Assembly (NCBI GenBank): GCA_016178055.1
Contig: JACOUC010000036.1
Span: 9 to 64,008 of the forward strand
Direction of reading: 5' to 3'
Source: Chlamydiota bacterium
GTDB lineage: Bacteria; Auribacterota; JACPWU01
Length of the DNA: 64,000 nucleotides
Part shown: positions 1 to 64,000 of the stretch, one piece after another
How the letters are laid out: every line of letters starts with the position of its first letter
Position numbering within the stretch: the first letter of the stretch is position 1
Translations under genes and position numbers: made by a program
Notes under the pieces: generated by a model
The model's database searches: none
What the model was told of the DNA's origin: nothing
The model's input: only the letters and a program-made list of their open reading frames with translations

Positions 1-57
1 CTGGCTTCACTCGGTTCGTTGCCTCTCCAAGTGCAGAGTTCAGTTCTGAGTCGGTGG

Positions 58-1224
58 TTAGCCTTTACTCAGGCTCCTTATTTCGGCTTGCTTTTGTTGG
101 CTTGCTTGGCGCACTGAACTTTCAACTTTAAACCTTAAACTTTCGTGATACATCGCATCTCTCTCAACCGGCTCACGTCCCGCATCAGAAATGAGTTTAA
201 TGAGCGTCTCTCGGGTGAGCGCATTTTGAGTTTTTGCTCCGGCATCATGATAAATTTTTTCCTCGATTACGGAGCCGTCAATATCATCGGCTCCATAAGA
301 AAGAGCCACTTGAGAGAGAGCGGGGGTGAGCATAACCCAATAAGCCTTGATATGATTAAAATTATCCAGAAGAAGACGAGAAATGGCCAATGTTTTTAAA
401 TCATCCATTCCCATCGTCCAACCGATCTTTCCCATCCGATTATTTTCAGGATGATAGGCCAAAGGAATAAAACATCGGAAGCCTCCTGTCTCATCTTGAG
501 CACTCCTCAACGCTAAAAGATGTTCAACACGCGACTCTAATTTTTCCAGATGTCCATAGAGCATGGTCGCATTGGTTGGGATCCCTAACCGATGAGCAGT
601 CTTTGCGACCTGGAGCCAGCGAGCCCCTGTCGCCTTCTCTCCACAAATTTTTTTGCGCAATTTTTCATCGAAAATTTCAGCTCCTCCCCCTGGAAGAGAA
701 TCCAAACCCGCTTCTTTGAATTCTGCCAAAACTTCATGAGCTGATTTTTTATAAATTTGAGAGAAAAAATCAATTTCAACACAAGTAAAAGCTTTAATAT
801 GAAGCGTCGGATATGCCTTTTTAATGGCCGATAAAAGATCCAAATAATAAGAATAAGATAACTCCGGATGAAGCCCACCGACCATGTGAAGTTCTGTTAA
901 ACCCTGATCCCAAACATTCTCAATTTTTTTTAGAATTTGATCAATGCTAAGTGTGTATCCTTCAGAATGGCCCAGGTCACGTCGAAAGGAACAAAAGAGG
1001 CAATCGACGGCACAGATATTGGTATAATCAATATGGAGATTAATAACAAAATAAGCCTTATTTCCATTTTTCTTCTCACGCACAAGATTGGCAAGAGCCC
1101 CAATTCCGTTCAAATCTCGAGAACGAAAAAGAGTCAAACCCTCTTCAAACGAAAGACGCTTGCCATGCTCAACTTTTTCGGCAATCAAAGACAATTCAGA
1201 TTTTTCTAATAAAAGATTCATCAT
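58..1224 (-). CDS. Radical SAM menaquinone (futalosine pathway) enzyme, MqnE/MqnC family
   Basis: ORF 58..1242. It has the YTNIC-AVDCLFC (CxxxCxxC) cluster motif plus GGGAEIF, TMLYGH and QDETGGF motifs typical of MqnE/MqnC-type radical SAM enzymes. Start placed at ATG 1224, which overlaps the upstream TGA (ATGA coupling). MqnE versus MqnC cannot be resolved by eye. Confidence 0.8.
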   Translation of the reverse strand: MMNLLLEKSELSLIAEKVEHGKRLSFEEGLTLFRSRDLNGIGALANLVREKKNGNKAYFVINLHIDYTNICAVDCLFCSFRRDLGHSEGYTLSIDQILKKIENVWDQGLTELHMVGGLHPELSYSYYLDLLSAIKKAYPTLHIKAFTCVEIDFFSQIYKKSAHEVLAEFKEAGLDSLPGGGAEIFDEKLRKKICGEKATGARWLQVAKTAHRLGIPTNATMLYGHLEKLESRVEHLLALRSAQDETGGFRCFIPLAYHPENNRMGKIGWTMGMDDLKTLAISRLLLDNFNHIKAYWVMLTPALSQVALSYGADDIDGSVIEEKIYHDAGAKTQNALTRETLIKLISDAGREPVERDAMYHESLRFKVESSVRQASQQKQAEIRSLSKG

Positions 1225-2666
1225 AATCCAAACTTGTTCCACATTTGAGTGACCCGCTCTTTTACTTGAGCATCCATCACAATTTCATCAGGCCAATCAC
1301 GAGTAAAACCTTCTTCCTTCCATTTACGCGTGGCATCAATCCCCACCTTACTTCCCAGACAGGGTAAGCGACTCGCATGATCCAGAACATCAACCGGTCC
1401 AGTTGTAAAAAGAAAATCCCGTTCAGGATCAATATGGTTCAAAGCCTTCCAAGCAACTTCTCTGAGATTGTGAACATCCACATCTTTATCCACCACTACA
1501 ACCACTTTTGCAAAGCACAATTGAGCTAAACCCCAAATCGCACTCATCACTTTCCGAGCCTGACCCGGATAGCGTTTATCAATCGAAACGATTAAAAGAT
1601 TATGGAAAATACCCTCTGCGGGCATATTCATATCAATGAGTTCAGGAAGCTGTTTCTTCAAAAGGGGAAGAAAAATACGCTCCGTCGCCTTCCCCATAAA
1701 AAAATCCTCCTGAAGAGGAGGACCCACAATGATTGTAGGATAAATAGGATTTTTTCTCATCGTGATCGCGGTCACGTGAAATACAGGATAAAGATCAGCC
1801 AAGGAATAATAGCCGGTGTGATCTCCAAAAGGGCCTTCCGTTTTTGATTCTGTTGGGTTCACATACCCTTCTAAAATAATTTGAGAATTGGCTGGAACTT
1901 CTGAATCGATTGTTTTACAAGAAACCATTTCCACGGGACGATTGCGAATAAAACCGGCCAACATCATTTCATCGACTCCTTCAGGAAGAGGTGCAGATGC
2001 CGAATAAATGACCGCAGGATCAGGCCCTAAAGAAACCGCAACCTCTAGACGTTTTCCTAAAGACTTCGCCTTATGAAAATGGGCTGCTCCCCCCTTATGA
2101 ATTTGCCAATGCATCCCGATCGATCGTTCATCAAAAATTTGGAGCCGGTATATTCCATAATTTTTTGTTCCCGTCTCAGGATCTTTTGTAATCACGACCG
2201 GTAACGTAATATAGCGTCCACCATCTTTGGGCCAACATTGTAACGCGGGTAAATCAAAAAGTGAAAACCCTTCTTTTTTTACAATTTCCTGACATGGGGC
2301 CTGTTTTATCAACTTTGGTTTTAACGCCCTTAACGTTTGGAGCATGGGCAACATCTGAACAGATTCTAGAAAACCTGAAGGAATTTTAGGTTCTAAAAAT
2401 GAGGAAATGCGCTCCGCTAGCTCCTCTAGATTCTGAGCCCCTAAAGAAAGGGACATCCGCTTCGCACTTCCAAAAGTATTAATCAAAAGAGGAATGCTAG
2501 ACCCTTTGACTTTTTCAAAGAGAAGCGCAGGCCCACCCTGCTTGGTCACACGATCCGTGATCTCTGTAATCTCAAGAACAGGATCCACCTCGTAGGAAAT
2601 ACGCTTCAGCTCTCCTATTTTTTCAAGAGCCTGAACAAAATCATTAAGACTGTCGTAGGTATACAT
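1221..2666 (-). CDS. UbiD-family decarboxylase (menaquinone biosynthesis decarboxylase, SCO4490-like)
   Basis: 481 aa, the usual UbiD length, with UbiD-like motifs (HWQIHKGG, GPFGDHTGYY). It is translationally coupled to the downstream mqn radical SAM gene. Confidence 0.85.
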   Translation of the reverse strand: MYTYDSLNDFVQALEKIGELKRISYEVDPVLEITEITDRVTKQGGPALLFEKVKGSSIPLLINTFGSAKRMSLSLGAQNLEELAERISSFLEPKIPSGFLESVQMLPMLQTLRALKPKLIKQAPCQEIVKKEGFSLFDLPALQCWPKDGGRYITLPVVITKDPETGTKNYGIYRLQIFDERSIGMHWQIHKGGAAHFHKAKSLGKRLEVAVSLGPDPAVIYSASAPLPEGVDEMMLAGFIRNRPVEMVSCKTIDSEVPANSQIILEGYVNPTESKTEGPFGDHTGYYSLADLYPVFHVTAITMRKNPIYPTIIVGPPLQEDFFMGKATERIFLPLLKKQLPELIDMNMPAEGIFHNLLIVSIDKRYPGQARKVMSAIWGLAQLCFAKVVVVVDKDVDVHNLREVAWKALNHIDPERDFLFTTGPVDVLDHASRLPCLGSKVGIDATRKWKEEGFTRDWPDEIVMDAQVKERVTQMWNKFGL

Positions 2667-2757
2667 ATTTTATGGAGGAAACGATACCAAAAGGCTCATA
2701 AAAAAGGAAGGATTACCTCTTAGATATTTCAAGGTTCATAAGAGGTTCATAAAAAAA

Positions 2758-2786
2758 TTGACGTAATACTGAATTACTGATATTCT
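2758..2786 (+). promoter_or_regulatory. Putative sigma70-type promoter of the AbrB/RelE pair
   Basis: TTGACG (2758..2763), a 17-nt spacer, then TATTCT (2781..2786). The spacer contains the direct repeat TACTGA-AT-TACTGA, a possible operator. Confidence 0.35.
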
Positions 2787-2819
2787 TACTTTCATCAGTC
2801 TAGAAAGGCGAGATACTAA

Positions 2820-3083
2820 ATGATCCTACAACTTAATAATCGCTCAACCATTACGATCCCTTTGGTAACACGAAGAGAATTGGGTATTGGGCCAGGTGAT
2901 CCCTTGGAGGTATGGATCGAGAATGGTCGTTTGGTTCTTGTACCGGTATCCCCTGTTCCAAGGATGGCCAAATTGACTCCCAAAGGCGAACGGAAGGAAC
3001 GCGTTGCCCAAAGAGAGATGCGGAAGGGTAAAATTCGTAAATATGCATCATCGCGGGATCTTTTGAAAGATTTGTTACCTTGA
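2820..3083 (+). CDS. AbrB/MazE/SpoVT-family antitoxin
   Basis: 87 aa with a swapped-hairpin type sequence (STITIPLVTRRELGIGPGDPLEVWIENGRLVLVP). Its end overlaps the next ORF by 4 nt. Confidence 0.7.
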   Translation: MILQLNNRSTITIPLVTRRELGIGPGDPLEVWIENGRLVLVPVSPVPRMAKLTPKGERKERVAQREMRKGKIRKYASSRDLLKDLLP

Positions 3084-3343
3084 CCATTGCTAGAACAGAT
3101 ATTTTTAAAAAAGACTTTTTGGCTTTGCCTCCTGAAGTCCAGAAGGCTACAGCCAAGCAGATTGCTCAACTCTTAATTGATCACTTCCACCCTTCTTTGA
3201 ATTTAGAAGGGATCAAAGGACATCAGGGTTTGTTTTCTGCCCGAGTTAATCAAAGATACCGGATTTCCTTGAGCTTTCAAGGAAGTGATACCCTCTTATT
3301 AAGACGCGTTTTTGATCATGATGATCTCTATTGGAGGCCGTAG
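3080..3343 (+). CDS. RelE/ParE-superfamily toxin-like protein
   Basis: 87 aa. The pattern F.KDF..LP.E...K......L.....HP.L....K......S.RV...YRI...F....L.L.RV..HDD.Y is typical of RelE/StbE-like toxins. It is coupled to the upstream AbrB-type gene. Confidence 0.6.
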   Translation: MTIARTDIFKKDFLALPPEVQKATAKQIAQLLIDHFHPSLNLEGIKGHQGLFSARVNQRYRISLSFQGSDTLLLRRVFDHDDLYWRP

Positions 3344-3364
3344 CTTGCATCTACTCAAACGGCA

Positions 3365-3613
3365 CTAGGAGCTCAATACCAACATGCGATCTCGCAAGAA
3401 TTCTGGAGCTAAGTCAGCTCCATTTTCCCAGACCAGAGTTTCTAGTTCCGGGTCTACTCGAAAAGATTTAAATCTTTTAATATTTTTTAATGGTTCAAAC
3501 ATCTCTCCATAGAGCTCGTCTTTTAAATCTACAATCCCTTCAGACCCATCATTGAGTCGCAACCAAATCATATATTTTTTTTTATATCTAGCTTTCACAA
3601 TGTGTAAAATCAT
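3365..3613 (-). CDS. DUF2442-family protein
   Basis: Sequence MILHIVKARYKKKYMIWLRLNDGSEGIVDL...VWENGADLAPEFL fits DUF2442. Start moved to the internal Met at 3613, directly after the DUF4160 gene. Confidence 0.7.
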   Translation of the reverse strand: MILHIVKARYKKKYMIWLRLNDGSEGIVDLKDELYGEMFEPLKNIKRFKSFRVDPELETLVWENGADLAPEFLRDRMLVLSS

Positions 3614-3617
3614 GCTT

Positions 3618-3878
3618 TTACTCCAAGGGTGGAATACAACGAAGAGGGCTCCTTTTTCTTGCCCGATCCCAATCATCCACCAACTCACTCACATGAATTT
3701 TTCTCCACGCATTCACCAATCCCAAAGCCCGCTTGGACAAAGATCCTTTAATAATTTTCCCGCTTTCGATCTCAATCACAGCCTCCTCACCACCATACTT
3801 GGCATGAAAATGAGGCGGAGCATGATCATTCCAATAAATCGCAATGAGAATTCCAAAAAACCTACTGATGATTGGCAT
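3618..3878 (-). CDS. DUF4160-family protein
   Basis: MPIISRFFGILIAIYWNDHAPPHFHAKYG is the hallmark N-terminus of DUF4160. It is paired with DUF2442, as is usual for this two-gene module. Confidence 0.75.
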   Translation of the reverse strand: MPIISRFFGILIAIYWNDHAPPHFHAKYGGEEAVIEIESGKIIKGSLSKRALGLVNAWRKIHVSELVDDWDRARKRSPLRCIPPLE

Positions 3879-3930
3879 GCGTTGATTTTACCATAAGAAG
3901 AGACAGACTTTTCAAAAAAAATTGAACTCT

Positions 3931-6900
3931 TCACATGCTTCGTTCCGTCATCTCCGTCGCTTCACGAAATTTTTCCATTTGATCATGCCAACGGCTTACA
4001 TTTGCGAAGGGCGTAACCTGATGCTCGTCCACATCCACAAGCAATCCTTCCAACTCATCAGGTTTAAAACCATGCTGAAGCAATGCTCGGGTAATCGCTT
4101 CGGCATCCCCATAACAAATGGCAGCCATCACGGACACCATCTCCTGACCGTACATGAATTTGTCAAAGAGCCCTTGAATGGGTTCATATAAGTTCCTATT
4201 TTCGCGATGCCCCAGCAGCCACTTTTCTGCCTCCTTCCCGCGAAAAAGTTCCCTCACTTTTGTATCGATTGCAGATCTCGCATCTTGTTCATTCAAATCT
4301 GTCAGGAAAAGAACTCTATCTTGAGGAATTTGATGTTCCCTGCAAAGGGTATCAAACTCTTCTCGAGATCTTTTTCGTTCCACAAAAACCATTTTACGAT
4401 TTCCTGTTTCGGATTCTTTAATAAATTCTGTCGGACTCAAACCTCCCAAACTTTGAACCGGTAAATCCATATCGGGGAATAGACAAACAGGTTTTTGATC
4501 TGCAGATGGTTTTAGAGCCGCTAAAAATTTTTTCTGAAAATGACGCAGCTTGGTTTTTAATCCAATCAGATAAGCGAGGGCCAAAGATAAATCTCTAGGC
4601 CGTGACATCTGAACGTGTGTGACACCCAGCGTCTGGGAATTCAGCTGAGCGGTCATTTCTCCTATTTCCATTTCGAATGACGCACCATTCATATCCTGTC
4701 TGATAGACCAAGTCACATCCCCACTAAAGTCGAGCGTAATCGAGCTTTGCTGAAATTCTCCTCTTTCTACCTTTCCTTCAAGCTCTTGCTCAATATTTTG
4801 AACTGTTTGACCCAACCCCTCCTCATCCAAAAGCCTCCTTGCCTCTAGCTCGAGAGAAAGTCTTTCAGTTTTTGCCTGATGAGCCTCTGCCTCTCTAATA
4901 AGATCCGGATGTTTGACTTGGATCATGAGTTCGACCAGTACAGCATCTAAAGTCTTAAGATCATTCTCTGAAAGCGATGTCTCTTTAGCAAATGAATGTG
5001 TCGCATCTCCCAAAGTCCAAAGAATGTCATAAACGGTATGGCTCTCCATCCATTCCCTTAAGGAAAGTCCCGCCGTTATGTTCTCCTGGGCCCAGGATTC
5101 AAAATTTTGAATTAAATTTTGTTTATGGAATTGAACAACGCCCTCTAAAATTCTAGACTTCAAAGGTTCATCTTCGGGCACCAAATGAAGATAAGCTGAA
5201 AAAATTTCTACTAAACCCTTTCGTTCATTGATGGCCCTAACAGCCGCCCGAACACTGGCCCAGGGGAAGGCGTCTCTTCCTTGATAATGACAAACCAAAA
5301 GGTCCGCTCGATACAACCATTTGTTTATCTCTGTAAAAAAGGCATTTGTCTCGTCAGGGTATAACGACCGAATCCCTGAAGTGTTATAGCCCGGGAAAGA
5401 CAAGCCCGTTATAAGAAATTCTACAGAGGAGTAAACTTCATACTCTGGTTGAAACGGGATGGCCTCTTGATAAAGGCAGTATTGATTCTCACCAACACGT
5501 TGAATCACCAAATAAAGATCTTCATTCTGATTTTCAAAATAAATTTCCCCCCTCGGTAAATTTAAAAAGCAAACGCCTTGATGGGAAAGACGCTTTAACA
5601 ATCTCTCCACCACCTCCTGTTGAGTCTGGGTCAATAAATAAAAAGGCTGAATGGCATTTCCAGATTCATCAACCCAATCGACCCCCTTCGCCAAAAACCT
5701 GCGTTCTACCCCTTCATCAGGTTTCTTTAAATGGTGTAAAGTCATGCTAAGCGAAATAAAATCAAAAGATTCTGCAGAACGATTCTGCATAAACGATTCA
5801 CTCATTACATCATTTTGAGGAATTCTGGCGTCAAGATATGTCACCCCTTCTACATCCGTTTGTCCTCTCTCCCTAAAATCCGCACTGTTAAAAGCACTCT
5901 CTCTGATCTCTCCACTCTCTAGCGAATAACTGGGGAAAAAGGCATCTGTTCCTTCATAGCTAAAATGGGTCCCGGGCAAAGCCTCTTCAAAAGTTTTTCT
6001 CAAAAGATTGAGCGTGGGAGCCCCATAAGCCTTCGGGGCAGATCCAATGTCCAGCCAACGATAATGGTCTTTATGAGGTATCGACAAATGAAGTGAAGGA
6101 AGGTGAGTGGGAATCCATTCCGCTTCAACACCAAAGGGATTTGCATAAAGATGATACATGTCCAGTAAATATCGAAACTGAGGATTGATTTGGATAAACC
6201 GGACAATCGGCTCTCTTGAAAAAATATCTCTTCCTTCAAACATATTCACCACTGCAAGTGCAAGAGGCATGAAACGATGTTCTCCACTGGCATGCCAGGT
6301 CATGAATTTTAGAAAACGCACTATATTTTCTAAGACCTCTTTTCGCCGAGTCTCTGGCAAAGCAGCAACGATTGATAAAATCTTTCCTGCCTCTCGATGT
6401 CGTTCATCGTCATTAGCAAAATCCAACCCGAAAATAGCTGCAATTCCTTCTAAAATATTTTTCTCTTCAATCGTTTGGTGATTAATCTCCGTATAAATTC
6501 GTTTAATCTCAGTTAAGATATTCGTCCGACGCATAACACCTAAAAACAACTTCAAATGTCTCTCCAAATTCGCCTCTCGGGAAAACCTCTTGCCAGCCAC
6601 TTGTCTCGCCCTTTGTCCCATCGTAACTCTTAAATTTGGATGACGGATTAATTCCTCAATTTTCCCTCTAAACGCTTCAACATTTCCAGACTCAACAATA
6701 CAGCCTGTTTCTCCATCCACAACTGTTTCAGGCAATCCTCCCGATCGAGAAACAATAACGGGTTTTCCCATACTTTGAGCCTCTAAAGACACGAGACCAA
6801 ATGTTTCCTCATTTTTTAATGGTTCATCTCGTCTGCTTGGCATGGCAACGATATCGGAAAGAAAATACCAATCTCTCATTTCTTCCGCACTCAAAGGGCC

Positions 6901-9900
6901 TAAAAGAACAATTAAAACACCCTCTTCACGCAAATGTTGAATTTTCTCATACAAAGACTCTCTGAACTGTCTATTGTAGTCGTCATCTCCGTCTCTCAGC
7001 ATATCCTCCGTGAAACCCGCAATGACAACAGCCGCATTCCTCTTTAAATCATTTGATAAGCCCAATATGGCATCGAGCACGACGTCATATCCTTTCCGTT
7101 CCACTGGACGGCCCGACATCAAAATAACTGTCTTACCGGACAAAGAATGATTTACTCTCAAGTCATCTGTTTTGGTAGTAGTCACATAACGAGGATCGTA
7201 AAAACTTAAATCAGCAACAGGATAAAGGCACTCCACTTCAACACCAAAGTCCTTCTGAAATCTTTTTTGAACAGACTCACTAACCGTCAGAGCTAAATCA
7301 GCTTTCTTAAGAATATTTACCGTATTCGGAGAGAAAAATCTTGAATCACCAACCAAATCTTCTGGGACTCGATCTAACAAACGCCAGGGCCCTGAGTGAA
7401 ATTCTTGGATCACAGGTATTTTATTTTGTTTTCCGAACGCATTAAAAGCATTCCCTGCATAGTGAAAAGAAGATTCACTCACAATGAGATCTACTTTACC
7501 CTCTTCTTGTAAAATTTTCCTTAACAAGCCATTGACTTCATCTGCAAGATCTTGCCCTGGCTCATTATTCTGACGAGTCATATGAATTTGAACAACGCCT
7601 TCCAATTCCGATGAAACGACGACTTTACCCCCATCCCGTTTCAATAATGGAGACACCCTTTGACCACCACCCAGAACAATCACATGGATTTTGAGTCCTT
7701 TAATCTCTTGAGCCAATAATAAAAGCAGATGATCCATATAGGTCGATACCCCATTCATCTCCAAATACCCAGGGGCATAAAAAACAAGCACTTTTCCCGA
7801 AAATGCCTCTTTGAGTTGAGATAAGTTCTCTGTTGTTGAAGCTTCCCCCTGTGTAACAGTAATCGAACCCTCTGGACTTGTTTGGGAACCTTGGTCATCG
7901 TTCGCATCATCCCCTAACACCCCCTTCTGATAAAGGGCCCCTGTGACCGTTACCCAATGATTAGAGACAATGTGGGCAATCAGGCCCATGGCCAAAACCG
8001 GCCAGAGGCGAAGTATATTTGAAAAAAGGTTTGATACAACACTCGTCGGTTGAATATCCGGAAGAAGACCAGCAAGGGCAATGTCAGGTTGAATTAACGA
8101 AGTTAATATCAGCAACCCCATGCCCACTACTAAAAAAATCGCTGCTCTTTGACTCTTTCCCTTGACTTGCCTAAGCATCTGTCCTACGATTCCTGCCATG
8201 GAAGAAAATAAATCTGAAAATGATTCCGTAATGAAATCAAGCCACGTGGCTGTCATTCTTGAAGACCTTCGAGGCCAATTTAAGGTTTTTGGAGAAGGGT
8301 TATCCGGACTTCGTGAAAAGACAGAGGAAGGCTTCGCAAGAATCGATAAAAAGTTCGACCGTATCGAAAATGAGCTTGCTAATTTTCGCGTTCGTGTGCG
8401 CGGAGTTGAAGACGGCAATGCACGTATAGAGACCAAAGTCGATAAGATCGAAACCCGACTAGAGAAGGTTGAGACCAAGGTTGATAAGATCGAAATCAGG
8501 CTAGGGAAGATCGAAACCCGACTAGAGAAGGGTGAAATCAAGGTAGAAAAGATTTCAGAAAGTAACGTCCGAATTGAGGCCGATCTTAGGATCATCAAAA
8601 ATCTTGTCAAAGTGAAGGTTGATTTGGAAGAATATAAAATTCTGGAAGATCGTGTTGCCCTTCTTGAATCAAAATTTGCTGCTCTAGCGAGATAACGCGC
8701 TCCATACAAATTCCACACCAAATAAAAAGTTATCCCAACCACCAAAATCATCTCCCACGATGAGAGCCCTGTACGGAAAAATCCAAGAAGTGAGACCAGA
8801 GAAATCAAGGTTGGAATGAAAATTCTTCTGAAGCTAGATGAAAAACCGCTCGAAGCTCGAGGCTCAAAGCTCGAGGTAAATACTTCTTCGGTTCTTTGCT
8901 TTTCCCTCGAGCTTCGAGCCTCCAGCTCATTTTTAGCTTCTAGCCGCCTTTCATGCCCCCACACAAACACCACTCTCAAGACGGCGTAGAGCACAGGACT
9001 TCCTAAAGATAAGGCCCAAATAAAAATTTCTTCGATAAAAGGAACAACAAAATCTTCTTTAAAATCTCGACTCAAAGACTTTCGTCCAAGAACATTTACC
9101 CAAAACCAGTCGAGAGGTCGAGTAACCTGAGACGCCAGCCAATAGGAAGGAAGAAGAACGCCTTTGCCAGAAGAGAAAGAACCTAAAGCAGGATCAACAT
9201 AGCGACTTATAAATGCTTTTAACTCTTGCACTTTAAACAGAGGTTTTTCAGAAAGTTTTCGGGCTTGAATCTCATTAATATAGTGATTGAGCCAAACTTT
9301 TGCTAATTCTAGTCCCTCCTTATTGCCATGTTTTTTCATCATCTCTAGCAAAAATCCTTGCATGACCCCTGTTCGAAGAATGGCATCATGCCCCTGGCCA
9401 AGACTTTCATGTCGATAGCCCTTCTCACCTTCCCTCAACGAGCCAAGCCAGTGTAAATTAAAATAGTAATCAAGAAAGTGAGATGGATCGATCCCTCTTT
9501 TAGTTCCCCGCCATGTGATGAGAGAGAATTTCATTTCCCGACCCGAAATAACAGAAGCTCTCCCTTGTGCCGCTGTCAAATCTCGAACATCCACTCCCAC
9601 ATCTCCTGCATTAATTCTAAAGCCATCAATCAGGGTTTGAGCCTCAGGATTATAGTAACGAACCAAAAACCGTCCCATGGCCGCAAGGGTATTGATCATA
9701 TCTCCAGGCTCAACAAAAGCGCCCCACTTTCCAGGCAAACTTGTATTAACGAGTAAATATCCAGGAGGGATTCGATTTGCCCAAGCATGATGAGGCGAAA
9801 TATACTGAATCTCATCCCGACCATTGATGAATCGACTCGTGTAGGCGCTCACTTTTCCTTCCTGAGTCTCGACCTCTCCATCACGCAAAACCTCGACCAA

Positions 9901-12900
9901 TTCTGCATCCCCGCGATGGCTTAAAAGGGCTTGATACTCACTCGATGTAACACGTGATTTTTCTTGTGCGTCTCTGGCCATGACCATCACCAAAGGAATC
10001 ACTTCCTTCGTTTGTTTTAAAGTTGTCAAAATAAAATAAATATTCTGATAAACCCCCTCTTGAAGGCGAATGACTTGAACAGGAAATTCAATATCATCTA
10101 AAGAAAGTTTACGCCCTCCCAATTCATCCTGAAGAGAATCGAGCAAAATATTTCCCTCTCCCGTTTCAAGATTCTTCATCAACAGAGCCTCAACCGCATT
10201 TCTTGATTGTGCCAATGTCAAATCATTGCGATCCCGAGGCACATCCCACTGATCTCCCTGCCGCCACTGACCCGCTCGATAGAGGTCATAATGGCAAATC
10301 CTACCCCCTTGAGCCATCGAGGCATTGTCCGGCATTTTCTCCATCGCTTGAGATAATCTTTGATAGATCTCAAGCGTCTGAGAGAAAGTGGAGGGCATTT
10401 TGGTTTTGAGTATATTCAGCTTTGATTGATAACGCTCAAGCAAAGTCCGATCCTGCAAAATCACAAAATTGACTGCTGTTAGAAATAAGAGTTGGTCTAC
10501 TTGACTCTGAATCGCCCCTTCAATAAGTTTTCCAAGTGTCCCGATCTCCTCGGAAAGCAAGGCCTGTCTCACTTCTTCTGTGATACGCTGATGCACATTT
10601 TCTCGTCGAACCACAAGAGGTTGAAGAGTAGAGGCTGCAGGCAAAGCAGTTTCACCAGACAAAATATGCGCCTCAATAAACCTCCTCAACGCCTTGCCCA
10701 GGGGATTTTTGCCTTCGCGATTGAAAATTTTATCTGTGAGCTGGATAATCTGAGGATGCGTAAGACGGGTTCTTTCCAAGGCCTCATGAAGGGTCGCTTC
10801 ATCCACCAGATCCGAAATGCCAGTGCTCTTTTCCTCCGCCTCAAGAAACTGCATCAGATTGACCGCCAAAGCGCTTTCAGAGCCCAAGAAATATTTTTCT
10901 CTGCTCAAGACCCGAGCCTCAAACCATTTGAAAGCCTCTCGAGGATTTTGAAGAGCCGCCAAGACCTTTACTATTTCATCGTTTTCAATTCCTTGCTGAA
11001 CCAATGTGCTCCAAATCTCACTTCCAAGGCGCCCAGCCAAAGCCCTCGAGCGTTCTTCCACAAGCGTTACAACAGGCTCATGGGAACTTCTCACCTTGTC
11101 ACTTTGCTCTTCAATTTCTCTTCGCCACTGGGCTTCTTCGTCAGGCGTAACCTCTGGGCCAATGATGTTGCCTGAAGATGGCTCTTCTTCACTTAAGGCG
11201 AGTGACGGAGATTGGGAAGTTTGAAGTTGCCACACAATTTTAGAAGATCCATCACCATTCGTCGTTAACACCTGACTCCCATCTTCAGAAAACTTAGCAG
11301 AGCGCACCCAATTTTTTCCTCCATAAAAAGTCTCAAGGAGCTCTCTTGTTTCAACATTCCATACTTGACCACTCCAATATCGAGTTCGCTCTAGGTAATA
11401 GTTATATTGATCACCCCCCCAGCTTGTTTCAGTTCTATCAAAACGCATTGTTAATACTGTACGTCCATCAGGGGAAACAAGAATATGAACAAGTTTTTTG
11501 CCCATGTATTCCCTATAACGCTTGATAATGCGTTCCTTTGCTTCTTCGGTTAATAGAGAATCAGGAGATCGAGGAGTCGTGGTACCTAAAGGAGCGTCTG
11601 ACGCTGTCGAAGTTACACTTCCTTTTTTCCCCCTCTTTCGAGAAGGACTTGACGGAGGTGTGACTGTTGCTCCAGCAGAGTCAGCTGTTATCGTTGTCGT
11701 GGTCGAATCAGCCCCTGAGCCCGTTTCATCTCGCACAGGTTCAGGGACTATGACTACTTTTGGAGCTTCCGTACATTCCATCCTCAACCAATATGTCACT
11801 TCATTCTCCCCTTCTGTAAAGCCCAACTGACACCCTGGAATAGATGCCATTTGTGCCTTGAGTTCGAGTAGTTTATTCCTGACATTGGATTCTCCTGATT
11901 CTCTGAGACGAAGGGCCTCCTGTCTTGCAGCTTCAATGTCTGGATATTCACCGGTGAGATGTGTTTTTAAGAATTTCTCTTCGTTGGCAGACATTCTTCC
12001 TTCTCTGACAATCTGAATATTAAAGTGGCCTTCTTTTAATTCACTTCCCAGTTCAATGAATCGGCCTGGGTTGTGGGTTTTGGCGATGCGGACAAATTCA
12101 TTGAGCCAGTCTTTTGCGATGGGTCTTTGTTCTTCTGGTAGAGGGAGAGCTTGTGTGAATGGGGTGATGGCTGCATCTTTTAGTTGGGGGTCGTTGTGGT
12201 TTGAACGCTGCCTTTGTTGAGGGGGTGCAGGTAAAGGGGTTCTGGCCCAGAAGCAGCCATATTGTCCATTCATCTGATCGGTTTTGGGAGCGGTTCTTTC
12301 AGAGTCGATGAGATTTGAAAGCACGGCTGGCTCCACCCCATCATTCTGAGAATCCACTGTTTGGCCGACGAGTCCCATGATCTTCTGAAAGATGGGAGCG
12401 ACAGCTTGAGAAGCTGATAATCGATTGTCTGAAGGGGGCGCAGGGTCGAAGGTGAATTGAAAGCCTCTTTCTGGGTTGATGTCTATGTGGAAGGTTCCGC
12501 CATTGAGAATGTGGCCTTGAGCCATTTCTTCGAGGATTCTGTTGCTTAAGGGGTCTCTGATCTCCTGTTCGATGAGTCGTCGTAAGGGCCGTGCCCCATT
12601 GATGATGTCATAGCCTCTTTGAGCGAGGGTTTCATAGACGTTATCCGCGACTTCGACTTTGAATTTGTTTTCTGTGAAGTCACTGAGTTCCCGTTTTAAG
12701 AGGATGCGAGCAATTTGTCTTATGTTTTCAGGGGTGATGACGTTGCAGGCGATGATGTGGTCGATGCGGTTGATGATTTCAGGTTTGTATTTGGCTCTGA
12801 TGCTGGTTTCTACGGTTTGGGCAATGAGGTCGTTCATTTGGGTAATAATAGCTTGTGTTGCCTCTTCTGTTTCTGCGGTTTTAAGTTCTTCAGCCAGGGT

Positions 12901-15900
12901 TCGTAATGGACCTTGTATTTTCTCCATGCCAATGTTGGAGGTCATGATGATGAGGGTGTTTTTGAAGTCGACGGTGTTCCCTTGGCCGTCGGTGAGTTTT
13001 CCTTCGTCGAAGACTTGCATGAGGGTGGTAAGGACGTCCGAATGGGCTTTTTCGATTTCATCAAAGAGGAGAACGGAATAAGGACGTTTGCGGACGGCTT
13101 CGGTGAGTTGGCCGCCTTCTTGGAATCCCACATAACCCGGTGGGGAGCCGATGAGTCTGGATTTTTGATGGGATTCTTGGTATTCACTCATATTGAAGAC
13201 CGTTAAGGCCTGGTCGCTGTCAAAGAGGAATTGAGCTAAGGCTTTAGCCAGTTCTGTTTTGCCTACGCCTGTGGGGCCGGCCATGAAGAAGACGCCCATG
13301 GGACGTTTGCGCTCACCGGGGATAGCCCGGGCACGACGAATGGCTTGAGCGACGGCTTTGATGGCGTCTTCTTGGCCTACGACTCTTTTATGGAGTTCTC
13401 CTTCGATGTTCAAATATTTGGCTGCGTCGTCTTGGTCTAAGGCACCGACGGCCATGCCGGTCATGTCGGCTAAATATTCCTGGACGTCGGCTTGGGTGAT
13501 GCGGATGTCTTTTCTTAAATTGGATAATCGGCTCAAAATAGTATGGTAAGCCTCGAGTATGCCGATCATTTGGTTATGGACTTCGATGACGGTGGGGTCG
13601 GTGTCTGGAACTCCTTCTTTTTTAAGGTCGATGTATTCGTTAATGACGCTGTGGAGACGGTTGAGGAAGTCTTCTTTAGTCATTTCTAGACTGTTCCTTC
13701 GGGCGTTGACTCGGCCCATGGTTCCTTCTAAGACGTCAATGGCTTTGCGGGGTTGGGATTTTTCAGAGAGATAGCGTTGGGCGCATTTGACAGCGGCTTT
13801 AATGGTAGCACGATCTATTTTGAGTGAGAATTTTCCTTCTAAGTAGGTTTTGGCGCCCGTAAGAATGGTTTCTGTTTCCTGGACACTGGGTTCAGGGACA
13901 GAAACTTTGGTAAACCTGTCTTCGAAGGGTTTGTCTTGTTCGATGTAGGCTTTGTATTCAGGGTCTGTCGTGGCCCCAATCACAGTGACTCGCCCTTTTT
14001 CCAGGATGGGCTTTAAGAGGTCTGCGATTCGGGTGTCAATGCTGTTGCTGGGCCCTTTCAATAGGAAATGGATTTCATCGATGAAGAGAATGACGTTGTT
14101 GTTGGTTTTTTCAAGGAGTGGGATCAGTGTTTTGAGGTTGTCTGACATCTCTGAGAGGGTGCTTCCTAAAGCACCCGCTTTAAGGGCAATGATTCTCCTA
14201 CCCTTTAAAGGGCCATCGAGGTTGTTTCGGGCAAGTTTCAAAGAGACGAGTTCGACGAGGGCTGTTTTACCGACTCCTCTGGGGCCGACAAGAACTAAGC
14301 TGTTTTTGATTCTTACTGGAGTGGCCAGACGAGCCATGATGCGGCCGATTTCTTCAGAGCGCCCCACCAATGGGCGAGCGCTGTCAGCTTCAAGAGCGAG
14401 GTCATAGGTATAGTCTTTTAATACCTGCCACTCTTTTTTCTTTTGACCATTGCCTAAATCGACATCTGCGTTCAGTCCTATTCTCTTCAAGTAATCATCC
14501 AGGGGCTCCATCGGAGACTCACCTACAGAGAGTCGAAGGAATGGGACACCGAGGAGATATCCTAAAAGACCTGCAACTACGGTAAACAATAAGGAAGCAA
14601 TCGAAGATCTCCCATTGATCATCGAAGCCCCCCATGGTACTATTTTGATAAAGGAGGCTTTAAAATGTCCGCGAAACTGCAAGAGCTGACGGAATTGATG
14701 GGAGAATTGGAGCCTAAAAGTCTTTCTCGACGAAGTAGAAATGTTGCCAAAGCGCTCTTGGGTAGCTGCCGCGGCCTCATCACGCCTCGAGGTAAGTCCT
14801 CTACCCGGTGGATCCGACAAGAACGTTCCTCCCTCCACAGCAAGGTGAGATAGTTCTGTGCCCTCATTACCAACACTCATTCTCGATACAGATGTCATTG
14901 TCAACTGGCTATCGGAAGAGCTTGAAACAGGAACAGGTCGAGAGTTATGGAAAGCCCCATTTGACATTATCTCTAAAGCAGAAGAAGGTCGCTCTAGTGT
15001 ACTCATTTGTCTTACAACTCTGTTAGAGCTTAGATTTCTCTTGAGGAGAAAGAAACGGCTGAGTGACGCTTCGATTCGGTCTATTATTAATCGAATGTTC
15101 CAAATTATTTCGGTCAATGTTCCTGACAAAACTGAATTGCTCAGGGCCAACCATCTCCAGAGCCTCCATCCTTTGGACCCGTTTGACGCAATACTGCTCG
15201 CTTGCGCCATGTCGTCTGAAGAAGCTATTCTTGTTTCTCGTGACAAGCCACTCCTTCGCATTGCATCTGAATTCCTTGAAGCACTTAACCCTGAAGATGC
15301 CCTCGCCAAAATTTCAAAGTCTTGAATAGCATCAATGCTAAGACGAAAAACCGGAGAGCCAAAAATCCATCCTAAGAGGCCTGTCCCTATGGCTAATAAC
15401 ACAGAACCAATTTTGAGGATGTGTTGAGCATGTGTATGCTCTCCTTTTCCATCGCCATGAGAATGGGTGTGAGCGGGTTTCATCACTATGCTTGAGGTAG
15501 GGCCTCCTTCATTTGAGGATTGAAGAAGTTCGAGGATTTTAAATTCATCGAGCCAATTCCCAATGGCTTCTACGACGCTTACTCCGTCAGGGAGCCTACA
15601 CTCTTCTATAAGTTTTCTTACAGTGGCTTCATCATCGGCCCCCATTTTTCCCATTTCACGCAGTTTTTCAATCAGCCTGGGCGTTAAGGCCTCACGAAAG
15701 CGCTCTTGAGTATAAGCACCGCTATTGATCATTTCATCCAGGGCCTCAGGGACGGCATGGGAAGCAGCATGTTCTGCGTCTTCTGAGTCTAAGTTGCTTT
15801 TGATGTCGGGATTCTTTTCGGCATCTTGAGCAAGTTGCCGCCCGATCCGGCCTAAGATCTGAGTCAATTTCTTCGCCGCTTCGTCTAGTTTTTTCTGAAT

Positions 15901-18900
15901 AAATTCTTCCTTCATGAGAATATTGGCTTGAATCTCTTTAAAAGGCTTACCGTAATGCTGTTCCAGCTCTTTTTGAAAAAGTTTAATAAAAAGGTCCCGC
16001 GTCTTAGGATCAGCCGTTTTTAATCGATCCGCCAGAAATTCACGTAAGGGTCTTTCCTCACACCAGCCCAGGGCACCAAAACCAAAGAATGCAGATATGG
16101 GAGACGTCATTGCGAGGAGCGAGAGCTCCGAAGCAATCCCAGCTTTGCGCAAAACAGAGATGGCTTCGTCGGCTTCACCTCCCTGCAATGACGGCCAAAC
16201 ATAGCTTCCATCCAAAGACGGAAGAGGCAAAAGATTCACCAACCCTAAAGCCAAATTAATTTTGACTCCCCAAATAAGCGGGCCCATTAAAAATCCAAAA
16301 GGCCCAACGGCATTAGCGGCAAGGGCCCCTACCGCAAAGACCACGGCCAAAATTAAATTACTCACCGGCCCCGCAAGCGCTACTTTCTTCATCGAAGATT
16401 CTGAGAGCCGCCAAGAAGAAATAGGAACGGGCTTTAACCACCCGATCGGAATCCCGATCAAAAGCGTAGACGCTAAAAAAGAAATCGTCCCCCAAAAATC
16501 TAAATGCCTCCAAAACCTGAGCAACGTCAATCGCCCCGCCTCCTCAGCCGTCCGATCCCCCAACCTCGCCGCCAGCCATCCATGGGCATATTCATGAAGA
16601 ATCGCGGAGAAGAGAATAATTGCTATCAATGGAACAGCACTTCCTAAAAGGCCAGGGTTGGCCACAAATACAGCGGCAAAAGGAATGCACAAAAAGACAT
16701 AAATATTCTTGACTTGCCCCGGACTTGATTCTATGATTTTTCTCATGAATGAGAAAAAGACTCCAAAACCTATTCCTACTCCAGAAGAAGCCCAGCGATA
16801 CAACTCCGTTATTATTGAGGAGATGAGAAGCCAATTTAAGGTTTTTGGCGAAGGATTAACCGGTTTTAGAAAAGAAACGAATGCACGATTTGACAGACTC
16901 GAAGAAGTCGTTATGGATACGCGTGAACGTGTCTCTAGGGTAGAGAATAGACTCACCAAAGTTGAAGAGAGCAACGCTCGCATTGAATCTGACATTCGCC
17001 TCATCAAAAACCAAATCAAAGTCAAGGTGGATTTAGAAGAATTTAAAGTACTTGAAAATCGGCTTGTGATCGTTGAAAAAAGACTGGCTGCCCTTCCCAT
17101 CTCCGCTTGATTAGCGCTATTTGAAACTCTTCTGGAACCCCCTATACTGCGTATCAAGCCATCCACATCCCCCACATATCCTCCTAATTCCAAGGCTCTT
17201 CTAAGGTAAATTTCTATTGAATGAGCCGTTTGTGCGTGACTCAGGAAAAATCGCATCTGATCTTGCGTGAGCGTAGTCACGCGTTCAAGCCAAAGAAGAG
17301 GGTTTTTCTGCAATTCATCGGAAACTTCCGAACGATTTTCCTTTCCCGCTTTCCTCTCTATTTCTCGAATAACCCCTTCTAAATCTCTCGCCACCTCCTC
17401 CCAATTTTCTAAATTAAGTTCTCGGGCCAAAACCTCTTGATCCCTTTGCCATTGATCAAATTGGAGAGCCGTAAGCCCCGCAGCAAAAGCAGCCTCTTCT
17501 CCCAACGAGCGTATTTCCTCAAGAAAATGAAGCCTCGCGATTTTCTGAAGGGTCGGAAGTGAGGCTTCTTTTAAAGCATCAGGAGCGCCCGAAATAAATC
17601 CAAATTGCTCTTTCATCTTCCTAAAATAGGCGCTGCGATCGTCATGACCCGTCATACGAGGGGCAATGACCCAATAACCGATCTTGGCCTCTTTCAATTT
17701 CTTCGTGATCCCCTCCGTATGAAACCCACCCACCACAAGCGCTGCACAGGGAAGTTTCTTTTCCTGAATTAATTTAAGAGATTTTTCGAACATGATTTTG
17801 TCTCGTTTTAGAACTTGAGTGTAGAATTTTTGGGAGAGGTTAAAGATTTCTCCAAAATCAGGAGATTCATAGTCTATTGCTTCCTTTTTAGCTAATTCGC
17901 CAAGTTGAATTAGAAAATCTCCGATAAAGTCGTTCGGGCCTGCTTGGCTCGAGGCTCGAGGATAATACTTTGCTCGAGGCTCGAAGCTCGAGGCTCGAAG
18001 TAAATGCTTCTCCAGTTTTTGCTTTTGCCTCGAGCCTCGAGCTTCGAGCCGTTTTATGTCTTCCCTACTTCCTTCCATCGCAATCACACGCCTGAGTAGG
18101 TCATAGTCTTTTTCTAACGCCAGCAGCTCTTTCGCCTGAGGCGTTGTCGCCAAATTTTCAACGAGTTCTCCTTCGAGGTTTTTAATTTCTTCATCCAACT
18201 TCTCCCAAGAGATTTGTTTTAGGAGAGACATTTGTTGAATAAGGAGTTGAAGATTGGGATATGGAGCTGATTTCTCGACAGGCTCGAAACGTTTATTAAT
18301 TCTGTTATTGGAGTGCTTCTCGACTGCGCCTCTCGCTCCACTATCGTTTCTCGACGCGTTTCGACTAATGTCGAAACTTGCTTGAAAACTAAATTTATTG
18401 TTCGAGCGTAGTCGAGAACCTTCCTTCGCGTCCTCTACCTCCTCCTGGCCCCTCCTTGTGGTTTGCGCCGTGTTAGGCTCCAACCACTTCCTCGTCCACC
18501 CGCTACGGCGGGTACCCGGACTTGGTCGCAAGGAAGGGAGATTATTTCCCTCTAGCTTCGAGCCTCGAGCCTCGAGCATTCCTAAGTACTTGCTTAGGAA
18601 CAAATAATGCTCTTCATCACTGGTTCTGCCCAGCCGATGCTCTAAGATATTTCTCAAAACTTCATTGAGTTCTTCTTTTGGAAGCTTCTTCTCTAGTTCA
18701 GATAAAAATAAGAGGTATTCAGACTCAATTTTTGATGCGTCCGTTTTCTTTTCGAGTGCTTGGAGTCGAAGGTAGAAATCAAGCTGGGGGTAGTTTTGGC
18801 TCGAAGCTCGAGGCTCAAGGCTCGAGGAGGAAAGAGGAAGAGATTTATTTTCTACATTTTCAGTTTTTCCTTTTGTCTTTGCTTTTGCCTCGAGCTTCGA

Positions 18901-19887
18901 GCCTCGAGCCTTCAGCCCGTTTTCCGCTTCTAGCTGCTTTACATATTCCCCCATCTCTATCTTATGCTCCCTATACTTCTCCCTTTCTTCAATGAGCTCT
19001 ATCAATTCCTTTGGATAAATTTTTTCGGACAAACCCCTAAATATATCATCTAAACCCTGCCAGACATGCTCTTGTAAATTCCTCTCCTTCAAAAGCTCCC
19101 CCATCGCCCTTAAATTCTCGACATAATCAGACAGTTCTTCCACCCCCACTCCCTTAACCTTTTTTGGCCCTTCCTTAACGAGAAAAGTCTCCACCCCATC
19201 GAGTTCATTTTTATCCAAGAATTTTTTGAGAAGAGAAGCTAAAACCCTCTGATCTGGGAAAGACCAGAAAAAGGACATGTCCATTTCACCATCAGCAGCC
19301 TCACAAAATATATGAAATGGTTTAAAATTCTCAGATACGGCTCTAACTTTGAGATTGTTTTGGCTCGAAGCTCGCCCGCCTCGCCTGACTCGTTCGTCAG
19401 ACGAGTCGCCGCCTTTGGCGAGCCTCGCCCTTTGGCGGGAGGTGGGAGGCTCAAGGCTCGAGGTAAATACTTCTGCTTTCTTTGCTTTTGCCTCGAGCTT
19501 CCAGCTTCGAGCCTCGAGCCCGTTTTTTTCTTCGAGCTTCGAGCCTCGAGCCTCTAGCTGCTTTTGTAAAATTTTCAACATCCTCTGAATATTCTCTTGC
19601 GCCTGAGAATTACAATGAATATCTTCAATAATGAAGAGATGAGGTGCTCCGGGGACATAGAATTGATCGGTCACTTCCCCTATTTCATGGGGAATACGCA
19701 TCTCCTCCAAAACTGAACTTAAATCGAGGGATTTGCGATCCACAGGATTAAACTCATTTACAGAAGTGACTGCTTTCAAATGAGTTGCGAATTGAGTATT
19801 CTGGCCAACAGAATAAGAAATGTCATAAAAGAGGAAGGAAAAACAAACGCACAAACTAATCAATGAACGCATAAACCTGACAAGCAT
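3931..19887 (-). CDS. Giant composite ORF1. Order: signal/TM, ChaN/TraB-like N-domain, M50 protease, Clp-type 2xAAA+, beta-propeller-like segment, large unknown region, GT4 glycosyltransferase, SAM-methyltransferase-like block, unknown C-terminus. It may be four fused cistrons.
   Basis: No stop from 19998 to 3931 (5355 codons). Likely start is ATG 19887 (MLVRFMRSLISLCVCFSF, signal-like), preceded by GAGAGGGG. The blocks are separated by stretches that are antisense to real plus-strand genes. In the ORF1 frame these stretches translate as S/T/L/R-rich low-complexity sequence. Confidence 0.55.
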   Translation of the reverse strand: MLVRFMRSLISLCVCFSFLFYDISYSVGQNTQFATHLKAVTSVNEFNPVDRKSLDLSSVLEEMRIPHEIGEVTDQFYVPGAPHLFIIEDIHCNSQAQENIQRMLKILQKQLEARGSKLEEKNGLEARSWKLEAKAKKAEVFTSSLEPPTSRQRARLAKGGDSSDERVRRGGRASSQNNLKVRAVSENFKPFHIFCEAADGEMDMSFFWSFPDQRVLASLLKKFLDKNELDGVETFLVKEGPKKVKGVGVEELSDYVENLRAMGELLKERNLQEHVWQGLDDIFRGLSEKIYPKELIELIEEREKYREHKIEMGEYVKQLEAENGLKARGSKLEAKAKTKGKTENVENKSLPLSSSSLEPRASSQNYPQLDFYLRLQALEKKTDASKIESEYLLFLSELEKKLPKEELNEVLRNILEHRLGRTSDEEHYLFLSKYLGMLEARGSKLEGNNLPSLRPSPGTRRSGWTRKWLEPNTAQTTRRGQEEVEDAKEGSRLRSNNKFSFQASFDISRNASRNDSGARGAVEKHSNNRINKRFEPVEKSAPYPNLQLLIQQMSLLKQISWEKLDEEIKNLEGELVENLATTPQAKELLALEKDYDLLRRVIAMEGSREDIKRLEARGSRQKQKLEKHLLRASSFEPRAKYYPRASSQAGPNDFIGDFLIQLGELAKKEAIDYESPDFGEIFNLSQKFYTQVLKRDKIMFEKSLKLIQEKKLPCAALVVGGFHTEGITKKLKEAKIGYWVIAPRMTGHDDRSAYFRKMKEQFGFISGAPDALKEASLPTLQKIARLHFLEEIRSLGEEAAFAAGLTALQFDQWQRDQEVLARELNLENWEEVARDLEGVIREIERKAGKENRSEVSDELQKNPLLWLERVTTLTQDQMRFFLSHAQTAHSIEIYLRRALELGGYVGDVDGLIRSIGGSRRVSNSANQAEMGRAASLFSTITSRFSSTLNSSKSTLTLIWFLMRRMSDSMRALLSSTLVSLFSTLETRSRVSITTSSSLSNRAFVSFLKPVNPSPKTLNWLLISSIITELYRWASSGVGIGFGVFFSFMRKIIESSPGQVKNIYVFLCIPFAAVFVANPGLLGSAVPLIAIILFSAILHEYAHGWLAARLGDRTAEEAGRLTLLRFWRHLDFWGTISFLASTLLIGIPIGWLKPVPISSWRLSESSMKKVALAGPVSNLILAVVFAVGALAANAVGPFGFLMGPLIWGVKINLALGLVNLLPLPSLDGSYVWPSLQGGEADEAISVLRKAGIASELSLLAMTSPISAFFGFGALGWCEERPLREFLADRLKTADPKTRDLFIKLFQKELEQHYGKPFKEIQANILMKEEFIQKKLDEAAKKLTQILGRIGRQLAQDAEKNPDIKSNLDSEDAEHAASHAVPEALDEMINSGAYTQERFREALTPRLIEKLREMGKMGADDEATVRKLIEECRLPDGVSVVEAIGNWLDEFKILELLQSSNEGGPTSSIVMKPAHTHSHGDGKGEHTHAQHILKIGSVLLAIGTGLLGWIFGSPVFRLSIDAIQDFEILARASSGLSASRNSDAMRRSGLSRETRIASSDDMAQASSIASNGSKGWRLWRWLALSNSVLSGTLTEIIWNIRLIIDRIEASLSRFFLLKRNLSSNRVVRQMSTLERPSSALEIMSNGAFHNSRPVPVSSSSDSQLTMTSVSRMSVGNEGTELSHLAVEGGTFLSDPPGRGLTSRRDEAAAATQERFGNISTSSRKTFRLQFSHQFRQLLQFRGHFKASFIKIVPWGASMINGRSSIASLLFTVVAGLLGYLLGVPFLRLSVGESPMEPLDDYLKRIGLNADVDLGNGQKKKEWQVLKDYTYDLALEADSARPLVGRSEEIGRIMARLATPVRIKNSLVLVGPRGVGKTALVELVSLKLARNNLDGPLKGRRIIALKAGALGSTLSEMSDNLKTLIPLLEKTNNNVILFIDEIHFLLKGPSNSIDTRIADLLKPILEKGRVTVIGATTDPEYKAYIEQDKPFEDRFTKVSVPEPSVQETETILTGAKTYLEGKFSLKIDRATIKAAVKCAQRYLSEKSQPRKAIDVLEGTMGRVNARRNSLEMTKEDFLNRLHSVINEYIDLKKEGVPDTDPTVIEVHNQMIGILEAYHTILSRLSNLRKDIRITQADVQEYLADMTGMAVGALDQDDAAKYLNIEGELHKRVVGQEDAIKAVAQAIRRARAIPGERKRPMGVFFMAGPTGVGKTELAKALAQFLFDSDQALTVFNMSEYQESHQKSRLIGSPPGYVGFQEGGQLTEAVRKRPYSVLLFDEIEKAHSDVLTTLMQVFDEGKLTDGQGNTVDFKNTLIIMTSNIGMEKIQGPLRTLAEELKTAETEEATQAIITQMNDLIAQTVETSIRAKYKPEIINRIDHIIACNVITPENIRQIARILLKRELSDFTENKFKVEVADNVYETLAQRGYDIINGARPLRRLIEQEIRDPLSNRILEEMAQGHILNGGTFHIDINPERGFQFTFDPAPPSDNRLSASQAVAPIFQKIMGLVGQTVDSQNDGVEPAVLSNLIDSERTAPKTDQMNGQYGCFWARTPLPAPPQQRQRSNHNDPQLKDAAITPFTQALPLPEEQRPIAKDWLNEFVRIAKTHNPGRFIELGSELKEGHFNIQIVREGRMSANEEKFLKTHLTGEYPDIEAARQEALRLRESGESNVRNKLLELKAQMASIPGCQLGFTEGENEVTYWLRMECTEAPKVVIVPEPVRDETGSGADSTTTTITADSAGATVTPPSSPSRKRGKKGSVTSTASDAPLGTTTPRSPDSLLTEEAKERIIKRYREYMGKKLVHILVSPDGRTVLTMRFDRTETSWGGDQYNYYLERTRYWSGQVWNVETRELLETFYGGKNWVRSAKFSEDGSQVLTTNGDGSSKIVWQLQTSQSPSLALSEEEPSSGNIIGPEVTPDEEAQWRREIEEQSDKVRSSHEPVVTLVEERSRALAGRLGSEIWSTLVQQGIENDEIVKVLAALQNPREAFKWFEARVLSREKYFLGSESALAVNLMQFLEAEEKSTGISDLVDEATLHEALERTRLTHPQIIQLTDKIFNREGKNPLGKALRRFIEAHILSGETALPAASTLQPLVVRRENVHQRITEEVRQALLSEEIGTLGKLIEGAIQSQVDQLLFLTAVNFVILQDRTLLERYQSKLNILKTKMPSTFSQTLEIYQRLSQAMEKMPDNASMAQGGRICHYDLYRAGQWRQGDQWDVPRDRNDLTLAQSRNAVEALLMKNLETGEGNILLDSLQDELGGRKLSLDDIEFPVQVIRLQEGVYQNIYFILTTLKQTKEVIPLVMVMARDAQEKSRVTSSEYQALLSHRGDAELVEVLRDGEVETQEGKVSAYTSRFINGRDEIQYISPHHAWANRIPPGYLLVNTSLPGKWGAFVEPGDMINTLAAMGRFLVRYYNPEAQTLIDGFRINAGDVGVDVRDLTAAQGRASVISGREMKFSLITWRGTKRGIDPSHFLDYYFNLHWLGSLREGEKGYRHESLGQGHDAILRTGVMQGFLLEMMKKHGNKEGLELAKVWLNHYINEIQARKLSEKPLFKVQELKAFISRYVDPALGSFSSGKGVLLPSYWLASQVTRPLDWFWVNVLGRKSLSRDFKEDFVVPFIEEIFIWALSLGSPVLYAVLRVVFVWGHERRLEAKNELEARSSREKQRTEEVFTSSFEPRASSGFSSSFRRIFIPTLISLVSLLGFFRTGLSSWEMILVVGITFYLVWNLYGARYLARAANFDSRRATRSSRILYSSKSTFTLTRFLMILRSASIRTLLSEIFSTLISPFSSRVSIFPSLISILSTLVSTFSSRVSILSTLVSIRALPSSTPRTRTRKLASSFSIRSNFLSILAKPSSVFSRSPDNPSPKTLNWPRRSSRMTATWLDFITESFSDLFSSMAGIVGQMLRQVKGKSQRAAIFLVVGMGLLILTSLIQPDIALAGLLPDIQPTSVVSNLFSNILRLWPVLAMGLIAHIVSNHWVTVTGALYQKGVLGDDANDDQGSQTSPEGSITVTQGEASTTENLSQLKEAFSGKVLVFYAPGYLEMNGVSTYMDHLLLLLAQEIKGLKIHVIVLGGGQRVSPLLKRDGGKVVVSSELEGVVQIHMTRQNNEPGQDLADEVNGLLRKILQEEGKVDLIVSESSFHYAGNAFNAFGKQNKIPVIQEFHSGPWRLLDRVPEDLVGDSRFFSPNTVNILKKADLALTVSESVQKRFQKDFGVEVECLYPVADLSFYDPRYVTTTKTDDLRVNHSLSGKTVILMSGRPVERKGYDVVLDAILGLSNDLKRNAAVVIAGFTEDMLRDGDDDYNRQFRESLYEKIQHLREEGVLIVLLGPLSAEEMRDWYFLSDIVAMPSRRDEPLKNEETFGLVSLEAQSMGKPVIVSRSGGLPETVVDGETGCIVESGNVEAFRGKIEELIRHPNLRVTMGQRARQVAGKRFSREANLERHLKLFLGVMRRTNILTEIKRIYTEINHQTIEEKNILEGIAAIFGLDFANDDERHREAGKILSIVAALPETRRKEVLENIVRFLKFMTWHASGEHRFMPLALAVVNMFEGRDIFSREPIVRFIQINPQFRYLLDMYHLYANPFGVEAEWIPTHLPSLHLSIPHKDHYRWLDIGSAPKAYGAPTLNLLRKTFEEALPGTHFSYEGTDAFFPSYSLESGEIRESAFNSADFRERGQTDVEGVTYLDARIPQNDVMSESFMQNRSAESFDFISLSMTLHHLKKPDEGVERRFLAKGVDWVDESGNAIQPFYLLTQTQQEVVERLLKRLSHQGVCFLNLPRGEIYFENQNEDLYLVIQRVGENQYCLYQEAIPFQPEYEVYSSVEFLITGLSFPGYNTSGIRSLYPDETNAFFTEINKWLYRADLLVCHYQGRDAFPWASVRAAVRAINERKGLVEIFSAYLHLVPEDEPLKSRILEGVVQFHKQNLIQNFESWAQENITAGLSLREWMESHTVYDILWTLGDATHSFAKETSLSENDLKTLDAVLVELMIQVKHPDLIREAEAHQAKTERLSLELEARRLLDEEGLGQTVQNIEQELEGKVERGEFQQSSITLDFSGDVTWSIRQDMNGASFEMEIGEMTAQLNSQTLGVTHVQMSRPRDLSLALAYLIGLKTKLRHFQKKFLAALKPSADQKPVCLFPDMDLPVQSLGGLSPTEFIKESETGNRKMVFVERKRSREEFDTLCREHQIPQDRVLFLTDLNEQDARSAIDTKVRELFRGKEAEKWLLGHRENRNLYEPIQGLFDKFMYGQEMVSVMAAICYGDAEAITRALLQHGFKPDELEGLLVDVDEHQVTPFANVSRWHDQMEKFREATEMTERSM
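5560..6070 (-). other. ORF1 block: class I SAM-methyltransferase-like region
   Basis: WLDIGSAPKAYGAPT (motif I-like) and FDFISLSMTLHHL (motif III/post-II-like). Weak call made by eye. Confidence 0.35.
6530..7800 (-). other. ORF1 block: GT4-type (GT-B) glycosyltransferase domain
   Basis: VLVFYAPGYLEMNGVSTYMDHL at the N-terminal end of the block. GRPVERKGYD and the EX7E-type ETFGLVSLEAQSMGKPVIVSRSGGLPETV motif lie toward its C-terminal end. Confidence 0.75.
8162..8190 (+). promoter_or_regulatory. Sigma70-type promoter giving a leaderless transcript of the nested coiled-coil gene (copy 1)
   Basis: TTGACT (8162..8167), 17-nt spacer, TACGAT (8185..8190), 7 nt, then ATG at 8198. The geometry is identical to 16709..16737. 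Confidence 0.6.
8198..8695 (+). CDS. Coiled-coil protein of unknown function (copy 1), nested antisense in ORF1
   Basis: MEENKSEN... with six near-perfect heptads (IETKVDK IETRLEK VETKVDK IEIRLGK IETRLEK GEIKVEK). It is a paralog of 16745..17110, sharing QFKVFGEGL and the conserved tail N.RIE.D.R.IKN..KVKVDLEE.K.LE.R. The TTG at 8162 used by the ORF track is the -35 box. Confidence 0.7.
   Translation: MEENKSENDSVMKSSHVAVILEDLRGQFKVFGEGLSGLREKTEEGFARIDKKFDRIENELANFRVRVRGVEDGNARIETKVDKIETRLEKVETKVDKIEIRLGKIETRLEKGEIKVEKISESNVRIEADLRIIKNLVKVKVDLEEYKILEDRVALLESKFAALAR
8848..8945. repeat. In-frame palindromic (GCTCGAG)n hairpin element
   Basis: Left arm 8848..8876, loop TAAATACTTCTTCGGTTCTTTGCTTTTC, right arm 8905..8928. 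In ORF1 it translates as LEAKNELEARSSREKQRTEEVFTSSFEPRASS. Confidence 0.85.
12480..14420 (-). other. ORF1 block: Clp/Hsp100-type double AAA+ ATPase
   Basis: Walker A motifs GPRGVGKT (~14264..14290) and GPTGVGKT (~13255..13280). Also ILFIDEIH, VVGQEDAI, LLFDEIEKAH and GARPLRRLIE motifs. A single TM helix precedes the block (MINGRSSIASLLFTVVAGLLGYLLG). Confidence 0.85.
14615..14643 (+). promoter_or_regulatory. Sigma70-type promoter of the nested PIN module
   Basis: TTGATC (14615..14620), 17-nt spacer, TACTAT (14638..14643). It is followed by the SD AAGGAGG (14651..14657) and ATG 14665. Confidence 0.5.
14665..14853 (+). CDS. Small protein upstream of the PIN gene, putative cognate antitoxin
   Basis: Perfect SD AAGGAGG 7 nt before the ATG. 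The ORF ends 4 nt before the PIN start. No recognisable antitoxin fold by eye. Confidence 0.45.
   Translation: MSAKLQELTELMGELEPKSLSRRSRNVAKALLGSCRGLITPRGKSSTRWIRQERSSLHSKVR
14858..15325 (+). CDS. PIN-domain (VapC-like) ribonuclease, nested antisense in ORF1
   Basis: LILDTDVIVNWL at the N-terminus, LLEL, DPFDAILLACA and SRD acidic-residue motifs of PIN domains. GTG start, with AAGGTGAG upstream. Confidence 0.8.
   Translation: MPSLPTLILDTDVIVNWLSEELETGTGRELWKAPFDIISKAEEGRSSVLICLTTLLELRFLLRRKKRLSDASIRSIINRMFQIISVNVPDKTELLRANHLQSLHPLDPFDAILLACAMSSEEAILVSRDKPLLRIASEFLEALNPEDALAKISKS
16150..16746 (-). other. ORF1 block: M50 (site-2 protease) family metalloprotease
   Basis: HEYAHGW at 16582..16596 (HExxH within a TM helix) and the NLLPLPSLDG motif. 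The block begins at an in-frame Met at 16746 (MRKIIESSPGQVKNIYVFLCIPF). Confidence 0.8.
16709..16737 (+). promoter_or_regulatory. Sigma70-type promoter giving a leaderless transcript of the nested coiled-coil gene (copy 2)
   Basis: TTGACT (16709..16714), 17-nt spacer, TATGAT (16732..16737), 7 nt, then ATG at 16745. Confidence 0.6.
16745..17110 (+). CDS. Coiled-coil protein of unknown function (copy 2), nested antisense in ORF1
   Basis: MNEKKTPKPIP...IIEEMRSQFKVFGEGLTGFRKE...KVKVDLEEFKVLENRL. Paralog of 8198..8695. Confidence 0.7.
   Translation: MNEKKTPKPIPTPEEAQRYNSVIIEEMRSQFKVFGEGLTGFRKETNARFDRLEEVVMDTRERVSRVENRLTKVEESNARIESDIRLIKNQIKVKVDLEEFKVLENRLVIVEKRLAALPISA
17946..18050. repeat. In-frame palindromic (GCTCGAG)n hairpin element
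   Basis: Arms 17972..18000 and 18028..18050, loop TAAATGCTTCTCCAGTTTTTGCTTTTG. Translated as LEARGSRQKQKLEKHLLRASSFEPRA. Confidence 0.85.
18290..18577. repeat. Composite GC-richer insertion ending in a (CCTCGAG)n arm
   Basis: Contains the 20-mer GTTCGAGCGTAGTCGAGAAC (18400..18419), an internal IR CCTTCCTTCGCG/CGCAAGGAAGG, and the arm 18550..18577. ORF2 and ORF3 have no counterpart in their N-domains. Confidence 0.6.
18798..18917. repeat. In-frame palindromic (GCTCGAG)n hairpin element, long-loop variant
   Basis: Arms 18798..18827 and 18888..18917, with a ~60-nt loop similar to that of 54885..55004. Confidence 0.85.
19362..19556. repeat. In-frame (GCTCGAG)n element with a nested GC-rich hairpin insertion
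   Basis: GGCTCGAAGCTCG ... [GACTCGT-TCGTCAG-ACGAGTC hairpin] ... GGCTCAAGGCTCGAGG TAAATACTTCTGCTTTCTTTGCTTTTG CCTCGAGCTTCCAGCTTCGAGCCTCGAGCC. Confidence 0.8.
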
Positions 19888-20069
19888 GACAACCCCTCTC
19901 GATCTTGAAAAAATCAATAATGACTGCAAGCTTACATAAGTAAAGACACTTTGGGGACTAGAAATGTAAAAATAAAAATTTAGAAATTTCCATCTCACAA
20001 TTGATAAAGGAAGGTTTCTTATAGAATAACCAGCTATTCCTTCAAGCCCTTACATAATGATTTCCTCTA

Positions 20070-20232
20070 CTTTATGGAACTGTTGCAAAATGTAAGCTTT
20101 ACCGTTCGAGCGCAGTCGAGAACAAATGTTTTGAGCTCGAACTTCTCGATTCGGCTCGAAATCTTCGACTTCTCGAGACTCGGCTCGAAGAATAACGGGT
20201 GATGCACATTTTGCAACAGAGCCTTTATGAAC
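20070..20232. mobile_element. MITE-like element in the intergenic region upstream of ORF1
   Basis: 13-bp perfect terminal IR, TGTTGCAAAATGT (20081..20093) and ACATTTTGCAACA (20206..20218). Flanking direct repeats CTTTATGGAAC and CTTTATGAAC. The interior is rich in TCGAG/CTCGAA motifs and carries the 20-mer GTTCGAGCGCAGTCGAGAAC (20104..20123). Confidence 0.55.
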
Positions 20233-20286
20233 TAAAAGTAACTGTTTTTATATACCTTTAGTTCACATTGTTTTCCAATCTCCCTT

Positions 20287-21978
20287 TCACCCCACCTTAA
20301 CAAGCCCCAACGTCACATCATCGGTTTGGGGCTGATCTTGGATGAATTCTGTTACTTGCTTTAAAAGTTTTTGGAGAATCACTTTCGCCTTCTCGTGTGA
20401 GGCCTCTTTGAGGACATTTTCGATGGCAGGTATAAAATAATGCTCGAAAGTTTGATGAAAAGCATTTCGAGCATGAAGGGCTCCATCCGTGTAAAAGAAA
20501 ATTTTATCTCCTTTTTTTAATTCTATATTTTTTTCTTCAATCATATTTTCAGAATCCCAATCAGAGACCCCTAATGCAACACCCTTGGTAGTTAATTGAA
20601 TCTTTTCCTTTCCTTCATCCCTCATGATTAAAAGAGGTAAATGCCCAGCTCTCGCAAAAGAAAGAACATCATTCTTAACATCTAAAAAAACAATATTGCA
20701 ACTGATCAACATATCTTTTTTCAAGTTCTTCAAAAGCCATTGATTAAGTGTGTTAAGTAATTCCTTCGGCGATAAAGCCCCTTTTATTTTGGTCTTAAGC
20801 ATTAAACGAAACATCGCCATCGCAAGCGCTCCCGAAATACCCTTGCCGCTCACATCCGCCAAGACCAAGGCCAATCGATAATCATCGACCCAATACCAGT
20901 CATAATAATCATTCCCGACTTCTTTTGCAGCCCAGCGGCAAAATGAAAAATCAAATCCTGGAATTTCTGGAAATTCTTTTGGAAGTAAAGCCTGATGAAT
21001 TTGATCAATGGCTTCAGATTCATATTTCACATTCTGCCCTTCTCCATAAATCTTTTGATACTGCCGCACTTGAGAAAGACTCACCGCCACTTGTGCCGCA
21101 AATCCGCTCAAAAAACGCAAATCATCTTCTTCAAATTGACCCATTTTAAAAAGCGTATCGCAATAGATCATCCCTAGAACATTTTTCTTTAAAATAATCG
21201 GAACACAAATCGCTGATTTGATCCCATGAATCTGTACGGTTTGCGATTTTCGAAATCTTTCATCCTGACCTGCATGCACACAAAGAACGCCCACCCCTTC
21301 ACGAAGAACGGTATCCAAAATTTCCTTACTGATCTCCAAAGGATAATATCCAGCCCGATCCGTTCCACGTCGAATGCTCCGGGGAACAAATTCTTGAGTC
21401 TTTTCATCACAGCAAAGAATGACATAGCGGTCTGCAGAAATAACTTCTCCTATCAAGTCCAAAATTTTATAAATCAAAAAATCCTCTTCTAAAATAGAAT
21501 TTAAAATAGAGCTTGCCCGATAAAAAAGTGAAAGATTTTTTTCTGTTTTTTTGATGAGTTCTAAATCTGAAAAAGAAGGTTCAAATTCAAGATAAGAAGA
21601 AAGATCCTGACTCGGAAAGATTTGAGCAATCGGCGGAGAAATTAATTTTTTGGTAACGACTTCCAAAGGGTTTTCTCTTTCTTCATGAGATAACGCAAGG
21701 GCACTCGAAAATTTTAGAAGCGTCCCTCCCAAAAGAATTTCATCCCCCTCTTTGAGCACATACCGATTAATAAATATGCCATTGACATATGTCCCATTAA
21801 CGGCATCTAGATTTCGAAGAATGTAGGAGCCTTCATCCTTGCTAATTTGGGCATGAAACTCTGAGACGCGCAGATCATGAAGAACCCATTGATTGCTCTT
21901 ATCTCGCCCAATGGAAACCCCCTCATGAATAGGATAGACCTGTCCTTCTTCAACACCATGAATAACAATGAGATTCAT
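20287..21978 (-). CDS. FHA - GAF - PP2C/SpoIIE-type phosphatase regulator
   Basis: N-terminal FHA (VSIGRDKSNQWVLHDLRVSEFHAQI...NGTYVNG), a central GAF-like region, and a C-terminal SpoIIE-like PP2C (GNDYYDW...ADVSGKGISGALAM...TDDVTL). Confidence 0.85.
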   Translation of the reverse strand: MNLIVIHGVEEGQVYPIHEGVSIGRDKSNQWVLHDLRVSEFHAQISKDEGSYILRNLDAVNGTYVNGIFINRYVLKEGDEILLGGTLLKFSSALALSHEERENPLEVVTKKLISPPIAQIFPSQDLSSYLEFEPSFSDLELIKKTEKNLSLFYRASSILNSILEEDFLIYKILDLIGEVISADRYVILCCDEKTQEFVPRSIRRGTDRAGYYPLEISKEILDTVLREGVGVLCVHAGQDERFRKSQTVQIHGIKSAICVPIILKKNVLGMIYCDTLFKMGQFEEDDLRFLSGFAAQVAVSLSQVRQYQKIYGEGQNVKYESEAIDQIHQALLPKEFPEIPGFDFSFCRWAAKEVGNDYYDWYWVDDYRLALVLADVSGKGISGALAMAMFRLMLKTKIKGALSPKELLNTLNQWLLKNLKKDMLISCNIVFLDVKNDVLSFARAGHLPLLIMRDEGKEKIQLTTKGVALGVSDWDSENMIEEKNIELKKGDKIFFYTDGALHARNAFHQTFEHYFIPAIENVLKEASHEKAKVILQKLLKQVTEFIQDQPQTDDVTLGLVKVG

Positions 21979-22070
21979 GAGTTATCCATTTTCAATTTTA
22001 AATTATCAATTTGTTTTAGATAGCCAATCGCCACAACTTATTCTACAATCTTTTTCCAAAATCTAATGTA

Positions 22071-22236
22071 ACCCAAGAACAGAGATAGGAAAATGGAATT
22101 CGACGCAAGATCTTGGCCATCTTGTCCTTCAGAAAGCCTCGACAGACACCTCTCAGTGTATGCCTACGTTTTCTTCAGGCCAATCTAGCTCAAGCTTTTG
22201 CGTCTCGGTTCTCATTTCCTATCTCTGTCCTTGGGT
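22071..22236. repeat. 166-bp element with ~48-nt imperfect terminal inverted repeats (MITE-like, or a structured 5' leader)
   Basis: ACCCAAGAACAGAGATAGGAAAATG (22071..22095) pairs with CATTTCCTATCTCTGTCCTTGGGT (22213..22236). Complementarity continues inward (GACGCAA/TTGCGTC). The element ends 12 nt before the debranching-enzyme ATG. Confidence 0.6.
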
Positions 22237-22247
22237 ACGAATGAATC

Positions 22248-24209
22248 ATGATCGCATTTCATAAAGAAATTCTAAAGAACTATGATCGGGCCTCTAAACG
22301 AGAATGGGTCGTCACCAATGGCCTGGGCGGTTACGCCTCTTCGACCATCTGTGGCGCCAATACTCGCCGATATCACGGCCTCCTGGTTGCAAGTATAGAG
22401 CCCCCCACCAACCGCATGGTCATTCTCTCTAAAGTAGAGGAAACCATTCACATCGATGGAAAATCCTATGATCTTTCTTGCAACAAATTTCCTGAAACCA
22501 TTCATCCGATGGGTCATCAACATTTAGAACTTTTTTCTTTTGAATTCTACCCCAAATTCATTTACTCCGTTGATGGGGTTCGACTCGAAAAAAATGTTTA
22601 TATGATTTTTGAAAAGAATGCGACAATTATTTTTTATCGCCTGCTTGAGAGTCCTAAACCGATTAAACTCAGTCTCATGAGTTTTGTGGCTTGTCGAAGA
22701 TTCCATGAACTCACCCATGAGAATCCTTTCTTTAATCCCAAAGTCGAATGTCAAGAGGGCCTACTCAGACTGAAGCCCTACAAAAATGCCCCGATGATTC
22801 ATTTCTTTTTTAGCCCTGCGCAATTTGCCGATAACCCATTATGGTATCAAAATTTTGAATATGAAAAGGAATACCGTCGAGGCCTGGATTATCGTGAAGA
22901 TTTATTTACCCCTGGCGACTTAACGTTTGACATCGCTCCGGGAGGCTCCTGTTTCCTGATTGTTTCAACCGACGAGCTTTCATCCTCAGATCTTCTTCAG
23001 GCAGAATTTAAAGAAACAGAACGAAAAAAACTGATTCTAAAAAATTGCAATAAAGACGATAAGCTTGCCTTTTCCCTCTTCTTGGCGGCAGATACTTTTC
23101 TTGTCCAAAGAGGAGAAAAAGGTTCTGCCTCTGTCATTGGGGGATATCACTGGTTTAGTGATTGGGGGCGTGACACCATGATCAGCCTTCCCGGACTTAC
23201 CTTAGCGACAGGTCGATTTGACCTTGCAAAAAGCATTCTCACCACCTATTCAAAATATTGTTCACAGGGAATGCTCCCGAACCGATTTCCTGATGAAGGA
23301 AAAGAGCCTGACTACAACACCGTCGATGCAACCCTGTGGTTTTTTAATGCGATCTACCAATATTTTCTTTATACCGGCGATGAAATTTTTATTCGCTCGA
23401 CGCTTTTTCCTGTTCTTAAAGATATGATTCACTGGCATGAACAGGGAACCCGCTATCAAATTCACGTGGAAGAGGACGGTCTTCTTTTTGCAGGAGAAAA
23501 AGGCAGCCAATTGACTTGGATGGATGCAAAAATTGGTGACAATGTCATCACTCCCCGTGTAGGGAAAGCCGTTGAAGTGAACGCCCTTTGGTATAACGCC
23601 CTCAAAATCATGGAATTTTTTTCCGATCGATTTGGTTTTCTCCCACTCAGAGACCATTATAGCTCAATGGCCGACCTGGCAAAAAAAAGTTTTAACCACC
23701 TCTTTTGGAATCCCGAACTCGAATGCCTCTATGATGTTATTCAAGAAAATCAGGGAGATCCGTCGATTCGCCCCAATCAAATTTTTTCAATCAGCCTTCC
23801 CTTCCCTATTCTTAAAACAGAGCACCATCGTCCCGTTTTAAAAATCATTGAACAAGAACTCCTCACCCCTTATGGGCTTCGAAGTCTCTCCCCTCAAAAT
23901 CCAAAATACACAGGAAAATATTCCGGTAACGCCATTGTCCGTGACAAATCTTATCATCAAGGAACCGTTTGGCCCTGGCTCTTGGGGCCCTATGTTACTT
24001 CTTTTTTAAAAGTCCATGGTCGTACGGGCCGCACCCTTGATAAAGTCAAAGAAATGCTTGAACCTTTTCGGGATCATCTTTATGAAAATGGCATTGGAAC
24101 CATCTCCGAACTCTTTGATGGAGACGCACCCCATGAGCCCAATGGATGCATTTCTCAGGCCTGGAGTGTTGCAGAAATTTTGAGAGTCGTTGTGGAAGAA
24201 CTGAAATAA
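22248..24209 (+). CDS. Glycogen debranching enzyme (amylo-alpha-1,6-glucosidase family)
   Basis: 653 aa. It has GGYASSTICGANTRRYHGLL, GYHWFSDWGRDTMISLPGL and the C-terminal QAWS motif typical of the archaeal/bacterial GDE family. Confidence 0.85.
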   Translation: MIAFHKEILKNYDRASKREWVVTNGLGGYASSTICGANTRRYHGLLVASIEPPTNRMVILSKVEETIHIDGKSYDLSCNKFPETIHPMGHQHLELFSFEFYPKFIYSVDGVRLEKNVYMIFEKNATIIFYRLLESPKPIKLSLMSFVACRRFHELTHENPFFNPKVECQEGLLRLKPYKNAPMIHFFFSPAQFADNPLWYQNFEYEKEYRRGLDYREDLFTPGDLTFDIAPGGSCFLIVSTDELSSSDLLQAEFKETERKKLILKNCNKDDKLAFSLFLAADTFLVQRGEKGSASVIGGYHWFSDWGRDTMISLPGLTLATGRFDLAKSILTTYSKYCSQGMLPNRFPDEGKEPDYNTVDATLWFFNAIYQYFLYTGDEIFIRSTLFPVLKDMIHWHEQGTRYQIHVEEDGLLFAGEKGSQLTWMDAKIGDNVITPRVGKAVEVNALWYNALKIMEFFSDRFGFLPLRDHYSSMADLAKKSFNHLFWNPELECLYDVIQENQGDPSIRPNQIFSISLPFPILKTEHHRPVLKIIEQELLTPYGLRSLSPQNPKYTGKYSGNAIVRDKSYHQGTVWPWLLGPYVTSFLKVHGRTGRTLDKVKEMLEPFRDHLYENGIGTISELFDGDAPHEPNGCISQAWSVAEILRVVVEELK

Positions 24210-24214
24210 AGCCT

Positions 24215-24245
24215 ATTTCGAATCTCGGATTTCGAATTTCGAATT
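24215..24245. repeat. Left heptamer-repeat arm of the four-helix-bundle cassette
   Basis: ATTTCGA ATCTCGG ATTTCGA ATTTCGA ATT. Its reverse complement shares an 18-19 nt perfect core with 24617..24649. Confidence 0.8.
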
Positions 24246-24255
24246 GAAAAACAAA

Positions 24256-24618
24256 ATGAATTCTCAAGAGTTAAAAACGAGGACTAAACTGTTTGGACTT
24301 AAAATCATTCTTTTGGTTGAAAAATTGCCACGTTCAAAAACATTGGATATTATAAATCGTCAACTTCTACGCTCTGCAACATCCATCGGGGCAAATTATA
24401 GAGCTGCATGTCGTGCAAGATCCAAAGCGGATTTTGTGTCAAAAATTGGCATTGTCGAAGAAGAATCCGATGAATCAGTTTATTGGCTTGAATTGCTTAT
24501 AGAAACTAAGCTGGTTACTGATACCCAAATACATGTCTTGCTTAAAGAAGCAAACGAGTTAACAGCGATCTTTACCGCAACAGGAAGAACTACAAAAGAA
24601 AAACAGAAAAATGAATAA
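24256..24618 (+). CDS. Four-helix-bundle protein (23S rRNA intervening-sequence protein family)
   Basis: LPRSKTLDIINRQLLRSATSIGANYRAACRARSKADFVSKIGIVEEESDESVYWLELL fits the family pattern. ATG at 24256; the track start 24244 is a TTG inside the repeat arm. Confidence 0.8.
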   Translation: MNSQELKTRTKLFGLKIILLVEKLPRSKTLDIINRQLLRSATSIGANYRAACRARSKADFVSKIGIVEEESDESVYWLELLIETKLVTDTQIHVLLKEANELTAIFTATGRTTKEKQKNE

Positions 24619-26113
24619 ATCCGAGATTCGAAATCCGAAATCCGAAATCAAGAGGCTTTCCCTCGAATCCCTTGCCCAAAATGCCCTCGATGAGGCTATT
24701 TCGCTTGGAGCTTCCTACGCCGATGTCCGATTAATTGAATCCACCAGCCGAAATCTGGCCACCAAAAATGGAGTTCCAACCAGTTTGGATATTGAAGAAT
24801 CGCAAGGCCTAGGAATCAGGCTTCTTTATCATGGGGCCTGGGGATTTGCGGCTACGCATGATCTTTCAAATGAAAATGTATTACGGACAGCCTTTAAAGC
24901 CATTAAAATTGCTAAGGCCAGCGCCCTCACAAAAAAAGAGCCTGTTCGACTGGCCGAAGAAAAACCGATTCAAACAGAATGGTCCAGCCCCTTCTCCATC
25001 GATCCTTTTTCAGTTCCTATTGAAGAGCAACTTAATTTTTTATTACAAATCGATGAAGAAATCAGAAAAACCAAAGGGATCAGCATCTCTGAAACATCCA
25101 TGCATTTTCATAAAGAACACAAACTTTTTCTCTCGAGCGAAGGAAGCCGTATTCTCCAGCACTTTATCACCAGTGGAGCAGGGTTTGTTGCGATGGCTTT
25201 TCGAGATGGAGAATTGCAAAAACGTTCTTACCCTAATTCCTTTGGGGGACAATACCAAAAAAAGGGTTATGAGCTCATTCAAGAGCTAGAACTTCTCAAA
25301 AACGTTCCAAGAATCGCTGAAGAAACCGTTCGCCTTTTAGATGCCCCCAGTTGCCCTGTTGGAGAAAAGGATCTCATTTTAGACAGCTCTCAACTCGGTC
25401 TTCAAATCCATGAATCGGTTGGACACCCTATTGAGCTCGATCGAGTGCTCGGAAGTGAGGCCAATTACGCCGGAAAAAGTTTTCTTACGCTAGATCAATT
25501 AAAAACCCTTCAGTACGGATCCCCTATTGTTCACGTCGTCGCTGACGCTAGACTTTCACATGGTCCAGGTCTCGGCACGTTTGGCTATGATGATGAGGGC
25601 GTCCCTGCACAAGGAACGGATATTATTCGAGAGGGACAATTTGTAGGCTATCTCTCCTCTCGCGAGACCGCTCAAGATATCGGCGAAACACGCAGCAATG
25701 GAACCATGCGAGCTGAAAGCTGGAATCGGATTCCATTAATCCGCATGACCAATATTAGCCTCATGCCAAAAAATTGGGACTTTGAAAACTTAATTGCAGA
25801 CACAAAAGATGGAATTTATTTAGAAACAAATCGAAGCTGGAGCATTGATGATCGTAGGCTCAATTTTCAATTTGGAACTGAAATAGGATGGGAAATTAAA
25901 AATGGCAAGAAGATGAATAGGGTCAAAAACCCAATTTATTGGGGAATCACACCCGAATTCTGGAACGCCTGCGATGCCATTTGTAGTGATCGATATTGGA
26001 CGCTCTGGGGAACTCCCAATTGTGGCAAAGGACAACCCTGCCAAACCATGGGAACAGGTCACGGTTCTAGTCCAGCTAGGTTTCGCGGGATAAAGGTTGG
26101 AGCCAGTCATTGA
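24611..26113 (+). CDS. tldD: TldD-family metalloprotease
   Basis: 500 aa. The HESVGHPIELD (HExxxH) motif and overall TldD/PmbA architecture are present, and it pairs with the PmbA-like gene downstream. The only in-frame start lies inside the cassette arm. Confidence 0.8.
   Translation: MNKSEIRNPKSEIKRLSLESLAQNALDEAISLGASYADVRLIESTSRNLATKNGVPTSLDIEESQGLGIRLLYHGAWGFAATHDLSNENVLRTAFKAIKIAKASALTKKEPVRLAEEKPIQTEWSSPFSIDPFSVPIEEQLNFLLQIDEEIRKTKGISISETSMHFHKEHKLFLSSEGSRILQHFITSGAGFVAMAFRDGELQKRSYPNSFGGQYQKKGYELIQELELLKNVPRIAEETVRLLDAPSCPVGEKDLILDSSQLGLQIHESVGHPIELDRVLGSEANYAGKSFLTLDQLKTLQYGSPIVHVVADARLSHGPGLGTFGYDDEGVPAQGTDIIREGQFVGYLSSRETAQDIGETRSNGTMRAESWNRIPLIRMTNISLMPKNWDFENLIADTKDGIYLETNRSWSIDDRRLNFQFGTEIGWEIKNGKKMNRVKNPIYWGITPEFWNACDAICSDRYWTLWGTPNCGKGQPCQTMGTGHGSSPARFRGIKVGASH
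24617..24649. repeat. Right heptamer-repeat arm of the four-helix-bundle cassette
   Basis: AAATCCG AGATTCG AAATCCG AAATCCG AAATC. Translated as the first residues of TldD (KSEIRNPKSEI). Confidence 0.8.
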
Positions 26114-26119
26114 CAAGAA

Positions 26120-26178
26120 GATCTATAAACGCGGATCTAACGCAGATCTATAAACGCAGATCAAATGCGGATCTATTT
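26120..26178. repeat. Left repeat arm of the GxxExxY cassette
   Basis: Tandem GATCTATAAACGCG / GATCTAACGCA / GATCTATAAACGCA / GATCAAATGCG units, complementary to the right-arm units GATCCGCGTTT. Confidence 0.75.
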
Positions 26179-26655
26179 ATGGCTATAGAAGAAAAATTGC
26201 TGTATCAGGAGATTACATATGAGATTAGAGGAGCGTGTTTCTGGATATGGAAGGAATTCGCAAGTGCATTCAAAGAATCTATCATTGATAAAGCCCTCAC
26301 GGAGGAACTCAAGAAAAGGGGACTTAAGGTTGATAACCAAAAACACATAGACATTTTCTACAACAAAAAGAAAGTAGGAACTTATATTCCTGATAAAGTT
26401 ATCAATGATTGTGTGCTCGTTGAACTCAAAAGAAAACCTTTTTTACTACGGCAAGATAAAGAACAATTGTGGCATTATTTAAAAGGATCCGAATACAAAT
26501 TGGGTTTGCTAATCAACTTTGGAGAAAACGAACTAGAGTTTGAACGCATCGCCTACGACACTAAAAGAAGATCAAAGAGAGATCAGCGCCAGATCCGCGT
26601 TGCAGATCCGCGTTTGATCCGCGTAGTAGATCCGCGTTTGATCCGCGAACAATGA
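26179..26655 (+). CDS. GxxExxY protein (PD-(D/E)XK-like family)
   Basis: MAIEEKLLYQEITYEIRGACF... and LGLLINFG are typical of the GxxExxY family. The C-terminal 25-30 aa (IRVADPRLIRVVDPRLIREQ) are read from the right repeat arm. The track start 26110 is a TTG. Confidence 0.75.
   Translation: MAIEEKLLYQEITYEIRGACFWIWKEFASAFKESIIDKALTEELKKRGLKVDNQKHIDIFYNKKKVGTYIPDKVINDCVLVELKRKPFLLRQDKEQLWHYLKGSEYKLGLLINFGENELEFERIAYDTKRRSKRDQRQIRVADPRLIRVVDPRLIREQ
26581..26650. repeat. Right repeat arm of the GxxExxY cassette
   Basis: Five units of (CA)GATCCGCGTTTG type. The arm ends at the ATGA stop/start overlap with pmbA. Confidence 0.75.
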
Positions 26656-27992
26656 AAATACTCAAAGAGAAATCTGAACAAGTTTTTGATACGGTTTTCA
26701 AAACCAGTCAGGCTGATGAAACTGAAATTCATTTTAACTGGATCACCCATGCCCTCACCCGGTTTGCCAATAACGAGATTCATCAAAATATGGGGGACGA
26801 AGATATTGAAGTTTCGATTCGTTCATCCTTTGGAAAAAAAACGGCTCGGGTCACTACGAATAAAACGGACATGGAATATCTCAAAAAAATGACCCAGTTG
26901 TCAAATCATCTGGCTTCCCTAACCCCTGAGGATCCCGACCTTCTTCCCATGCCAGGGCCCCAAACTTATCCCACAGTGAAACACGCTTATGAAAGAACAG
27001 ATCACATCAAAGCTGAAACCAGAGCTCGTGCGGTTTCAGTCCCCATCAAAATCGCACAACTAAAAAATCTGACTTGCGCAGGTATTTTCGCAAATGATCT
27101 CACACGTCATGCCCTTGGAAATTCCAAAGGACTTCGAGCCTATTCTGAGGAAACCTACGCTGTTTTTTCAACCACCATGATGGATAACAAACTAGGTTCA
27201 GGTTGGGCAAAAATGGGTCACCCCGATTCTACTCAAATCCCCGTCGAAACCTTGGCCTTACAGGCTTCTGAAAAAGCTATTTTAAGTAAGAATCCGATTG
27301 ATATTTCTGCAGGTGCTTACACCGTGATTCTCGAACCCTCTGCTGTGCTTGATCTCCTTGAATTCATGCTTCTTGATTTTGGAGGACTTTCCGTTTTAGA
27401 ACAAAGGAGTGCCTTTACAGAAAAATTGGATAAAAAAATTTTTGGTTCAAATATTACTTTTAAGGATGATATTTATCACCCCTTACAATCAGGAGCCCCC
27501 TTTGACGGTGAAGGATTTCCAAAAAAGCAAATTGAGTTGGTCCAAAATGGCATTTTAAAAAATTTGGTCTATAGCCAATCAAGCGCTCTTCGCTCTCAAA
27601 AAAAGCCTACAGGCCATGGATTTCCGGTTCCCAACGCTTATGGAGAAGCACCCATGAATTTCGTCATGAACGGGGGAAACTCCTCCCTCAAGCAAATGAT
27701 TGAAGGAACGGATCGAGGGCTTCTCATGACTCGTTTCTGGTATATCCGTGAAGTCGATCCCATGCAAAAAATCTTGACGGGAATGACAAGAGATGGGACT
27801 TTTTTAATTGAAAATGGCGTTTTAAAATCGGCCGTTAAAAATTTAAGATTCAACGAAAGCTTATTTCATCTATTAAATAATGTGGTTGAATTAGGACCCA
27901 GTGTCCGTGCCTCTGGAGAGGAAGGAATGGATATGATTGTCCCTGCTTTAAAAGCGAACGATTTTCACTTTACAAGCAGTACTAAATATTAA
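26652..27992 (+). CDS. pmbA: PmbA/TldE-family protein (TldD partner)
   Basis: 446 aa with the TldD/PmbA-family fold pattern but no HExxxH motif. It lies downstream of tldD. Confidence 0.75.
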   Translation: MKILKEKSEQVFDTVFKTSQADETEIHFNWITHALTRFANNEIHQNMGDEDIEVSIRSSFGKKTARVTTNKTDMEYLKKMTQLSNHLASLTPEDPDLLPMPGPQTYPTVKHAYERTDHIKAETRARAVSVPIKIAQLKNLTCAGIFANDLTRHALGNSKGLRAYSEETYAVFSTTMMDNKLGSGWAKMGHPDSTQIPVETLALQASEKAILSKNPIDISAGAYTVILEPSAVLDLLEFMLLDFGGLSVLEQRSAFTEKLDKKIFGSNITFKDDIYHPLQSGAPFDGEGFPKKQIELVQNGILKNLVYSQSSALRSQKKPTGHGFPVPNAYGEAPMNFVMNGGNSSLKQMIEGTDRGLLMTRFWYIREVDPMQKILTGMTRDGTFLIENGVLKSAVKNLRFNESLFHLLNNVVELGPSVRASGEEGMDMIVPALKANDFHFTSSTKY

Positions 27993-27994
27993 TA

Positions 27995-28226
27995 AAATCC
28001 AAAATTTAAACATCAAAAATCAAAATGACATCTCAAAATCCAAAATATATCTATGTCATAGATCATGAAATCATTTTAAATTTTAATATGTCATTTTGAT
28101 TTTTGTCATCATGAACTTTCAGTCCACCCAAGTGGATGAAAATTGAGTTCCTCCCCTTTGGGGTACAAAGGAGGGAAATAGCCAGTAACAACGTCTCATT
28201 TTCATGACTGAATTTTGATTTTTGGA
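27995..28226. repeat. Intergenic inverted-repeat element with AAAATCA-type heptamer arms
   Basis: CATCAAAAATCAAAATGAC (28010..28028) pairs with GTCATTTTGATTTTTG (28091..28106). A further copy GAATTTTGATTTTTGG lies at ~28210..28225. There is an internal hairpin CCTCCCCTTTG-GGGTA-CAAAGGAGGG. Confidence 0.55.
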
Positions 28227-28242
28227 ATATCGAAAGGATACT

Positions 28243-29085
28243 ATGTTTTACTCTAAAACTAAAATGTCTCTTAAACTCGCCCACAGTCCCGACGCCGATG
28301 ACGCATTCATGTTTTACGGTCTAGCCAAAGGTTTTGTTCCGTCTGAAGAAATTGAATTCACACATATCTTAAGCGATATCGAAACCCTTAATCAAAAAGC
28401 CAAAGAAGGGATTTATGAAGTCACCGCCCTTTCAGTCCATGCCTATCCTTATGTCAGCGACCGCTATAACATTTTAAAATCTGGCGCAAGCATTGGAGAT
28501 AACTATGGCCCCCTTTTAGTCGCTCGAGAAAAAATGAGCATTGAAGATCTTAAATGGAAAATCATTGCGGTTCCCGGAACCCTGACCACAGCTTATCTTG
28601 CTCTTAAACTTTTTGACCGAAATATTCGAACCAAAATCATTCCTTTCAATCAAATTATTGCAGCCGTGGAAAAAAAAGAAGTGGATGTTGGCCTGATCAT
28701 TCATGAAGGACAGCTTACATTTTCAAAAAATGGCCTTCATAAAATTTTAGATTTAGGAGTTTGGTGGAACGAAACAACCGGACTTCCTCTTCCCCTCGGA
28801 GTGAACGGAATTCGAAAAGATTTAGAACCCTCTCTTCAGAAAAAAATCGCCCGTCTTATTAAAGAAAGTATTTGTTATTCACTTTCCCATCGAAAAGAAG
28901 CGGTAGAGTACGCCCTTCAATTTGCTCGTGGAATGGATCCCGTCCTTGCGGATAAATTTATTGGCATGTATGTGAACGACGACACCATTGAAATGAGCGA
29001 GCAAAGCCAAAAAGCCATTGACGTCCTTCTCACTAGAGCCTTTGAGGAAGGATTAATCCTCCAAAAAAAATTAGAATATATCTAA
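28243..29085 (+). CDS. MqnA/MqnD-family menaquinone (futalosine pathway) protein
   Basis: LKLAHSPDADDAFMFYGL and a periplasmic-binding-like architecture typical of the MqnA/MqnD family. Start set at ATG 28243 (AAAGGA upstream); the track start 28222 is a TTG. Confidence 0.65.
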   Translation: MFYSKTKMSLKLAHSPDADDAFMFYGLAKGFVPSEEIEFTHILSDIETLNQKAKEGIYEVTALSVHAYPYVSDRYNILKSGASIGDNYGPLLVAREKMSIEDLKWKIIAVPGTLTTAYLALKLFDRNIRTKIIPFNQIIAAVEKKEVDVGLIIHEGQLTFSKNGLHKILDLGVWWNETTGLPLPLGVNGIRKDLEPSLQKKIARLIKESICYSLSHRKEAVEYALQFARGMDPVLADKFIGMYVNDDTIEMSEQSQKAIDVLLTRAFEEGLILQKKLEYI

Positions 29086-29244
29086 TATAACTCCCTTTTT
29101 AGCAATGAGTTATCGATGTTCAAAACTGTTTAATGTCAGGATTCATTTTCCCTTGACATCGCCCACTCAGCAGCGTGAGAATGGGGGTAAGAGGTCTTAT
29201 AAAGAGACCTTGTGGTGTTAGTAAAAGCAGAATAAAGCAAGGTT

Positions 29245-29345
29245 ATAGCCCGATAAAGGCAAACTATTCGAAAGAATGGGGCGCAAAGTTACAGATCCGA
29301 AGATTTTGAGTTCGTGAATCGTATAACATTCCACGAGTCAGGAAC
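29245..29345 (+). promoter_or_regulatory. c-di-GMP-I (GEMM-I) riboswitch aptamer
   Basis: 29258..29288 reads GGCAAACTATTCGAAAGAATGGGGCGCAAAG. This matches the core of the V. cholerae Vc2 aptamer as I recall it (GGCAAACCAUUCGAAAGAGUGGGACGCAAAG) at 28 of 31 positions. Two of the three differences keep the GAAA-capped stem paired. A second hairpin follows. Confidence 0.7.
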
Positions 29346-29403
29346 CCAGAGTCAGGGTGGCTGAACTGCCAAAGGCTGTGAACTTAGAGTTCCTTTGTGC
29401 ACA

Positions 29404-29435
29404 CCTGTTCTTCGAATAGAAGAACAGGTTTTTTT
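29404..29435 (+). terminator. Intrinsic terminator (riboswitch expression platform)
   Basis: CCTGTTCTTC-GAATA-GAAGAACAGG followed by TTTTTTT, 22 nt upstream of the pseudopilin ATG. Confidence 0.8.
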
Positions 29436-29456
29436 ATGGGCACGAAGAGGAACTCT

Positions 29457-30494
29457 ATGAAAAAGCGACGGGTCAAAGAATTTAGTCTGGGATTCAGTCT
29501 GATCGAAGTTGTTTCAGGCATTGCGATTATTCTAAGCATTGCAGGACTTCTCTTATCTGCAATTACATCCGCACGAGAAAAAGGACTCCAAGCAAAATGC
29601 ATCAGCAACCAGAAGAATTTAACCGCAGCGCTCATCATGTATGCTGTCGACCATGAAAATTTTCCGACAGAACTTGCCCAACTAAAATTATCCCCTCTCC
29701 AAAAAGAACGTCTATCTGGAGCATGGGTTTACGCTGATTCTTCCGTACCATTTTACTACGACTTACAATTTGGAGTCACTCAATGTCCTAAGGTACAAGG
29801 TAAAATTACAGATCCAACACCCACTTACTCCTATGGAATTAATGAATGGGTTCAAGGAAAAAGTCTAAGCCTTATTACGAACCCTTCCGAAACCATCGTC
29901 ACCTCTGACAGTCTTAACAAGGCCGCTATCTCAAGCGTCCAGGATGTCGACCCTCGCCACATGGGAGGAGCCTTTGCCGGCTTTGCGGACGGCCATGTAG
30001 AGTTAGTCAAATTCTCTCAACTTGAAACCTTTTTCACTTCAAGTGACACATCCTCTTCTTTAAACACGACTGACACTTTCCCCTCTCTTCCTGAAGGGGA
30101 TACAACAGGCGGCATTCTTTTTTACCGTGGCGGGGTCCCCACTGAGGAACCAGTAGCCGATGAGAATGAAGATGTTGAAGACAATGATGACTCTGCTGAA
30201 AGTGAAGACAGCCCTCCTTCAGACGAAGATGAAACAGAAGGGAAAAATTCTGAAGATGAAAATGAAGATGAAAATATTGAAGAACCCATCGAAGAAAATG
30301 ACGAAGAAGATCTTGAGGATCCTACTAAAGACGAAGAAGACCTTGAGGATACCGAAAATGATGATGATTCGGGAGAGGCTCACGATAATAACGGACATGG
30401 CAATAATGAGGACCACGATGACGAAGACAATCCTGGTCAAGGTAATGGAGATCACGGACATGACCACGACGAAGATACCGAGGACCTCCCATGA
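29457..30494 (+). CDS. Prepilin-type N-terminal cleavage/methylation protein (H-X9-DG / DUF1559-like pseudopilin) with an acidic His-rich tail
   Basis: MKKRRVKEFSLGFSLIEVVSGIAIILSIAGLL is a class III signal. H-MGGAFAGFA-DG is the H-X9-DG motif. The last ~120 aa are a D/E/H/N low-complexity tail. Confidence 0.8.
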   Translation: MKKRRVKEFSLGFSLIEVVSGIAIILSIAGLLLSAITSAREKGLQAKCISNQKNLTAALIMYAVDHENFPTELAQLKLSPLQKERLSGAWVYADSSVPFYYDLQFGVTQCPKVQGKITDPTPTYSYGINEWVQGKSLSLITNPSETIVTSDSLNKAAISSVQDVDPRHMGGAFAGFADGHVELVKFSQLETFFTSSDTSSSLNTTDTFPSLPEGDTTGGILFYRGGVPTEEPVADENEDVEDNDDSAESEDSPPSDEDETEGKNSEDENEDENIEEPIEENDEEDLEDPTKDEEDLEDTENDDDSGEAHDNNGHGNNEDHDDEDNPGQGNGDHGHDHDEDTEDLP

Positions 30495-30579
30495 TGGCAT
30501 CGATGATGACGAGATGGGAGGAGGAAACAAAAGTGGAGATGATGAGGATACTACTTCTAAAGGAAAGAAAAAATGAGTG

Positions 30580-31797
30580 TTACCGATCCCGCCCAGGTCT
30601 ACCTACTCCTGAGTCTCCCCCAGACATTCCAGGGTCATGAACATCAGTTCCAGAATGATCCCCTATCCCTCTACCCTCAGGTGCGTGAGATTCAATAGGC
30701 CCTATACCTCCATCCCCACCATGGGAAGGGCCTGGACTTTCAACAGCATTGGAAATGGTTTCCCTCAAAGATGAAGCAACACTCTCTCTTACATGACCTG
30801 ATGGAGCTCCAGAACCTAAATTTGAAGATGAAGGAAGATTAAGATTCAAATGAGCAGCTCCTTGATTTCTATCAAAATCCGGCCTCGAAAAATCCATTCT
30901 TCCCAACCCATTTTTAAAATCATTTCCTAATGTCTTAAAGTCATTCCCCTGAAGTTTCAGTGCATCCTTAAATTCTTGAAGGTCTTTGAAATCAAATTTT
31001 CCTCTGAGATCTTCTTTGATATTCTCCGCCCAATTTACATTTTGATGATTCTCTTGATATTCTTCATGAAGCTCTTTTAATTTCTTTTTAATTTTATGCC
31101 TTACCTTGCCATACCCTGGCCTTCCCTCTTCCATATTTTGACTGCCAGAATTAATAGTATCTGTCAGTCCTCCCGTTGAAGAACCTCCTCCAAACGAAGT
31201 CGGAGAACTCCAAAAATTACTACCTCCCACAAATCCTTCGTAATAATAATTATTTGAGGAATCACCCCCTTGAGCACTATCCTGGGTTGTATTTAAAGAT
31301 GAAGAATCACCCCCTGAACTCCCTGAACTACTCGTTCCTGAACTGCTCGTTCCGCCACTGCTTTCATTACTTGTATCCGTATTTGTATTTGAGTTTTCTT
31401 GATGATGTTTAATCAATTTTTTAATGACCTTTCGCCTACGTTGACGACGTTCTTTGGGAGATAATTTGCCATGGCCTAAAAGAGTTCCTTCCTTCAAATT
31501 TTTTAAATTTGGATTTTTCGGATTTCCTTTATTTCCATCTCCCTTTTTTCCTTTTCCTCCCGGCTGATCGCTATGAACCTCGCCCTCGCCCTTCTGACCA
31601 TGATGGTCTTGAACAGTTTCCGAACGCTTTTCTTCATGAGATCCCTCTCCTCCAGAAGACGGGTTATTACTCTGATTCACCTGTTCTCCAGGAGAGGAGG
31701 CCAGAGGGTCTCCTTCTCCAGAAGGCCCAGCGTCTGAAGAGAATCCACTGATGACAAACAAGGTGAGAAAAACAATTAGAGAAACCTTTCGTCCCAT
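30580..31797 (-). CDS. Secreted low-complexity G/S/N/H-rich protein, unknown function
   Basis: Start chosen at MGRKVSLIVFLTLFVISGFSS (signal-like), with GGGAGA 7 nt upstream and TATAAT further upstream. The remainder is compositionally biased. Confidence 0.45.
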   Translation of the reverse strand: MGRKVSLIVFLTLFVISGFSSDAGPSGEGDPLASSPGEQVNQSNNPSSGGEGSHEEKRSETVQDHHGQKGEGEVHSDQPGGKGKKGDGNKGNPKNPNLKNLKEGTLLGHGKLSPKERRQRRRKVIKKLIKHHQENSNTNTDTSNESSGGTSSSGTSSSGSSGGDSSSLNTTQDSAQGGDSSNNYYYEGFVGGSNFWSSPTSFGGGSSTGGLTDTINSGSQNMEEGRPGYGKVRHKIKKKLKELHEEYQENHQNVNWAENIKEDLRGKFDFKDLQEFKDALKLQGNDFKTLGNDFKNGLGRMDFSRPDFDRNQGAAHLNLNLPSSSNLGSGAPSGHVRESVASSLRETISNAVESPGPSHGGDGGIGPIESHAPEGRGIGDHSGTDVHDPGMSGGDSGVGRPGRDR

Positions 31798-31885
31798 AAA
31801 AGAATCTCCCATTACATTATAGCATGTAAAAGGAAAGGCGGTAGGGTAGCGGTAAATTTTACATAATATACTAGAGAGCAATAAG

Positions 31886-32230
31886 TTAAATATAAAAAGA
31901 GGCTTGCATTTGTGTTGATTTATTACTTGATGATTTGTCTTTTAGGAGGGGATCAAACTGACTTTCAATCACTTCCTTCAAATCTTTCATCTCGACATGG
32001 CGATACCAGATATTATCAGGGAAAATCATCACATTAGGCCCTTGAGCACAAAGATCAAAACACCCCGACCGACTCACACGGACTTTCCCTTTTAGACCAT
32101 GATCTTTCACATAAGACTTTAAATATTCGCAAATCTCTTCCCCTGCTTGAGCGCAAGACACTTCACCATTTTTACGATGGTTCGTGCAGATAAAGATATG
32201 CTTTTGATAAGGATTTTTAGAGGCTTTCAT
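31886..32230 (-). CDS. Thioredoxin-like [2Fe-2S] ferredoxin
   Basis: HIFICTNHR...C and GCFDLCAQGPNVMIFPDNIWY give the four-Cys pattern of (2Fe-2S) ferredoxin-domain proteins. Confidence 0.7.
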   Translation of the reverse strand: MKASKNPYQKHIFICTNHRKNGEVSCAQAGEEICEYLKSYVKDHGLKGKVRVSRSGCFDLCAQGPNVMIFPDNIWYRHVEMKDLKEVIESQFDPLLKDKSSSNKSTQMQASFYI

Positions 32231-32300
32231 TGTTGACCTTCTTTTAGCACAATCATTTTACCATGAATATTTTGTATTTACTCACTCTAAGAGAAAGAAT

Positions 32301-33170
32301 ATGATATCTCCACTTATGCAAAAATTATCGATTAAAGAACTTGAAAATTTAGCCCATGAGATGAGAAAAGACATCATTATCATGATTGGAAAAGCCGCCT
32401 CGGGTCATCCAGGAAGTTCGCTTTCCGCCATTGATATAATCACAGCCCTTTTCTTCAATATCATGCGGCATGACTCTAAAAATCCGCACTGGCAGGATCG
32501 AGACCGCTTTGTTCTCAGCAAAGGCCATGCAGCCCCTGCCCTTTACGCCGCTTATGAAAGATCCGGCTATTTTCCCTATGAGTGGATTTATAATTTGCGA
32601 AAATTAGGCTCTCCCCTGCAGGGACATCCCGATCGTAGAAAAATGGATTTTGTCGAAGCCTCCACGGGTTCGCTTGGCCAAGGCCTTTCAGTCGCTTTAG
32701 GAATTGGGCTTGCAGCCAAGCTCGACAAAAAAGACTACTGGACTTACTGCATGATTGGCGATGGAGAATCCAATGAGGGGCAAATATGGGAAGCTGCGAT
32801 GTTTGCCTCCCATCAGAAAATAGACAATGTCACTGTCATTTTAGATTACAACAAATTTCAACTGGATGGGGCCGTCAAAGACATTTTAAACATGGAGCCC
32901 ATGAAACATAAGTGGGAATCCTTTGGCTGGCATGTTCAGGAAATTGATGGTCACAACATGAAACAAATTATTGATTCTTTAGAACAAGCTAAAAAAATCA
33001 AAAATCAACCTACGATGATCATTGCCCATACGGTCAAAGGGAAAGGAGTCTCTTTCATGGAAAATAACAATCACTTTCATGGGGTTGCTCCTACGCCTGA
33101 TGAAATGAGAAAAGCGCTCTCAGAATTAGGTGAAAAATCAGAACGAATTGAAGAAATTTTAAAAAGATAG
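32301..33170 (+). CDS. Transketolase, N-terminal (TPP-binding) subunit
   Basis: GHPGSSLSAIDI, LSKGHAAPALYA and GDGESNEGQIWEA motifs. Confidence 0.9.
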   Translation: MISPLMQKLSIKELENLAHEMRKDIIIMIGKAASGHPGSSLSAIDIITALFFNIMRHDSKNPHWQDRDRFVLSKGHAAPALYAAYERSGYFPYEWIYNLRKLGSPLQGHPDRRKMDFVEASTGSLGQGLSVALGIGLAAKLDKKDYWTYCMIGDGESNEGQIWEAAMFASHQKIDNVTVILDYNKFQLDGAVKDILNMEPMKHKWESFGWHVQEIDGHNMKQIIDSLEQAKKIKNQPTMIIAHTVKGKGVSFMENNNHFHGVAPTPDEMRKALSELGEKSERIEEILKR

Positions 33171-33183
33171 CGATGAACAACGA

Positions 33184-33262
33184 GTCCACGGTCAACGGTC
33201 TACAGTCCATAGAAAAAAATAATTCCTTTAAAGCTGTGAACCGTTGACTGTGGACTGTGGAC
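33184..33262. repeat. Empty hairpin with heptamer-repeat arms between the transketolase subunit genes
   Basis: GTCCACG GTCAACG GTCTACA GTCCAT (33184..33210), a 23-nt A/T loop, then CTGTGAA CCGTTGA CTGTGGA CTGTGGA C (33234..33262). The arms are complementary arrays of GTCNACR. Confidence 0.75.
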
Positions 33263-33327
33263 CATTTTCCTCTAGATGGGTGGACGAAAGTTGGATGAAT
33301 TAAAATTACAATGACTAGGAAACATCT

Positions 33328-34287
33328 ATGCCTCTCGAAAAAAAATTAGGTGCAGCAACGCGTGATGCTTATGGGAAAGCCCTCATAGAGCTTGGGAAGA
33401 AAAACCAAAACATTGTCGTCTTGGATGCGGATCTCTCCAAATCAACTAAAACCGAACTTTTTGGAAAAGAATTCCCGGATCGATTTATTAACTGCGGCAT
33501 CATTGAAGCAAACATGGTGGGTGTTGCATCGGGACTCGCCCTTTCAGGAAAAATTGTCTTTGTTTCAAGCTTTGCCTGCTTTGTCATCTGCAAATCCTAC
33601 GATCAACTGCGCATGTCTATCGCCAATCCCATGGCCAATGTCAAAATCGTCGCCTCTCATGGTGGAATCAGTGTCGGTGAGGACGGAGCCTCTCAACAGG
33701 CGATCGAAGACATTGCTCTTGCAGCTTCTCTTCCAGGATTCACCGTCATCCTCCCTTCGGATGAACATTGCACGCGAGAGCTCGTCATTCAAGCAGCCCA
33801 AACTCCTGGCCCCTTTTATATTCGCACCGGACGCCCGAAAGCCCCACTTGTTCACACTGAAAAAACGAAATTTAAAATTGGAAAAGGGGTCCTCCTCCGG
33901 GAAGGACAGGATGTCACACTCATTGCAAATGGCCTTCTTGTCTTTGAAGCCTTAATGGCTGCAGAAAAACTTCAAAATGAAGGAATGAGCGCTTCTGTCA
34001 TTGACATGCACACCATTAAGCCTCTGGATTTGGAGCTCTTAAAATCCGAGTGCAAAAAAACGGGAGCCATTGTAACCGCCGAAGAGCATCTTTTAATTGG
34101 AGGCTTAGGAAGTGCAGTAGCCCAAGCAACGGCTCAAATCCATCCTGTTCCCATCGAATATGTTGCCATCAACGACACCTACGCAGAATCTGGAAAAGGT
34201 GACGAGCTTCTTGTAAAATATGGCCTCACCTCCCGCCATATTGTCGAATCTGTCCGAAAAGTGTTTAAGAGAAAATCTCTACGCTAA
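33328..34287 (+). CDS. Transketolase, C-terminal (pyrimidine-binding) subunit
   Basis: FINCGIIEANMVGVASGLA, HGGISVGEDGASQQ and the C-terminal domain pattern. Confidence 0.9.
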   Translation: MPLEKKLGAATRDAYGKALIELGKKNQNIVVLDADLSKSTKTELFGKEFPDRFINCGIIEANMVGVASGLALSGKIVFVSSFACFVICKSYDQLRMSIANPMANVKIVASHGGISVGEDGASQQAIEDIALAASLPGFTVILPSDEHCTRELVIQAAQTPGPFYIRTGRPKAPLVHTEKTKFKIGKGVLLREGQDVTLIANGLLVFEALMAAEKLQNEGMSASVIDMHTIKPLDLELLKSECKKTGAIVTAEEHLLIGGLGSAVAQATAQIHPVPIEYVAINDTYAESGKGDELLVKYGLTSRHIVESVRKVFKRKSLR

Positions 34288-34502
34288 TTAATCTTTTTTT
34301 AAATCTTTTTACACAATAACACTAGAACCTTCGTAGGCAACCTTGATATGAAACTTACTCACCTTAGAAATCAAGCCACCAAAGCCATATCAAAATCTGG
34401 AAATAAAATAACGGCTGGATGAACCTTAAGGGCTTTTGCTAGAACCAAAGCCCTTTCTCTACCCATATAATGTGCATCTGTTTCCATGGCAAGAGAGAAC
34501 TA

Positions 34503-34679
34503 TCAAATGTTTTCTAAATGAGAACTGGGAAATTCTTGGAGATAAAGTTCCGTGGCTTCTTTTAAGTTCGAAATGGCCTCTTCCAATGCAGAACCTTGAC
34601 TGACAGTTCCAACCTCTGGACATTCCGCAACGTAAAGATGATCTTCTTTATGAATAACTGCGCAAAAGGACTGAAACAT
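34503..34679 (-). CDS. HicB-like (UPF0150) antitoxin-family protein, 58 aa
   Basis: My own translation, since the ORF is below the track cutoff: MFQSFCAVIHKEDHLYVAECPEVGTVSQGSALEEAISNLKEATELYLQEFPSSHLENI. AGGAG lies upstream. No hicA partner was seen. Confidence 0.65.
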   Translation of the reverse strand: MFQSFCAVIHKEDHLYVAECPEVGTVSQGSALEEAISNLKEATELYLQEFPSSHLENI

Positions 34680-34714
34680 TTTACTATAGCTCCTATATAT
34701 CTTTAATTTAAGTA

Positions 34715-34740
34715 TTGCGGAAATCTATTACGCTGCGGCG
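34715..34740. repeat. Duplicated copy of the ORF2 3' end and downstream sequence
   Basis: TTGCGGAAATCTATTACGCTGCGGCG compared with TGCGGGAATCTGTTACGCGGCGGCGG at 35551..35577. On the minus strand both read GCNGCNGCG-TAA-YAGATTYCCGCA. Confidence 0.7.
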
Positions 34741-34768
34741 TCAGAGAGTGTTAAGAGTTATAAGGTGA

Positions 34769-35215
34769 TTAAATAAACTTTTTTTTGAGTTTTTTTAAGA
34801 AATCTTCGATTTCACCCTGTTGCATTCTTTGATGATCAATCAAGGCACAATCAATGGCCTCAATTAAACTATTTTTTTCAGAGTAGTTTAGAACTAATTC
34901 ATGAACTACCTTGTCAAGCAGTGGAAGCTCTTCTCTTAAGACAGACCAAACAATATCGATATCAATCCCAAAATATTCATGCGTAATTTTATTTCTAAAG
35001 TCTACTATTGGGCGATATTGTTCATTCAAAATTTTATATCGAATCAAATTACCAATCGCTTCCCCTATCACTTGTAGTTCTCTCAAAACTGCATCGTATG
35101 ACCTAAAATCTCGCAAGAGCTCTTGCTTGGAGAAAAAACTGCGAACAAGGTGATTTACCTTATAAATAGCCACTAAAACATCAACAATATAATGTTCCAC
35201 ATCACGCTTAGGCAT
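34769..35215 (-). CDS. HepT/DUF86-family toxin (nucleotidyltransferase substrate-binding protein-like)
   Basis: The RNKITHEYFGIDIDIVW (RxxxHxY) motif. It overlaps the upstream MNT gene by 8 nt. Confidence 0.8.
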   Translation of the reverse strand: MPKRDVEHYIVDVLVAIYKVNHLVRSFFSKQELLRDFRSYDAVLRELQVIGEAIGNLIRYKILNEQYRPIVDFRNKITHEYFGIDIDIVWSVLREELPLLDKVVHELVLNYSEKNSLIEAIDCALIDHQRMQQGEIEDFLKKLKKKFI

Positions 35216-35498
35216 AAATCACATCTTTTTGAATACGACGGCGAATAAATTCTTTTAAGGAAGACTCAAGTCCAAGATCGACCTTTTTTTTGAAAGAAGA
35301 TTCAAGAAAATGGTTCAAATTAAAAAAACTCCTGAATTTATTTGGACTTACAATATCGACAAGAATATCAATATCACTCTCCTCACGAGCCTCATTTCGT
35401 GCGTAGCTCCCAAACAAACCGATGCTGACGACCCCAAAGTTTGTCTTAAGCTCTGCTTTATGTCTTTGAAGAAAATGGAGAATTTCGTCACGTGTCAT
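35208..35498 (-). CDS. MNT-type nucleotidyltransferase antitoxin
   Basis: The GLFGSYARNEAREESDIDILVD (GSxxRGx...DxD) motif. Confidence 0.85.
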   Translation of the reverse strand: MTRDEILHFLQRHKAELKTNFGVVSIGLFGSYARNEAREESDIDILVDIVSPNKFRSFFNLNHFLESSFKKKVDLGLESSLKEFIRRRIQKDVIYA

Positions 35499-35550
35499 AA
35501 ATATATTTATTTAAGTATAGCGTATTTTTAAAGTTGATGGTCACAAAAAA

Positions 35551-35577
35551 TGCGGGAATCTGTTACGCGGCGGCGGC
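35551..35577. repeat. Original copy of the repeat at the ORF2 stop codon
   Basis: See 34715..34740. The two copies bracket the MNT-HepT pair. Confidence 0.7.
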
Positions 35578-38500
35578 GGCGAGTTCTGAGATGGCTTTGA
35601 GGTTGTTGCGAGTGATTTCGTCAGAAAGGTTTTTGCGTTCGATATGAATAGTTTTATTTTCTCTAAATTGTTGTGCAAGATTCGGGTCAATTTTCCCAAT
35701 CATTTCTAACACCTCGGGACTGACAGAATCTACCTGAATATTGATTTCATCATTGCTTAAGAGAATGATGTTAAGATCTTTCGAAATCAAACCTTCATAG
35801 AGACTACGATGTTCCATATGAACGATAAATTGAAAGTCTTTTTTCTCCAGTGCTTCTAATCCATATCCAGGTTTGGCAAGTTCAGCCTTAATAAAGTTGA
35901 ACAGTGCCTCACCCGCTAGGTCCTTACTTTCAGGAGTAAGTAATAAGACACTTCTATTGTTTTCCTCTCCTGTTATGCTAAGCAAGCTGTCAAACTCTGG
36001 CCCCAATGCACTCTTTAAAGAATCCTTTTTAATCTGATCATGATTCATGAGCACAATTTTAAATCCCTTATTATTTTTCATCTTCTGAGCAGCTTCTTTC
36101 AAAATCTCAATATAAAAATCCGCCTCAGGTCGCTTGACTCCCTTTGCATCGACCAAATTAGCTAAATCAAAATCAACGACGCCTTTTCCTTTACCAAACG
36201 ACTCGCGGCTGTTCACAAAGAGATTTAAGAAAGCTTTTGTTGCAACACGAAGATGATTGGGTAGCACTCGTATGTTTTTCAGCTCCTCGTCCTTCCATCG
36301 ATCAATCTGTTCAGATTTGGTTTTTAAACTTAGCTTTTCAGCATCCGTCATTTCATATTGATCAATTTTGGATTTGAAAGTGCTCGAAGGCTCTAATCCA
36401 TTCAGCTCTTCTCCACTGGCAAGTTTCATCTCAAGCTGCAATCTCCAACCAGCCTCGGCTGCAACGCCCGAGCGATGGGCATTAAGGCTCGAGGCTCGAG
36501 GCTCGAGGCTCGAGGTAGAAGACTTTTTCAGGCCAAACTCCCTATCTTCATGATTAAAAATATCATCAACAACATCTTTAAAGTGAATCCGCCCATCAAA
36601 AAGGGTTACCGTCGCGGCTTCAATCAAATATTCAATGGGGATGACTGACCAGCGAACGCCATCCACATCTACCGTGACAGAAGAAGCAGTAGAGACGACT
36701 CCATCTGCATCCGTCGTTGTGAAATAATAGGGATGCCGCCCCCTATCTGGCGAGTCGTTGCGACTTGCAAAAATAATGTTGCGGTCTGTAAACCATTCTT
36801 TGATCTGAGCATCGGTCAACGCCATTCCCCTAACGCTTAAACTATTCTTTAAACGCTCCACATATCCATCAGGTCCCGATTGACGATGTTTAACCTGCTC
36901 ATAAATATCTTGGGCATTTTCTTCAGAAAAATGACCGGACCCAATGGTGCGGGAGGTGATAGAAGAGGGCATCGCTGGAGCTATCGCAAGTGGATCCATA
37001 AGGCTCTGAACCTGAACAGTCTTATCATCCGAACCCTTGCTTCGAATGTTTAAGTTTGGTTGGGTCCTGTCGTCTAAGATATCTATCCCTTCTGCCTGCT
37101 CAACCAGGACGCGTGGAACATCTCTCACAGGAACCCTTGAAATCACTCTTCCCATCTGCGAGTCACTGAGGGGATCAGAGATTCCATCCGTCATTTCAAG
37201 TAGCCAAGACCCTGATGGAACCTCTTCTGCTACAACGACTATTGGAAAATATAGATGATTGGCAATCAGGCTATTCACCACCCTGTTTCTTCTCTGCCAC
37301 AGTTGCTCAGGAGTATATCGATTGAAGTCACTTGGAATGAGATGTTCCCACTTCTCAAAATCACCCTCCTGCTCCACAGTAGAATAAAAGGGCTGCAAGG
37401 TCCATATCAAACGTATTTTTTTTGCCCTTCGGGCATCGTAAATAAGAAGTGACGAAGAGGTTGTCACTGGATAATTGTCTATCGTTAAAGGTAAAAGTTT
37501 TGTCTTAGGCCTTCGTAAATAGACCCGAGAATCGCCCGCATTAATGGTATAGACCATATAGGTTCCGTCTTTTTTTGGGATCACAAGAGACACGGCTGCT
37601 GTTGTCCCCATTCTATTGATCGGAAAAAGTTTTAAAAAAATATTCCAATCCTTTCCGTAGAAGAAAGATTCCAACTCATTAATCCGCGCCTCAGATCGAG
37701 ATACTGCATCAAAAGCCTCTAATATACCCCTTTGATTATCGCGAAAATGTTTCCTTAAAGATTCGACATCACCCTGGGTCGTTGACCCTCTCTTCATCTC
37801 CTCGACCCATTCGGGTGTAAAAATTGACGGCTCAGAAGAAAAGGATTTTCTCAAAACTCTTTTGATCTGATTGCGATCATGGGCGCTTAAGGGGATGCGC
37901 AACACACGAGAGATGATGTTATCTAAGTAGGACTCGATCATCGATTCCGGCACTTCTTCTAAGATCATATAAGGATTTGGAACTTGGCTCATCTTCTCTA
38001 TGACAGAGTGGGCCCTTTTAAAAGAGCGAGCAAGGATTGTATAAACCTGATCTTCATCCGAGGCCTCCTCTAATTCCTCGGAAAGGATAGAGGAAATCAC
38101 AATCTTGGCAAGGGTACTGGCGACCTGCCCTCCAGGACGACCTCCCACGCCATCCAAAACGCCCGATACCCTCCAGCCATTCCTTAAAACCATCGCAAAT
38201 CGATTGTCCTCATTTCGATCCGGATGCGCACTGGAAGCCTTTGTCAGATGTGAAAACACAGTGGCTTCAACCCTCCATCGGTCGACATCCTGTGCTAAAC
38301 TCTCAAGGGAAGCTTGATCATTATGAGAAATGTTTGGATCATTGCGGATTTCGAGAATCAATTTTTCAGAGGGCGCTAAACCTTGTAAATATTTCTGGTC
38401 GCTTCTCTTCCTAGCCAGCAAAAGATCATGATGGATGCGCTCACCCTTTGAGGCACGGTATTCAGCGGCGACACCCACACGATGGGCTTGTTGACGAAGG

Positions 38501-41500
38501 TCAATAGACAACTGGTCGATTCGACTGACTCCCACTTTCTTCATTAGCTCAAGCAATCTTTGATATTCACTTCCTTCATGGGTCACAATGCCACTCACCA
38601 CTCTATCAATGTCTGTATCAAGCTCGCCAGAGGGTTCAAGATAATCGACGGTGATGAGGGTGTAAAGCTGGTTATTCGCCACAAAACTGATGGATGGACT
38701 GCGGGCTCCGATGATATTGGTAAGATAGTGAGAATCTCTTTGACGATCACCTCCCGGCATTTCTCGTAAGTCGCTTAACCGAACATAAAGAACTTGCACG
38801 TTTTGGGCCAATGCCGTTTGATCTATCTCTTCGAGATCGAGGCCCCACTGGGCACACTGATCACGCGTGTTTGTTTGAGTCGTTTTAATTCGATTTACAA
38901 AATCCGTCACACTCAAACTCGTCACATCCGAAAGCTGAATATCCGGGTGATTTCCAACGACATGGGAGTTAAAGCTTCCAGAACCTCCTGAAGTTTCAGT
39001 GTCCCATCCTTCCATACCCATTAGACCCCACTCACCCTGTCCAGTAAAGCTCATATCTCCTCCTGCCGATAAGAAGCTGGCCATGCTGGATTCTTCCGCC
39101 TTCAGCTTTTCACCAAGGCTAATAATCTCGAGCAACTTTTCTCTCGCTTCCTCAAAATCCATTCTGTTTTTTGCTGGATTCAAAACTTTTTGAGTTTCTC
39201 CATCAACAACCACCGAGGAACGATTTGCCGCAAGCTCGTTATGTAATCCCTTCTTTACCCACTCGATCCACAATTTCCACATTTCTCCCTCTCCTCGACC
39301 CAGAGGCCTGTTATCTTCCAAAATATTCAGATTAGGCTGTGCAAACAATTTTCTTAAAAACACATTCACTGTTTTTCTAAATGCTGGATATTGTTGAACA
39401 AGTACTCTCAAACCTCCATGAACTCCTTTTAAAAATTGGTTTGCATTTATCCACGAAATTTCTTCTTCTTGAATATCTTGATCAGAAAAAGGATCTTTTC
39501 CATGACTCAAAACATGAAAAATCATAACAGCCATGCCATATAAATCAGAACGTCTTAAAGGATCTGGATCACTGACATCAACCGGTTCTAAATGTTGCTG
39601 AAACATCTGTGTTAATAACTTTTCCGGTGATAAATAAGAGGAACTGCCTGATACTTGTCCTCCATCTTTAGAAAGGTCATCTGTTTTAGACCTTGCAAGT
39701 CCAAAATCGATCAATTGGGTCTGAAGCGTTATCGGATCTACGATCACATTATCTTCTTTAACATCATGATGATTGACATCACCGTCTTGAACTCCTTGTA
39801 AGGAGTTCAGAAAATTCAGCGATACGCGAGCCAGTTTGATCATGTCGTCCACCGAAAAAGCCCCAGATGATGGAAAATCCTTCACCCAATCATCGAAGGT
39901 CACCCCTTCTACCCATTCCATCGCAATAAAAAAGGACTTTTTCTCTTTTTTCTCTACACCTGAAACGAAAGTTCCTTCTCCAAAATCATAAATTGCTGCA
40001 ACATCTTTACGATGAATTTTGGCTTGAAGTTCAGCCTCCCTCTTAAAGAAAGGTAATTTGTCTTGATCCAATGCCTCTTTAATCAGAACGCGTCTGCCAT
40101 TCTCATCCTCTGCAATCCAAATCCTTCCCATTCCGCCTTGGGCAAGGTAGCCAACAATGTCATAACGATTTTCGAGCCTTGACCCCATATAGGGATATTC
40201 TGATAATTGCTTGCCTTCTAATTTACGAATAGCATCTTGGGCTTCTCCAATCGATAAATCTATACTTGCAATTATATTCTTATGATCAGTGATACGACTT
40301 TTATAGATATTCTTATCTAATCCATTTAAGAAACTCTCAGAAAAAGAAGCAATTCGTTTTATATCTTTAGTAATCTCCCATTTTTCCAACCTTGTAAGCA
40401 TAGTATTCAAGGAGCCTGTGAATGCGGCAGTAAAGGCATCAAAATTTAAAATGACGGTTTTTGGAGAAGTTGTAAGTGTCTGTAAAATAAACTCACAAGA
40501 TTGCTCAAAGGAATCCAATGTTCTTGGAGTTTGAACACTGTTTAAGTTTTCAAGACCTGCAATTAGAGCAATATAGGCATTGGCTAAATGAAGCTGGCTT
40601 TCAAGAGAGGCACCTCCTCTTTGAAGGGATTCAAGATTATTTCTGACCTCTGGTAAAAGAGGAGAAACAAGAGGATTCGTCGAATGATAACTCAAAAGGG
40701 CTTCGATCTTCCACTCATCTACTTGATTGGCTAAGCCCTCAAGATCTTTTGCACCTGTTGGAAGCTTAAGTTGAGAAGCAGGTTTCAGAGATTGAAGATA
40801 TTGAATATTTCCTGTCTTGGCAGCAAGGAGGATGTCCCAATGAATTCTTTCGCCATGAGTCTGAGCAAATTCTGTTCTGACACCCGTCTGATGGGCTTCT
40901 CTTCTAAGCGATTCAGGAAGAGCAGCTATCGTGTCTACCTGAGCTTCACCCATCCTCTCTATCAGCTCTTGATATTCCGACCTCTCATGAACGACAATAC
41001 CTCGGGCAGTTTTTTGAACATCTAAGCTTTCATCAGGCTTATCTTTTAAATAATCCACACTGATCACCGTGTAAAGCTGACCATTCACCACAAAACTGAT
41101 GGAGGAGCTTCTGCTCTTACCCGTTGAATCCGTGAAATAATGAAGATCTTGAGAACTGATCCGGCCAGGAAGGCCATTTAGAGTTGTGAAGAGAATATGA
41201 TGGGTTGGGTCCCCTGCTGTGACTGTCTCTAAAGACTGAGCATCAAGACCAAACTTGCTACATGCTTTTCGCATCTCCTCTTGCATACCTTCTAGCTGCT
41301 CAACAAATTGAGTATCTGTAAGGGTAGTTAAATCAGAAAGTTGAATGTCCTTATTTTCTCCAATGGTGTGGGATTGGAAAATTGGAGTAACTCCAGAAGC
41401 AGAAACAAGTGCTTCCCAACGGTATTGGGTGGGGAATGTCTGCCCTATTTGAGTGATGATAAGGGTTTGTCCATCTTGGCTTAAATTTAAGGAAAACTGA

Positions 41501-44500
41501 GGTGTTGAAATCTTTCTAGCGTTAGTATCATCTGGCAAGAGAAGATCCGATTCAGCAGTTTTTTTAGCGCGGCTTCCAACTGTGACGACTTTACCTTGTT
41601 CTAAGATAAAGTTTTCAACACCCGGCTGCCGGCCAGGGGCAAAAATCTTATCCCCCTTTTTAGGAAGAGAAAGGACAAACTGTCCTGAACGGTAATCTAT
41701 ATGTAATATCTCTTTATCAAAGCTTTCGGGTGCGCCAAGTTTTTTAACTAACCCTTTCACTCCTAAAACTAAGGTTCGGTTTGAGAAGTTGCCGGGTCCT
41801 ACCGGAAGACTGTCTCCGCTTTTCAATTCATTTATCCATTTTTCTGCTTCTACTTTGACAGCAGATTCAACGAATGGCGTGGGTGGTTTTTCTTCACCCC
41901 TAAATGAGGTTCGAGAACCCAAATGTTCTACTTCCAAGTCATCTTCAACTCTTTGGATTCTGACATGTTTTTCTGAAAGAGCTTGAAACAGACGGAGTAA
42001 AGTCTTATCATCCCTTCCTAAAATTTGGCCAGCAGTAAGATGATCCTTATTCCATTTACAAAGACTCGTAGAAGAAATTCCTTTCCCTTCAAAAGACAAA
42101 GCAACCCCTCCATCCAGTTGGAGTGAAACTCTGACTTCAATCGACTCCTCACTGCGTGCTCCAGGCACTCTAAGAATCAAATCTTTCTTTTCCAAAACAC
42201 TCATCGGAAAACGCAATAAAGGCCCCGGTTGATCCTTTGCAGTCTTTACTTCACCTAAGGGGGTATTTTCTAGAGGCAAATCTTTCAGTTCTAAAACTTT
42301 TCTTTGAGCTGAAGGCTGGACTGCAAGAGGAGCAAATTTTGAAGGCTGAATCACCTCTTCATAACCGGTCATGTCATCATCTTTTGCACGACCTCGTAAA
42401 GGATGTGTAGAACCTTTATTGGCAGATGTATCTCTAACTTCACGACTCTTTTGAATCAGAAGAAGAGGGGCCTCTCCAGGGGCTGTTTCATCCATGATTT
42501 TATCAATTGAATCGTGGATCGAACCGCCTGGAGTCTCGTCGGGTAAATTATCTCTCAGTCCATCGCACACCCCTATTAAGCGAGTGCCAGCCTTCACTCC
42601 CTCAGCTTTTACGATAACAGGAATACATTTCATACCCGGTGTTAGAGAAGTTCCGAGGGCGTTCCTGTTTTCAAAAACTTCTTTAGGGTTTCCTTGAAGA
42701 TTGCTAGGAAGCAAGTTCTCACAACGATCACAATCACGAAGACTTAGAACGGAGGCCAAGAAAAGTTGAGGGGTGTTTTTTCTAGCCTTATCAGCCTCAT
42801 CCAAAGAGATAGACCTGTTTCTTTGTTCTTCTGAAGGAATATAATTATCAATGGTCATCACACGTAATTTTTTACCGGGTTCCTTCAAATAAAAACCGGT
42901 ATCCCCTACATTAATCACGTAAATATTGGAAGTCCCATCAGATTGGGGAACAATGATCGAAGTTCCTCCCGCTGTTCCCATATTTGAAAGGGGGAAAAAC
43001 GCCTTCCAAAATGCTTCTATAGATTGATTCTCATTGATTGCCCGATCCATTTTCCTATTCATTTCCTTTACAAAATTTCCTATCAATTTTTTAGCATCAT
43101 CTTGTTTCAAATTAAGAAAAGTATTTGAAAACTGTTTTCCTACCTCTATAGTAAAGAATCTCTTCCAATCATTTAAAACAGAATCTTTTAAAGTAAGAAA
43201 ATTATATTGTTTATCTACATCCTGACCATATACAGATTTCAGATAACCCAGAACGGCGTTAGATAAAAGATTTTCAATTGAATAAGCAGCAAAATGACTC
43301 TTCATCACCCCACGAATTTCCGAGACATCAAATGAAAACTTCAAACGCCCCGGAAGCAAATTCAAAACTTTTTCTAAAAATGAATCCAAAAACTCATCCT
43401 CAAAAAGAGGACGGGGAAGACTTGCAACTAATTCAATCGCAAGTTGAGCTTTTTGATAAGCCTCACCCAAAATCGAAGGGATTTGCTCTTCTGAAGCATT
43501 TGAAATTTTTTGTTTAAGATATTCGCTCACGACAACTCTGGCAATGGTGCTGGCCACTTCTCCTCCTGCCGCCCCTCCCATTCCATCAAAGACGCCTCCT
43601 ACAATCATCTCATCCTTCAAAACAATTCTAAAATAACTGTCTTCATTTCGCCCCATGTGTGCATTTGCAGCGAGAGTCGCCATGCTATAGACTCCAGGTT
43701 CTCTCTTGACTTCAATCCCTATCTCCTCCTCTTCAAGTGAAAGTTGGCCCGGCTTATCCTCATAAGAAATCGTTAGACCTTCTCTATAGCCAATGAAAAG
43801 CTTCCCATCGCTAACACGAAGCGAAACACGACCGATCGGTGTGCCTCCGTTAACCGAAGGAAGGCGAATATTTCTAGTATTGGTATGAGGTCCTAAACTG
43901 CCCAAAAGAATTTTTTCTTCTAAAATATCAGTGGCTCTTGATCCCAAACTTACTTCCTCATCATTAGATCCGATCCGAGAAAAATTAAAATTCCCATCTT
44001 CGAGACTAACTTTCACAACAACCGAATTTCCTAAATCTGGCGAAGAACCCGTCCATGTCAGAAGAATATCCTGAGACTCTAGATCTGTCAGATTGATCTC
44101 TTCAAGTCCGGTAGAAGCTATAACATCAAAGTCATCAATGGCTTGATCTATGGTTTGAGTTCGTTGCTGTGGGTCTTTCTCAAGAAGTTTTCTCAACCAA
44201 TCGACCCATGGAGAAGGTAAATTCAGCAAGCGGGGATGATGAGGATTTTTCTCGAAAAAATCTACCGCAACAGTATTCGTTAAAACTTGCCGTTTTTGAC
44301 CTTCGTCAAGAAATGCCTCTGCCCCAAAAGGATTTTTGCCAGTCAAGGCCTCTAAAAAAAGAGTTCCCAGTGAAAATAAATCTGAAGAGAATCGAACGCG
44401 ATAGCCAGGGGCACTTTCAGAAATTTGATCTATATCTACAATCTCAGGGGCCATATAACCAAGCGTTCCAACTATGCGATGAATCTCTTCATTGACCGAA

Positions 44501-47500
44501 ACTGAGATTCCAAAATCTAAAAGGGTTATCCTTCCCGTCTCCTCATCATAAATGATATTTTCCGGCTTAAGATCAAGATGAACAATATTTGCCTGATGCA
44601 CCTTTTGAACAGCCAAGAGAATCCTCCTAAAACATAGCAGCATTCTCTGAATATCGGCCTCTTCCAGAGTCTCCTTAGCCCTAAACCTCTGAATGAAATC
44701 TTTCAGTTGTTTTCCAGATCCATACTCCATCGCAAAATAGTGACGTGTCCCCCCTGTCGTCGGATCTCGATAGGAACTCTTTTCTAACACCCTTGGGACA
44801 ATATTTTCACCTTCCGAAATTTTAACTACAGCCTCTTGCATCTCCATTTCACGATTTCTTGCCTGACCCTGACTCATAGCGGGTTCTTGATCTAATGGGA
44901 CTTTGACAACACACCGTGTTCCTGCGGAATAAGAGCCTTTTGGTTCATCTGATTCAAGAGGTTTAACTAATTCAACCTCGAAGACCTTGGCGATACTTGA
45001 ACTCACCAATAATCCAAGAATTTTGTACTTTTCTCCAAGCGGTGGCAAATTTTGTTCAGGAAAAGAAGCCATCCAATTTTCCGGGGCTGAATCTTTTAAA
45101 AATGGGAATAATTTTTGTTTCATCTGACGAGTTCGTTCAGGCCCCACAATAGAAACAACTCGATCGTAATCAAAATGATTTCTTCGCTCATAGGCTCTTT
45201 GAGCAACATTCTCAAAACCCTTCATGATATCGTTAAATGTCTTTTCGAAAATAGGTCTTAATGTTGAATCTAATGTGGCATTAGGACTTAACCGTCCTTG
45301 GGTTATATTAAATGCCCGTTGAAATTTAGCAATGGCAAAACCCGTTTGATTAAGCTCAAATTCCCTTAACCCTTCAAGAAAACTAACACTCGCTCGGGTA
45401 TAATCAAGCATGCACTCGTGTAATAAATCTAAGCTTTTATCTCGATCAGAGGATTTCTGTTTAATCGTAATCCCTGGAGTTTTTTCCCAAAATTTCTTTA
45501 GGCTTTCCGATAACTGCATCGCACTAGATTTATCACCCCTTTCAAGAGCTTCGCGAACGACCTGATCGTGCCTCTGAACAAGCCCTATCAATCGCGTGTA
45601 TGTACTCTGAAATTGAGTCGGATCTTTAAGAAGGTTATTCCACAAAAGTTCACAGGCTTTCGCATCATCTTGCGTTTGAAGAGCGGCTTCAACCGAATCT
45701 TGTCCCCTTGCTGAGGGGGAATTACGCGGCGGCGCAAGGGCCGCCATCGAAGCCAGAGGAAGGATCTTAAGAAAATCACTGACCCCTCGTGGCACCCATG
45801 AAGGGAGTCTTCCCTCTCGAGCCCGTAAAATAAGACGGTTATATATCGAGTGAATCAACGCAAGACCGATAGAAGCACTGACTAAAGGTGCCACAGGTGC
45901 ACTAAAAATAAATATAGCTACATCATAAATTCCAAGATAAAAAATGGAAAAGTAGACATAGACGACAAAATAGTTTAAAAATTCTCTTTTAAACGCATCC
46001 CCAAAATTTCGATAGCGCTGATCGCTGGGCAAGCGATAGCGATCGATCATCCACAGCACAATCACATGTCCAGCCGAAAAAAGAAACCCGCTCACGAAAA
46101 ATGCAGTCAAAGCCAAAGGCGCCTGCAAAGAGAAATAATCCACACTTCCATGCACTAAAGACCAAAAGAGACCCGTTTCAAGAATGGGTGCTACCCACGT
46201 GATCAGGATCCTTCCCCAGAAGGTCTTTGATGGCTTGATCAGAAATCGCTCACGAAGACTAAGAGCTGCCTCGCTCACTTCTTGACCGTTACGAATATAA
46301 GTTCTGCCAGACTCATGCGCGGACATCCAGGCTGTATCTTCAATAAAAACTGGAATCTCTTTAAACTCCCTTTTATAGAACTCTTTCAATAGTTCTAGAG
46401 CAATCTCACGAATTTTTTTAGAATCACGGCCTGCTGCCTCCCAAATTTGACCTGAAACTGCAAGTAGTTTTTCCTTTTGTTTCTCTCTATCCAGGTTTCT
46501 CATTGCTTCAGGCTCTGGTATGATGATCTGTGTTCCTGTCGGCGAAGAAAGTTTTTTTGCAAACTCCTTGAACAAGTGATGAATGGCCTGGGCATGTCCC
46601 TTTTCAATTTGGGGTATGGCCATAGTACCAGTGTCTAAACCGCCTTGCTGACGAACTTGCTCTTTTACCTCTTCAACCTTTTTCCAATATTCAAAAAGCT
46701 CTGTTTCAAAAAATCTCATAACGTTGATTTCATCCGGGATGGCCGCTAAAGAACCCAGGTAAGCCGTGTATTCATCGTTAGGGCGTGAAAGCCCCTTGTT
46801 CAACAAGTCTGCCAACTCATTCAATTTATGAATCGCTTCATGATAAACGGTGGATAATGTCAAGCGCTCGTCTCTCCCCTCTTTAAGAAGAACATAAACC
46901 TCATCCTGCTTGCTCGGAGCAAAACATCTGTAATTATCCTTATTCGTATAATCTGGTCTGACAAAGGCAACCCGAAATTCTGAATAGGGCTCAAGATGAA
47001 TCGGGATATAAGAGTCTAGGCGGCCCAAAAGAACGATGTCGGACGGGTGGGCATAAAAGACAAGATGATAGGGCTTGAAGAATTGTCTTAAGAATTCAGC
47101 GGCTTGTGTATAATTCCAGCTCTTTTGAAGAACGGCTCCCACAGATTCCACAAGTTTGGGATTTTTCCTTTTCATGTCACTGATCCAGGTCTGATATTCA
47201 CCACCATCCGCCTGAAGCTTGCCTTGAAAGAATTTCAATAACATTGAATAAATCCCTTCTGCTTGAGGCTGGGTATAGGTTGGTCTGAAAGATTCACCCT
47301 TTAGAAGAACCTCCCCATAAACCTTCAGGCTTGTCTCAAACCAATCAAATACAAATATTTCACCATCCTTTCCGTCAAAGAACAATTTCCTCAACTGGCT
47401 GTGAGCACTTCGATCTTGGCTAAAAAAAGCGCTTTTATCTTGAGAAGAAACCTCAACATTCGAAACGTACTCATTCACCTGACGTGTGAGAAAGGTTGAA

Positions 47501-50500
47501 TTGTCAACGATGCTCCAACTATTTTCTTTAATCAAAGAGCCCCAGGCCAGCACATGAGCCATTCGAATAATATTGGGGCGGCCTTTCTCCATAAAGGATG
47601 GAGGAATTTTTGCTTGTAACTCCAAATCTTGCGGCAATGTCCAACGCAGCTTGTGATACCAAGCGGCTTTCAGCTTTTCAAACTGAAGCGCCTCGGCACG
47701 TTCGGACTCATTAAGACTCTGATCCATAAAGATGTAATAAACAGGATTTTGTCCATCACTACTTTCAACAGGCAAGAGATAGGCCCCTGTAAAAGATTTT
47801 AGATGCTGGCCGATGACATCACTTTCATTCTGACTGTCATAATTAAAAATACGACAAGTGATGGCTTCATTATTAATGGTTTCCGTTGTCACCTCTCCCT
47901 GTGTGGAAATAGGCAATTCAACTGTTTTCTCTAGGTTAATGGTTTTCCCAAGACGGAGCGCTACCCTTTGCCCCTGAATCTGTTGCGCTTTGATTAGAAT
48001 CACTCCATCACCCTCTTTCCCCAAACTATCTCCCTCGCTCCAAATATTCTTACGAGCGCCGCCACCGGTGATATTGGGCGGATTAATCGAGGGAACTCGC
48101 AGAAGAGCGGGGGCTAAACTTCCACTGCTTAAGAGGCTTAGGCTCAAAATGACACCGCTCATTCTTCGGGCAAGAATTCCATGCTGCCTCAACCAATTCC
48201 AAACGGGATAGAGCCAATTCATCCTTCCTTTAAGTTCTCTTCTCGCCTCATCTCTAAACCTTTCTTCATAGGTATGAATAGAATCTATCGAAAGAATCGG
48301 ATAGCGATATTTTTGCAAAAGAGGATTGATGAGCCCAGACAATTGATTTTGATAATTAATTCTTGCTTGAATATTTTCGGCCTTAAATGCACTTTCAACA
48401 AATCCTGCCAATTCAGTCCCATTCATCTCTAATATTTTCAAACGGCTTAATTGAGTCAATCCTTCAGGTGTTTGACCCGCTTCAAGGTAGGATTGAACTT
48501 GATGGGCAATGATTGTGGCTAGAATAAGAGCTTTATCAGTATTGGGATGATCCCGCTCATCAGCATCAAAACGCTCCTCTACACCCGGAAGAGCAAGTAG
48601 CTGTGTTTTTAATTGAGAGTCCCTTTCACCCAAAGCAGCTAAAATAATCTGAATGATTTGCCATTCTCCACTTTCATGTCTCAAAACTTCGTCAAATGCT
48701 TGACTTGGCTTCCCCTGACTGCAAAGATCTTGCCTTACCTGAATAGCAAGGGCTGTAGCAGTGCCCTCATGCCCTCCATGATGGCCTCTTGGAAAATTTT
48801 TCAGAGAAAGAGAAGGTTCTACTGCTTGATCCGTTACAGGATTTAAAATGGGCTGACCTGACCATACAAGAGAAGGCGAAACTTTATCAGTCACAGATCC
48901 AGATGCAGCCAAGGAAAGTGGAAGAGCTGAGTCATCACCCGGATAGCCCACAAATGGTTCCCGTCTCATAGATCCGACTAGAGGTATTTCACCTAAAGAT
49001 GGAGCAACAACCGCAGGCACACTCGCAAGTCTAGGCAAGAGCCCAAGCCGAGATTGAGTCGGAGGTTGAAGCTCACGCATGGCCGTGGGTAAAAGGCCTT
49101 GATAAATATTTAGAATGATTTCTCTAGAAAGATCTACCATTGCTTGAGCAATTTGTTCAGCTGAAATTTGTTGTTCTCGTCCTGGAGGGCCACGAACACC
49201 TGCAAGTTTATTTAACAAAACAGGAGGAGCTCTTCCCGAAGAGGGTTCTACCCATTTTTGAAGTTCTAGAGCAACAGCCTCACGTGATTTAAGAATACCC
49301 TTTACATATAACGCCTTCTTTGCGAGTGCATGAAGTGTTTCCATTCCTGGGCCTGAGAGACCTGCCTTCAATCCTGCATCACGAATTCGAGCCATATATT
49401 TGGCAGTCTTCATTAAAGTTTGGATCGGATCCCCCTGATACGACTCTCTCTGGTGCTCAAATTTACCTAAGAGCTCAGTCATGGAATGAAGGTAACGCAA
49501 GGGCGTCATATCGATGAATTCAATTCTCTCACCCTCTTTCTGCATTTGATTGACCACATGGAAAATAGCCCCTGTAGAATAGTGAGGATCTTTCTCGAAA
49601 AGACGGACTTCCATGGAGAGGCTTAACAACTGAACTCTCTGGGACATACTCAGCGGTATAATATTTTCTTGAGTGACGACATTATTTTCTTCCTTGAAAC
49701 GAGCTAATCTCTCAAGCTTCCTTCGTAAAATTCGACGTCTGGCTTCTTCTTCCCGCAATCCCTCTGGAATTGTTGGATCCAAATTTGAGATTTCAGCGGC
49801 AAGCTGCCCTTGTACTTTTCCATAGTAGGCCTCGGCTTGTGCCAAAAAATCTTGCAAGGAAGGAATTTCCTTTAAAGACTTCCACATTTCATGGGAAGGA
49901 CCCCCCCCATCGATCAAAAAAGCAGTATAGGCGACCTGAGTCTCCAATAGCAATGCCTGTTGACGACGAAGAGAATCTTCTTGGCGAGAGATATCGATGA
50001 TCAAGGGGTCTCCATAAGAATTTGCATCGAAAACCTGATAAGAAGAATCTTGAAAGCCCGCCTCTTTCCAAACATCATCAAAGGCCATCAAAATCCGCTC
50101 GGACCCTTCATTGAGAATGCTGAGGTCATAATCACTCCCCATTCCAACTGAACCTGTAGAGTTTAAACGGACTTCTCGGAAATTTTTGATTTTTGAATGA
50201 ACTTTAATCCAAGAATAATTCTGATGAGCCCTTTCTTCCGCCTTCATTAAAAGGGTATCCACAACCGCCTTTCTCTGTCGTTCAAAAGCCTTTTGAAGTT
50301 CTTCAGAAAGATTAAATTCTTTCACCCATGCACGAATCTGATCCCAATCTTGCACCTCTTTAAAAAAGGCAAGAAAACGCTCATCCACCCCCTCATCGGT
50401 GACTTGGGAAAGTCCATTTCCAACAGAAGATAAAAGCTTTTGAAGAGGAAGAGGAAGCGGCTGATGAATCCTCTGGATAATATTTCCTTTATAAAAATCA

Positions 50501-53500
50501 AAGTCATAGGTCAAAAGATTTCCCTTTCGATCGGTAGAAGTAAAAAAAGTTTCTTTCAAAACGCCCAGGGCATCGCGAAAATAAGTTTCTGCCTCTACTC
50601 CAAACTTCTGAAGTAATTCTGAGCTCCGCGAAAGATTTTTTAAGAGATATTCCAACTCCTTTGAATTCATCATGTACCATGAACCCGCAATGGCGACCAC
50701 CTCATGGGGATTTTGTTTCCAATGAGACCGGTCTCCCTCTTTATCTTCTCTAAGTTGGCTGAAAGAAATACCTGCCTGACGAAGTTGAATCGCTCGAGCC
50801 TCAAGAAAACCAAATAGATCATCCCCTTTTGTCTCTTTAAATTGAGCGATTTCCTCATCTATTTGGAAAACATCGCCTGTTAGCTGGATCATATCTTTTT
50901 TGTTCAACAAATTCATATATTCATAAAGATCCGAACTCACATAAACCACCTCTTCTCCTCGTTCCTGACGAACCCAACCGTCTGGTTGCAATGATCTAAA
51001 GCCCTCAATACTGAGGGAAGCAAGCTGATCCATTGTAAACCTGCTCCCTGCATCATCAATATAAGCGGTAAACCCCGAAGCCTTACTCATACGAATCCAA
51101 CGATCAACAGAGAAGAGAGGCGTTTTTTCACGATTTGAGCCCGTCGAGAGTTTGTGACACAGCTCATGAAAAAATGTGACCGCCATCGGCTCACTTGTTC
51201 TTTGTTGCTCTAACAGTTGAAAATTAAGTGAAAGGGAAAGAACCGTTTGAGCAAGCCGAGCTACCCCCAGTGAAGACATTCCTCTTTCCGCACCTGAAAA
51301 AGCAATAAAGGTACGATAGGCATCCGTCATGGGGCGGGGAAGAAAACTGACGGCCTCTTCCATTTCTTTTATGAAAGACTCTGGAATGGGTGCCTCAATC
51401 GCAATGTTACGTGCTCGAGCCTCAAGGTGGAGCAAAACTAGATGATATAAAATAGATGATTTCCACTCTGCTTCTCTTCCCAGGACAAAATTTCTTTGGA
51501 GATATGAAAGCAAATTTTGTCCTTCCCGATCTATGCCTCTTTCCTCTTTTTTATATTTTTGAAAGAGAAAATCATTAAAAAGATGGCTAACCATATGATT
51601 GAGAATTGCATCCCCAACATCCGGAATGTAGGATAGTGCGATCATCAAAGCCCCTATCTCATCTTGGGTCAGCTCAAGTCCGCCAAGAGGATTTTGGAAA
51701 GTGCGGTCAAACACGGAAAGATGAACCGTCCTGGTTTCAAGACAATTTGATACAAATAGGACCAGTTGATCCTTAAGCTCAGGTCGTATAGGTAAAGGCC
51801 TCAGCTTTTGTTTGAAGCTCTCTAATTCAGGCCTTTCTACAACCGTTTGTCCCCCCAAAACTTCCAGTTTCACCGTTTCAGCTATATCAAGTCTGCGAGG
51901 CTCAACCGAAGGAACCAATATCGCTGAATCCCCTTCCACAGAACGGGCCGGCATAGATGTAAAAATACCGCTGGGTTTAAAAGCAATGGAAACTGGAACA
52001 ACCTCGCGTACAGTAGAATCATGTTTTCCATTAATACCCTCAACAATTGTGGCTGTACTCGTAAGAGCTTGCTTCAAAGCACTTATTTTATCCTTTATGT
52101 TTAAATATGAACCATTTAAAAAATTAATCACTTCCTTCAAAGCAGGGGTCACCACAGCAACATTTGCTTGGTAAAAACGAAGAGCGGCCTCTAAATCAGA
52201 ATAGCTATAATGTACCGCCAAATAAGCAGCAACTTTCTTTACAGAATCAAGGTCCCCTTCTTCGAGAAGAGGAAGCTGTTTATTTAACCCAACTTCTTTG
52301 CCGTCTCTAACATAGACACGAGACAATTCATGAGCCCTCATCCAGCTTGTATCCTCTACAAAATCTGGGACATACCCAAGTCCTTTTTCATCCCTGTAAA
52401 ACTCTTTCATGAGTTCCAAAGCAATATCATGAATCTTGTTGGAATCCTGGCCTAAATCTAGCCAAATTTTTTGCGAGATAGCCTTTAATTTTTCCTTTTG
52501 TTCACTCCTAGACAACCCCTGCAAATCAATAAACTTAGGAATAACAATTGGAATTGCGGTCCTTGCAGAAACTTTTTTGGCAAATTCTTTGAATAAATGA
52601 TGAATGGCCTTGGAATGCCCCCCTTTATCGTCGCTTTCAACAGCCAAAGTGTTTGAAGTTGATTCACCTCGTCCACGCGCTTGGGCTTTAGCTAATTCGG
52701 CCTCTTCCCAATAGCCAAAAAGCTCTGTCTCAAAAAAACGCTTCACATTGACTTCATCAGGAATGGCAATCAAGGAGGCAACGTAAGCCGTATATTCATC
52801 ATCAGCAAAACTCAATTTAAAATGTGGATTTATCTTTTTTAATAAAGCATTAAAATTATGCAAAGCTTCATGATAACCTGTGGAAAGTCTTAAGCGCTCA
52901 AGTTCTTCACTAGAAAGTTCCCGCCGACTCTCGCTATCCTGCAATAGAACATAAACTTCATCATTTATTCCCGGAATTTTAAAACCTCGGGCATTTCCTC
53001 GATTATCGTAATCTGGATGAACAAAAAGGATACGAAATGGGGGATGAAGACCTAAACTGATCGGAATGTATGAATCTAGGCGACCGAGCAAGATCGAACC
53101 ATAAGCTCTTCTACTCTGGAAAACAAAATGGTAGGGTTTAAAAAATTCCCTTAAAAATTCTGCGGCGGCAGCATAGCCCTGTCCTTTTTTGAGGATAATT
53201 TCAATATTTTTAAAAAGCTCTGTATCTCTATTTTTGGGGGAAAAGCTTACTTCTATTGAAGGATTTCCACTTTGAAGAGATACTCGAAAGCGGTTGTAAA
53301 TTTCTTCAACCTCTGCCTGTGTGTAGGACAACGGTTTTTCTACAGAGGATAGTGAATAAGGGCTCTTATTCTTTCCAAGATGCCTTACAATCAAATGACC
53401 CTGACTATCCTTCTTTAATGAAAGATGAAAACGAGATATCAGACTTTCAGAATCCTTAATAACTAAATTGAGACTCTTCGGAGAGCTTCCAGCAAATGGC

Positions 53501-56500
53501 GAACTTCCAACCCGTAATTCTTGATCACCAACCTGAATGACGCTCTCACCAGAAACCACAATGAATTGACCCTTTGCTGAATCATATGTAATAGTAATAG
53601 GCGCCTCTGAATAACCTGCGAGTTTGACCTGTAAAATTTTTCCAGATAAGAGATCAGGTGAAATGCGGTAGAATTCTCCTTTCTTCCAAACTCCTTCTTC
53701 CAGCGATATAGATTGTGAAAATCTGATTAAGGCTTCTTCCTTCCATTGATCTATTTTTTGGGCCAGCTCACCAAGGACATCCGCATATTTAACAGGCAAA
53801 CCTTGCTGGACATATTCTTTAATCTTTGATTTATATTCACGAGCACTTTTGAGATTGTCTAAATAAGCCCAATCGCCTCGTTGAGTTGCACTGAAAATTT
53901 CATAACGAATTCTTTCTCCTTGAGAAGCTCTATATTCTGCAACCACCCCAACTCGATGCGCATGAAGTTGAACTTTAGAATCCTTAGATTGTTTGGCCAA
54001 ATTTTCTTTTGTCTCATGGAGAGCGACACCTCTGATCATTTTCATGATATCAAAATCAAGGGCTCTCGCTTCTTTCAAAGACTCTAGGCTCATCACCGTA
54101 TAAAGTTTTCCATCCACTTCAAAACTGAGGGTCGAACTCTTGCCGCGCGAGCCTTCAAAGAAAACAGAAGTCGAATCTGTCCCCGAACGCAAAGCCCCCG
54201 GTAAATCTTTTAGAGAGGTAATAAAAATATTATTCTCTTTAAGCCAATCAGATTCATCTTTTTTCAAACCTAGTCCAGGGGAACTTCCATTCACCAAACC
54301 AATCTGTAAACGTTGAAGAACCATTACAAAATCTATCGAACTCAATGAAGTTAAATCCCCTAATGCCAATTCCTGATGCTCGCCCACCGGCTGAGCGGTG
54401 GAAAGAGGAATTATTTCCGCTACCGGAGGGCCACTGGCTTCGAGAGCAGCTATATTAACTTCTACCTCAGACAGCTGTAACCCCATAACCTGACTGGTTT
54501 TTCCATCGATTAAAAAAGTAGCGAGATTAATTATTAAATTTTTTCCGGGCAAACCTTCAAGAGGAATCGCACATAAAAGCTCGCTTCCTTGTAAAATGAA
54601 TTTTAAATTTTGAAGATCTAGAGAGAAATCTCGAAGAATAGCCCCTGGCGACGACCGATCTTGTTCGAGCGCAGTCGAGAACCCGCTCTTTCCCATAGCC
54701 TGAAGCCTTGCCCCAACAAAATCACCAAAAGATTGTGGACTGACAGCCGCATCAGTTGCTTTAAATTCAGCATAAAGACTTTTTAAAATGGTCGAAATCA
54801 ACTGAAGTTCATAGGCAATAATCGGAGCTCGGTCTTCGGGAAGGCCTTCAGCATTGGTCATGAGCCAATGCATGAGACTCTTCTGGCTCGAGGCTCGAGG
54901 CTGGAGGCTAGAGGAGGAAATAGGAAGAGATTCATTTTCTGCTTCTTCGGTTTGTTTTTTTTCTTTTGTTTCTGCCTCGAGCTTCGAGCCTCGAGCTTCG
55001 AGCCTAAGATTTTCCCCCACCCATTTCTCAAAAGGGGTCAGCTCCCCCATCATTACAGATTCATAGCGGTCCGCAGAAGATGCATTAAAATGAGGGATGA
55101 AGACAACATACGAGTAGCCCGCCTGTTTCAAGGCTTCCTTTAGAGCTGGAGTATGGAACCCCCCGGTCATCACGGCCCCGAAAGACTCATCAGACTCTTT
55201 CAAGCGATTTAACGCCCGAAGCGTCATTTCATGATCCCGTTCAAGCGTTGCTTCATAATAAGGTTCGATCTGGCTAAGCCGATCGGCCAAGGGATAATGG
55301 ATATCTTCAGCATGCTCTTCTACAGTGTAAGCCCCCGATTCATGCTGAATGAATTTTAAAATTTTTGGAATGAGCTTATCTTTTTTAGAAACGTATTCCT
55401 GATATTCAGATTTCTCAATGGAGAGATCTGTAAGGCGATCCAGAAGATTAATAAAGGATGAATAGAGGCATAAAGATTTTTCTTCCTCGGTCACACATTC
55501 AGCAAATAAGGTTTCAAAGGCAAGTTTTTGGATTTGTTCAAAGAGGAGGGCATCACTGACTTTTTGCACCGCTTCGAGATAGTTCATGTAGTTTTGGATA
55601 TTTGGATAAGAATTTGAAATGCTCGAGGCTCGAGGCTCGAGGATCGAAGCAGGCATAGAAAGCTCCATAAACCTCTTCACTGTCTGATAAAATTCTAAGG
55701 GGGCAATCTCATTCAAACGATACGATAAAGTCTGCTCTAAAAATTTGGCCATTTCCTCATCACTGGCCTTTCCGTTGACGGCGATGAGAAGCTTTCCCAT
55801 TTCATTGTGAATTTTCTTTAGATCAATATTTTTCTTGAAGGGAAGCGTTGCAAGATAAGGCTTAATCTCTGAAAAATTTTCAAGATTGATTTTTGCCTTT
55901 TCGCTCTCCCTCATGAGACTTCCCATAAAATGCTCTAAATCTATTTTGTAGGTAAGATAGTCATTCAATTCCCTTACAAAACTCTGAACTTCACCTGTAT
56001 AGACATAATCCGAAAACTGAGCCATTAAAATTTTTAATTTAGCAATATGCTCTTTCAATTCTTTGCGAAGAGAGACCGTATCCCGGTAGGCATGATAATT
56101 TTTTAAGTAGAGATGGATATCCTCAATCCCATAAAGTTGAAGAGGCTTTTCTCCATTGATCGCTTCAAACTCAGCACCCGTGAGCTGACCCAAATTGAGA
56201 TATTCCTCGGACACCTCTTTTAATATTTTTTTATCGGGGAAAGATCGAAAGCGTTGGGTCGAGAGCTCACCCGAGGCGGCTTCGATGTTGATCCTTTTAA
56301 GATTATATTTTTGAGCGAGATATTCTAAGAGGTCCACCGTATTTTTCTGAGCTTGAGGATGGGCATGAATATCCTGAAAGAGGAAAACGGTATGGCTTGA
56401 GTTCGGCGCTTGATACGTCTCGATCACCCGTCCCAGCTCTGTCGGAATAAAAATAGAGGAAGAATTTTCAAGAGAAGAAATGGACGCCGCTTCTTTAGCC

Positions 56501-56601
56501 CCTAAAGAGGCGTAAAGGGAGAGGTTGTCCTGAGCCAGAAAGGCCAGAACAACCGTTGAGCTGATAATTTTTTTGAAAAATTTAAAATTAAAAATCCCCA
56601 T
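35563..56601 (-). CDS. Giant multidomain ORF2 (7012 aa). Order: signal/TM, ChaN/TraB-like N-domain, repeated unknown modules, FHA-like segments, three HExxH sites, CPBP-like membrane block, 2x Ser/Thr kinase, 2x PP2C, shared C-terminal domain.
   Basis: Uninterrupted ORF with recognisable catalytic motifs along its whole length. No convincing ORFs on the opposite strand. N-terminus MGIFNFKFFKKIISSTVVLAFLA. Confidence 0.8.
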   Translation of the reverse strand: MGIFNFKFFKKIISSTVVLAFLAQDNLSLYASLGAKEAASISSLENSSSIFIPTELGRVIETYQAPNSSHTVFLFQDIHAHPQAQKNTVDLLEYLAQKYNLKRINIEAASGELSTQRFRSFPDKKILKEVSEEYLNLGQLTGAEFEAINGEKPLQLYGIEDIHLYLKNYHAYRDTVSLRKELKEHIAKLKILMAQFSDYVYTGEVQSFVRELNDYLTYKIDLEHFMGSLMRESEKAKINLENFSEIKPYLATLPFKKNIDLKKIHNEMGKLLIAVNGKASDEEMAKFLEQTLSYRLNEIAPLEFYQTVKRFMELSMPASILEPRASSISNSYPNIQNYMNYLEAVQKVSDALLFEQIQKLAFETLFAECVTEEEKSLCLYSSFINLLDRLTDLSIEKSEYQEYVSKKDKLIPKILKFIQHESGAYTVEEHAEDIHYPLADRLSQIEPYYEATLERDHEMTLRALNRLKESDESFGAVMTGGFHTPALKEALKQAGYSYVVFIPHFNASSADRYESVMMGELTPFEKWVGENLRLEARGSKLEAETKEKKQTEEAENESLPISSSSLQPRASSQKSLMHWLMTNAEGLPEDRAPIIAYELQLISTILKSLYAEFKATDAAVSPQSFGDFVGARLQAMGKSGFSTALEQDRSSPGAILRDFSLDLQNLKFILQGSELLCAIPLEGLPGKNLIINLATFLIDGKTSQVMGLQLSEVEVNIAALEASGPPVAEIIPLSTAQPVGEHQELALGDLTSLSSIDFVMVLQRLQIGLVNGSSPGLGLKKDESDWLKENNIFITSLKDLPGALRSGTDSTSVFFEGSRGKSSTLSFEVDGKLYTVMSLESLKEARALDFDIMKMIRGVALHETKENLAKQSKDSKVQLHAHRVGVVAEYRASQGERIRYEIFSATQRGDWAYLDNLKSAREYKSKIKEYVQQGLPVKYADVLGELAQKIDQWKEEALIRFSQSISLEEGVWKKGEFYRISPDLLSGKILQVKLAGYSEAPITITYDSAKGQFIVVSGESVIQVGDQELRVGSSPFAGSSPKSLNLVIKDSESLISRFHLSLKKDSQGHLIVRHLGKNKSPYSLSSVEKPLSYTQAEVEEIYNRFRVSLQSGNPSIEVSFSPKNRDTELFKNIEIILKKGQGYAAAAEFLREFFKPYHFVFQSRRAYGSILLGRLDSYIPISLGLHPPFRILFVHPDYDNRGNARGFKIPGINDEVYVLLQDSESRRELSSEELERLRLSTGYHEALHNFNALLKKINPHFKLSFADDEYTAYVASLIAIPDEVNVKRFFETELFGYWEEAELAKAQARGRGESTSNTLAVESDDKGGHSKAIHHLFKEFAKKVSARTAIPIVIPKFIDLQGLSRSEQKEKLKAISQKIWLDLGQDSNKIHDIALELMKEFYRDEKGLGYVPDFVEDTSWMRAHELSRVYVRDGKEVGLNKQLPLLEEGDLDSVKKVAAYLAVHYSYSDLEAALRFYQANVAVVTPALKEVINFLNGSYLNIKDKISALKQALTSTATIVEGINGKHDSTVREVVPVSIAFKPSGIFTSMPARSVEGDSAILVPSVEPRRLDIAETVKLEVLGGQTVVERPELESFKQKLRPLPIRPELKDQLVLFVSNCLETRTVHLSVFDRTFQNPLGGLELTQDEIGALMIALSYIPDVGDAILNHMVSHLFNDFLFQKYKKEERGIDREGQNLLSYLQRNFVLGREAEWKSSILYHLVLLHLEARARNIAIEAPIPESFIKEMEEAVSFLPRPMTDAYRTFIAFSGAERGMSSLGVARLAQTVLSLSLNFQLLEQQRTSEPMAVTFFHELCHKLSTGSNREKTPLFSVDRWIRMSKASGFTAYIDDAGSRFTMDQLASLSIEGFRSLQPDGWVRQERGEEVVYVSSDLYEYMNLLNKKDMIQLTGDVFQIDEEIAQFKETKGDDLFGFLEARAIQLRQAGISFSQLREDKEGDRSHWKQNPHEVVAIAGSWYMMNSKELEYLLKNLSRSSELLQKFGVEAETYFRDALGVLKETFFTSTDRKGNLLTYDFDFYKGNIIQRIHQPLPLPLQKLLSSVGNGLSQVTDEGVDERFLAFFKEVQDWDQIRAWVKEFNLSEELQKAFERQRKAVVDTLLMKAEERAHQNYSWIKVHSKIKNFREVRLNSTGSVGMGSDYDLSILNEGSERILMAFDDVWKEAGFQDSSYQVFDANSYGDPLIIDISRQEDSLRRQQALLLETQVAYTAFLIDGGGPSHEMWKSLKEIPSLQDFLAQAEAYYGKVQGQLAAEISNLDPTIPEGLREEEARRRILRRKLERLARFKEENNVVTQENIIPLSMSQRVQLLSLSMEVRLFEKDPHYSTGAIFHVVNQMQKEGERIEFIDMTPLRYLHSMTELLGKFEHQRESYQGDPIQTLMKTAKYMARIRDAGLKAGLSGPGMETLHALAKKALYVKGILKSREAVALELQKWVEPSSGRAPPVLLNKLAGVRGPPGREQQISAEQIAQAMVDLSREIILNIYQGLLPTAMRELQPPTQSRLGLLPRLASVPAVVAPSLGEIPLVGSMRREPFVGYPGDDSALPLSLAASGSVTDKVSPSLVWSGQPILNPVTDQAVEPSLSLKNFPRGHHGGHEGTATALAIQVRQDLCSQGKPSQAFDEVLRHESGEWQIIQIILAALGERDSQLKTQLLALPGVEERFDADERDHPNTDKALILATIIAHQVQSYLEAGQTPEGLTQLSRLKILEMNGTELAGFVESAFKAENIQARINYQNQLSGLINPLLQKYRYPILSIDSIHTYEERFRDEARRELKGRMNWLYPVWNWLRQHGILARRMSGVILSLSLLSSGSLAPALLRVPSINPPNITGGGARKNIWSEGDSLGKEGDGVILIKAQQIQGQRVALRLGKTINLEKTVELPISTQGEVTTETINNEAITCRIFNYDSQNESDVIGQHLKSFTGAYLLPVESSDGQNPVYYIFMDQSLNESERAEALQFEKLKAAWYHKLRWTLPQDLELQAKIPPSFMEKGRPNIIRMAHVLAWGSLIKENSWSIVDNSTFLTRQVNEYVSNVEVSSQDKSAFFSQDRSAHSQLRKLFFDGKDGEIFVFDWFETSLKVYGEVLLKGESFRPTYTQPQAEGIYSMLLKFFQGKLQADGGEYQTWISDMKRKNPKLVESVGAVLQKSWNYTQAAEFLRQFFKPYHLVFYAHPSDIVLLGRLDSYIPIHLEPYSEFRVAFVRPDYTNKDNYRCFAPSKQDEVYVLLKEGRDERLTLSTVYHEAIHKLNELADLLNKGLSRPNDEYTAYLGSLAAIPDEINVMRFFETELFEYWKKVEEVKEQVRQQGGLDTGTMAIPQIEKGHAQAIHHLFKEFAKKLSSPTGTQIIIPEPEAMRNLDREKQKEKLLAVSGQIWEAAGRDSKKIREIALELLKEFYKREFKEIPVFIEDTAWMSAHESGRTYIRNGQEVSEAALSLRERFLIKPSKTFWGRILITWVAPILETGLFWSLVHGSVDYFSLQAPLALTAFFVSGFLFSAGHVIVLWMIDRYRLPSDQRYRNFGDAFKREFLNYFVVYVYFSIFYLGIYDVAIFIFSAPVAPLVSASIGLALIHSIYNRLILRAREGRLPSWVPRGVSDFLKILPLASMAALAPPRNSPSARGQDSVEAALQTQDDAKACELLWNNLLKDPTQFQSTYTRLIGLVQRHDQVVREALERGDKSSAMQLSESLKKFWEKTPGITIKQKSSDRDKSLDLLHECMLDYTRASVSFLEGLREFELNQTGFAIAKFQRAFNITQGRLSPNATLDSTLRPIFEKTFNDIMKGFENVAQRAYERRNHFDYDRVVSIVGPERTRQMKQKLFPFLKDSAPENWMASFPEQNLPPLGEKYKILGLLVSSSIAKVFEVELVKPLESDEPKGSYSAGTRCVVKVPLDQEPAMSQGQARNREMEMQEAVVKISEGENIVPRVLEKSSYRDPTTGGTRHYFAMEYGSGKQLKDFIQRFRAKETLEEADIQRMLLCFRRILLAVQKVHQANIVHLDLKPENIIYDEETGRITLLDFGISVSVNEEIHRIVGTLGYMAPEIVDIDQISESAPGYRVRFSSDLFSLGTLFLEALTGKNPFGAEAFLDEGQKRQVLTNTVAVDFFEKNPHHPRLLNLPSPWVDWLRKLLEKDPQQRTQTIDQAIDDFDVIASTGLEEINLTDLESQDILLTWTGSSPDLGNSVVVKVSLEDGNFNFSRIGSNDEEVSLGSRATDILEEKILLGSLGPHTNTRNIRLPSVNGGTPIGRVSLRVSDGKLFIGYREGLTISYEDKPGQLSLEEEEIGIEVKREPGVYSMATLAANAHMGRNEDSYFRIVLKDEMIVGGVFDGMGGAAGGEVASTIARVVVSEYLKQKISNASEEQIPSILGEAYQKAQLAIELVASLPRPLFEDEFLDSFLEKVLNLLPGRLKFSFDVSEIRGVMKSHFAAYSIENLLSNAVLGYLKSVYGQDVDKQYNFLTLKDSVLNDWKRFFTIEVGKQFSNTFLNLKQDDAKKLIGNFVKEMNRKMDRAINENQSIEAFWKAFFPLSNMGTAGGTSIIVPQSDGTSNIYVINVGDTGFYLKEPGKKLRVMTIDNYIPSEEQRNRSISLDEADKARKNTPQLFLASVLSLRDCDRCENLLPSNLQGNPKEVFENRNALGTSLTPGMKCIPVIVKAEGVKAGTRLIGVCDGLRDNLPDETPGGSIHDSIDKIMDETAPGEAPLLLIQKSREVRDTSANKGSTHPLRGRAKDDDMTGYEEVIQPSKFAPLAVQPSAQRKVLELKDLPLENTPLGEVKTAKDQPGPLLRFPMSVLEKKDLILRVPGARSEESIEVRVSLQLDGGVALSFEGKGISSTSLCKWNKDHLTAGQILGRDDKTLLRLFQALSEKHVRIQRVEDDLEVEHLGSRTSFRGEEKPPTPFVESAVKVEAEKWINELKSGDSLPVGPGNFSNRTLVLGVKGLVKKLGAPESFDKEILHIDYRSGQFVLSLPKKGDKIFAPGRQPGVENFILEQGKVVTVGSRAKKTAESDLLLPDDTNARKISTPQFSLNLSQDGQTLIITQIGQTFPTQYRWEALVSASGVTPIFQSHTIGENKDIQLSDLTTLTDTQFVEQLEGMQEEMRKACSKFGLDAQSLETVTAGDPTHHILFTTLNGLPGRISSQDLHYFTDSTGKSRSSSISFVVNGQLYTVISVDYLKDKPDESLDVQKTARGIVVHERSEYQELIERMGEAQVDTIAALPESLRREAHQTGVRTEFAQTHGERIHWDILLAAKTGNIQYLQSLKPASQLKLPTGAKDLEGLANQVDEWKIEALLSYHSTNPLVSPLLPEVRNNLESLQRGGASLESQLHLANAYIALIAGLENLNSVQTPRTLDSFEQSCEFILQTLTTSPKTVILNFDAFTAAFTGSLNTMLTRLEKWEITKDIKRIASFSESFLNGLDKNIYKSRITDHKNIIASIDLSIGEAQDAIRKLEGKQLSEYPYMGSRLENRYDIVGYLAQGGMGRIWIAEDENGRRVLIKEALDQDKLPFFKREAELQAKIHRKDVAAIYDFGEGTFVSGVEKKEKKSFFIAMEWVEGVTFDDWVKDFPSSGAFSVDDMIKLARVSLNFLNSLQGVQDGDVNHHDVKEDNVIVDPITLQTQLIDFGLARSKTDDLSKDGGQVSGSSSYLSPEKLLTQMFQQHLEPVDVSDPDPLRRSDLYGMAVMIFHVLSHGKDPFSDQDIQEEEISWINANQFLKGVHGGLRVLVQQYPAFRKTVNVFLRKLFAQPNLNILEDNRPLGRGEGEMWKLWIEWVKKGLHNELAANRSSVVVDGETQKVLNPAKNRMDFEEAREKLLEIISLGEKLKAEESSMASFLSAGGDMSFTGQGEWGLMGMEGWDTETSGGSGSFNSHVVGNHPDIQLSDVTSLSVTDFVNRIKTTQTNTRDQCAQWGLDLEEIDQTALAQNVQVLYVRLSDLREMPGGDRQRDSHYLTNIIGARSPSISFVANNQLYTLITVDYLEPSGELDTDIDRVVSGIVTHEGSEYQRLLELMKKVGVSRIDQLSIDLRQQAHRVGVAAEYRASKGERIHHDLLLARKRSDQKYLQGLAPSEKLILEIRNDPNISHNDQASLESLAQDVDRWRVEATVFSHLTKASSAHPDRNEDNRFAMVLRNGWRVSGVLDGVGGRPGGQVASTLAKIVISSILSEELEEASDEDQVYTILARSFKRAHSVIEKMSQVPNPYMILEEVPESMIESYLDNIISRVLRIPLSAHDRNQIKRVLRKSFSSEPSIFTPEWVEEMKRGSTTQGDVESLRKHFRDNQRGILEAFDAVSRSEARINELESFFYGKDWNIFLKLFPINRMGTTAAVSLVIPKKDGTYMVYTINAGDSRVYLRRPKTKLLPLTIDNYPVTTSSSLLIYDARRAKKIRLIWTLQPFYSTVEQEGDFEKWEHLIPSDFNRYTPEQLWQRRNRVVNSLIANHLYFPIVVVAEEVPSGSWLLEMTDGISDPLSDSQMGRVISRVPVRDVPRVLVEQAEGIDILDDRTQPNLNIRSKGSDDKTVQVQSLMDPLAIAPAMPSSITSRTIGSGHFSEENAQDIYEQVKHRQSGPDGYVERLKNSLSVRGMALTDAQIKEWFTDRNIIFASRNDSPDRGRHPYYFTTTDADGVVSTASSVTVDVDGVRWSVIPIEYLIEAATVTLFDGRIHFKDVVDDIFNHEDREFGLKKSSTSSLEPRASSLNAHRSGVAAEAGWRLQLEMKLASGEELNGLEPSSTFKSKIDQYEMTDAEKLSLKTKSEQIDRWKDEELKNIRVLPNHLRVATKAFLNLFVNSRESFGKGKGVVDFDLANLVDAKGVKRPEADFYIEILKEAAQKMKNNKGFKIVLMNHDQIKKDSLKSALGPEFDSLLSITGEENNRSVLLLTPESKDLAGEALFNFIKAELAKPGYGLEALEKKDFQFIVHMEHRSLYEGLISKDLNIILLSNDEINIQVDSVSPEVLEMIGKIDPNLAQQFRENKTIHIERKNLSDEITRNNLKAISELAAAAA
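35566..36210 (-). other. ORF2 block: C-terminal domain shared with ORF3
   Basis: VVDFDLANLVDAKGVKRPEADFYIEILKEAAQKMKNNKGFKIVLMNHD aligns with LLLIDLSTLVDGNNIARPGAEASIAVLVKAAAQMRQSQGQMKIVLVDHE of ORF3 (56705..57337). Confidence 0.6.
36486..36515. repeat. In-frame (GCTCGAG)x4 tract
   Basis: GGCTCGAGGCTCGAGGCTCGAGGCTCGAGG, translated as SSLEPRASSL. Confidence 0.85.
37130..38255 (-). other. ORF2 block: PP2C phosphatase domain B
   Basis: HPDRNEDNRF...VLDGVGGRPGGQVAS...INAGDSRVYL...TDGISD. Confidence 0.75.
39340..40165 (-). other. ORF2 block: Ser/Thr protein kinase domain B
   Basis: LAQGGMGRIW, VLIKE, HHDVKEDNVIV, IDFGLA. Confidence 0.8.
42490..43695 (-). other. ORF2 block: PP2C phosphatase domain A (with a large internal insertion)
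   Basis: GRNEDSYF...VFDGMGGAAGGEVAS...INVGDTGFYL...CDGLRDN. Confidence 0.7.
44125..45030 (-). other. ORF2 block: Ser/Thr protein kinase domain A
   Basis: CVVKVP, HLDLKPENIIY (~44560..44583), LLDFGIS, GTLGYMAPE. The Gly-rich loop is degenerate (LVSSSIAKVF). Confidence 0.8.
45820..46235 (-). other. ORF2 block: CPBP/CAAX-protease-like membrane region
   Basis: Several TM helices with APILETGLFW, FSAGHV and LIHSIYN. These resemble the CPBP motifs EExxxR, FxxxH and HxxxN, though the first is degenerate. Confidence 0.4.
46545..47105 (-). other. ORF2 block: HExxH module, copy 2
   Basis: HEAIH at 46828..46842. Paralogous to 52565..53175 over ~190 aa (AEFLRQFFKPYH...GRLDSYIPI...DEYTAY...RFFETELF.YW...AIHHLFKEFAKK). 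Confidence 0.55.
52565..53175 (-). other. ORF2 block: HExxH module, copy 1
   Basis: HEALH at 52858..52872. A third site, HELCH, lies at 51154..51168 in a different context. Confidence 0.55.
54885..55004. repeat. In-frame palindromic (GCTCGAG)n hairpin element, long-loop variant
   Basis: Arms 54885..54914 and 54974..55004. Translated as LEARGSKLEAETKEKKQTEEAENESLPISSSSLQPRASS. Confidence 0.85.
55085..56460 (-). other. ORF2 block: N-terminal ChaN/TraB/Tiki-like domain
   Basis: LFQDIHAHPQAQ ... MTGGFHTPAL. Homologous to ORF1 and ORF3. Confidence 0.4.
55621..55650. repeat. In-frame (GCTCGAG)x3 tract
   Basis: GCTCGAGGCTCGAGGCTCGAGGATCGAAGC, translated as ILEPRASSI. Confidence 0.85.
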
Positions 56602-56701
56602 AATCCTTCTCTTGAGAAAAGCATAACTTTTCTCTCCGTTTGATAAAGTAAACTTCTCGACTCTCTCTCGATAAACTCAAGATCACTCGAAGAATAAAAG
56701 A

Positions 56702-59700
56702 CTACGCCTTTACCGCAGCCAAGTCATACATCTGACGCGTTGCTTTATATTTTTCCTCGTCTAATTCTTCTTTCTTAAGATGCACGCTATAGGTCTTCAC
56801 TCCTTGTCCCACCTCTTTTGCCTTAAACCGTTTTGCAAGCTCTGCATTCATTGCGCTCAATTTATCAAACATCGTTTGATCAAGCTGGATATCAATCGCA
56901 TCGCCCAGTATGAGTTGATTCAAAATTTTCGAGTAAATAGATTGATGGCTGGGGTCGATCACAACCTGAATATTTTGAACTTGTAATCCCATTAAACCCT
57001 TCGCCTCAGCCGCTTTTATAATATAATTTTCCATATTTTCAGGGCTTGCCTCTTCTCGAGTGGGTGCCTGCTCAAAAATAATTCCTTCATTTCTAAATCT
57101 CAACAAAACTTCGGCTCCAGGAATTTTCTTATCAACCAATGCCTGAAGGCCACCGATCTTACCTTCATGGTCAACCAATACTATTTTCATTTGGCCTTGA
57201 CTCTGACGCATCTGGGCCGCTGCTTTTACTAAAACTGCAATTGAAGCCTCAGCCCCAGGACGAGCGATATTATTACCATCCACAAGAGTCGAAAGATCGA
57301 TCAGCAAAAGCGCCGGAGCTCTATCCAGTGCCTCTGGTCTGTCCATAAAAAGTCCACGAACAACTCCCTCAAGCGCTTCAGCCTTAGACGCTTCAAAACG
57401 ATTCGCAGATGTTTTCCGGATTGACTTCTGAAGCAATGCAAATTGTTTAACCGAGGTCTCAAATTTTTCAATTTGGAATATGACATTATCCGGAGACTTT
57501 CCTAAGGCTGTTAATATCAAGGGTAAATATTGCTTAATAAATTCTCTCTGCTCAGCACGATCATCTCCAATCACAGCTTGAAGGGCATCTAGATCCATTT
57601 CTCGAATTTCATTCCAGAGAAATTCTACTTGAGTAATATCAGTCCAACCATTTTCAATGATTTGAAGGGCCCAGGCCAATATATGACTGACACGAGCAAG
57701 ATCTGGTAACTCCCCCAACCCCTCTTGAACCAAGAGGGGAGTCCCTCCTACTGAAGTCTCTCCCCTTTCTTTTAAGGGGGAGCTGGAGAGGTTACTCTCC
57801 ATCCAATTTTTAATAAATATTTCCATCTTTTCATGCTGAAGAGCAATTTTTTTATCTTGGGCATTCCTAGAAATAAATATATAGAGCTTGCCATCATTCC
57901 CATAGCAGTGATAGGCCCCGCCGACCGTCTTTAAAATATCTTTTAAACCTGGAAACAATTTTTCCAGATGAGGATCATTTTCATCATAGTTCACTTCCTG
58001 ATACGTTGTAACCCCTCTAACTCCCCTTAAACTAAGGGGAGAGCCCGTCTCCCTTCCCGATTCAAGAGTAGCCATCTCCCCTCTTGGTTCAAGAGGGGTT
58101 GGGCGAGTTACGTTCTTTAACTTACTTAAATAAGGGTCGCCATCATCAATTGTCACCGTCCGACTCTTACTAATTTTTTTTAGATTTACTGCAAATTCAA
58201 TCATCTTTAATTCCTTATCACGACTCAAACTCACTTGATGATGCACCAATTTCTTACGAGCTCCGCCGCTTCCTGGCGTACCAGAGCCCGGAGGTGTTTT
58301 GGAGCCTGAAATTCGGGCGAGCCATCGGACGAAGGGAGATTGCGCAAACGCTTCAACCTTAAGCCAAGAAATTCCTGCCAATGTTGTATAAATTAGACTT
58401 TTTCGAAAGGTTAATTCCTCTAATGCCCTTTCCCTGAACCTTGATTCATAAGCGTTTAACTCGTCCATATTAATCTGCATAGTTCGCATAGGTTCTGGCA
58501 TGCGCCTATTTAAAGTTTCTATGACCCGATGCTGAAGAGATGCCCGCATTTCAGACGTTTCTGCTTCAACTCTTTCGAGAAATGCAGTGTCTTTCTCCCT
58601 CATTTTTCTTTCATGAAGTAGTGTCAACCCTTGTTTTCCATATTTGATGACCTCTAAAGCCGCCGCCCCTATGTGAGCTGCAAGGACAGCGATGCTATAT
58701 TCACGAGTTTCTCCACTATATCTTGCTCTACGCTGGACAAGTCTCTCTTCTAAAATAGGCTCTAGTTCATCTATCAAATCTGGATTGCTTATAATCCACT
58801 GCATCAAGTGCCATTCTGAAATTTCATGAACACCCACTTCGTCACGTTCTTCCATTTTAAGGTTTCGACTCATCCAAATTTCAACACGATTCCTTTCAGC
58901 AACTTTAATCACCGCATCATTTCCTTGAAGTTTATCAGCAGGCACCAAATAACAGCTTAGTTCGGCATCTTCACCCAAAAAGTTTTTAATCTGTTTATAA
59001 GGAAAAGATGGAATTAAAAATGACTCGTACTTATTTGACTCTGCCGGCTCATGAAGTGAGGGAAGACCCATCTCACCCTGAGAAGAACGGCTTTGATCGG
59101 CCCTTTGACCCGTAGAAGTAGTTGTAGAAACTGCATGAGCAAGCGTACCAAAAGCACCCGCCACCTCTGGAGCCAAAACATCATCAACGATTTCGATGTC
59201 AGGTGAAATTTCCTCTGGTAAAACAATGTCTAATTGATCTAGGGCCTCTGAAGTCGACATTCTCTGTGTAACGTCCTTCGCGAGAAGTCCTCTGAAAAAA
59301 GTTTGAAGATCGGAATTCAATTTTGAAAAAGCTGCTTCATATTGTCCATCAAAGGGATCGACATTTGTCACCTTTTCACGCCCTTTTACTGCACGACCTT
59401 GCCCCGTGGGCACTTCTCTATCCATGACTCGAAAGGGACTTGTGTTTAAAAGGGACATATATAAAATAACCCCCAGTGCAAAAAGATCACTTTTAAAACT
59501 GAAATTGCCATCATAAGTTTCTGGAGACATATAGGTAAGAGAGCCAATAATGAATCCGGATCGAACCTTTATTTCAGGAGAACCCGCAGCCCCAAAATCG
59601 ATCAGGGTCATTTTGTTTGTTTTAGGATTATAAAAGAAGTTTGCAGGCTTAAGGTCTCGATGGACTAAATTTAGGCCATGAACTTCTTCCAAGGTTTTCA

Positions 59701-62700
59701 GCAGCTCTTTAAAAGCCGTCAAAATATTATTCTGAAATGTTTCATATGTTAACTCTCCACTCACCAGTTGAGTTCGAAGGTTATGAACATATTGATCCCA
59801 TCTGATTGTCCCTTCTTCTTGAGTTACATCATCCATTGCAATGAATGAATCCCCATTTTCTAGAACACCAAACTCACGAACCGCAGGGTCTGGATTGTTT
59901 GGAAGGTCATGTACTTGTTTCTGAATTTGAGCTTCTCTTTCAGGGGTTGGGAGATAATGATAATCATCCTCTGGGCGAGGCGAAATAATTTTTAAAGCTA
60001 CGTGCTCGTTAGCATTTGTATCCAGAGCTCTAAAAACAGAACCTTGACCTCCTTCACCTAACTTCTCCAAAATCTGATAGTGACCCATGACTGTTCCAAT
60101 CTCATAAACATGTCTAGGTGTAGAAGGTGAAGCAGAGGGCGACAATCCACTCTCCCCTTCAGGAGCAGGTTCTTCTAGCAAGGCTTCGACTGGGACTTCA
60201 GGTCTAGCTAAAAAAGAGGAAGCCTCTGCCTCAGCCAAAATAACCGGTGTTATTCTCTCTAACTCATTCAAAGCCTGAGCGGCATTTTTGAATCTTTGAC
60301 TCACATGCTGATCTAGAATTTGTCTTATATAAGACATCAAGGGAGGAGAAATAGAAGCAATATCTTGTCCCTGAAACGCATCATTACCCAATTTCTTCGT
60401 TGCAATCACAACTTCTACATCTCCTGGAGCAATGCCAAAGGGAAAAGAAGCAGCGATCATATTAAAAAAGATTACGCCAGCAGAATACAAATCTGATTGA
60501 ACCGTTCGTCTTGTCTCAGGAGCTGCGTATAAGAAAGAAAGCTGCTGAAGGGCTTGTTCTTCTTCCGTCTCACTTGTTGAAGAACCAAAATCAAGGAAGG
60601 TGATTTGATGCTTAGAGGCATTGTAGCGTATATTTTCAGGTTTAAGGTCATTGTGTAATATCCCCCGAGCATGAAGTTCACCCAAAGCAGTCAGTAAAGC
60701 TTTAAAAAACGTTAGCATCTCTTGCATGTATACATCTCTTGAAAGAGTTCCTTCATCCATCCCATCTTGTAAGCGTACAATATAATCCTGAAGATCTTCA
60801 TCTTGATTAAAGTCCATCACAAGAAAATGACGTTGGCTCCCCTGATCATAACCATATCCATAAACTGAGGGGGCAGGTCCTCCATCGCGGGATGCAGATA
60901 ACTGACGTTGATATTCTTGCTCAATTTTTCTTTCGGCATCCTCAGCTCCCTCTTTCATCCACTTAATAGCACGTACATTGCCATCAACATCCTTAGCCTC
61001 CCAGGTTTCTGCAGTCGTTCCTTCACCTAATTTATTTACTAAGCGATAGCGACCATCAATAATCGTTGCCCCCTGACGATTCCATTGACTTAACACTTCA
61101 AAAGCTTGGACTTCAGCATTCAAAGCTTCTAAGGCATCATTGATATTCCAATAAAGCTCATCCAGTTGTTTTCTATCTTCCGCCGAAAGTTGAGCCAAAG
61201 CATCTCTTGCACTAACAAAATCATTCACTAAATTTGCTTCGCTCAGATTTAACGACGTCACCTCATCAGGTGAGGCAGAAGATAAATCTTCCCTCCATCC
61301 CTCAACTTGATTCATTGCCTCAGCAATACGATTCCGTAGAGAAAGCATTTGAGACCGAAGCGTCTCTTCTCCTTCAGACCCAGCCAATTCAGGAGACGGA
61401 GCTTCTTCTCCTCCACCAGCCAATTGAAATTCATCTAAAGAAGCGCTGTTAAAATCAATTCTCAAAACGGGCAGAAGATGATCATAAGTATGCTGATCTG
61501 GCGAAGACAAAACCTGCTTCAAAATTGCCTTTCGTTGCTGGTGAATTCCTGTTTCTAATACAGGATCATTTAATTGGTTTAAAATAGATCTCAAGTCCTG
61601 ATCACTTTCAAGAAGTCCTAAAAATTCGACATATCGCTCATCGATTCTTTTCAAGGAGGCCCCGCTCCCTTTCGGAAGTTTCCGAGCTCGATCAAGGAGA
61701 CAATCCATCCAAAAGGCTGAAACAGCATGAGGAGTAAGCGTCTCCACAAAAGTATTCCCTAAAACGCCACGAGCAAGAACCTGTAAGGGTGCTTTAAAAG
61801 GTTTCATTCCCTTTTCACTGTAAGGTCTAAATCGAAAAATGAGGGGCTCCCCTTTTATTAATCCAAATACAAGCCGGGCCCCTTCTTCATCCAAAGCACT
61901 ATATAAAATTTTAATCCCTTCACGATCTCTATCTTTTAACCACTGCGCTAATTCAGGATTTTTCTCTCTCCGCTTACGCGCATAAGCAAGCGTTGCTGCC
62001 GTCAGAGCAAATTCAGCCTTAAAATCATCTCCCACTTGCGTTTTTCTTCTGGGATCCGTGCTGATAAATCCAATGCCATCCTCTAGAGCAAGCATTTCTC
62101 CAATCCCCTTTAGATCTTCAGCCGTCAACGCATATTCTGGATCGCCCATTCTCTTCAGATAAAGCTGATAAGCCTCTTCAATAGAGTCCCTCGGAATCAC
62201 AGGAGAAATCACATGATAGGAAATATTTTTTTGTTGAAAGAATTTTTCCAAACCAGGGGTATGATAACCCCCAACCATCAGAACAGCACTCTTAACATTT
62301 TTTTCAGAAAACGAAGCCATGAAATTTTTGGCGATTTCTCCATCGCGAGATTTAATAGTTTTGTAATATTGCTCATACAATGGAAAATATTTTTTCAATG
62401 GAGCACTATCTTCGCCCATAAACTGCTGAATTTTATCCCAGCCCAAACGCTCAATCGTTTCCTCAACAAGCGTTAAGTCATCTTCACGACCTCTTAATTC
62501 CGCCATTCTTTTAAGGGCATAGAGCCATTCAAAAATAATTGCGGATTTATCAGAAATAAAACTCAGTTTAAGATTCTCTTCAATCTCACGAATTTCTTCC
62601 ATCAATTGATTGTCATTAATTTCAGTTCTAAACTGATAGGCCTGAATCGAACGGTCAATATTAGGGTAATCTTTTAGATTAATTTCTGAGCGCTTAGAGA

Positions 62701-63754
62701 AATCAATCAGAGCCAGATAATATTCATTAATTGAAAGCTCATTCATTCGATATTGAAGCGTCAGTTCAAGTAATTGAATGAGATCCTTTCGGGATAATTC
62801 ATCACCTAAAACATCCAGAAGCTTTCTCTCCTCATCTCCCAAGAGACTTGGATGAATTTCTTTTTCCATTTCAAAGTAATGAAGAACGTTTACATAATTT
62901 CGGATTTTGGATTTTGGATTTTGGATTTTTAAGGAGATCTGTAAATCGCTTAAAGCCTGGCAATAATCAAAAAGGCTTAATTCGTGACGAACATATTGAT
63001 CATGAAATTTAATCAATGAAATAAGTTGAGAGTTTTTTGCCTCGAGCCTCGAGCCTCGAGCCTCGAGCTGCTTTATTAATTCCTCTAAAACGGGCAGGAC
63101 TTCATCCTTCACCTTTAAAACATCTAAAAAGAGTTTCTTATTTTTTAAATAGTAAAGAGGCGTTTCAATTCCATAGAGAAGTGGATTGGACTCACTTGTA
63201 ATGGCATAAAACTCAGGCCCATTGAGCTTGGCATTTTTCATCAAAAATTCTGCAGTATCTCGGCGGATTTCTGGATCTGGAAGATTCTTAAAATAAGAAT
63301 AATCAAGGGCGCCACTGGCGCCTTCAAGGGCGATGAGAAAGCTGGAGCTTCGAGCTTCGAGGCTACTTTGGCTCGAGGCTCGAAGCTCGAGGCTCGAGGT
63401 AAATACTTTCTCAGTTTTTGCTTTTGTTTCTGCTTCGAGCTGATTTTCAATAATTTCCAAGATCCTGGCCATTCGCCATTGGACTTCAAAGTTCCCGTGG
63501 GCGTCTTGAAGGAGATAAATGGTTTTTGCATCTTTATCGGGAGAAATCCAGCTTCGCTCAATCCATCCTAATTTTTGAGGAATATAAAAATCTATATTTT
63601 TACCGAGAGAAGAAACGGAAGCAGGATTAAAGGGCAGCGTTTGCGCAAAAAGACTCTGGGAAGAGAAAATCATATCTTTCTCTATCAAAGAGAATGCGAA
63701 GGCAACCGTCACCCCAATACGGATCAATTTTATAAATAATGTTTCTCTTTTCAT
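56702..63754 (-). CDS. Giant multidomain ORF3 (2350 aa). Order: signal/TM, ChaN/TraB-like N-domain, 2x Ser/Thr kinase, unknown modules, shared C-terminal domain.
   Basis: Uninterrupted ORF. N-terminus MKRETLFIKLIRIGVTVAFAFSL. It lies 100 nt upstream of ORF2 on the same strand. Confidence 0.8.
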   Translation of the reverse strand: MKRETLFIKLIRIGVTVAFAFSLIEKDMIFSSQSLFAQTLPFNPASVSSLGKNIDFYIPQKLGWIERSWISPDKDAKTIYLLQDAHGNFEVQWRMARILEIIENQLEAETKAKTEKVFTSSLELRASSQSSLEARSSSFLIALEGASGALDYSYFKNLPDPEIRRDTAEFLMKNAKLNGPEFYAITSESNPLLYGIETPLYYLKNKKLFLDVLKVKDEVLPVLEELIKQLEARGSRLEAKNSQLISLIKFHDQYVRHELSLFDYCQALSDLQISLKIQNPKSKIRNYVNVLHYFEMEKEIHPSLLGDEERKLLDVLGDELSRKDLIQLLELTLQYRMNELSINEYYLALIDFSKRSEINLKDYPNIDRSIQAYQFRTEINDNQLMEEIREIEENLKLSFISDKSAIIFEWLYALKRMAELRGREDDLTLVEETIERLGWDKIQQFMGEDSAPLKKYFPLYEQYYKTIKSRDGEIAKNFMASFSEKNVKSAVLMVGGYHTPGLEKFFQQKNISYHVISPVIPRDSIEEAYQLYLKRMGDPEYALTAEDLKGIGEMLALEDGIGFISTDPRRKTQVGDDFKAEFALTAATLAYARKRREKNPELAQWLKDRDREGIKILYSALDEEGARLVFGLIKGEPLIFRFRPYSEKGMKPFKAPLQVLARGVLGNTFVETLTPHAVSAFWMDCLLDRARKLPKGSGASLKRIDERYVEFLGLLESDQDLRSILNQLNDPVLETGIHQQRKAILKQVLSSPDQHTYDHLLPVLRIDFNSASLDEFQLAGGGEEAPSPELAGSEGEETLRSQMLSLRNRIAEAMNQVEGWREDLSSASPDEVTSLNLSEANLVNDFVSARDALAQLSAEDRKQLDELYWNINDALEALNAEVQAFEVLSQWNRQGATIIDGRYRLVNKLGEGTTAETWEAKDVDGNVRAIKWMKEGAEDAERKIEQEYQRQLSASRDGGPAPSVYGYGYDQGSQRHFLVMDFNQDEDLQDYIVRLQDGMDEGTLSRDVYMQEMLTFFKALLTALGELHARGILHNDLKPENIRYNASKHQITFLDFGSSTSETEEEQALQQLSFLYAAPETRRTVQSDLYSAGVIFFNMIAASFPFGIAPGDVEVVIATKKLGNDAFQGQDIASISPPLMSYIRQILDQHVSQRFKNAAQALNELERITPVILAEAEASSFLARPEVPVEALLEEPAPEGESGLSPSASPSTPRHVYEIGTVMGHYQILEKLGEGGQGSVFRALDTNANEHVALKIISPRPEDDYHYLPTPEREAQIQKQVHDLPNNPDPAVREFGVLENGDSFIAMDDVTQEEGTIRWDQYVHNLRTQLVSGELTYETFQNNILTAFKELLKTLEEVHGLNLVHRDLKPANFFYNPKTNKMTLIDFGAAGSPEIKVRSGFIIGSLTYMSPETYDGNFSFKSDLFALGVILYMSLLNTSPFRVMDREVPTGQGRAVKGREKVTNVDPFDGQYEAAFSKLNSDLQTFFRGLLAKDVTQRMSTSEALDQLDIVLPEEISPDIEIVDDVLAPEVAGAFGTLAHAVSTTTSTGQRADQSRSSQGEMGLPSLHEPAESNKYESFLIPSFPYKQIKNFLGEDAELSCYLVPADKLQGNDAVIKVAERNRVEIWMSRNLKMEERDEVGVHEISEWHLMQWIISNPDLIDELEPILEERLVQRRARYSGETREYSIAVLAAHIGAAALEVIKYGKQGLTLLHERKMREKDTAFLERVEAETSEMRASLQHRVIETLNRRMPEPMRTMQINMDELNAYESRFRERALEELTFRKSLIYTTLAGISWLKVEAFAQSPFVRWLARISGSKTPPGSGTPGSGGARKKLVHHQVSLSRDKELKMIEFAVNLKKISKSRTVTIDDGDPYLSKLKNVTRPTPLEPRGEMATLESGRETGSPLSLRGVRGVTTYQEVNYDENDPHLEKLFPGLKDILKTVGGAYHCYGNDGKLYIFISRNAQDKKIALQHEKMEIFIKNWMESNLSSSPLKERGETSVGGTPLLVQEGLGELPDLARVSHILAWALQIIENGWTDITQVEFLWNEIREMDLDALQAVIGDDRAEQREFIKQYLPLILTALGKSPDNVIFQIEKFETSVKQFALLQKSIRKTSANRFEASKAEALEGVVRGLFMDRPEALDRAPALLLIDLSTLVDGNNIARPGAEASIAVLVKAAAQMRQSQGQMKIVLVDHEGKIGGLQALVDKKIPGAEVLLRFRNEGIIFEQAPTREEASPENMENYIIKAAEAKGLMGLQVQNIQVVIDPSHQSIYSKILNQLILGDAIDIQLDQTMFDKLSAMNAELAKRFKAKEVGQGVKTYSVHLKKEELDEEKYKATRQMYDLAAVKA
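57719..58106. repeat. Two inverted pairs of perfect short hairpins inside ORF3
   Basis: CCCCTCTTG-AAC-CAAGAGGGG (57719..57739) with CTCCCCTT..AAGGGGGAG (~57759..57782). In reverse-complement order, CTCCCCTTA-AAC-TAAGGGGAG (58029..58049) with CCCCTCTTG-GTT-CAAGAGGGG (58086..58106). Confidence 0.75.
59225..60082 (-). other. ORF3 block: Ser/Thr protein kinase domain 2
   Basis: LGEGGQGSVF, VALKII, HRDLKPANF, IDFGAA, SLTYMSPE. Confidence 0.8.
60260..61051 (-). other. ORF3 block: Ser/Thr protein kinase domain 1
   Basis: LGEGTTAETW, RAIKWM, HNDLKPENI, LDFGSS. Confidence 0.75.
62902..62929. repeat. In-frame (GGATTTT)x4 heptamer tract
   Basis: Translated as KIQNPKSKI in ORF3. Confidence 0.85.
63039..63068. 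repeat. In-frame (CCTCGAG)x4 tract
   Basis: GCCTCGAGCCTCGAGCCTCGAGCCTCGAGC, translated as LEARGSRLEA. Confidence 0.85.
63341..63441. repeat. In-frame palindromic (GCTCGAG)n hairpin element
   Basis: Arm 63371..63398, loop TAAATACTTTCTCAGTTTTTGCTTTTGTTTCTG. Translated as LEAETKAKTEKVFTSSLELRASSQSSLEARSSS. Confidence 0.85.
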
Positions 63755-63844
63755 ACTCCTTCTCTAACTCCCCCATCTCCAAACTCCCAATTTAAAGATA
63801 CGATCGAGATGGACATTTCCAACATAAAAAAACCTCTTTTTTGT

Positions 63845-64000
63845 TTACGCTGCTTCTTGGGCCATCGGATGCACCCTTCTTCTTTCATCTAATCTTTGAG
63901 AAGGACTTGAATTCGTAGATGGATCATTCGATAATCCTGCAAGCAAGAGATCCACAGCCCCAATAAAATCCGCTTCAGTTGCAATATCTCTAAAATGGGC
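63845..64000 (-). CDS. 3' end of a further minus-strand ORF, truncated by the window edge
   Basis: My own translation of the open frame running from the window edge: AHFRDIATEADFIGAVDLLLAGLSNDPSTNSSPSQRLDERRRVHPMAQEAA, then a stop. The Ala-rich C-terminus resembles the ends of ORF2 and ORF3. Confidence 0.4.
   Translation of the reverse strand, partial: AHFRDIATEADFIGAVDLLLAGLSNDPSTNSSPSQRLDERRRVHPMAQEAA

Follow-up and report, generated by a model that had tools for sequence, protein, structure and literature searches.

The giant gene ORF2 contains four diverged copies of a module which belongs to a very rare, unannotated protein family and in which the motifs H-E-x-x-E and A-H-x-x-G-V-x-x-E are invariant. 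We tentatively interpret this module as an independently folding, metal-dependent hydrolase domain of approximately 230 amino acids, most probably peptidase-like, with a variant HExxE...H site, which resides in giant, membrane-anchored multi-enzyme proteins.

Giant genes of the window and affinity of the host

The stretch of DNA analyzed here (64,000 nucleotides, called the window) contains three very long ORFs, all of them on the minus strand:

3931..19998, minus strand: ORF1, 5,355 aa
35563..56601, minus strand: ORF2, 7,012 aa, bearing all four copies of the module
56702..63754, minus strand: ORF3, 2,350 aa
55060-56601, minus strand: N-terminal domain of ORF2 (aa 1-514), shared with ORF3 (aa 1-530) and ORF1 (aa ~37-790)

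The shared N-terminal domain has a length of approximately 500 aa and no Pfam match. It is common to ORF1, ORF2, ORF3 and the homolog P0004 described below, and carries the motifs QD(I/A)H and GG(F/Y)H(T/S). Among GTDB species representatives it was found in 118 loci, which with few exceptions are from Omnitrophota and often number several per genome. Because of this distribution, the host is probably best described as an Omnitrophota-like PVC bacterium, an affinity that would fit the long multi-enzyme proteins published for this phylum. ORF2 itself exhibits the features of its class of giant proteins, i.e. the shared N-terminal domain, hydrophobic segments and unrelated enzyme domains (kinase, PP2C). 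ORF1 (3931-19998) joins an M50 (site-2 protease-like) membrane region, a ClpB-like double AAA+ unit and a GT4 glycosyltransferase, the last of which also matches the 'GT4-conflict' family.

At NCBI, the proteins MBI1870667.1 and MBI3276470.1 are identical to ORF2. They are named 'protein kinase [Chlamydiae bacterium]' and stem from a MAG contig of 66,813 nt, the MAG being labelled as a Chlamydiae/Chlamydiota bacterium. Despite this label, an Omnitrophota-like affinity was indicated by the DUF1559 gene, the family of the N-terminal domain and the nearest named transketolase homologs. The closest named relatives of the transketolase subunit belong to two other 'Chlamydiae'-labelled MAGs (75-77% identity), followed by many Candidatus Omnitrophica/Omnitrophota MAGs (66-70% identity).

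ORF1 and ORF2 are separated by approximately 15 kb of ordinary genes, which encode MqnC-like, UbiD, FHA-GAF-SpoIIE, glycogen debranching enzyme, TldD/PmbA and MqnA products, a DUF1559 protein and a split transketolase. By eye, the small minus-strand ORFs between the transketolase gene and ORF2 (34503-35498) resemble a HepT/MNT-type toxin-antitoxin pair (R....H in RNKITHEY) plus a HicB-like ORF, and a HepT-like/NTP_transf_2 pair was also seen near the locus in relatives. The region 24611-35563 of the window was compared with the contigs of the two closest relatives, L084 (JACOUD010000035.1) and L086 (CAZXEQ010000005.1). Both have kept the transketolase gene pair, L084 even the whole TldD-PDDEXK-PmbA-MqnA...transketolase block. 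In both contigs the transketolase block is followed by DUF2203 and the nuo operon and not by giant genes. Therefore, ORF2 and ORF3 look like variable, accessory content at this position.

Four copies of the module in ORF2

When copy 2 was compared with the three giant ORFs by BLASTP, matches were obtained to ORF2 aa 5877-6120 (40% identity, E 1e-52), aa 739-961 (32%, E 1e-28) and aa 6578-6774 (27%, E 6e-9). HMMs delimited the four ORF2 copies at aa 735-965, 5075-5310, 5876-6124 and 6547-6781 and gave scores of 250 to 360 bits, values which are circular since the HMMs were built from the same copies. An earlier reading of the sequence without database searches (the sequence-only reading) had placed the module at least four times in ORF2 and once in ORF3. 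The four ORF2 copies were recovered by BLASTP and HMMs, and the coordinates given for them all lie inside the HMM-delimited copies; the length of the module, estimated at approximately 190 aa, had to be corrected to approximately 230 aa. ORF2 (minus strand) is composed as follows:

aa 1 to ~510: N-terminal domain common to ORF1 and ORF3
aa 735-965 (53707..54399, minus strand): module copy 1, after the shared N-terminal domain; HETKE, AHRVGVVAE
aa 1126-1368: canonical HExxH module
aa 2637-3131: module B and module C
aa ~2816: hydrophobic segment
aa 3147-3375: second HExxH module
aa 3465-3583: hydrophobic segments
aa ~3946-4153: kinase 1
aa ~4267-4700: PP2C 1
aa 5075-5324 (40630..41379, minus strand): module copy 2, upstream of kinase 2; the copy on which the sequence-only reading was centred and the one that was modelled
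aa ~5480-5713: kinase 2
aa about 5877-6125 (38227..38973, minus strand): module copy 3, between kinase 2 and PP2C 2
aa ~6126-6490: PP2C 2
aa 6547-6781 (36259..36963, minus strand): module copy 4, between PP2C 2 and the C-terminal domain
aa 6793-7012: C-terminal domain common to ORF3

Copies 2 and 3 are 41% identical, while copy 1 shares 31-33% with these two and copy 4 shares 20-26% with copies 1-3. By identity, copy 4 is slightly nearer to the copies of other organisms (28-33%) than to copies 1-3. Since the ORF2 copies are only 20-41% identical to each other, they appear to be old and diverged, and to be neither recent tandem duplicates nor assembly artefacts. Copies 1-3 contain the motifs exactly as quoted by the sequence-only reading; in copy 4 the initial DIQLSD is missing. 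Each module begins with the short motif (S/A)H(V/T)(V/I)G. When this motif was looked for elsewhere in the giant proteins as a candidate cleavage site, it was found at module starts only.

Copy 4 is indeed split by a heptamer tract, as had been noticed before:

36488..36514, plus strand: CTCGAGG x3, read in frame as SSLEPRASS

The tract sits in a loop of variable length between the HE and AH motifs. Tandem heptamer tracts of the type CTCGAG(G/C) gave 37 matches to CTCGAGSCTCGAG at no more than one mismatch (0.03 expected). They are located at 8849-19557, 36488-55641 and 63041-63398 and are confined to the three giant ORFs; the ordinary genes in between are free of them. The tracts are read in frame as SSLEPRASS or LEARGSKLE and appear as insertions relative to homologs in the alignment of the N-terminal domain. 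Either a repeat that inserts in frame or a tendency to slippage could account for them.

ORF2 also harbors the HExxH module in two copies (52498-53226 and 46477-47163), which are 49-52% identical. With the residues YHEALH or YHEAIH and a downstream DEYTAY it looks like a zincin, and it has no Pfam match. Profile comparison of the HExxE module with this HExxH module did not reveal any detectable relation.

The ORF3 region belongs to module B

The assumed degenerate copy in ORF3 did not withstand closer analysis. The two sequences concerned are:

58385..58957, minus strand: ORF3 region (aa 1600-1790) taken for a degenerate copy, with the bare HE..E / AH......E signature only
48187..48804, minus strand: its ORF2 paralog, module B (aa 2600-2805), HESGEW ... 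AHQVQSYLE

ORF3 remained undetected by two module HMMs, even at E values up to 1000, and HMMs of the motif blocks picked up neither module B, including the ORF3 region, nor the Omnitrophota locus L016 described below. An hhalign comparison of the module with the ORF3 region gave a probability of 0.3% (E 0.19) in a single alignment, which was in register at the HE motif. Comparisons with module B, module C and the canonical HExxH module of ORF2 resulted in probabilities of 0.1-0.4% each. Thus, ORF3 aa 1600-1790 was rejected as a fifth copy and assigned to module B. ORF3 aa 1638-2142 (57329-58843) is homologous to ORF2 aa 2637-3131 (47209-48691) over a block of approximately 500 aa (24% identity, E 7e-12), and both module B members have retained HE..EW and AH.....LE. 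The block comprises two sub-modules with HE..E / (A/S)H-type sites, the second of which has a counterpart in the homolog P0002 (IAHILA).

The pattern HE..E-x(10-60)-AH-x6-E, which was set post hoc, occurs six times in the three giant ORFs compared to 0.008 occurrences expected. As the pattern was defined after the sequences had been seen, it may serve as a lead towards a wider superfamily, not as proof of it. A giant Omnitrophota ORF of the N-domain family (L016, CAZOWS010000226.1) contains at aa ~760-850 a beta-hairpin-like stretch followed by HEVNE ... AHNLAFLIE. This site shows the same bare signature as the module and has no similarity to it at the HMM level.

Distribution of the module

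The profile search suggested by the sequence-only reading was carried out with HMMER as an exhaustive search (one profile round) of 1.84 billion representative proteins, a set in which clustering conceals relatives that share more than 50% identity with a representative. The four-copy profile gave four matches, ORF2 and three further proteins (P0002, P0003 and P0004), each of which forms a 90% cluster of one. P0002 comprises 4,355 aa, and its Pfam match is Rce1-like only; the JGI contig L001 codes for the C-terminal 2,467 aa of this protein, with a difference in one residue or more. P0003 is a fragment of 488 aa and P0004 a protein of 3,021 aa, both without a Pfam match. The contig of P0004 has a GC content of 56% and carries three giant genes in tandem. 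P0002 and P0004 contain one copy of the module each and no kinases. The assemblies of the homologs are independent and originate from different sources (ENA/JGI, Logan and NCBI). An occurrence of the C-terminal domain of ORF2 in P0003 and P0004 was also considered and was unsupported by BLASTP.

Searches of Pfam, NCBIfam and PDB sequences gave no match to the module even at E values up to 10. In PADLOC-DB no family was hit, and PHROGs yielded single-member matches only (E >= 0.006) to unnamed families. The statement that no known family has this signature was thereby confirmed for these five resources. The module was absent from all 80 Omnitrophota giant-protein loci examined and was not found in viral, plasmid and phage collections. 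A pattern scan of GTDB genomes with the core of P0002-P0004, whose patterns could not match copies 1-3, revealed no relative, and a scan of metagenomes returned L001 only. Word-indexed homology searches with the four-copy and seven-copy alignments found nothing and missed the members themselves, which reflects a limit of the index and not absence. Because this kind of search misses the family's own members, our statement on rarity is based on the exhaustive search of representatives: the module is a very rare, unannotated family.

Conserved residues and predicted structure

Seven copies of the module, four of ORF2 and one each of P0002, P0003 and P0004, were aligned (20-43% identity). The consensus reads ..I..HE..E ... 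AHR.GVA.E..G.RI ... LA..GD..YL..LKP ... L..A..VD.W..E. Invariant in all seven are, in the numbering of copy 2, H131, E132, E135, A162, H163, G166, V167, E170, G176, R178, L195, L198 and L213. The two central motifs of copy 2 are located as follows:

40975..40989, minus strand: H-E-R-S-E (aa 5205-5209), middle of predicted helix 121-146; H, E and E invariant in 7/7
40870..40896, minus strand: A-H-Q-T-G-V-R-T-E (aa 5236-5244), predicted helix 156-174; A, H, G, V and E invariant in 7/7

None of the seven copies has HExxH; all show H-E-x-x-E, with Glu in place of the second His. The invariant H163 and E170 lie 32 and 39 residues past the first His, on the next predicted helix. H-E-x-x-E and A-H-R-x-G-V-x-x-E were retained by all three outside homologs (P0002, P0003 and P0004). 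The sequence-only reading had suggested that H-E and A-H..G..E form a metal or catalytic site. The invariance of the residues in the three homologs agrees with this suggestion, while the site as such is plausible from the predicted fold. Thus, the module did not turn out to be a well-known domain, nor were its conserved residues lost in homologs, since no described family matches it and the motif residues are invariant in the three proteins.

The structure of copy 2 was predicted by AlphaFold2, again following the sequence-only reading, which had proposed modelling one copy. Using four sequences, a pLDDT of 70.9 and a pTM of 0.72 were obtained; with seven sequences the values were 83.6 and 0.84, and the secondary structure was identical. 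The model is confident and compact, and predicts an N-terminal helical hairpin, a small three-stranded beta-sheet and a helical bundle. The N-terminal part consists of the predicted helices 22-41 and 47-53 and the strands 60-65, 93-98 and 101-107, followed by a short helix. The first long helix of the predicted bundle (121-146) is centred on the invariant H-E-x-x-E (131-135), and the next one (156-174) would carry the invariant A-H-R-x-G-V-x-x-E with AH at 162-163 and E170. Three further helices are predicted, the last of which (211-234) bears the VD.W..E motif.

Interpretation and alternative explanations

In zincins, HExxH resides on the active-site helix, its two His (i, i+4) lie on one face, and the Glu at i+1 is the catalytic base. 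We read the module as a metal-dependent hydrolase since its predicted layout resembles that of zincins, in which a sheet precedes the active-site helix and a helix with a further ligand comes next. H131 and E135 (i, i+4), predicted to lie on the same helical face, would replace the two His of HExxH, E132 at i+1 would stand in the position of the catalytic base, and the His or Glu on the next helix would serve as the third ligand. The proposed zincin likeness of the HExxE site is derived from helical periodicity and established knowledge on zincins. Literature on an HExxE metalloprotease motif led only to families with the HExxH zinc motif (M35, CLCA1), and no described HExxE peptidase family was found; in the CLCA1 paper, His156 and His160 are named as ligands. 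For this reason, and because the site departs from HExxH, we file the module as zincin-like in its probable mode of action and do not assign it to any of the zincin families.

A possible but less likely explanation is a scaffold or interaction domain without catalytic activity, either a pseudo-enzyme or a domain with a structural metal site. Such a domain would set the spacing and orientation of the kinase, PP2C and other units, or bind peptides or partner proteins, and the invariant residues would hold together the fold or a structural ion. Its presence four times in one polypeptide beside unrelated neighbors is in line with this, as are the replacement of the canonical second His and the long conserved C-terminal helix (L..LA..VD.W..E), which looks like an interaction surface. 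Moreover, repeated scaffold domains are common in long proteins of Omnitrophota (10.64898/2026.06.07.730766). However, five charged or polar residues (H-E-x-x-E plus A-H...E) are invariant at 20-43% identity, which is more typical of an active site, and the Glu adjacent to the first His, a hallmark catalytic position, is kept in every copy. We regard it as rather unlikely that the module is an enzyme or metal-binding domain of a non-zincin fold, whether an H-x3-E / H-x6-E helical metal centre (hemerythrin-like, di-iron-like) or a phospho- or nucleic-acid hydrolase, whose likeness to zincins would then be coincidental.

It is improbable that the module founds a new HExxE-type class of metallopeptidases acting in cis, which would cut the giant precursor at junctions and free or activate kinases, phosphatases and other cargo; module B and the L016 sites would then be diverged members of the superfamily. 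Least probable by far is that the repeat is no functional unit, being a leftover of internal duplication or an artefact of MAG assembly. The metagenome-assembled source and the slippage-prone heptamer tracts in the giant ORFs could speak in its favor, but the copies are too diverged (20-41% identity) for recent duplicates or assembly repeats, the 21-kb ORF stays open, the predicted fold is confident, and the same invariant residues recur in homologs from three independent assemblies (ENA/JGI, Logan, NCBI). On account of this conservation across assemblies, a non-functional repeat appears effectively refuted.

The module may serve the junctions between domains, either by cleavage or maturation of the giant polypeptide or by docking of peptides. 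Copy 1 follows the N-terminal domain, and the subsequent order is copy 2, kinase 2, copy 3, PP2C 2, copy 4 and C-terminal domain, so that copies 2-4 bracket kinase 2 and PP2C 2. Because the copies sit between enzymatic units of ORF2, a junction-associated service function (processing, maturation or docking) is weakly suggested, and we favor it with low confidence; an effector role is less favored. In concept, such a function would resemble that of the processing peptidases proposed for giant Omnitrophota proteins. Two observations speak against a role at junctions: no module accompanies kinase 1 or PP2C 1, and in P0002 and P0004 the only copy occurs in a protein that has no kinase.

Comparison with known systems

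Embedded peptidases have been proposed to self-cleave giant Omnitrophota proteins (bioRxiv 10.1101/2023.11.21.568195). Repetition of domains within a protein has been described as the rule in the long proteins of this phylum, and as ancient, not recent (10.64898/2026.06.07.730766). With 7 kaa, ORF2 is smaller than the 10-kaa and 30-kaa size classes of the published studies on Omnitrophota and, unlike the repeated domains of the long proteins described there, its repeated domain is no Pfam family.

The giant multi-enzyme proteins of Omnitrophota and related PVC bacteria are largely sequence 'dark matter'. A conserved hydrolase-like domain repeated between enzymatic units would be a testable handle on the question of whether such proteins act intact or cut. 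Should the HExxE site turn out to bind metal and to be active, the known range of zincin-type active sites would widen. If the module is a scaffold only, it would be just one more of the uncharacterised domains that are common in metagenomic giant proteins.

Among the systems closest to the module are the M48/M56 'minigluzincin' metallopeptidases (Ste24/ZMPSTE24, HtpX, BepA, BlaR1). YbeY / UPF0054 and Zincin_1-type minimal zincin-like hydrolases (1oz9, 1xm5, 2ejq) align to the core of the module over ~70-85% of their length, a weak similarity of fold. YbeY is an RNase with an H-x3-H-x5-H site, a motif which is absent from the module alignment. Compared with YbeY and the Zincin_1-type folds, the module has additional helices at both termini, and its motif differs.

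Peptidases embedded for processing include the MARTX cysteine protease domain, the 'releasing peptidases' of polymorphic toxins and the self-cleaving metalloprotease CLCA1. CLCA1 is a zincin within a larger protein. The module is missing from several junctions. The likeness to these embedded peptidases is one of functional analogy only and not of homology: in each case a hydrolase-like domain resides in a giant polypeptide beside cargo enzymes.

Follow-up and report, generated by a model that had tools for sequence, protein, structure and literature searches.

In the giant protein encoded by ORF2, we identified two repeated modules that are, with reasonable probability, copies of a very rare domain of the zincin (gluzincin) kind that had not been classified before; with the same degree of confidence, the hydrophobic block that follows the second copy is read as a four-helix CPBP/Rce1 core that tethers the chain (Table 1). 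The window, that is, the whole stretch of 64,000 nucleotides analysed here, contains a cluster of giant ORFs of 2350, 7012 and 5355 residues, of which ORF1 adjoins ORF2. In the C-terminal half of ORF2, Pfam recognized two regions each of the Ser/Thr kinase and PP2C types; it gave no matches in the N-terminal 3500 residues. Giant bacterial proteins are mostly unannotatable; approximately 700 residues of this one now belong to a domain family with a testable catalytic signature (HExxH plus Glu-Tyr), and a further 130 residues, located mid-chain, look like a CAAX-protease fold reduced to a minimal core of four helices. These assignments annotate some of what is "dark" sequence in giant proteins rather than showing a new principle.

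Table 1. Features of ORF2, with positions in the window.
Feature	Residues	Position	Strand	Basis or remark
ORF2, giant multidomain protein	1-7012	35563..56601	minus	One uninterrupted reading frame, 7012 codons; contains all features below
N-terminal signal-peptide-like segment	1-32	56506..56601	minus	Basic n-region and 12-residue hydrophobic core
Weak FHA-like stretch, immediately upstream of module 1	1038-1078	53368..53490	minus	Pfam FHA E 0.023, 15.6 bits, below cut-off
Module 1, gluzincin-like domain	1092-1437	52291..53328	minus	
HEALH, putative zinc-binding and catalytic motif of module 1	1244-1248	52858..52872	minus	H-E-x-x-H invariant in 6/6 members
DDEYTAY of module 1	1267-1273	52783..52803	minus	Glu is putative third metal ligand; E and Y invariant in 6/6
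GGHSKAIHHLFKEFAKK, conserved helix of module 1	1327-1343	52573..52623	minus	MAFFT
HELCH, third HExxH, putative minimal-zincin-like site	1812-1816	51154..51168	minus	Pfam SprT-like, sub-threshold
Marginal hydrophobic segment, possible extra TM	2816-2834	48100..48156	minus	KD 1.71, Wimley-White -4.6 kcal/mol
Module 2, paralogue of module 1	3108-3442	46276..47280	minus	BLASTP, MAFFT
HEAIH of module 2	3254-3258	46828..46842	minus	
NDEYTAY of module 2	3275-3281	46759..46779	minus	
KGHAQAIHHLFKEFAKK of module 2	3334-3350	46552..46602	minus	MAFFT
Four-helix hydrophobic block, CPBP/Rce1-like core, ~20 residues past module 2	3461-3590	45832..46221	minus	Hydropathy and P0006 homology
APILETGLFW, degenerate CPBP motif 1	3471-3480	46162..46191	minus	EExxxR replaced by E-T-x-x-x-W; aligned by eye with P0006 EELLFR
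FSAGH, CPBP motif 2 (FxxxH)	3508-3512	46066..46080	minus	Aligned with P0006 FSAAH
HSIYN, CPBP motif 3 (HxxxN)	3584-3588	45838..45852	minus	Aligned with P0006 HAVWN

The two modules resemble each other over approximately 340 residues (BLASTP E values of 5e-67 and 1.5e-68 with 47-51% identity; 51% identity in a MAFFT alignment). An initial annotation of this DNA had described them as clearly paralogous, which these values bear out, and as ~190 residues long, which is too short, as the similarity spans both modules at the full extents listed in Table 1. Downstream of both outer HExxH sites (HEALH and HEAIH) lie DEYTAY and AIHHLFKEFAKK, and the succession of YHEA(L/I)H, DEYTAY and AIHHLFKEFAKK was found in both modules where that annotation had placed it. 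The Glu of DDEYTAY in module 1 lies 21 residues after the second His of the HExxH motif, and that of NDEYTAY in module 2 lies 19 residues after it, spacings to be set beside the thermolysin ligands His146 to Glu166 and the HExxH-x18-E of M1 peptidases.

Beyond ORF2, an exhaustive HMMER scan of 1.84e9 representatives turned up the module in just four further carriers, P0002-P0005 (E 1.6e-7 to 1.5e-4); with ORF2's own included, the family amounts to five protein clusters among these representatives, and it is absent from Pfam and NCBIfam. The six-member module alignment (25-55% identity) has only 12 invariant columns, and five of these are H112, E113, H116, E137 and Y138. Conservation of the His and Glu residues in homologs, proposed at the outset as a check, therefore extends to all six members for H112, E113 and H116, and the invariant E137, in the helix that follows, is a third-ligand candidate within the ~18-25 residues expected after HExxH. 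The first His of GGHSKAIHHLFKEFAKK aligns in four of the six. A local HMM of the module detected it nowhere in ORF1, ORF3 or the giants neighbouring P0004-P0006, and a search for related loci in genome and metagenome contigs with the module and TM alignments found none. A word-indexed protein homology search with residues 3100-3625, the six-member module alignment and the P0006 CPBP block also returned nothing; this likely reflects a limit of the index, since the exhaustive HMMER scan did recover relatives.

In the predicted model of the module, HExxH lies inside a long helix (99-125) and the Glu opens the next one (137-147), and the predicted fold appears zincin-like. By the same model, the nearest structures among the gluzincins (clan MA(E)) would be dipeptidyl-peptidase III (M49), followed by M30, M1, M4 and M3, although sequence similarity between the module and gluzincin families is not detectable. 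Foldseek with the module model against the PDB gave no significant match, querying PDB sequences with the module and TM profiles yielded only noise, and no link of the modules to any peptidase family was found by sequence. Membership in Peptidase M49 was considered and rejected: none of the six members gave a Pfam match even at E<=10, and their second motif is (D/E)EY(T/A/S)A, not EExRAE. M49 enzymes carry HExxGH and EExR(K)AE(D), whereas the module carries HExxH and (D/E)EY; moreover, gluzincins are free-standing, whereas the module, of ~340 residues, occurs in two copies within a chain of 7012.

In the region 45820..46235, where TM helices had been expected, hydropathy (Kyte-Doolittle and Wimley-White, the only basis for these boundaries) indicates four hydrophobic segments, at residues 3461-3483, 3493-3519, 3542-3562 and 3565-3590. 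The order and spacing of the motifs in this block match CPBP motifs 1-3. Its sole homolog is found at residues 731-836 of another giant protein, P0006, with the canonical series EELLFR...FSAAH...HAVWN (40.6 bits pairwise; the full profile finds P0006 at E 6.2e-4 library-wide). With just one homolog, the conservation of block residues rests on two sequences; motifs 2 and 3 were paired by the phmmer alignment, as MAFFT misaligned motifs 1 and 3. Pfam Rce1-like, the better of two weak Pfam matches to the ORF2 block, scored E 0.37 and 11.5 bits against a cut-off of 22.4. For the P0006 block it scored E 0.042 and 14.6 bits against the same cut-off; of the four weak matches there, DUF624 ranked slightly ahead of it and HEAT_2 level with it. 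The NCBIfam CPBP model MroQ matched the ORF2 block below cut-off (E 0.71), so that these Rce1-like and CPBP matches, though weak, agree in direction. In plasmids, tblastn with the P0006 block found noise only. As read from sequence, the CPBP-likeness of the block is supported at the motif level only; of the earlier proposal that CPBP-like motifs follow module 2, motifs 2 and 3 and the four core helices held, while motif 1 and the Pfam threshold did not.

CPBP proteins carry their motifs in four core TM segments (PMC6588880). Like members of the CPBP/Rce1/Abi family (PF02517; type II CAAX prenyl endopeptidase-like intramembrane glutamic proteases), the block presents Glu, FxxxH, a spacer and HxxxN helices in that order, with an Rce1-like distance of 37 residues from E to H. 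Unlike them, it has ETGLFW as motif 1, with the first Glu retained and the second Glu and the Arg replaced, and it consists of four helices only, without the flanking core helices. The distance from H to H is 72 residues because the middle loop is longer than in CPBP/Rce1, and whereas a CPBP protein is a membrane protein of 200-300 residues, the block sits mid-chain in a giant polypeptide. It probably represents the CPBP/Rce1 (CAAX-protease/Abi) fold stripped down to a core of four helices, and its proteolytic competence is doubtful given the degenerate motif 1. An AF2 model of module 2 with the TM block, built from two sequences, had a pLDDT of 44 and was discarded. The notion that module and TM block form a fixed unit was also abandoned: no TM follows module 1, the P0004 module lies without a hydrophobic block nearby, and the sole internal hydrophobic stretch of P0005 falls within its module.

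There is a real, if lesser, chance that the block serves as an anchor or scaffold only, that is, as a dead four-helix hairpin pair derived from or resembling CPBP and perhaps touching other membrane proteins. Precedents exist in SpdC and Abx1, non-catalytic Abi proteins that work as anchor or scaffold. The E-T-x-x-x-W in place of EExxxR and the Rce1-like score of 11.5 bits speak for a dead anchor, as does the loss of the second Glu, which is usually essential in Abi proteins, some of which function independently of proteolysis (bioRxiv 10.1101/516906). Also missing are the helices that full-length Rce1 has in addition, six core helices being common to Rce1 and APH-1 (PMC6588880). However, the block keeps the first Glu, the two His and the Asn with Rce1-like spacing, the critical Glu in MroQ is the first one (bioRxiv 10.1101/516906), and the P0006 homolog retains a fully canonical motif set.

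We also examined which side of the membrane the chain may occupy. The block and its flanks hold 15 Lys and Arg residues: four in the flank before it, six in the middle loop, five in the flank after it and none on the two short loops. From the even number of helices (four) together with this distribution, both flanks should lie on the same side of the membrane, so that the chain would make no net crossing near residue 3500, contrary to the initial annotation. The flanks are most likely cytoplasmic; we infer the membrane side and the overall topology from this pattern. The block would dip into the membrane and return as a re-entrant anchor, leaving the giant chain tethered with its long flanks on one side. 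A chain that is tethered, not threaded across the membrane, bears on where the ORF2 kinases and phosphatases act. The signal-peptide-like start of ORF2 is at odds with a chain lying entirely in the cytoplasm, unless there is a further TM, such as the marginal segment at residues 2816-2834. This segment, which is missing from the homologous stretch of ORF1, would alter the topology if it were a TM, and it is possible that it is one; in an improbable variant reading, signal peptide and segment together would place module 1 outside the cell and module 2 inside.

A signal-peptide-like segment like that of ORF2, followed by a shared head domain of ~470 residues, is present in all six related giant proteins, and this raises the alternative, which we hold to be unlikely, that ORF2 is an exported multi-effector polyprotein of MARTX-like logic. 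In that case the signal peptide would drive export, and the kinase, phosphatase and protease modules would work within another cell or upon it. The zincin modules, the CPBP block or both would cut the chain into pieces, and the hydrophobic block would enter a target membrane or the outer face of the cell's own membrane. Effectors typically bring cargo such as eukaryote-type Ser/Thr kinase, PP2C and metalloprotease domains, a pattern that the corresponding domains of ORF2 fit. P0004 and P0005 agree with export as well, having just one other hydrophobic stretch each above the KD threshold (residues 4587-4607 and, inside the P0005 module, 938-956), and Omnitrophota giants are mostly predicted to be extracellular, with peptidase domains that may cleave them (bioRxiv 10.1101/2023.11.21.568195). 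However, the four-helix block has a positive-inside pattern that points to cytoplasmic flanks, ATP-dependent kinases are cytoplasmic activities, as are the ClpB-like AAA+ and glycosyltransferase domains of the sister giant ORF3, and neither cleavage sites nor secretion-system genes were found within the window.

Under the preferred reading, a small beta-sheet subdomain would precede the active-site helix bearing HExxH, and the next helix would start with a Glu 19-21 residues further on, giving two His and one Glu as the expected zinc ligands and the Glu of HExxH as the putative general base. The substrates are probably proteins, with the giant chain itself or the partners of its kinase, PP2C and FHA-like signalling domains as candidates. 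Metal binding, peptidase activity and substrates are all inferred here from motif and fold; if the modules are active proteases, they could account for the self-processing that has long been suspected in giant polyproteins. We give little weight to the alternative that they have the zincin fold and are not peptidases, acting as another metal-dependent enzyme or as a non-catalytic peptide-binding domain. An FHA-like end, read by eye, also immediately precedes the module in the fragment P0003. A broader proposal, equally far from probable, is that ORF2 and its relatives, as defined by the signal-like peptide and the ~470-residue head, are exported self-processing multi-effector polyproteins in which zincin modules beside FHA-like domains would cut the chain or its targets in a phosphorylation-dependent manner, with the mid-chain CPBP core as a membrane-insertion or release device.

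ORF2 contains three HExxH sites (HEALH, HELCH and HEAIH) where 0.23 would be expected by chance, and the two within the modules exceed chance, being paralogous as well. It is highly improbable that the HExxH and CPBP-like motifs merely arose by chance in a very long protein, a reading that is refuted for the modules by retention of the sites in paralogues and four distant homologs, and opposed for the block by the full EExxxR...FxxxH...HxxxN pattern, which in ~650 kb read in six frames occurred once in hydrophobic context (P0006) and once spuriously, although a single HExxH is not improbable in 7012 residues at that expectation and HELCH may be such a case. The region around HELCH has SprT-like as its sole Pfam match (E 0.0049, 17.1 bits against a cut-off of 25.6), and its hydrophobic residues followed by H-E-L-C-H resemble the core of SprT/Wss1-like minimal zincins. 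Phmmer found no homologs of residues 1600-2080 among the related giants, P0005 showing merely a local FHExxH-like resemblance. The third site had thus been correctly located, motif and coordinates alike, while its zincin identity is unproven at this score.

Finally, giant multidomain membrane-associated proteins of uncultured bacteria have been described for Omnitrophota (West-Roberts et al. 2023 preprint; 2026 complete-genome preprint). Like those loci, that of ORF2 has several giant ORFs close together; their chains are mostly unannotatable, with enzyme domains scattered along them, TM segments and/or signal peptides, and internal peptidase domains of the type proposed to process the chain. 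The UbiD-like gene used for taxonomic placement matched best, at only 62% identity, to Acidobacteriota MAGs. However, Omnitrophota giants reach the 30,000-residue class, far above ORF2, which is without the SecA-DEAD, dockerin and C39 hallmarks reported for them and carries Ser/Thr kinase, PP2C, FHA-like and zincin-like domains as its cargo. Membrane-protease families are a repeated theme among the giants related to ORF2: ORF3 has an intact M50 site-2-protease motif pair, and a Peptidase_M48 domain is found in the giant gene adjoining P0004.

The reading frame of ORF2, a giant multidomain protein, is stop-free over its full translation and contains exactly three HExxH sites (HEALH at aa 1244, HELCH at aa 1812 and HEAIH at aa 3254), each at the position assigned in the initial annotation. 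Pfam recognises nothing in ORF2 beyond its Ser/Thr kinase and PP2C regions, of which there are two each. Comparison of ORF2 with itself identified several internal duplications, including, besides these kinase and PP2C regions, the two modules that surround the first and last HExxH sites, which are 47-51% identical (E = 5e-67 and 1.5e-68; 51% in a separate alignment). The paralogy proposed for these modules is well founded on these E values, although each spans approximately 340 aa rather than the ~190 aa first described. A further duplication, a four-fold repeat of ~250 aa, has H-E-x-x-E and A-H-x-x-G-V-x-x-E as invariant motifs and a conserved D-x-W-+-x-E tail. This repeat has no Pfam match, is absent from the other giants, and may represent a further domain with a metal-binding or catalytic role.

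Positions of the giant ORFs, their internal features and neighbouring elements in the window (modules and four-fold repeat from self-comparison of ORF2)
Feature	Host or strand	Residues (aa)	Window positions
ORF1, giant ORF	minus	2350 in total	56702..63754
ORF2, giant ORF	minus	7012 in total	35563..56601
ORF3, giant ORF	minus	5355 in total	3931..19998
Module 1	ORF2	1092-1437	52291..53328
Module 2	ORF2	3108-3442	46276..47280
Four-fold repeat	ORF2	718-967, 5064-5311, 5871-6120, 6578-6774	~53701-54450, 40669-41412, 38242-38991, 36280-36870
Head domain	ORF2	53-526	55024-56445
M50 core	ORF3	~1134-1265	~16150-16600
Possible second, split CPBP-like set	ORF3	~3653-4012	~7960-9040
Heptamers	ORF3		8848-8919, 17947-18049, 18557-18577, 18799-18909, 19449-19558
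Heptamers	ORF2		36487-36514, 54886-55003, 55621-55641
Heptamers	ORF1		63041-63068, 63371-63398
c-di-GMP-I riboswitch	plus		29248-29373
DUF1559-matching gene			29397-30494
FHA-GAF-SpoIIE/PP2C gene	minus		20287-21978

The initial annotation could not place the HExxH context of the modules in a peptidase family, and sequence searches of Pfam, NCBIfam and the PDB likewise returned no match, even at E ≤ 10. When 1.84 billion representative proteins were searched exhaustively with HMMER, a profile covering both modules and the hydrophobic block that follows module 2 hit ORF2 and no more than five further proteins. Four of the latter carry a match to the module core: P0002 (874 aa; E = 1.6e-7), P0003 (a fragment on a 2-kb contig), P0004 (6037 aa) and P0005 (4397 aa); the fifth, P0006 (7388 aa), matches the hydrophobic block. 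Alignment of six module copies, 25-55% identical to module 1, left only 12 invariant columns, and five of these hold both His and the Glu of HExxH together with the Glu and Tyr of "DEYTAY", so the motif is conserved among homologs. The second His is separated from the Glu by 21 residues in module 1 and 19 in module 2, a spacing like that of thermolysin (His146 to Glu166) and the M1 peptidases (HExxH-x18-E).

AlphaFold gave a pLDDT of 44 for module 2 plus the hydrophobic block when supplied with just the two paralogues, and a pLDDT of 67 (pTM 0.66) for the module 1 core with the six-member alignment. In the latter model a helix, four strands, the long HExxH helix (99-125), a helix (137-147) beginning at the invariant Glu, and a helical bundle follow one another, and this predicted order resembles the zincin layout. 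The predicted core scored 6.2 against Lugdulysin (M30), 5.3 against LTA4 hydrolase (M1), 5.3 and 5.1 against pseudolysin and thermolysin (M4), and 5.2 against oligoendopeptidase F (M3). The module's motifs depart from those of M49, with neither HExxGH nor EExRAE present, and Pfam gives no match. The module is classed here as a new gluzincin-type family and is assigned to no named family.

The third site, HELCH, lies where it was first reported, in a zincin-like local context (VTFFHELCHKL), but a zincin role for it is unproven. The sole Pfam match of the region, SprT-like, reaches 17.1 bits against a cut-off of 25.6, and the 480 aa around the site have no homologue among the related giants; P0005 offers motif-level resemblance only, at its FHECAH and FHEFAH sites. 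With 0.23 HExxH motifs expected by chance in 7012 aa, a single chance occurrence is not improbable.

A transmembrane region had also been described after module 2, and hydropathy scans indeed placed four hydrophobic segments there (aa 3461-3483, 3493-3519, 3542-3562 and 3565-3590). CPBP/Rce1 proteins are defined by the motifs EExxxR, FxxxH and HxxxN/D on core transmembrane helices. The ORF2 block carries ETGLFW on helix 1, FSAGH on helix 2 and HSIYN on helix 4; the last two keep motifs 2 and 3, but the counterpart of motif 1 no longer has the second Glu or the Arg of the canonical form. The library matches, weak and all below threshold, favour CPBP: for the ORF2 block, E = 0.37 with Pfam Rce1-like (the better of two weak matches) and E = 0.71 with NCBIfam CPBP MroQ (the second of two); for the P0006 block, E = 0.042 with Rce1-like, which ties with HEAT_2 just behind DUF624 among four weak matches. 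The sole homologue of the block, P0006 aa 731-836 (40.6 bits pairwise; E = 6.2e-4 library-wide for the full profile), has the same four-helix layout and basic middle loop (DAFK+EF), with a fully canonical motif set (EELLFR / FSAAH / HAVWN). In six-frame translation of ~650 kb, the full three-motif pattern occurred in a hydrophobic setting once, in P0006. These findings make a CPBP origin of the ORF2 block very probable. According to published work, Abi proteins as a rule need the second Glu, in MroQ it is the first that is critical, and certain Abi proteins work without catalysis (bioRxiv 10.1101/516906). With motif 1 degenerate, these precedents place the activity of the ORF2 block in doubt.

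The chain had been thought to cross the membrane around residue 3500. However, K+R counts are 4 in the 20 residues before the block, 0 in loop 1, 6 in the middle loop, 0 in loop 3 and 5 in the 25 residues after it, and by the positive-inside rule this distribution puts both flanks and the middle loop in the cytoplasm. On this reading the four helices would form two successive hairpins, and the chain would make no net passage through the membrane. Given this orientation, His3512, His3584 and Asn3588 are predicted near the cytoplasmic helix ends; the active-site cavity of Rce1 opens on the cytoplasmic side. ORF1, ORF2, ORF3 and P0004-P0006 alike begin with a signal-peptide-like N-terminus followed by a shared ~470-aa head domain, and in ORF2 aa 2816-2834 form a further, marginal hydrophobic segment that the homologous ORF1 stretch lacks. 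Because of this N-terminus and segment, the topology of the whole chain is only tentative.

Module and transmembrane block do not form a fixed pair: module 1 has no such block downstream. P0004 and P0005 each have one hydrophobic stretch above threshold beyond the N-terminal segment, which in P0005 lies within the module itself. Immediately upstream of module 1 is an FHA-like stretch whose Pfam FHA match (E = 0.023) falls below threshold. Judged by eye, the module of the P0003 fragment is likewise directly preceded by an FHA-like end, and P0004 has weak FHA and kinase matches.

We consider it more probable than not that the modules are active gluzincin-type proteases and the CPBP-derived block a one-sided tether, a reading in which we infer catalysis, substrates and sidedness. 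The putative proteases would act on proteins, which could be ORF2 or partners of the kinase/PP2C/FHA-like machinery that it carries, while the block would anchor the chain at the membrane with both flanks on the same side, probably the cytoplasm. For giant Omnitrophota proteins, embedded peptidases have already been proposed to cleave giants, and localisation from transmembrane segments is considered unreliable (bioRxiv 10.1101/2023.11.21.568195); a 2026 preprint reads most such giants as inner-membrane-anchored with the bulk cytoplasmic. The superfamilies are already known, and so are giant multidomain proteins that embed peptidases. New are a zincin-like family that curated libraries lack and that occurs, among the 1.84 billion representatives, in only five protein clusters (one of them that of ORF2); its duplication within one chain; and a minimal four-helix CPBP-like core in mid-chain.

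P0004, P0005 and P0006 are giants of unrelated genomes, and the shared N-terminus and head domain define a giant-protein family with variable cargo. The head domain, also N-terminal in ORF1 and ORF3, has no Pfam match; its motifs FLFQDIHAH and GGFHTPALKEALKQAGY may be reminiscent of the TraB/GumN/ChaN/Tiki superfamily. Membrane-protease families recur in the giants, with an M50 core in ORF3 and Peptidase_M48 in a giant gene adjoining P0004. The M50 site-2-protease motif pair, amid multiple transmembrane segments, is apparently intact (LHEYAHG in a transmembrane helix, then NLLPLPSLDG). Other domains of ORF3 are a ClpB-like double AAA+ unit, GT4 glycosyltransferases and a methyltransferase. Its possible split CPBP-like set comprises PFIEEIFIW (EExxxW) and FVWGH (FxxxH), 26 residues apart, and AHIVSN (HxxxN) ~330 residues further on; phmmer found no significant match between this set and the ORF2 block.

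The tandem heptamer (CTCGAGC)2-4, based on the XhoI palindrome, has 35 pattern matches against 0.01 expected. Every match falls within one of the three giant ORFs, and none within the stretch that holds the modules and the transmembrane block; both orientations occur, and the matches frequently pair up as inverted copies separated by 30-90 bp. Three heptamers amount to 21 bp and therefore keep the frame; they encode LEPRASS, SSLEPRA or LEARGS. At the mRNA level the unit at 54870-55020 forms a strong hairpin (-56.5 kcal/mol, z -4.4), and ORF2 aa 534-573 and ORF3 aa 362-401 are 72% identical across one unit. The repeat has the look of a MITE-like element that is in frame and forms hairpins, or of a recombination hot spot.

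Among neighbouring loci, the c-di-GMP-I riboswitch, which scores 56.9 bits against a gathering score of 35, directly precedes a gene with an N-terminal DUF1559 match. The stand-alone FHA-GAF-SpoIIE/PP2C phosphatase gene, ~290 bp from the ORF3 5' end, is in keeping with the phospho-signalling character of the giant ORFs. Finally, a 5.9-kb SRR12113417 contig from another assembly, compared with window 22248-27992, encodes an identical GDE protein but differs in two respects: a 23S_rRNA_IVP gene is additionally present between those for GDE and TldD, and the PD-(D/E)XK gene is shorter (158 aa vs. 181 aa in the window), indicating strain-level variation at the GDE/TldD locus.

Follow-up and report, generated by a model that had tools for sequence, protein, structure and literature searches.

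G/C-rich intrastrand triplex repeats (BoxC, 1992) have, to our knowledge, no established origin or function. The BoxC/PIT/TM repeats described by Holder (2015; PMC4666352) are G/C-rich, highly conserved, multicopy sequences of about 35 to 40 nt with no known function, in which a pyrimidine arm, a loop, a purine arm, a short loop, and an antiparallel purine third strand follow one another (class II), and they stand alone or in inverted pairs, each pair invariably made up of one type A and one type B unit. A class II motif is defined in that study by a Y domain, a loop of 1 to 6 nt, an R domain, a second loop of 1 to 6 nt, and a reverse-Hoogsteen domain, with at least 8 triads and at most 1 mismatch. 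TMECO, the repeat of Escherichia coli, has the consensus CCCTCNCCC N3-6 GGGNGAGGG N3 GGGNGAGGG and is always intergenic in MG1655 (PMC4666352); for the E. coli relatives, neither a stable triplex in vivo nor promoter or terminator activity was detected in published work. A second point of comparison is provided by Rickettsia palindromic elements (RPEs; Ogata 2000, cited in PMC3184786) and intragenic REPs (PMC3733652), which are in-frame palindromic inserts that are tolerated as extra peptide and missing from orthologues. RPEs differ from the repeats treated here in their length of 100 to 150 bp, the lack of a mirror tail, and their host range; the likeness is one of behaviour, and a relationship in sequence is not expected.

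The window, by which we mean the whole 64-kb stretch of DNA analysed, comes from a Chlamydiota MAG, a host unlike the E. coli of TMECO, and contains four hairpins of this general kind, all of them inside one giant gene, ORF3. Very probably, two dispersed triplex-type A+B doublets were inserted in frame into ORF3 and are translated with it, and the arrangement is not a purpose-built switch around a module. The features are as follows.

56702 to 63754, minus strand: ORF3, the host gene; 2350 aa with two Ser/Thr kinase domains, annotated as "protein kinase [Chlamydiota bacterium]" (MBI1870668.1).
57706 to 57795, minus strand: left doublet, type A plus type B, hairpins face to face, ends GTAAC...GTTAC; 90 nt, or 30 codons.
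57706 to 57741, minus strand (mRNA sense): unit A-left, the left arm of a 36-nt inverted repeat, class II triplex type; Y arm CCCCTCTTG, loop GTT, R arm CAAGAGGGG, turn TTG, third-strand tail GGGGAG-TT, then AC.
57760 to 57795, plus strand: unit B'-left, a decayed type B unit; CTCCCCTT, loop TCTTTT, AAGGGGGAG (one bulged G), CT, tail GGAGAGG, TTAC.
57796 to 58007, minus strand: native ORF3 coding sequence between the doublets; 212 nt, aa 1917-1986, the N-terminal half of an uncharacterised conserved domain (GAY..YIF..HExxE..W).
58008 to 58111, plus strand: right doublet, type B plus decayed A plus type A, ends GTAAC...GTTAC; 104 nt.
58008 to 58041, minus strand: unit B-right, class II triplex type, a perfect hairpin with 8 triads; Y arm CTCCCCTTA, loop GTT, R arm TAAGGGGAG, turn TTA, third strand GAGGGG-TT, then AC.
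58045 to 58071, plus strand: decayed A-like copy from a 27-nt tandem duplication in the right doublet (58045-58068 and 58072-58095 are 79% identical).
58078 to 58111, plus strand: unit A-right, the right arm of the 36-nt inverted repeat; CCCCTCTTG, GTT, CAAGAGGGG, TT, tail GGGCGAG (one mismatch), TTAC.

The sequence-only reading had reported a second hairpin family in inverted A-B and B-A pairs, and these pairs proved to be real and not a product of chance, with some corrections to their form. Hairpin A (CCCCTCTTG-NNN-CAAGAGGGG) is perfect at 57719-57739 (loop AAC) and 58078-58098 (loop GTT), and hairpin B (CTCCCCTTA-AAC-TAAGGGGAG) is perfect at 58021-58041; the right pair therefore spans 58021-58098 and not 58029..58106, as first placed. 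In the left pair, given as A-B at 57719..57782, A is indeed perfect, but B (57760-57782) is not: a G bulges from its 8-bp stem, and the loop is 6 nt long. Each A copy forms the core of one arm of a 36-nt inverted repeat (57706-57741 and 58076-58111; 35/36 complementary) whose arms lie in opposite orientations and are read in different ORF3 frames, and a third, decayed A-like copy (58051-58071) lies inside the tandem duplication. The two doublets (57706-57795 and 58008-58111) are likewise oriented oppositely. The hairpins read through in frame as TPLEPRGEMA, SPLSLRGV, SPLKERGETS, and TPLLVQEGLGELP, just as had been noted, with the left doublet encoding aa 1987-2016 of ORF3 (..SSSPLKERGETSVGGTPLLVQEGLGEL..) and the right doublet aa ~1882-1916 (..TRPTPLEPRGEMATLESGRETGSPLSLRGVRGV..).

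Read along one strand, each unit begins with a pyrimidine arm, which a 3-nt loop separates from a purine arm; after a turn of 2 to 3 nt comes a purine tail, a mirror image of that purine arm with TTA(C/T) at its end. Two reciprocal types can be distinguished, A (CCCCTC / GAGGGG / GGGGAG) and B (CTCCCC / GGGGAG / GAGGGG), which in inverted combination form a doublet of ~90-105 nt with the ends GTAAC...GTTAC. In 81% of 203 units the tail exactly matches the parallel complement of the 5' arm (shuffle mean, 36%; maximum, 45%; 2000 trials), a count in which the copies are related by descent and hence are not independent events, and at least five covarying sequence types follow the mirror rule. In the window, 57708-57739(-) and 58010-58041(-) each form 8 perfect triads on a stem of 9 bp with loops of 3 nt and so are class II motifs as defined above; in unit A-left the 8 triads (G.G-C, A.A-T, T.A-T) are consecutive, and its candidate triplex-forming single strand is CCCCTCTTG-GTT-CAAGAGGGG-TTG-GGGGAGTTAC. 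The other two units have degenerated, 58078-58111 by one mismatch and 57760-57795 by one bulge, and both doublets join a type A with a type B unit, as the inverted-pair rule requires. Judged by this anatomy, the four hairpins are BoxC/PIT/TM-type intrastrand triplex-motif repeats. They do not match the TMECO consensus, with CCCTCNCCC...GGGNGAGGG there and CCCCTCTT(G/A)...GGGGAG-TTA here: the window units read CCCCTCTTG / CAAGAGGGG / GGGGAG and CTCCCCTTA / TAAGGGGAG / GAGGGG and, unlike TMECO, include T.A-T triads and a terminal TTAC/TTATG as part of the unit. By these sequence criteria they belong to a G/C-rich TM family other than TMECO itself. They also differ from the always intergenic TMECO copies in location, since all four units lie within ORF3 and are translated, and ORF3 is homologous to its closest orthologue, P0002, on both sides of them.

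The genome-wide search for the hairpin that had been proposed turned out to be decisive: an exact-hairpin scan of 185,579 species genomes matched at least 120 loci. Among the matches listed, 99 of 124 units carry an unselected flank, ...G-nn-(A)GGGGGAGTTA(T/C), that is identical to that in the window; many of these matches are in Geobacter, and the units in other genomes and phyla are mostly intergenic and near gene ends. Copies of the extended 36-nt unit are present in Geobacter, Patescibacteria, Nitrospirota, Gammaproteobacteria, and phage contigs, where, on 31 stretches, it stands directly before the start codons of many unrelated genes. The idea that the ATG after GGGGGAGTTATG is the start of one conserved gene was rejected, since at the genome loci selected by hairpin the frame that it opens is usually just a few codons long; it held for DUF559 and phage genes only. 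Profiles built solely from the loci in other genomes recover exactly the four window units in 64 kb and no others (nhmmer E values of 3.5e-9 for A-left with a profile from other phyla, 1e-6 for A-right, 1.8e-5 for B-right, and a weak 1.8 for B'-left against the unit B profile). Multicopy palindromes have been listed in Geobacter (Aklujkar 2009, 2010; PMC2700814, PMC2996986); they are C rich, for example CCCCCTCCCGTCAAGGGGAGGGGG, and the likeness holds at this level only, as those papers give lists without noting a triplex anatomy or a link to DUF559. A search of Rfam with 57000-58800 at E values up to 10 returned no family (best hit, manA-II, whose 21.7 bits fall short of the 100-bit threshold), none of ten related loci matched Rfam at gathering thresholds, and literature searches with the unit sequence strings recovered only unrelated primers.

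That the doublets are additions to ORF3 is indicated by P0002, which is collinear with ORF3 across 2143 residues at 34% identity. It lacks both doublets, with only KFKGKTFPQGW at the left site and a ~44-aa gap at the right, and it has a doublet of its own (L121:11091-11211) where ORF3 has none; for this reason we regard the doublets, on the strength of the alignment, as lineage-specific in-frame insertions. In keeping the frame and being absent from the orthologue they behave like RPEs. The sequence-only reading had proposed that absence from close relatives would point to chance palindromes, and although the hairpins are in fact missing from P0002, that conclusion does not follow, because they belong to a dispersed repeat family. 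A related giant ORF in L076 contains two further read-through doublets, Chlamydiota-type related loci carry several units per 8-28 kb (L121 and L076), and from these relatives we infer that the repeats are multicopy in the source genome as well. Removal of the left doublet leaves ORF3 open; the right doublet as delimited from GTAAC to GTTAC is 104 nt, which is not divisible by 3, and deleting 102 or 105 nt preserves the frame. The doublet ends, GTAAC(C/T)C...G(A/G)GTTAC, pair with each other only imperfectly, and no target-site duplication is evident at either doublet, the nearest comparison, P0002 at 34% identity, being too divergent to serve as an empty site. The sister strain GCA_016196915.1 is 99.9% identical and collinear over 17.3 kb, with 15 single-nucleotide polymorphisms (SNPs) and no gaps; only 2 SNPs fall within 57706-58111, both in 57796..58007. 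Two independent random insertions in 64 kb would land within 400 nt of each other roughly 1% of the time, and the close spacing may reflect local hopping, site tolerance, or one complex event.

The segment between the doublets had been described as a conserved module, homologous to part of ORF2, that the hairpin pairs bracket. The homology is real but weak: among the window's three ORFs, ORF3 and ORF2 share 29% identity (blastp E value, 5e-7), and the similarity lies mostly outside the bracket (z 11-13), with the part inside reaching z 3.5. The bracketing itself could not be upheld. The full domain, GAY..YIF..HExxE..W-linker-RAAHILAW..GWT, runs through the left doublet, which sits in its variable linker, so the pair does not delimit a module; linkers are unrelated among the homologous domains, and no decayed element is visible in the paralogous linker of ORF2. 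A word-indexed protein search with the C-terminal 650 aa of ORF3 found no relatives, but an exhaustive HMMER search did, and 57796..58007 is collinear and homologous in P0002, ORF2, P0003, P0008-P0010, and P0012-P0014. We rejected the notion that the whole 406-nt segment is one composite insertion with a 212-nt "cargo," because the cargo is collinear and homologous in P0002 and 11 other domain copies and 406 is not divisible by 3. Nor is the cargo a degenerate DUF559 gene, to which it has no similarity by tblastn or Pfam.

DUF559 proteins are among the commonest uncharacterised nuclease families. Among the genome matches listed, DUF559 is the sole protein family that recurs within 150 nt of hairpin A (8 loci; Pfam E value, 1e-34), whereas published TM work reports no associated mobility gene. 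In 80 metagenome DUF559 loci picked by protein alone, a C-rich hairpin lies within 110 nt upstream of the gene in 69/75 and downstream in 64/72, compared to 26/794 control windows, and about 90% of these unselected loci have the gene flanked by units. Type A units are found preferentially upstream and type B units downstream, and in 43/77 loci the DUF559 gene starts at the ATG of ...GAGTTATG. The flanking units are either of the CCCCTCTTA type or of the TMECO type (L175, L177, L192, L200, and E. coli ycjD), and ycjD, itself a DUF559 gene, adjoins BoxC-like, C-rich hairpin/TMECO-type repeats. The window, L076, L121, and L202 all lack a DUF559 gene, as do the 31 phage-contig stretches that carry the unit; DUF559 is therefore not a universal partner, and the strict reading of the unit as the terminus of a DUF559 element is weakened by those phage contigs. 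The literature mentioning DUF559 contained nothing relevant to repeats.

An organisation of this sort recalls the REP/REPIN-RAYT system (Bertels and Rainey 2011; PMC3116915, PMC3337134), in which many gene-less inverted doublets coexist with few copies of one small flanked nuclease gene and the doublet is the likely replicative unit; the differences are that RAYT is an HUH tyrosine transposase with another tag, while the candidate enzyme here would be a Vsr-like PD-(D/E)xK protein. The Vsr-like homing endonuclease I-Bth0305I (PMC3239194), which has been grouped with Vsr and DUF559 (PMC3424549), illustrates that a Vsr-fold nuclease can spread a selfish DNA insert, although it is intron encoded, larger, and without palindromic repeats. 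By this analogy, the association of DUF559 with the units suggests a REP/RAYT-like partnership. A wider proposal, which we put forward tentatively and rate as possible but on balance doubtful, is that the BoxC/PIT/TM repeats are the cis-elements of a selfish system with a DUF559 nuclease partner, organised like REP and RAYT, and that the ORF3 hairpins are its non-autonomous doublets. Such a system would comprise a few nuclease genes, each placed between an upstream type A and a downstream inverted type B unit, with the start codon in ...GAGTTATG and the end of the ORF inside the next unit, together with many gene-less A+B doublets dispersed in many phyla and some phages, and the ORF3 doublets would have colonised tolerant linkers of Chlamydiota giant genes.

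That the units are REP/REPIN-type elements mobilised by an IS200/IS605-family tyrosine transposase (RAYT) instead of DUF559 appears very unlikely. The units do resemble REPs in being short palindromes with a conserved terminal tag that form inverted doublets and elsewhere lie mostly in intergenic regions near gene ends, and the TTAC end resembles the IS608 target. REPs within genes have also been documented (PMC3733652). However, the tag is GTAAC and GTTAC/T and not GTAG or CGTC, a mirror tail is not a REP feature, and clustering of the ORFs beside 124 units, among the matches listed, turned up no Y1 transposase, DUF559 being the sole family to recur at tailed units across unrelated genomes; the other ORF clusters of 4 were spurious ORFs across repeats, orthologous Dehalococcoidia loci with tail-less hairpins, or signalling proteins. 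We consider it quite improbable that the hairpins, or long-range A:A' and B:B' duplexes between them, are a selected mRNA element for ribosome pausing, RNase III cleavage, or segmented translation of ORF3. Folding tools that consider Watson-Crick pairs only give the 436-nt region an energy of -176 kcal/mol (z -7.9), the doublets pairing with each other, the right doublet -48.8 kcal/mol (z -3.7), and the individual hairpins -13 to -18 kcal/mol, and they fold the left doublet into a closed two-hairpin structure; on phage contigs the unit directly precedes start codons. The RNA structure that the sequence-only reading had raised is thus predicted, as a long-range duplex, but it is a by-product of having two copies and not evidence of function: P0002 has no hairpins at these sites and other giant genes have them at unrelated positions, and where no position is conserved a conserved role is not expected. 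The ORF3 tails, moreover, end in TTAC without an ATG, and the published lack of terminator or promoter activity in E. coli also speaks against such a role.

Programmed inversion, in which the 36-bp inverted repeats would be recombination sites that flip a 334-nt segment (57742-58075) and recode or silence ORF3 (an inverton), is very unlikely. Inverted repeats in coding sequence are known from gene-altering programmed inversions (PMC9881135), the 36-nt repeat is nearly perfect and lies inside a coding sequence, and the inverted form would truncate ORF3, in principle an off state. Yet inverting 57706-58111 introduces several stops, the first at aa 1917, and leaves no alternative open frame; no recombinase or invertase gene was found by Pfam among window ORFs of at least 150 aa; the two independent assemblies compared, 99.9% identical, have the same orientation and zero indels; and the repeats belong to a multicopy family, which PMC9881135 takes to indicate mobile elements and not switches. 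Unlike the described inversions, ORF3 has no recombinase gene nearby, no open frame after inversion, and no variant in the assemblies compared, and mediation of inversion by the inverted repeat finds no support. Selection at the protein level for a linker peptide xPLxxRGE is extremely improbable: four similar peptides occur (TPLEPRGE, SPLSLRGV, SPLKERGE, and TPLLVQEG), but two A copies with 35/36 identical DNA encode different peptides in different frames and orientations, which contradicts a peptide repeat, homologous domains have unrelated linkers, and identical DNA units are mostly intergenic in other phyla. Scarcely credible, finally, is an origin as chance palindromes or local template-switch mutations without relatives elsewhere. 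The 64-kb window does contain no further copy, but pattern A with up to 3 mismatches matches twice against 0.03 expected by chance (0/100 shuffles gave 2), strict hairpin-plus-third-strand motifs number 2 distinct against a mean of 0.01 per 64 kb in 100 Markov simulations, and the recurrence of the extended 36-nt unit across phyla with conserved unselected flanks refutes chance.

The insertion of dispersed doublets could account for the locus along the following lines. A single-stranded unit would fold as a hairpin with its tail laid in the major groove, forming G.G-C, A.A-T, and T.A-T triads. ORF3 would have received the two doublets in opposite orientations at sites separated by 212 nt, one within the variable linker of the conserved domain and the other just upstream of the domain, and the copies presumably reached the gene by being copied and inserted. 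Among enzymes that might mobilise or target them, the DUF559 (Vsr-like PD-(D/E)xK) nuclease may be the best candidate, because elsewhere its genes have these units on both sides, an arrangement analogous to that of REP and RAYT. What lets the doublets persist would be that each lengthens the gene by complete codons and has no stop in the frame used, and they would be translated as short loops rich in Pro, Gly, Arg, and Glu. The impression of an inverted repeat around a module would arise merely because two copies face each other, and the ORF3 copies are probably passengers with at most side effects, such as local DNA instability, mRNA structure, or extra surface loops.

What appeared to be a switch around a module is thus best described as an ordinary repeat-element insertion, for which annotation as an inverton or as a domain boundary is unwarranted. 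Triplex-motif repeats, described as strictly intergenic in E. coli, can live in genes when they add whole codons, and where giant ORFs make up most of a bacterial genome such intragenic copies occur repeatedly. The tight, oriented association of DUF559 genes with the units suggests that these two old unknowns belong together and offers a testable lead; if the proposed partnership is true, both the BoxC/TM repeats and a common protein family that includes E. coli YcjD would gain a function and a mechanism.

The hairpins lie in ORF3, a giant gene recorded as "protein kinase [Chlamydiota bacterium]" (MBI1870668.1) that encodes two Ser/Thr kinase domains, in a window with a GC content of 42.5%. 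They make up two A+B doublets, in frame and in opposite orientation, and belong to a BoxC/PIT/TM-like family of intrastrand-triplex repeats, a unit being a hairpin with its purine tail and a doublet being one type A and one type B unit.

Giant genes of the window and hairpins and doublets of ORF3
3931-19998, minus strand: ORF1, giant ORF of 5355 aa
35563-56601, minus strand: ORF2, giant ORF of 7012 aa
56702-63754, minus strand: ORF3, giant ORF of 2350 aa
57706-57795: left doublet, 90 nt, A reversed and B' forward
57719-57739: hairpin A, left copy, perfect
57760-57782: hairpin B, left copy, one bulged G and a 6-nt loop
58008-58111 (limits inexact): right doublet, 104 nt, B reversed, a decayed A (27-nt duplication) and A forward
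58021-58041: hairpin B, right copy, perfect
58078-58098: hairpin A, right copy, perfect

The sequence-only reading described perfect hairpins in inverted pairs; the pairs are real, and both copies of A and the right B are perfect, but the left B is not. Each A hairpin is central to one arm of a longer inverted repeat of 36 nt (57706-57741 and 58076-58111, 35/36 complementary), and GTAAC...GTTAC bounds both doublets, which have opposite orientations. ORF3 stays open across all hairpins, as had been noted, and the two A copies are translated as TPLEPRGE and TPLLVQEGLGE; because they lie in opposite orientations and different frames, the repeat is a feature of the DNA rather than of the peptide.

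A search for further copies, proposed earlier, was productive: when 185,579 species, each represented by one genome, were scanned for exact matches to CCCCTCTTG-NNN-CAAGAGGGG, at least 120 loci in many phyla were found, the matches listed including Geobacter, other Desulfuromonadales, Patescibacteria, Nitrospirota, Gammaproteobacteria, and Myxococcota. Chance palindromes do not explain this pattern, as only 0.03 matches to pattern A are expected per window and the flanks of hairpin A, which were not part of the query, are kept in 99 of the 124 matches listed. The flank consensus among these matches is C-hairpin-G-nn-AGGGGGAG-TTA(T/C), to which the window is identical (GTAACTCCCCC-AA-hairpin), and a B-hairpin unit (CCTCCCCTTA..TAAGGGGAGG-nn-AGGAGGGG-TTA) often adjoins the hairpin A unit in inverted orientation. 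Profile HMMs built from foreign loci alone matched just four units in the 64-kb window (A-left, E 3.5e-9; A-right, E 1e-6; B-right, E 1.8e-5; B'-left, E 1.8) and none beyond them; the hairpins therefore resolve into two doublets.

Whatever the sequence type, the purine tail repeats the purine arm of its hairpin in mirror order: type A has arm GAGGGG and tail GGGGAG, type B has arm GGGGAG and tail GAGGGG, and CCCCCC/GGGGGG, TCCCTC/AGGGAG, and CTCCTC/GAGGAG types obey the same rule. The rule is exact in 81% of 203 units, compared with a mean of 36% and a maximum of 45% in 2000 trials of shuffled pairings, although the units are related by descent and the counts are not independent. Lying antiparallel to the purine arm, the mirror tail can form G.G-C and A.A-T triads, and T.A-T triads are possible between the AA beside the loop and the TT in the terminal TTA. 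A strict triad scan found 8 perfect triads at 57708-57739 (minus strand) and 58010-58041 (minus strand), where simulated windows hold 0.01 such motifs each. Judged from sequence, the anatomy of the window units is that of the published class II purine-motif intrastrand triplex. The tail of each of types A and B matches the purine arm of the other, a reciprocity that may account for doublets always pairing A with B.

Known repeats of this kind are BoxC, PIT, and TM(ECO); for these, a G/C-rich triplex motif that is abundant and highly conserved in >260 genomes was described by Holder et al. 2015 (PMC4666352); its single strand forms a triplex in vitro, none was detected in vivo, promoter or terminator activity was absent, and the motif was associated with local genome instability. 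Its inverted pairs always join one motif of type A with one of type B, a feature shared by the window doublets. Because their sequence departs from the E. coli consensus (TMECO), the window units represent a sister family.

Besides ORF3 itself, an exhaustive protein search recovered a closest relative, P0002 (2688 aa, Chlamydiota MAG GCA_016178005.1), and giant proteins at greater distance. P0002 is collinear with ORF3 from N to C terminus (34% identity over 2143 columns), but opposite the right doublet it has a gap of about 44 aa, and opposite the left just KFKGKTFPQGW; a doublet of its own lies at L121:11091-11211, a position at which ORF3 lacks one. Further read-through units occur in the next giant gene of L121, and a giant ORF in L076, homologous to the N-terminal regions of ORF1-3, has two doublets. 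ORF3 stays open after deletion of the left doublet; for the right doublet a 102- or 105-nt deletion is needed, so its limits are inexact. The doublets are lineage-specific insertions at sites where this giant Chlamydiota kinase gene tolerates them.

The hairpins had been thought to bracket a conserved module. An alignment of 13 copies instead defines a domain (GAY..YIF..HExxE..W, a variable linker, RAAHILAW..QI..GWT..FL) without a Pfam match, with the left doublet inside its linker. The domain lies at ORF3 aa 1928-2057 and ORF2 aa 2920-3049 and in P0002, P0003, P0008-P0010, and P0012-P0014; giant proteins from Chlamydiota MAGs and from other uncultured bacteria carry it, some in several copies. 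Similarity of the enclosed segment to ORF2 is real but weak (z 3.5), and the match to ORF2 is strongest beyond the bracket (z 11-13). Rather than cargo, the 212 nt separating the doublets are native coding sequence.

Inversion, one of the roles suggested, is disfavored: stop codons begin at aa 1917 when 57706-58111 is inverted and at aa 1931 when the inner B-B segment is, and no recombinase gene was found among window ORFs of at least 150 aa. A second MAG (GCA_016196915.1) is 99.9% identical to the window over 17.3 kb with zero gaps, and it differs within 57706-58111 by just two SNPs (57853 and 57973), both outside the units; this collinearity argues against a switch, although the test is weak because two consensus assemblies, and no reads, were compared. 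Long-range A:A' and B:B' mRNA helices are predicted (-176 kcal/mol, z -7.9), as is self-closure of each doublet, but we regard this folding as a consequence of two copies rather than a selected function because unit positions are not conserved between orthologues. The original observation is confirmed and its interpretation only partly supported.

When the ORFs lying up to 150 nt from hairpin A were compared across the genome loci listed, the one family recurring beside tailed units in unrelated genomes was DUF559 (110-130 aa; PF04480, E 1e-34), a Vsr-like PD-(D/E)xK nuclease. In a reverse test on 80 metagenome loci (L122-L201) chosen by DUF559 protein similarity alone, a C-rich hairpin lay no more than 110 nt upstream in 69/75 loci and downstream in 64/72, with both sides occupied in 55/67, compared with 26/794 control windows (3.3%). 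The tail ATG (...GAGTTATG) is the DUF559 start codon in 43/77 loci and the ORF usually ends at a TAA within the downstream unit, with type A preferentially upstream and forward and type B preferentially downstream and reversed. In the ycjD-fabI region of E. coli MG1655 (L205:3030-3860) the DUF559 gene ycjD terminates inside a C-rich hairpin, and the gap between the two genes is occupied by BoxC-like/TMECO-type repeats; the envM (fabI) region is where BoxC was first described. We found no published description of a DUF559-repeat link, and PMC4666352 found no mobility genes and mentions neither ycjD nor any nuclease.

The repeats may spread through a DUF559 nuclease partner, in an organization resembling that of REP palindromes and their RAYT transposase, with a few enzyme genes flanked by inverted units alongside many doublets that carry no gene; no DUF559 gene was found in the window or in the related loci examined. 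That repeats and nucleases form one selfish system is a tentative proposal, which we consider somewhat doubtful. DUF559 genes also lie between an upstream forward and a downstream reversed unit in L001, L027, L050, and L059. More divergent ones (L175, L177, L192, L200) are flanked by an E. coli-like motif (CCCCTCTCCC..GGGAGAGGGG..GGGGTGAGGG) rather than the CCCCTCTTA type, which hints that repeat type covaries with nuclease lineage. Unit tails (..GGGGGAGTTAYGA..) occur in 2-5 tandem reiterations upstream of some DUF559 genes (L137, L170, L176, L125); with the 27-nt duplication at 58045-58095 in the right doublet, this suggests that the TTA end undergoes slippage or repeated insertion.

The full unit (CCCCTCTTR-N3-YAAGAGGGG-N3-GGGGAGTTA) is also found in 31 stretches of IMG/VR viral contigs (L206-L236), none carrying a DUF559 gene, directly upstream of many unrelated genes, its tail ATG often serving as start codon; the unit's appearance in these phages is that of a reusable intergenic cassette. 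In the window, a solo tail-like GGGGGAGTTA at 63765-63774 (minus strand), preceded by TTGGGAGTTT and without an adjoining hairpin, lies 10 nt upstream of the ORF3 start codon, the position units take before DUF559 and phage genes; it may be a unit remnant or chance (about 0.1 expected).

Other features of the window were observed. A different hairpin family (GAGCTTCGAGC... and AAGCTCGAGG...CCTCGAGCTT) occurs in ORF3 at 63345-63390 (aa ~111-137) and in ORF1 at 8867-8914; translation of the ORF3 copy gives SSLELRASSQSSLEARSSS, 27 aa that P0002 lacks, and this copy is probably a further in-frame repeat insertion. ORF1 joins ClpB-like AAA+ and GT4 glycosyltransferase domains and ORF2 has two kinase domains; the neighborhood is a cluster of giant genes here and likewise in L121:1-9853 (GCA_016178005.1), where a gene of 19,623 aa lies upstream of the ORF3 orthologue. 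A PD-(D/E)XK nuclease gene at 26110-26655 (plus strand; 181 aa; PDDEXK_3, PF13366, E 1e-27) sits between the two TldD/PmbA-family peptidase genes (24611-26113 and 26652-27992), with a 4-nt overlap at either end, and looks like a selfish gene inserted in an operon; no triplex units were found near it.

Relative to known triplex repeats, the ORF3 doublets bring intragenic and translated copies, a new sequence family, and a new phylum.
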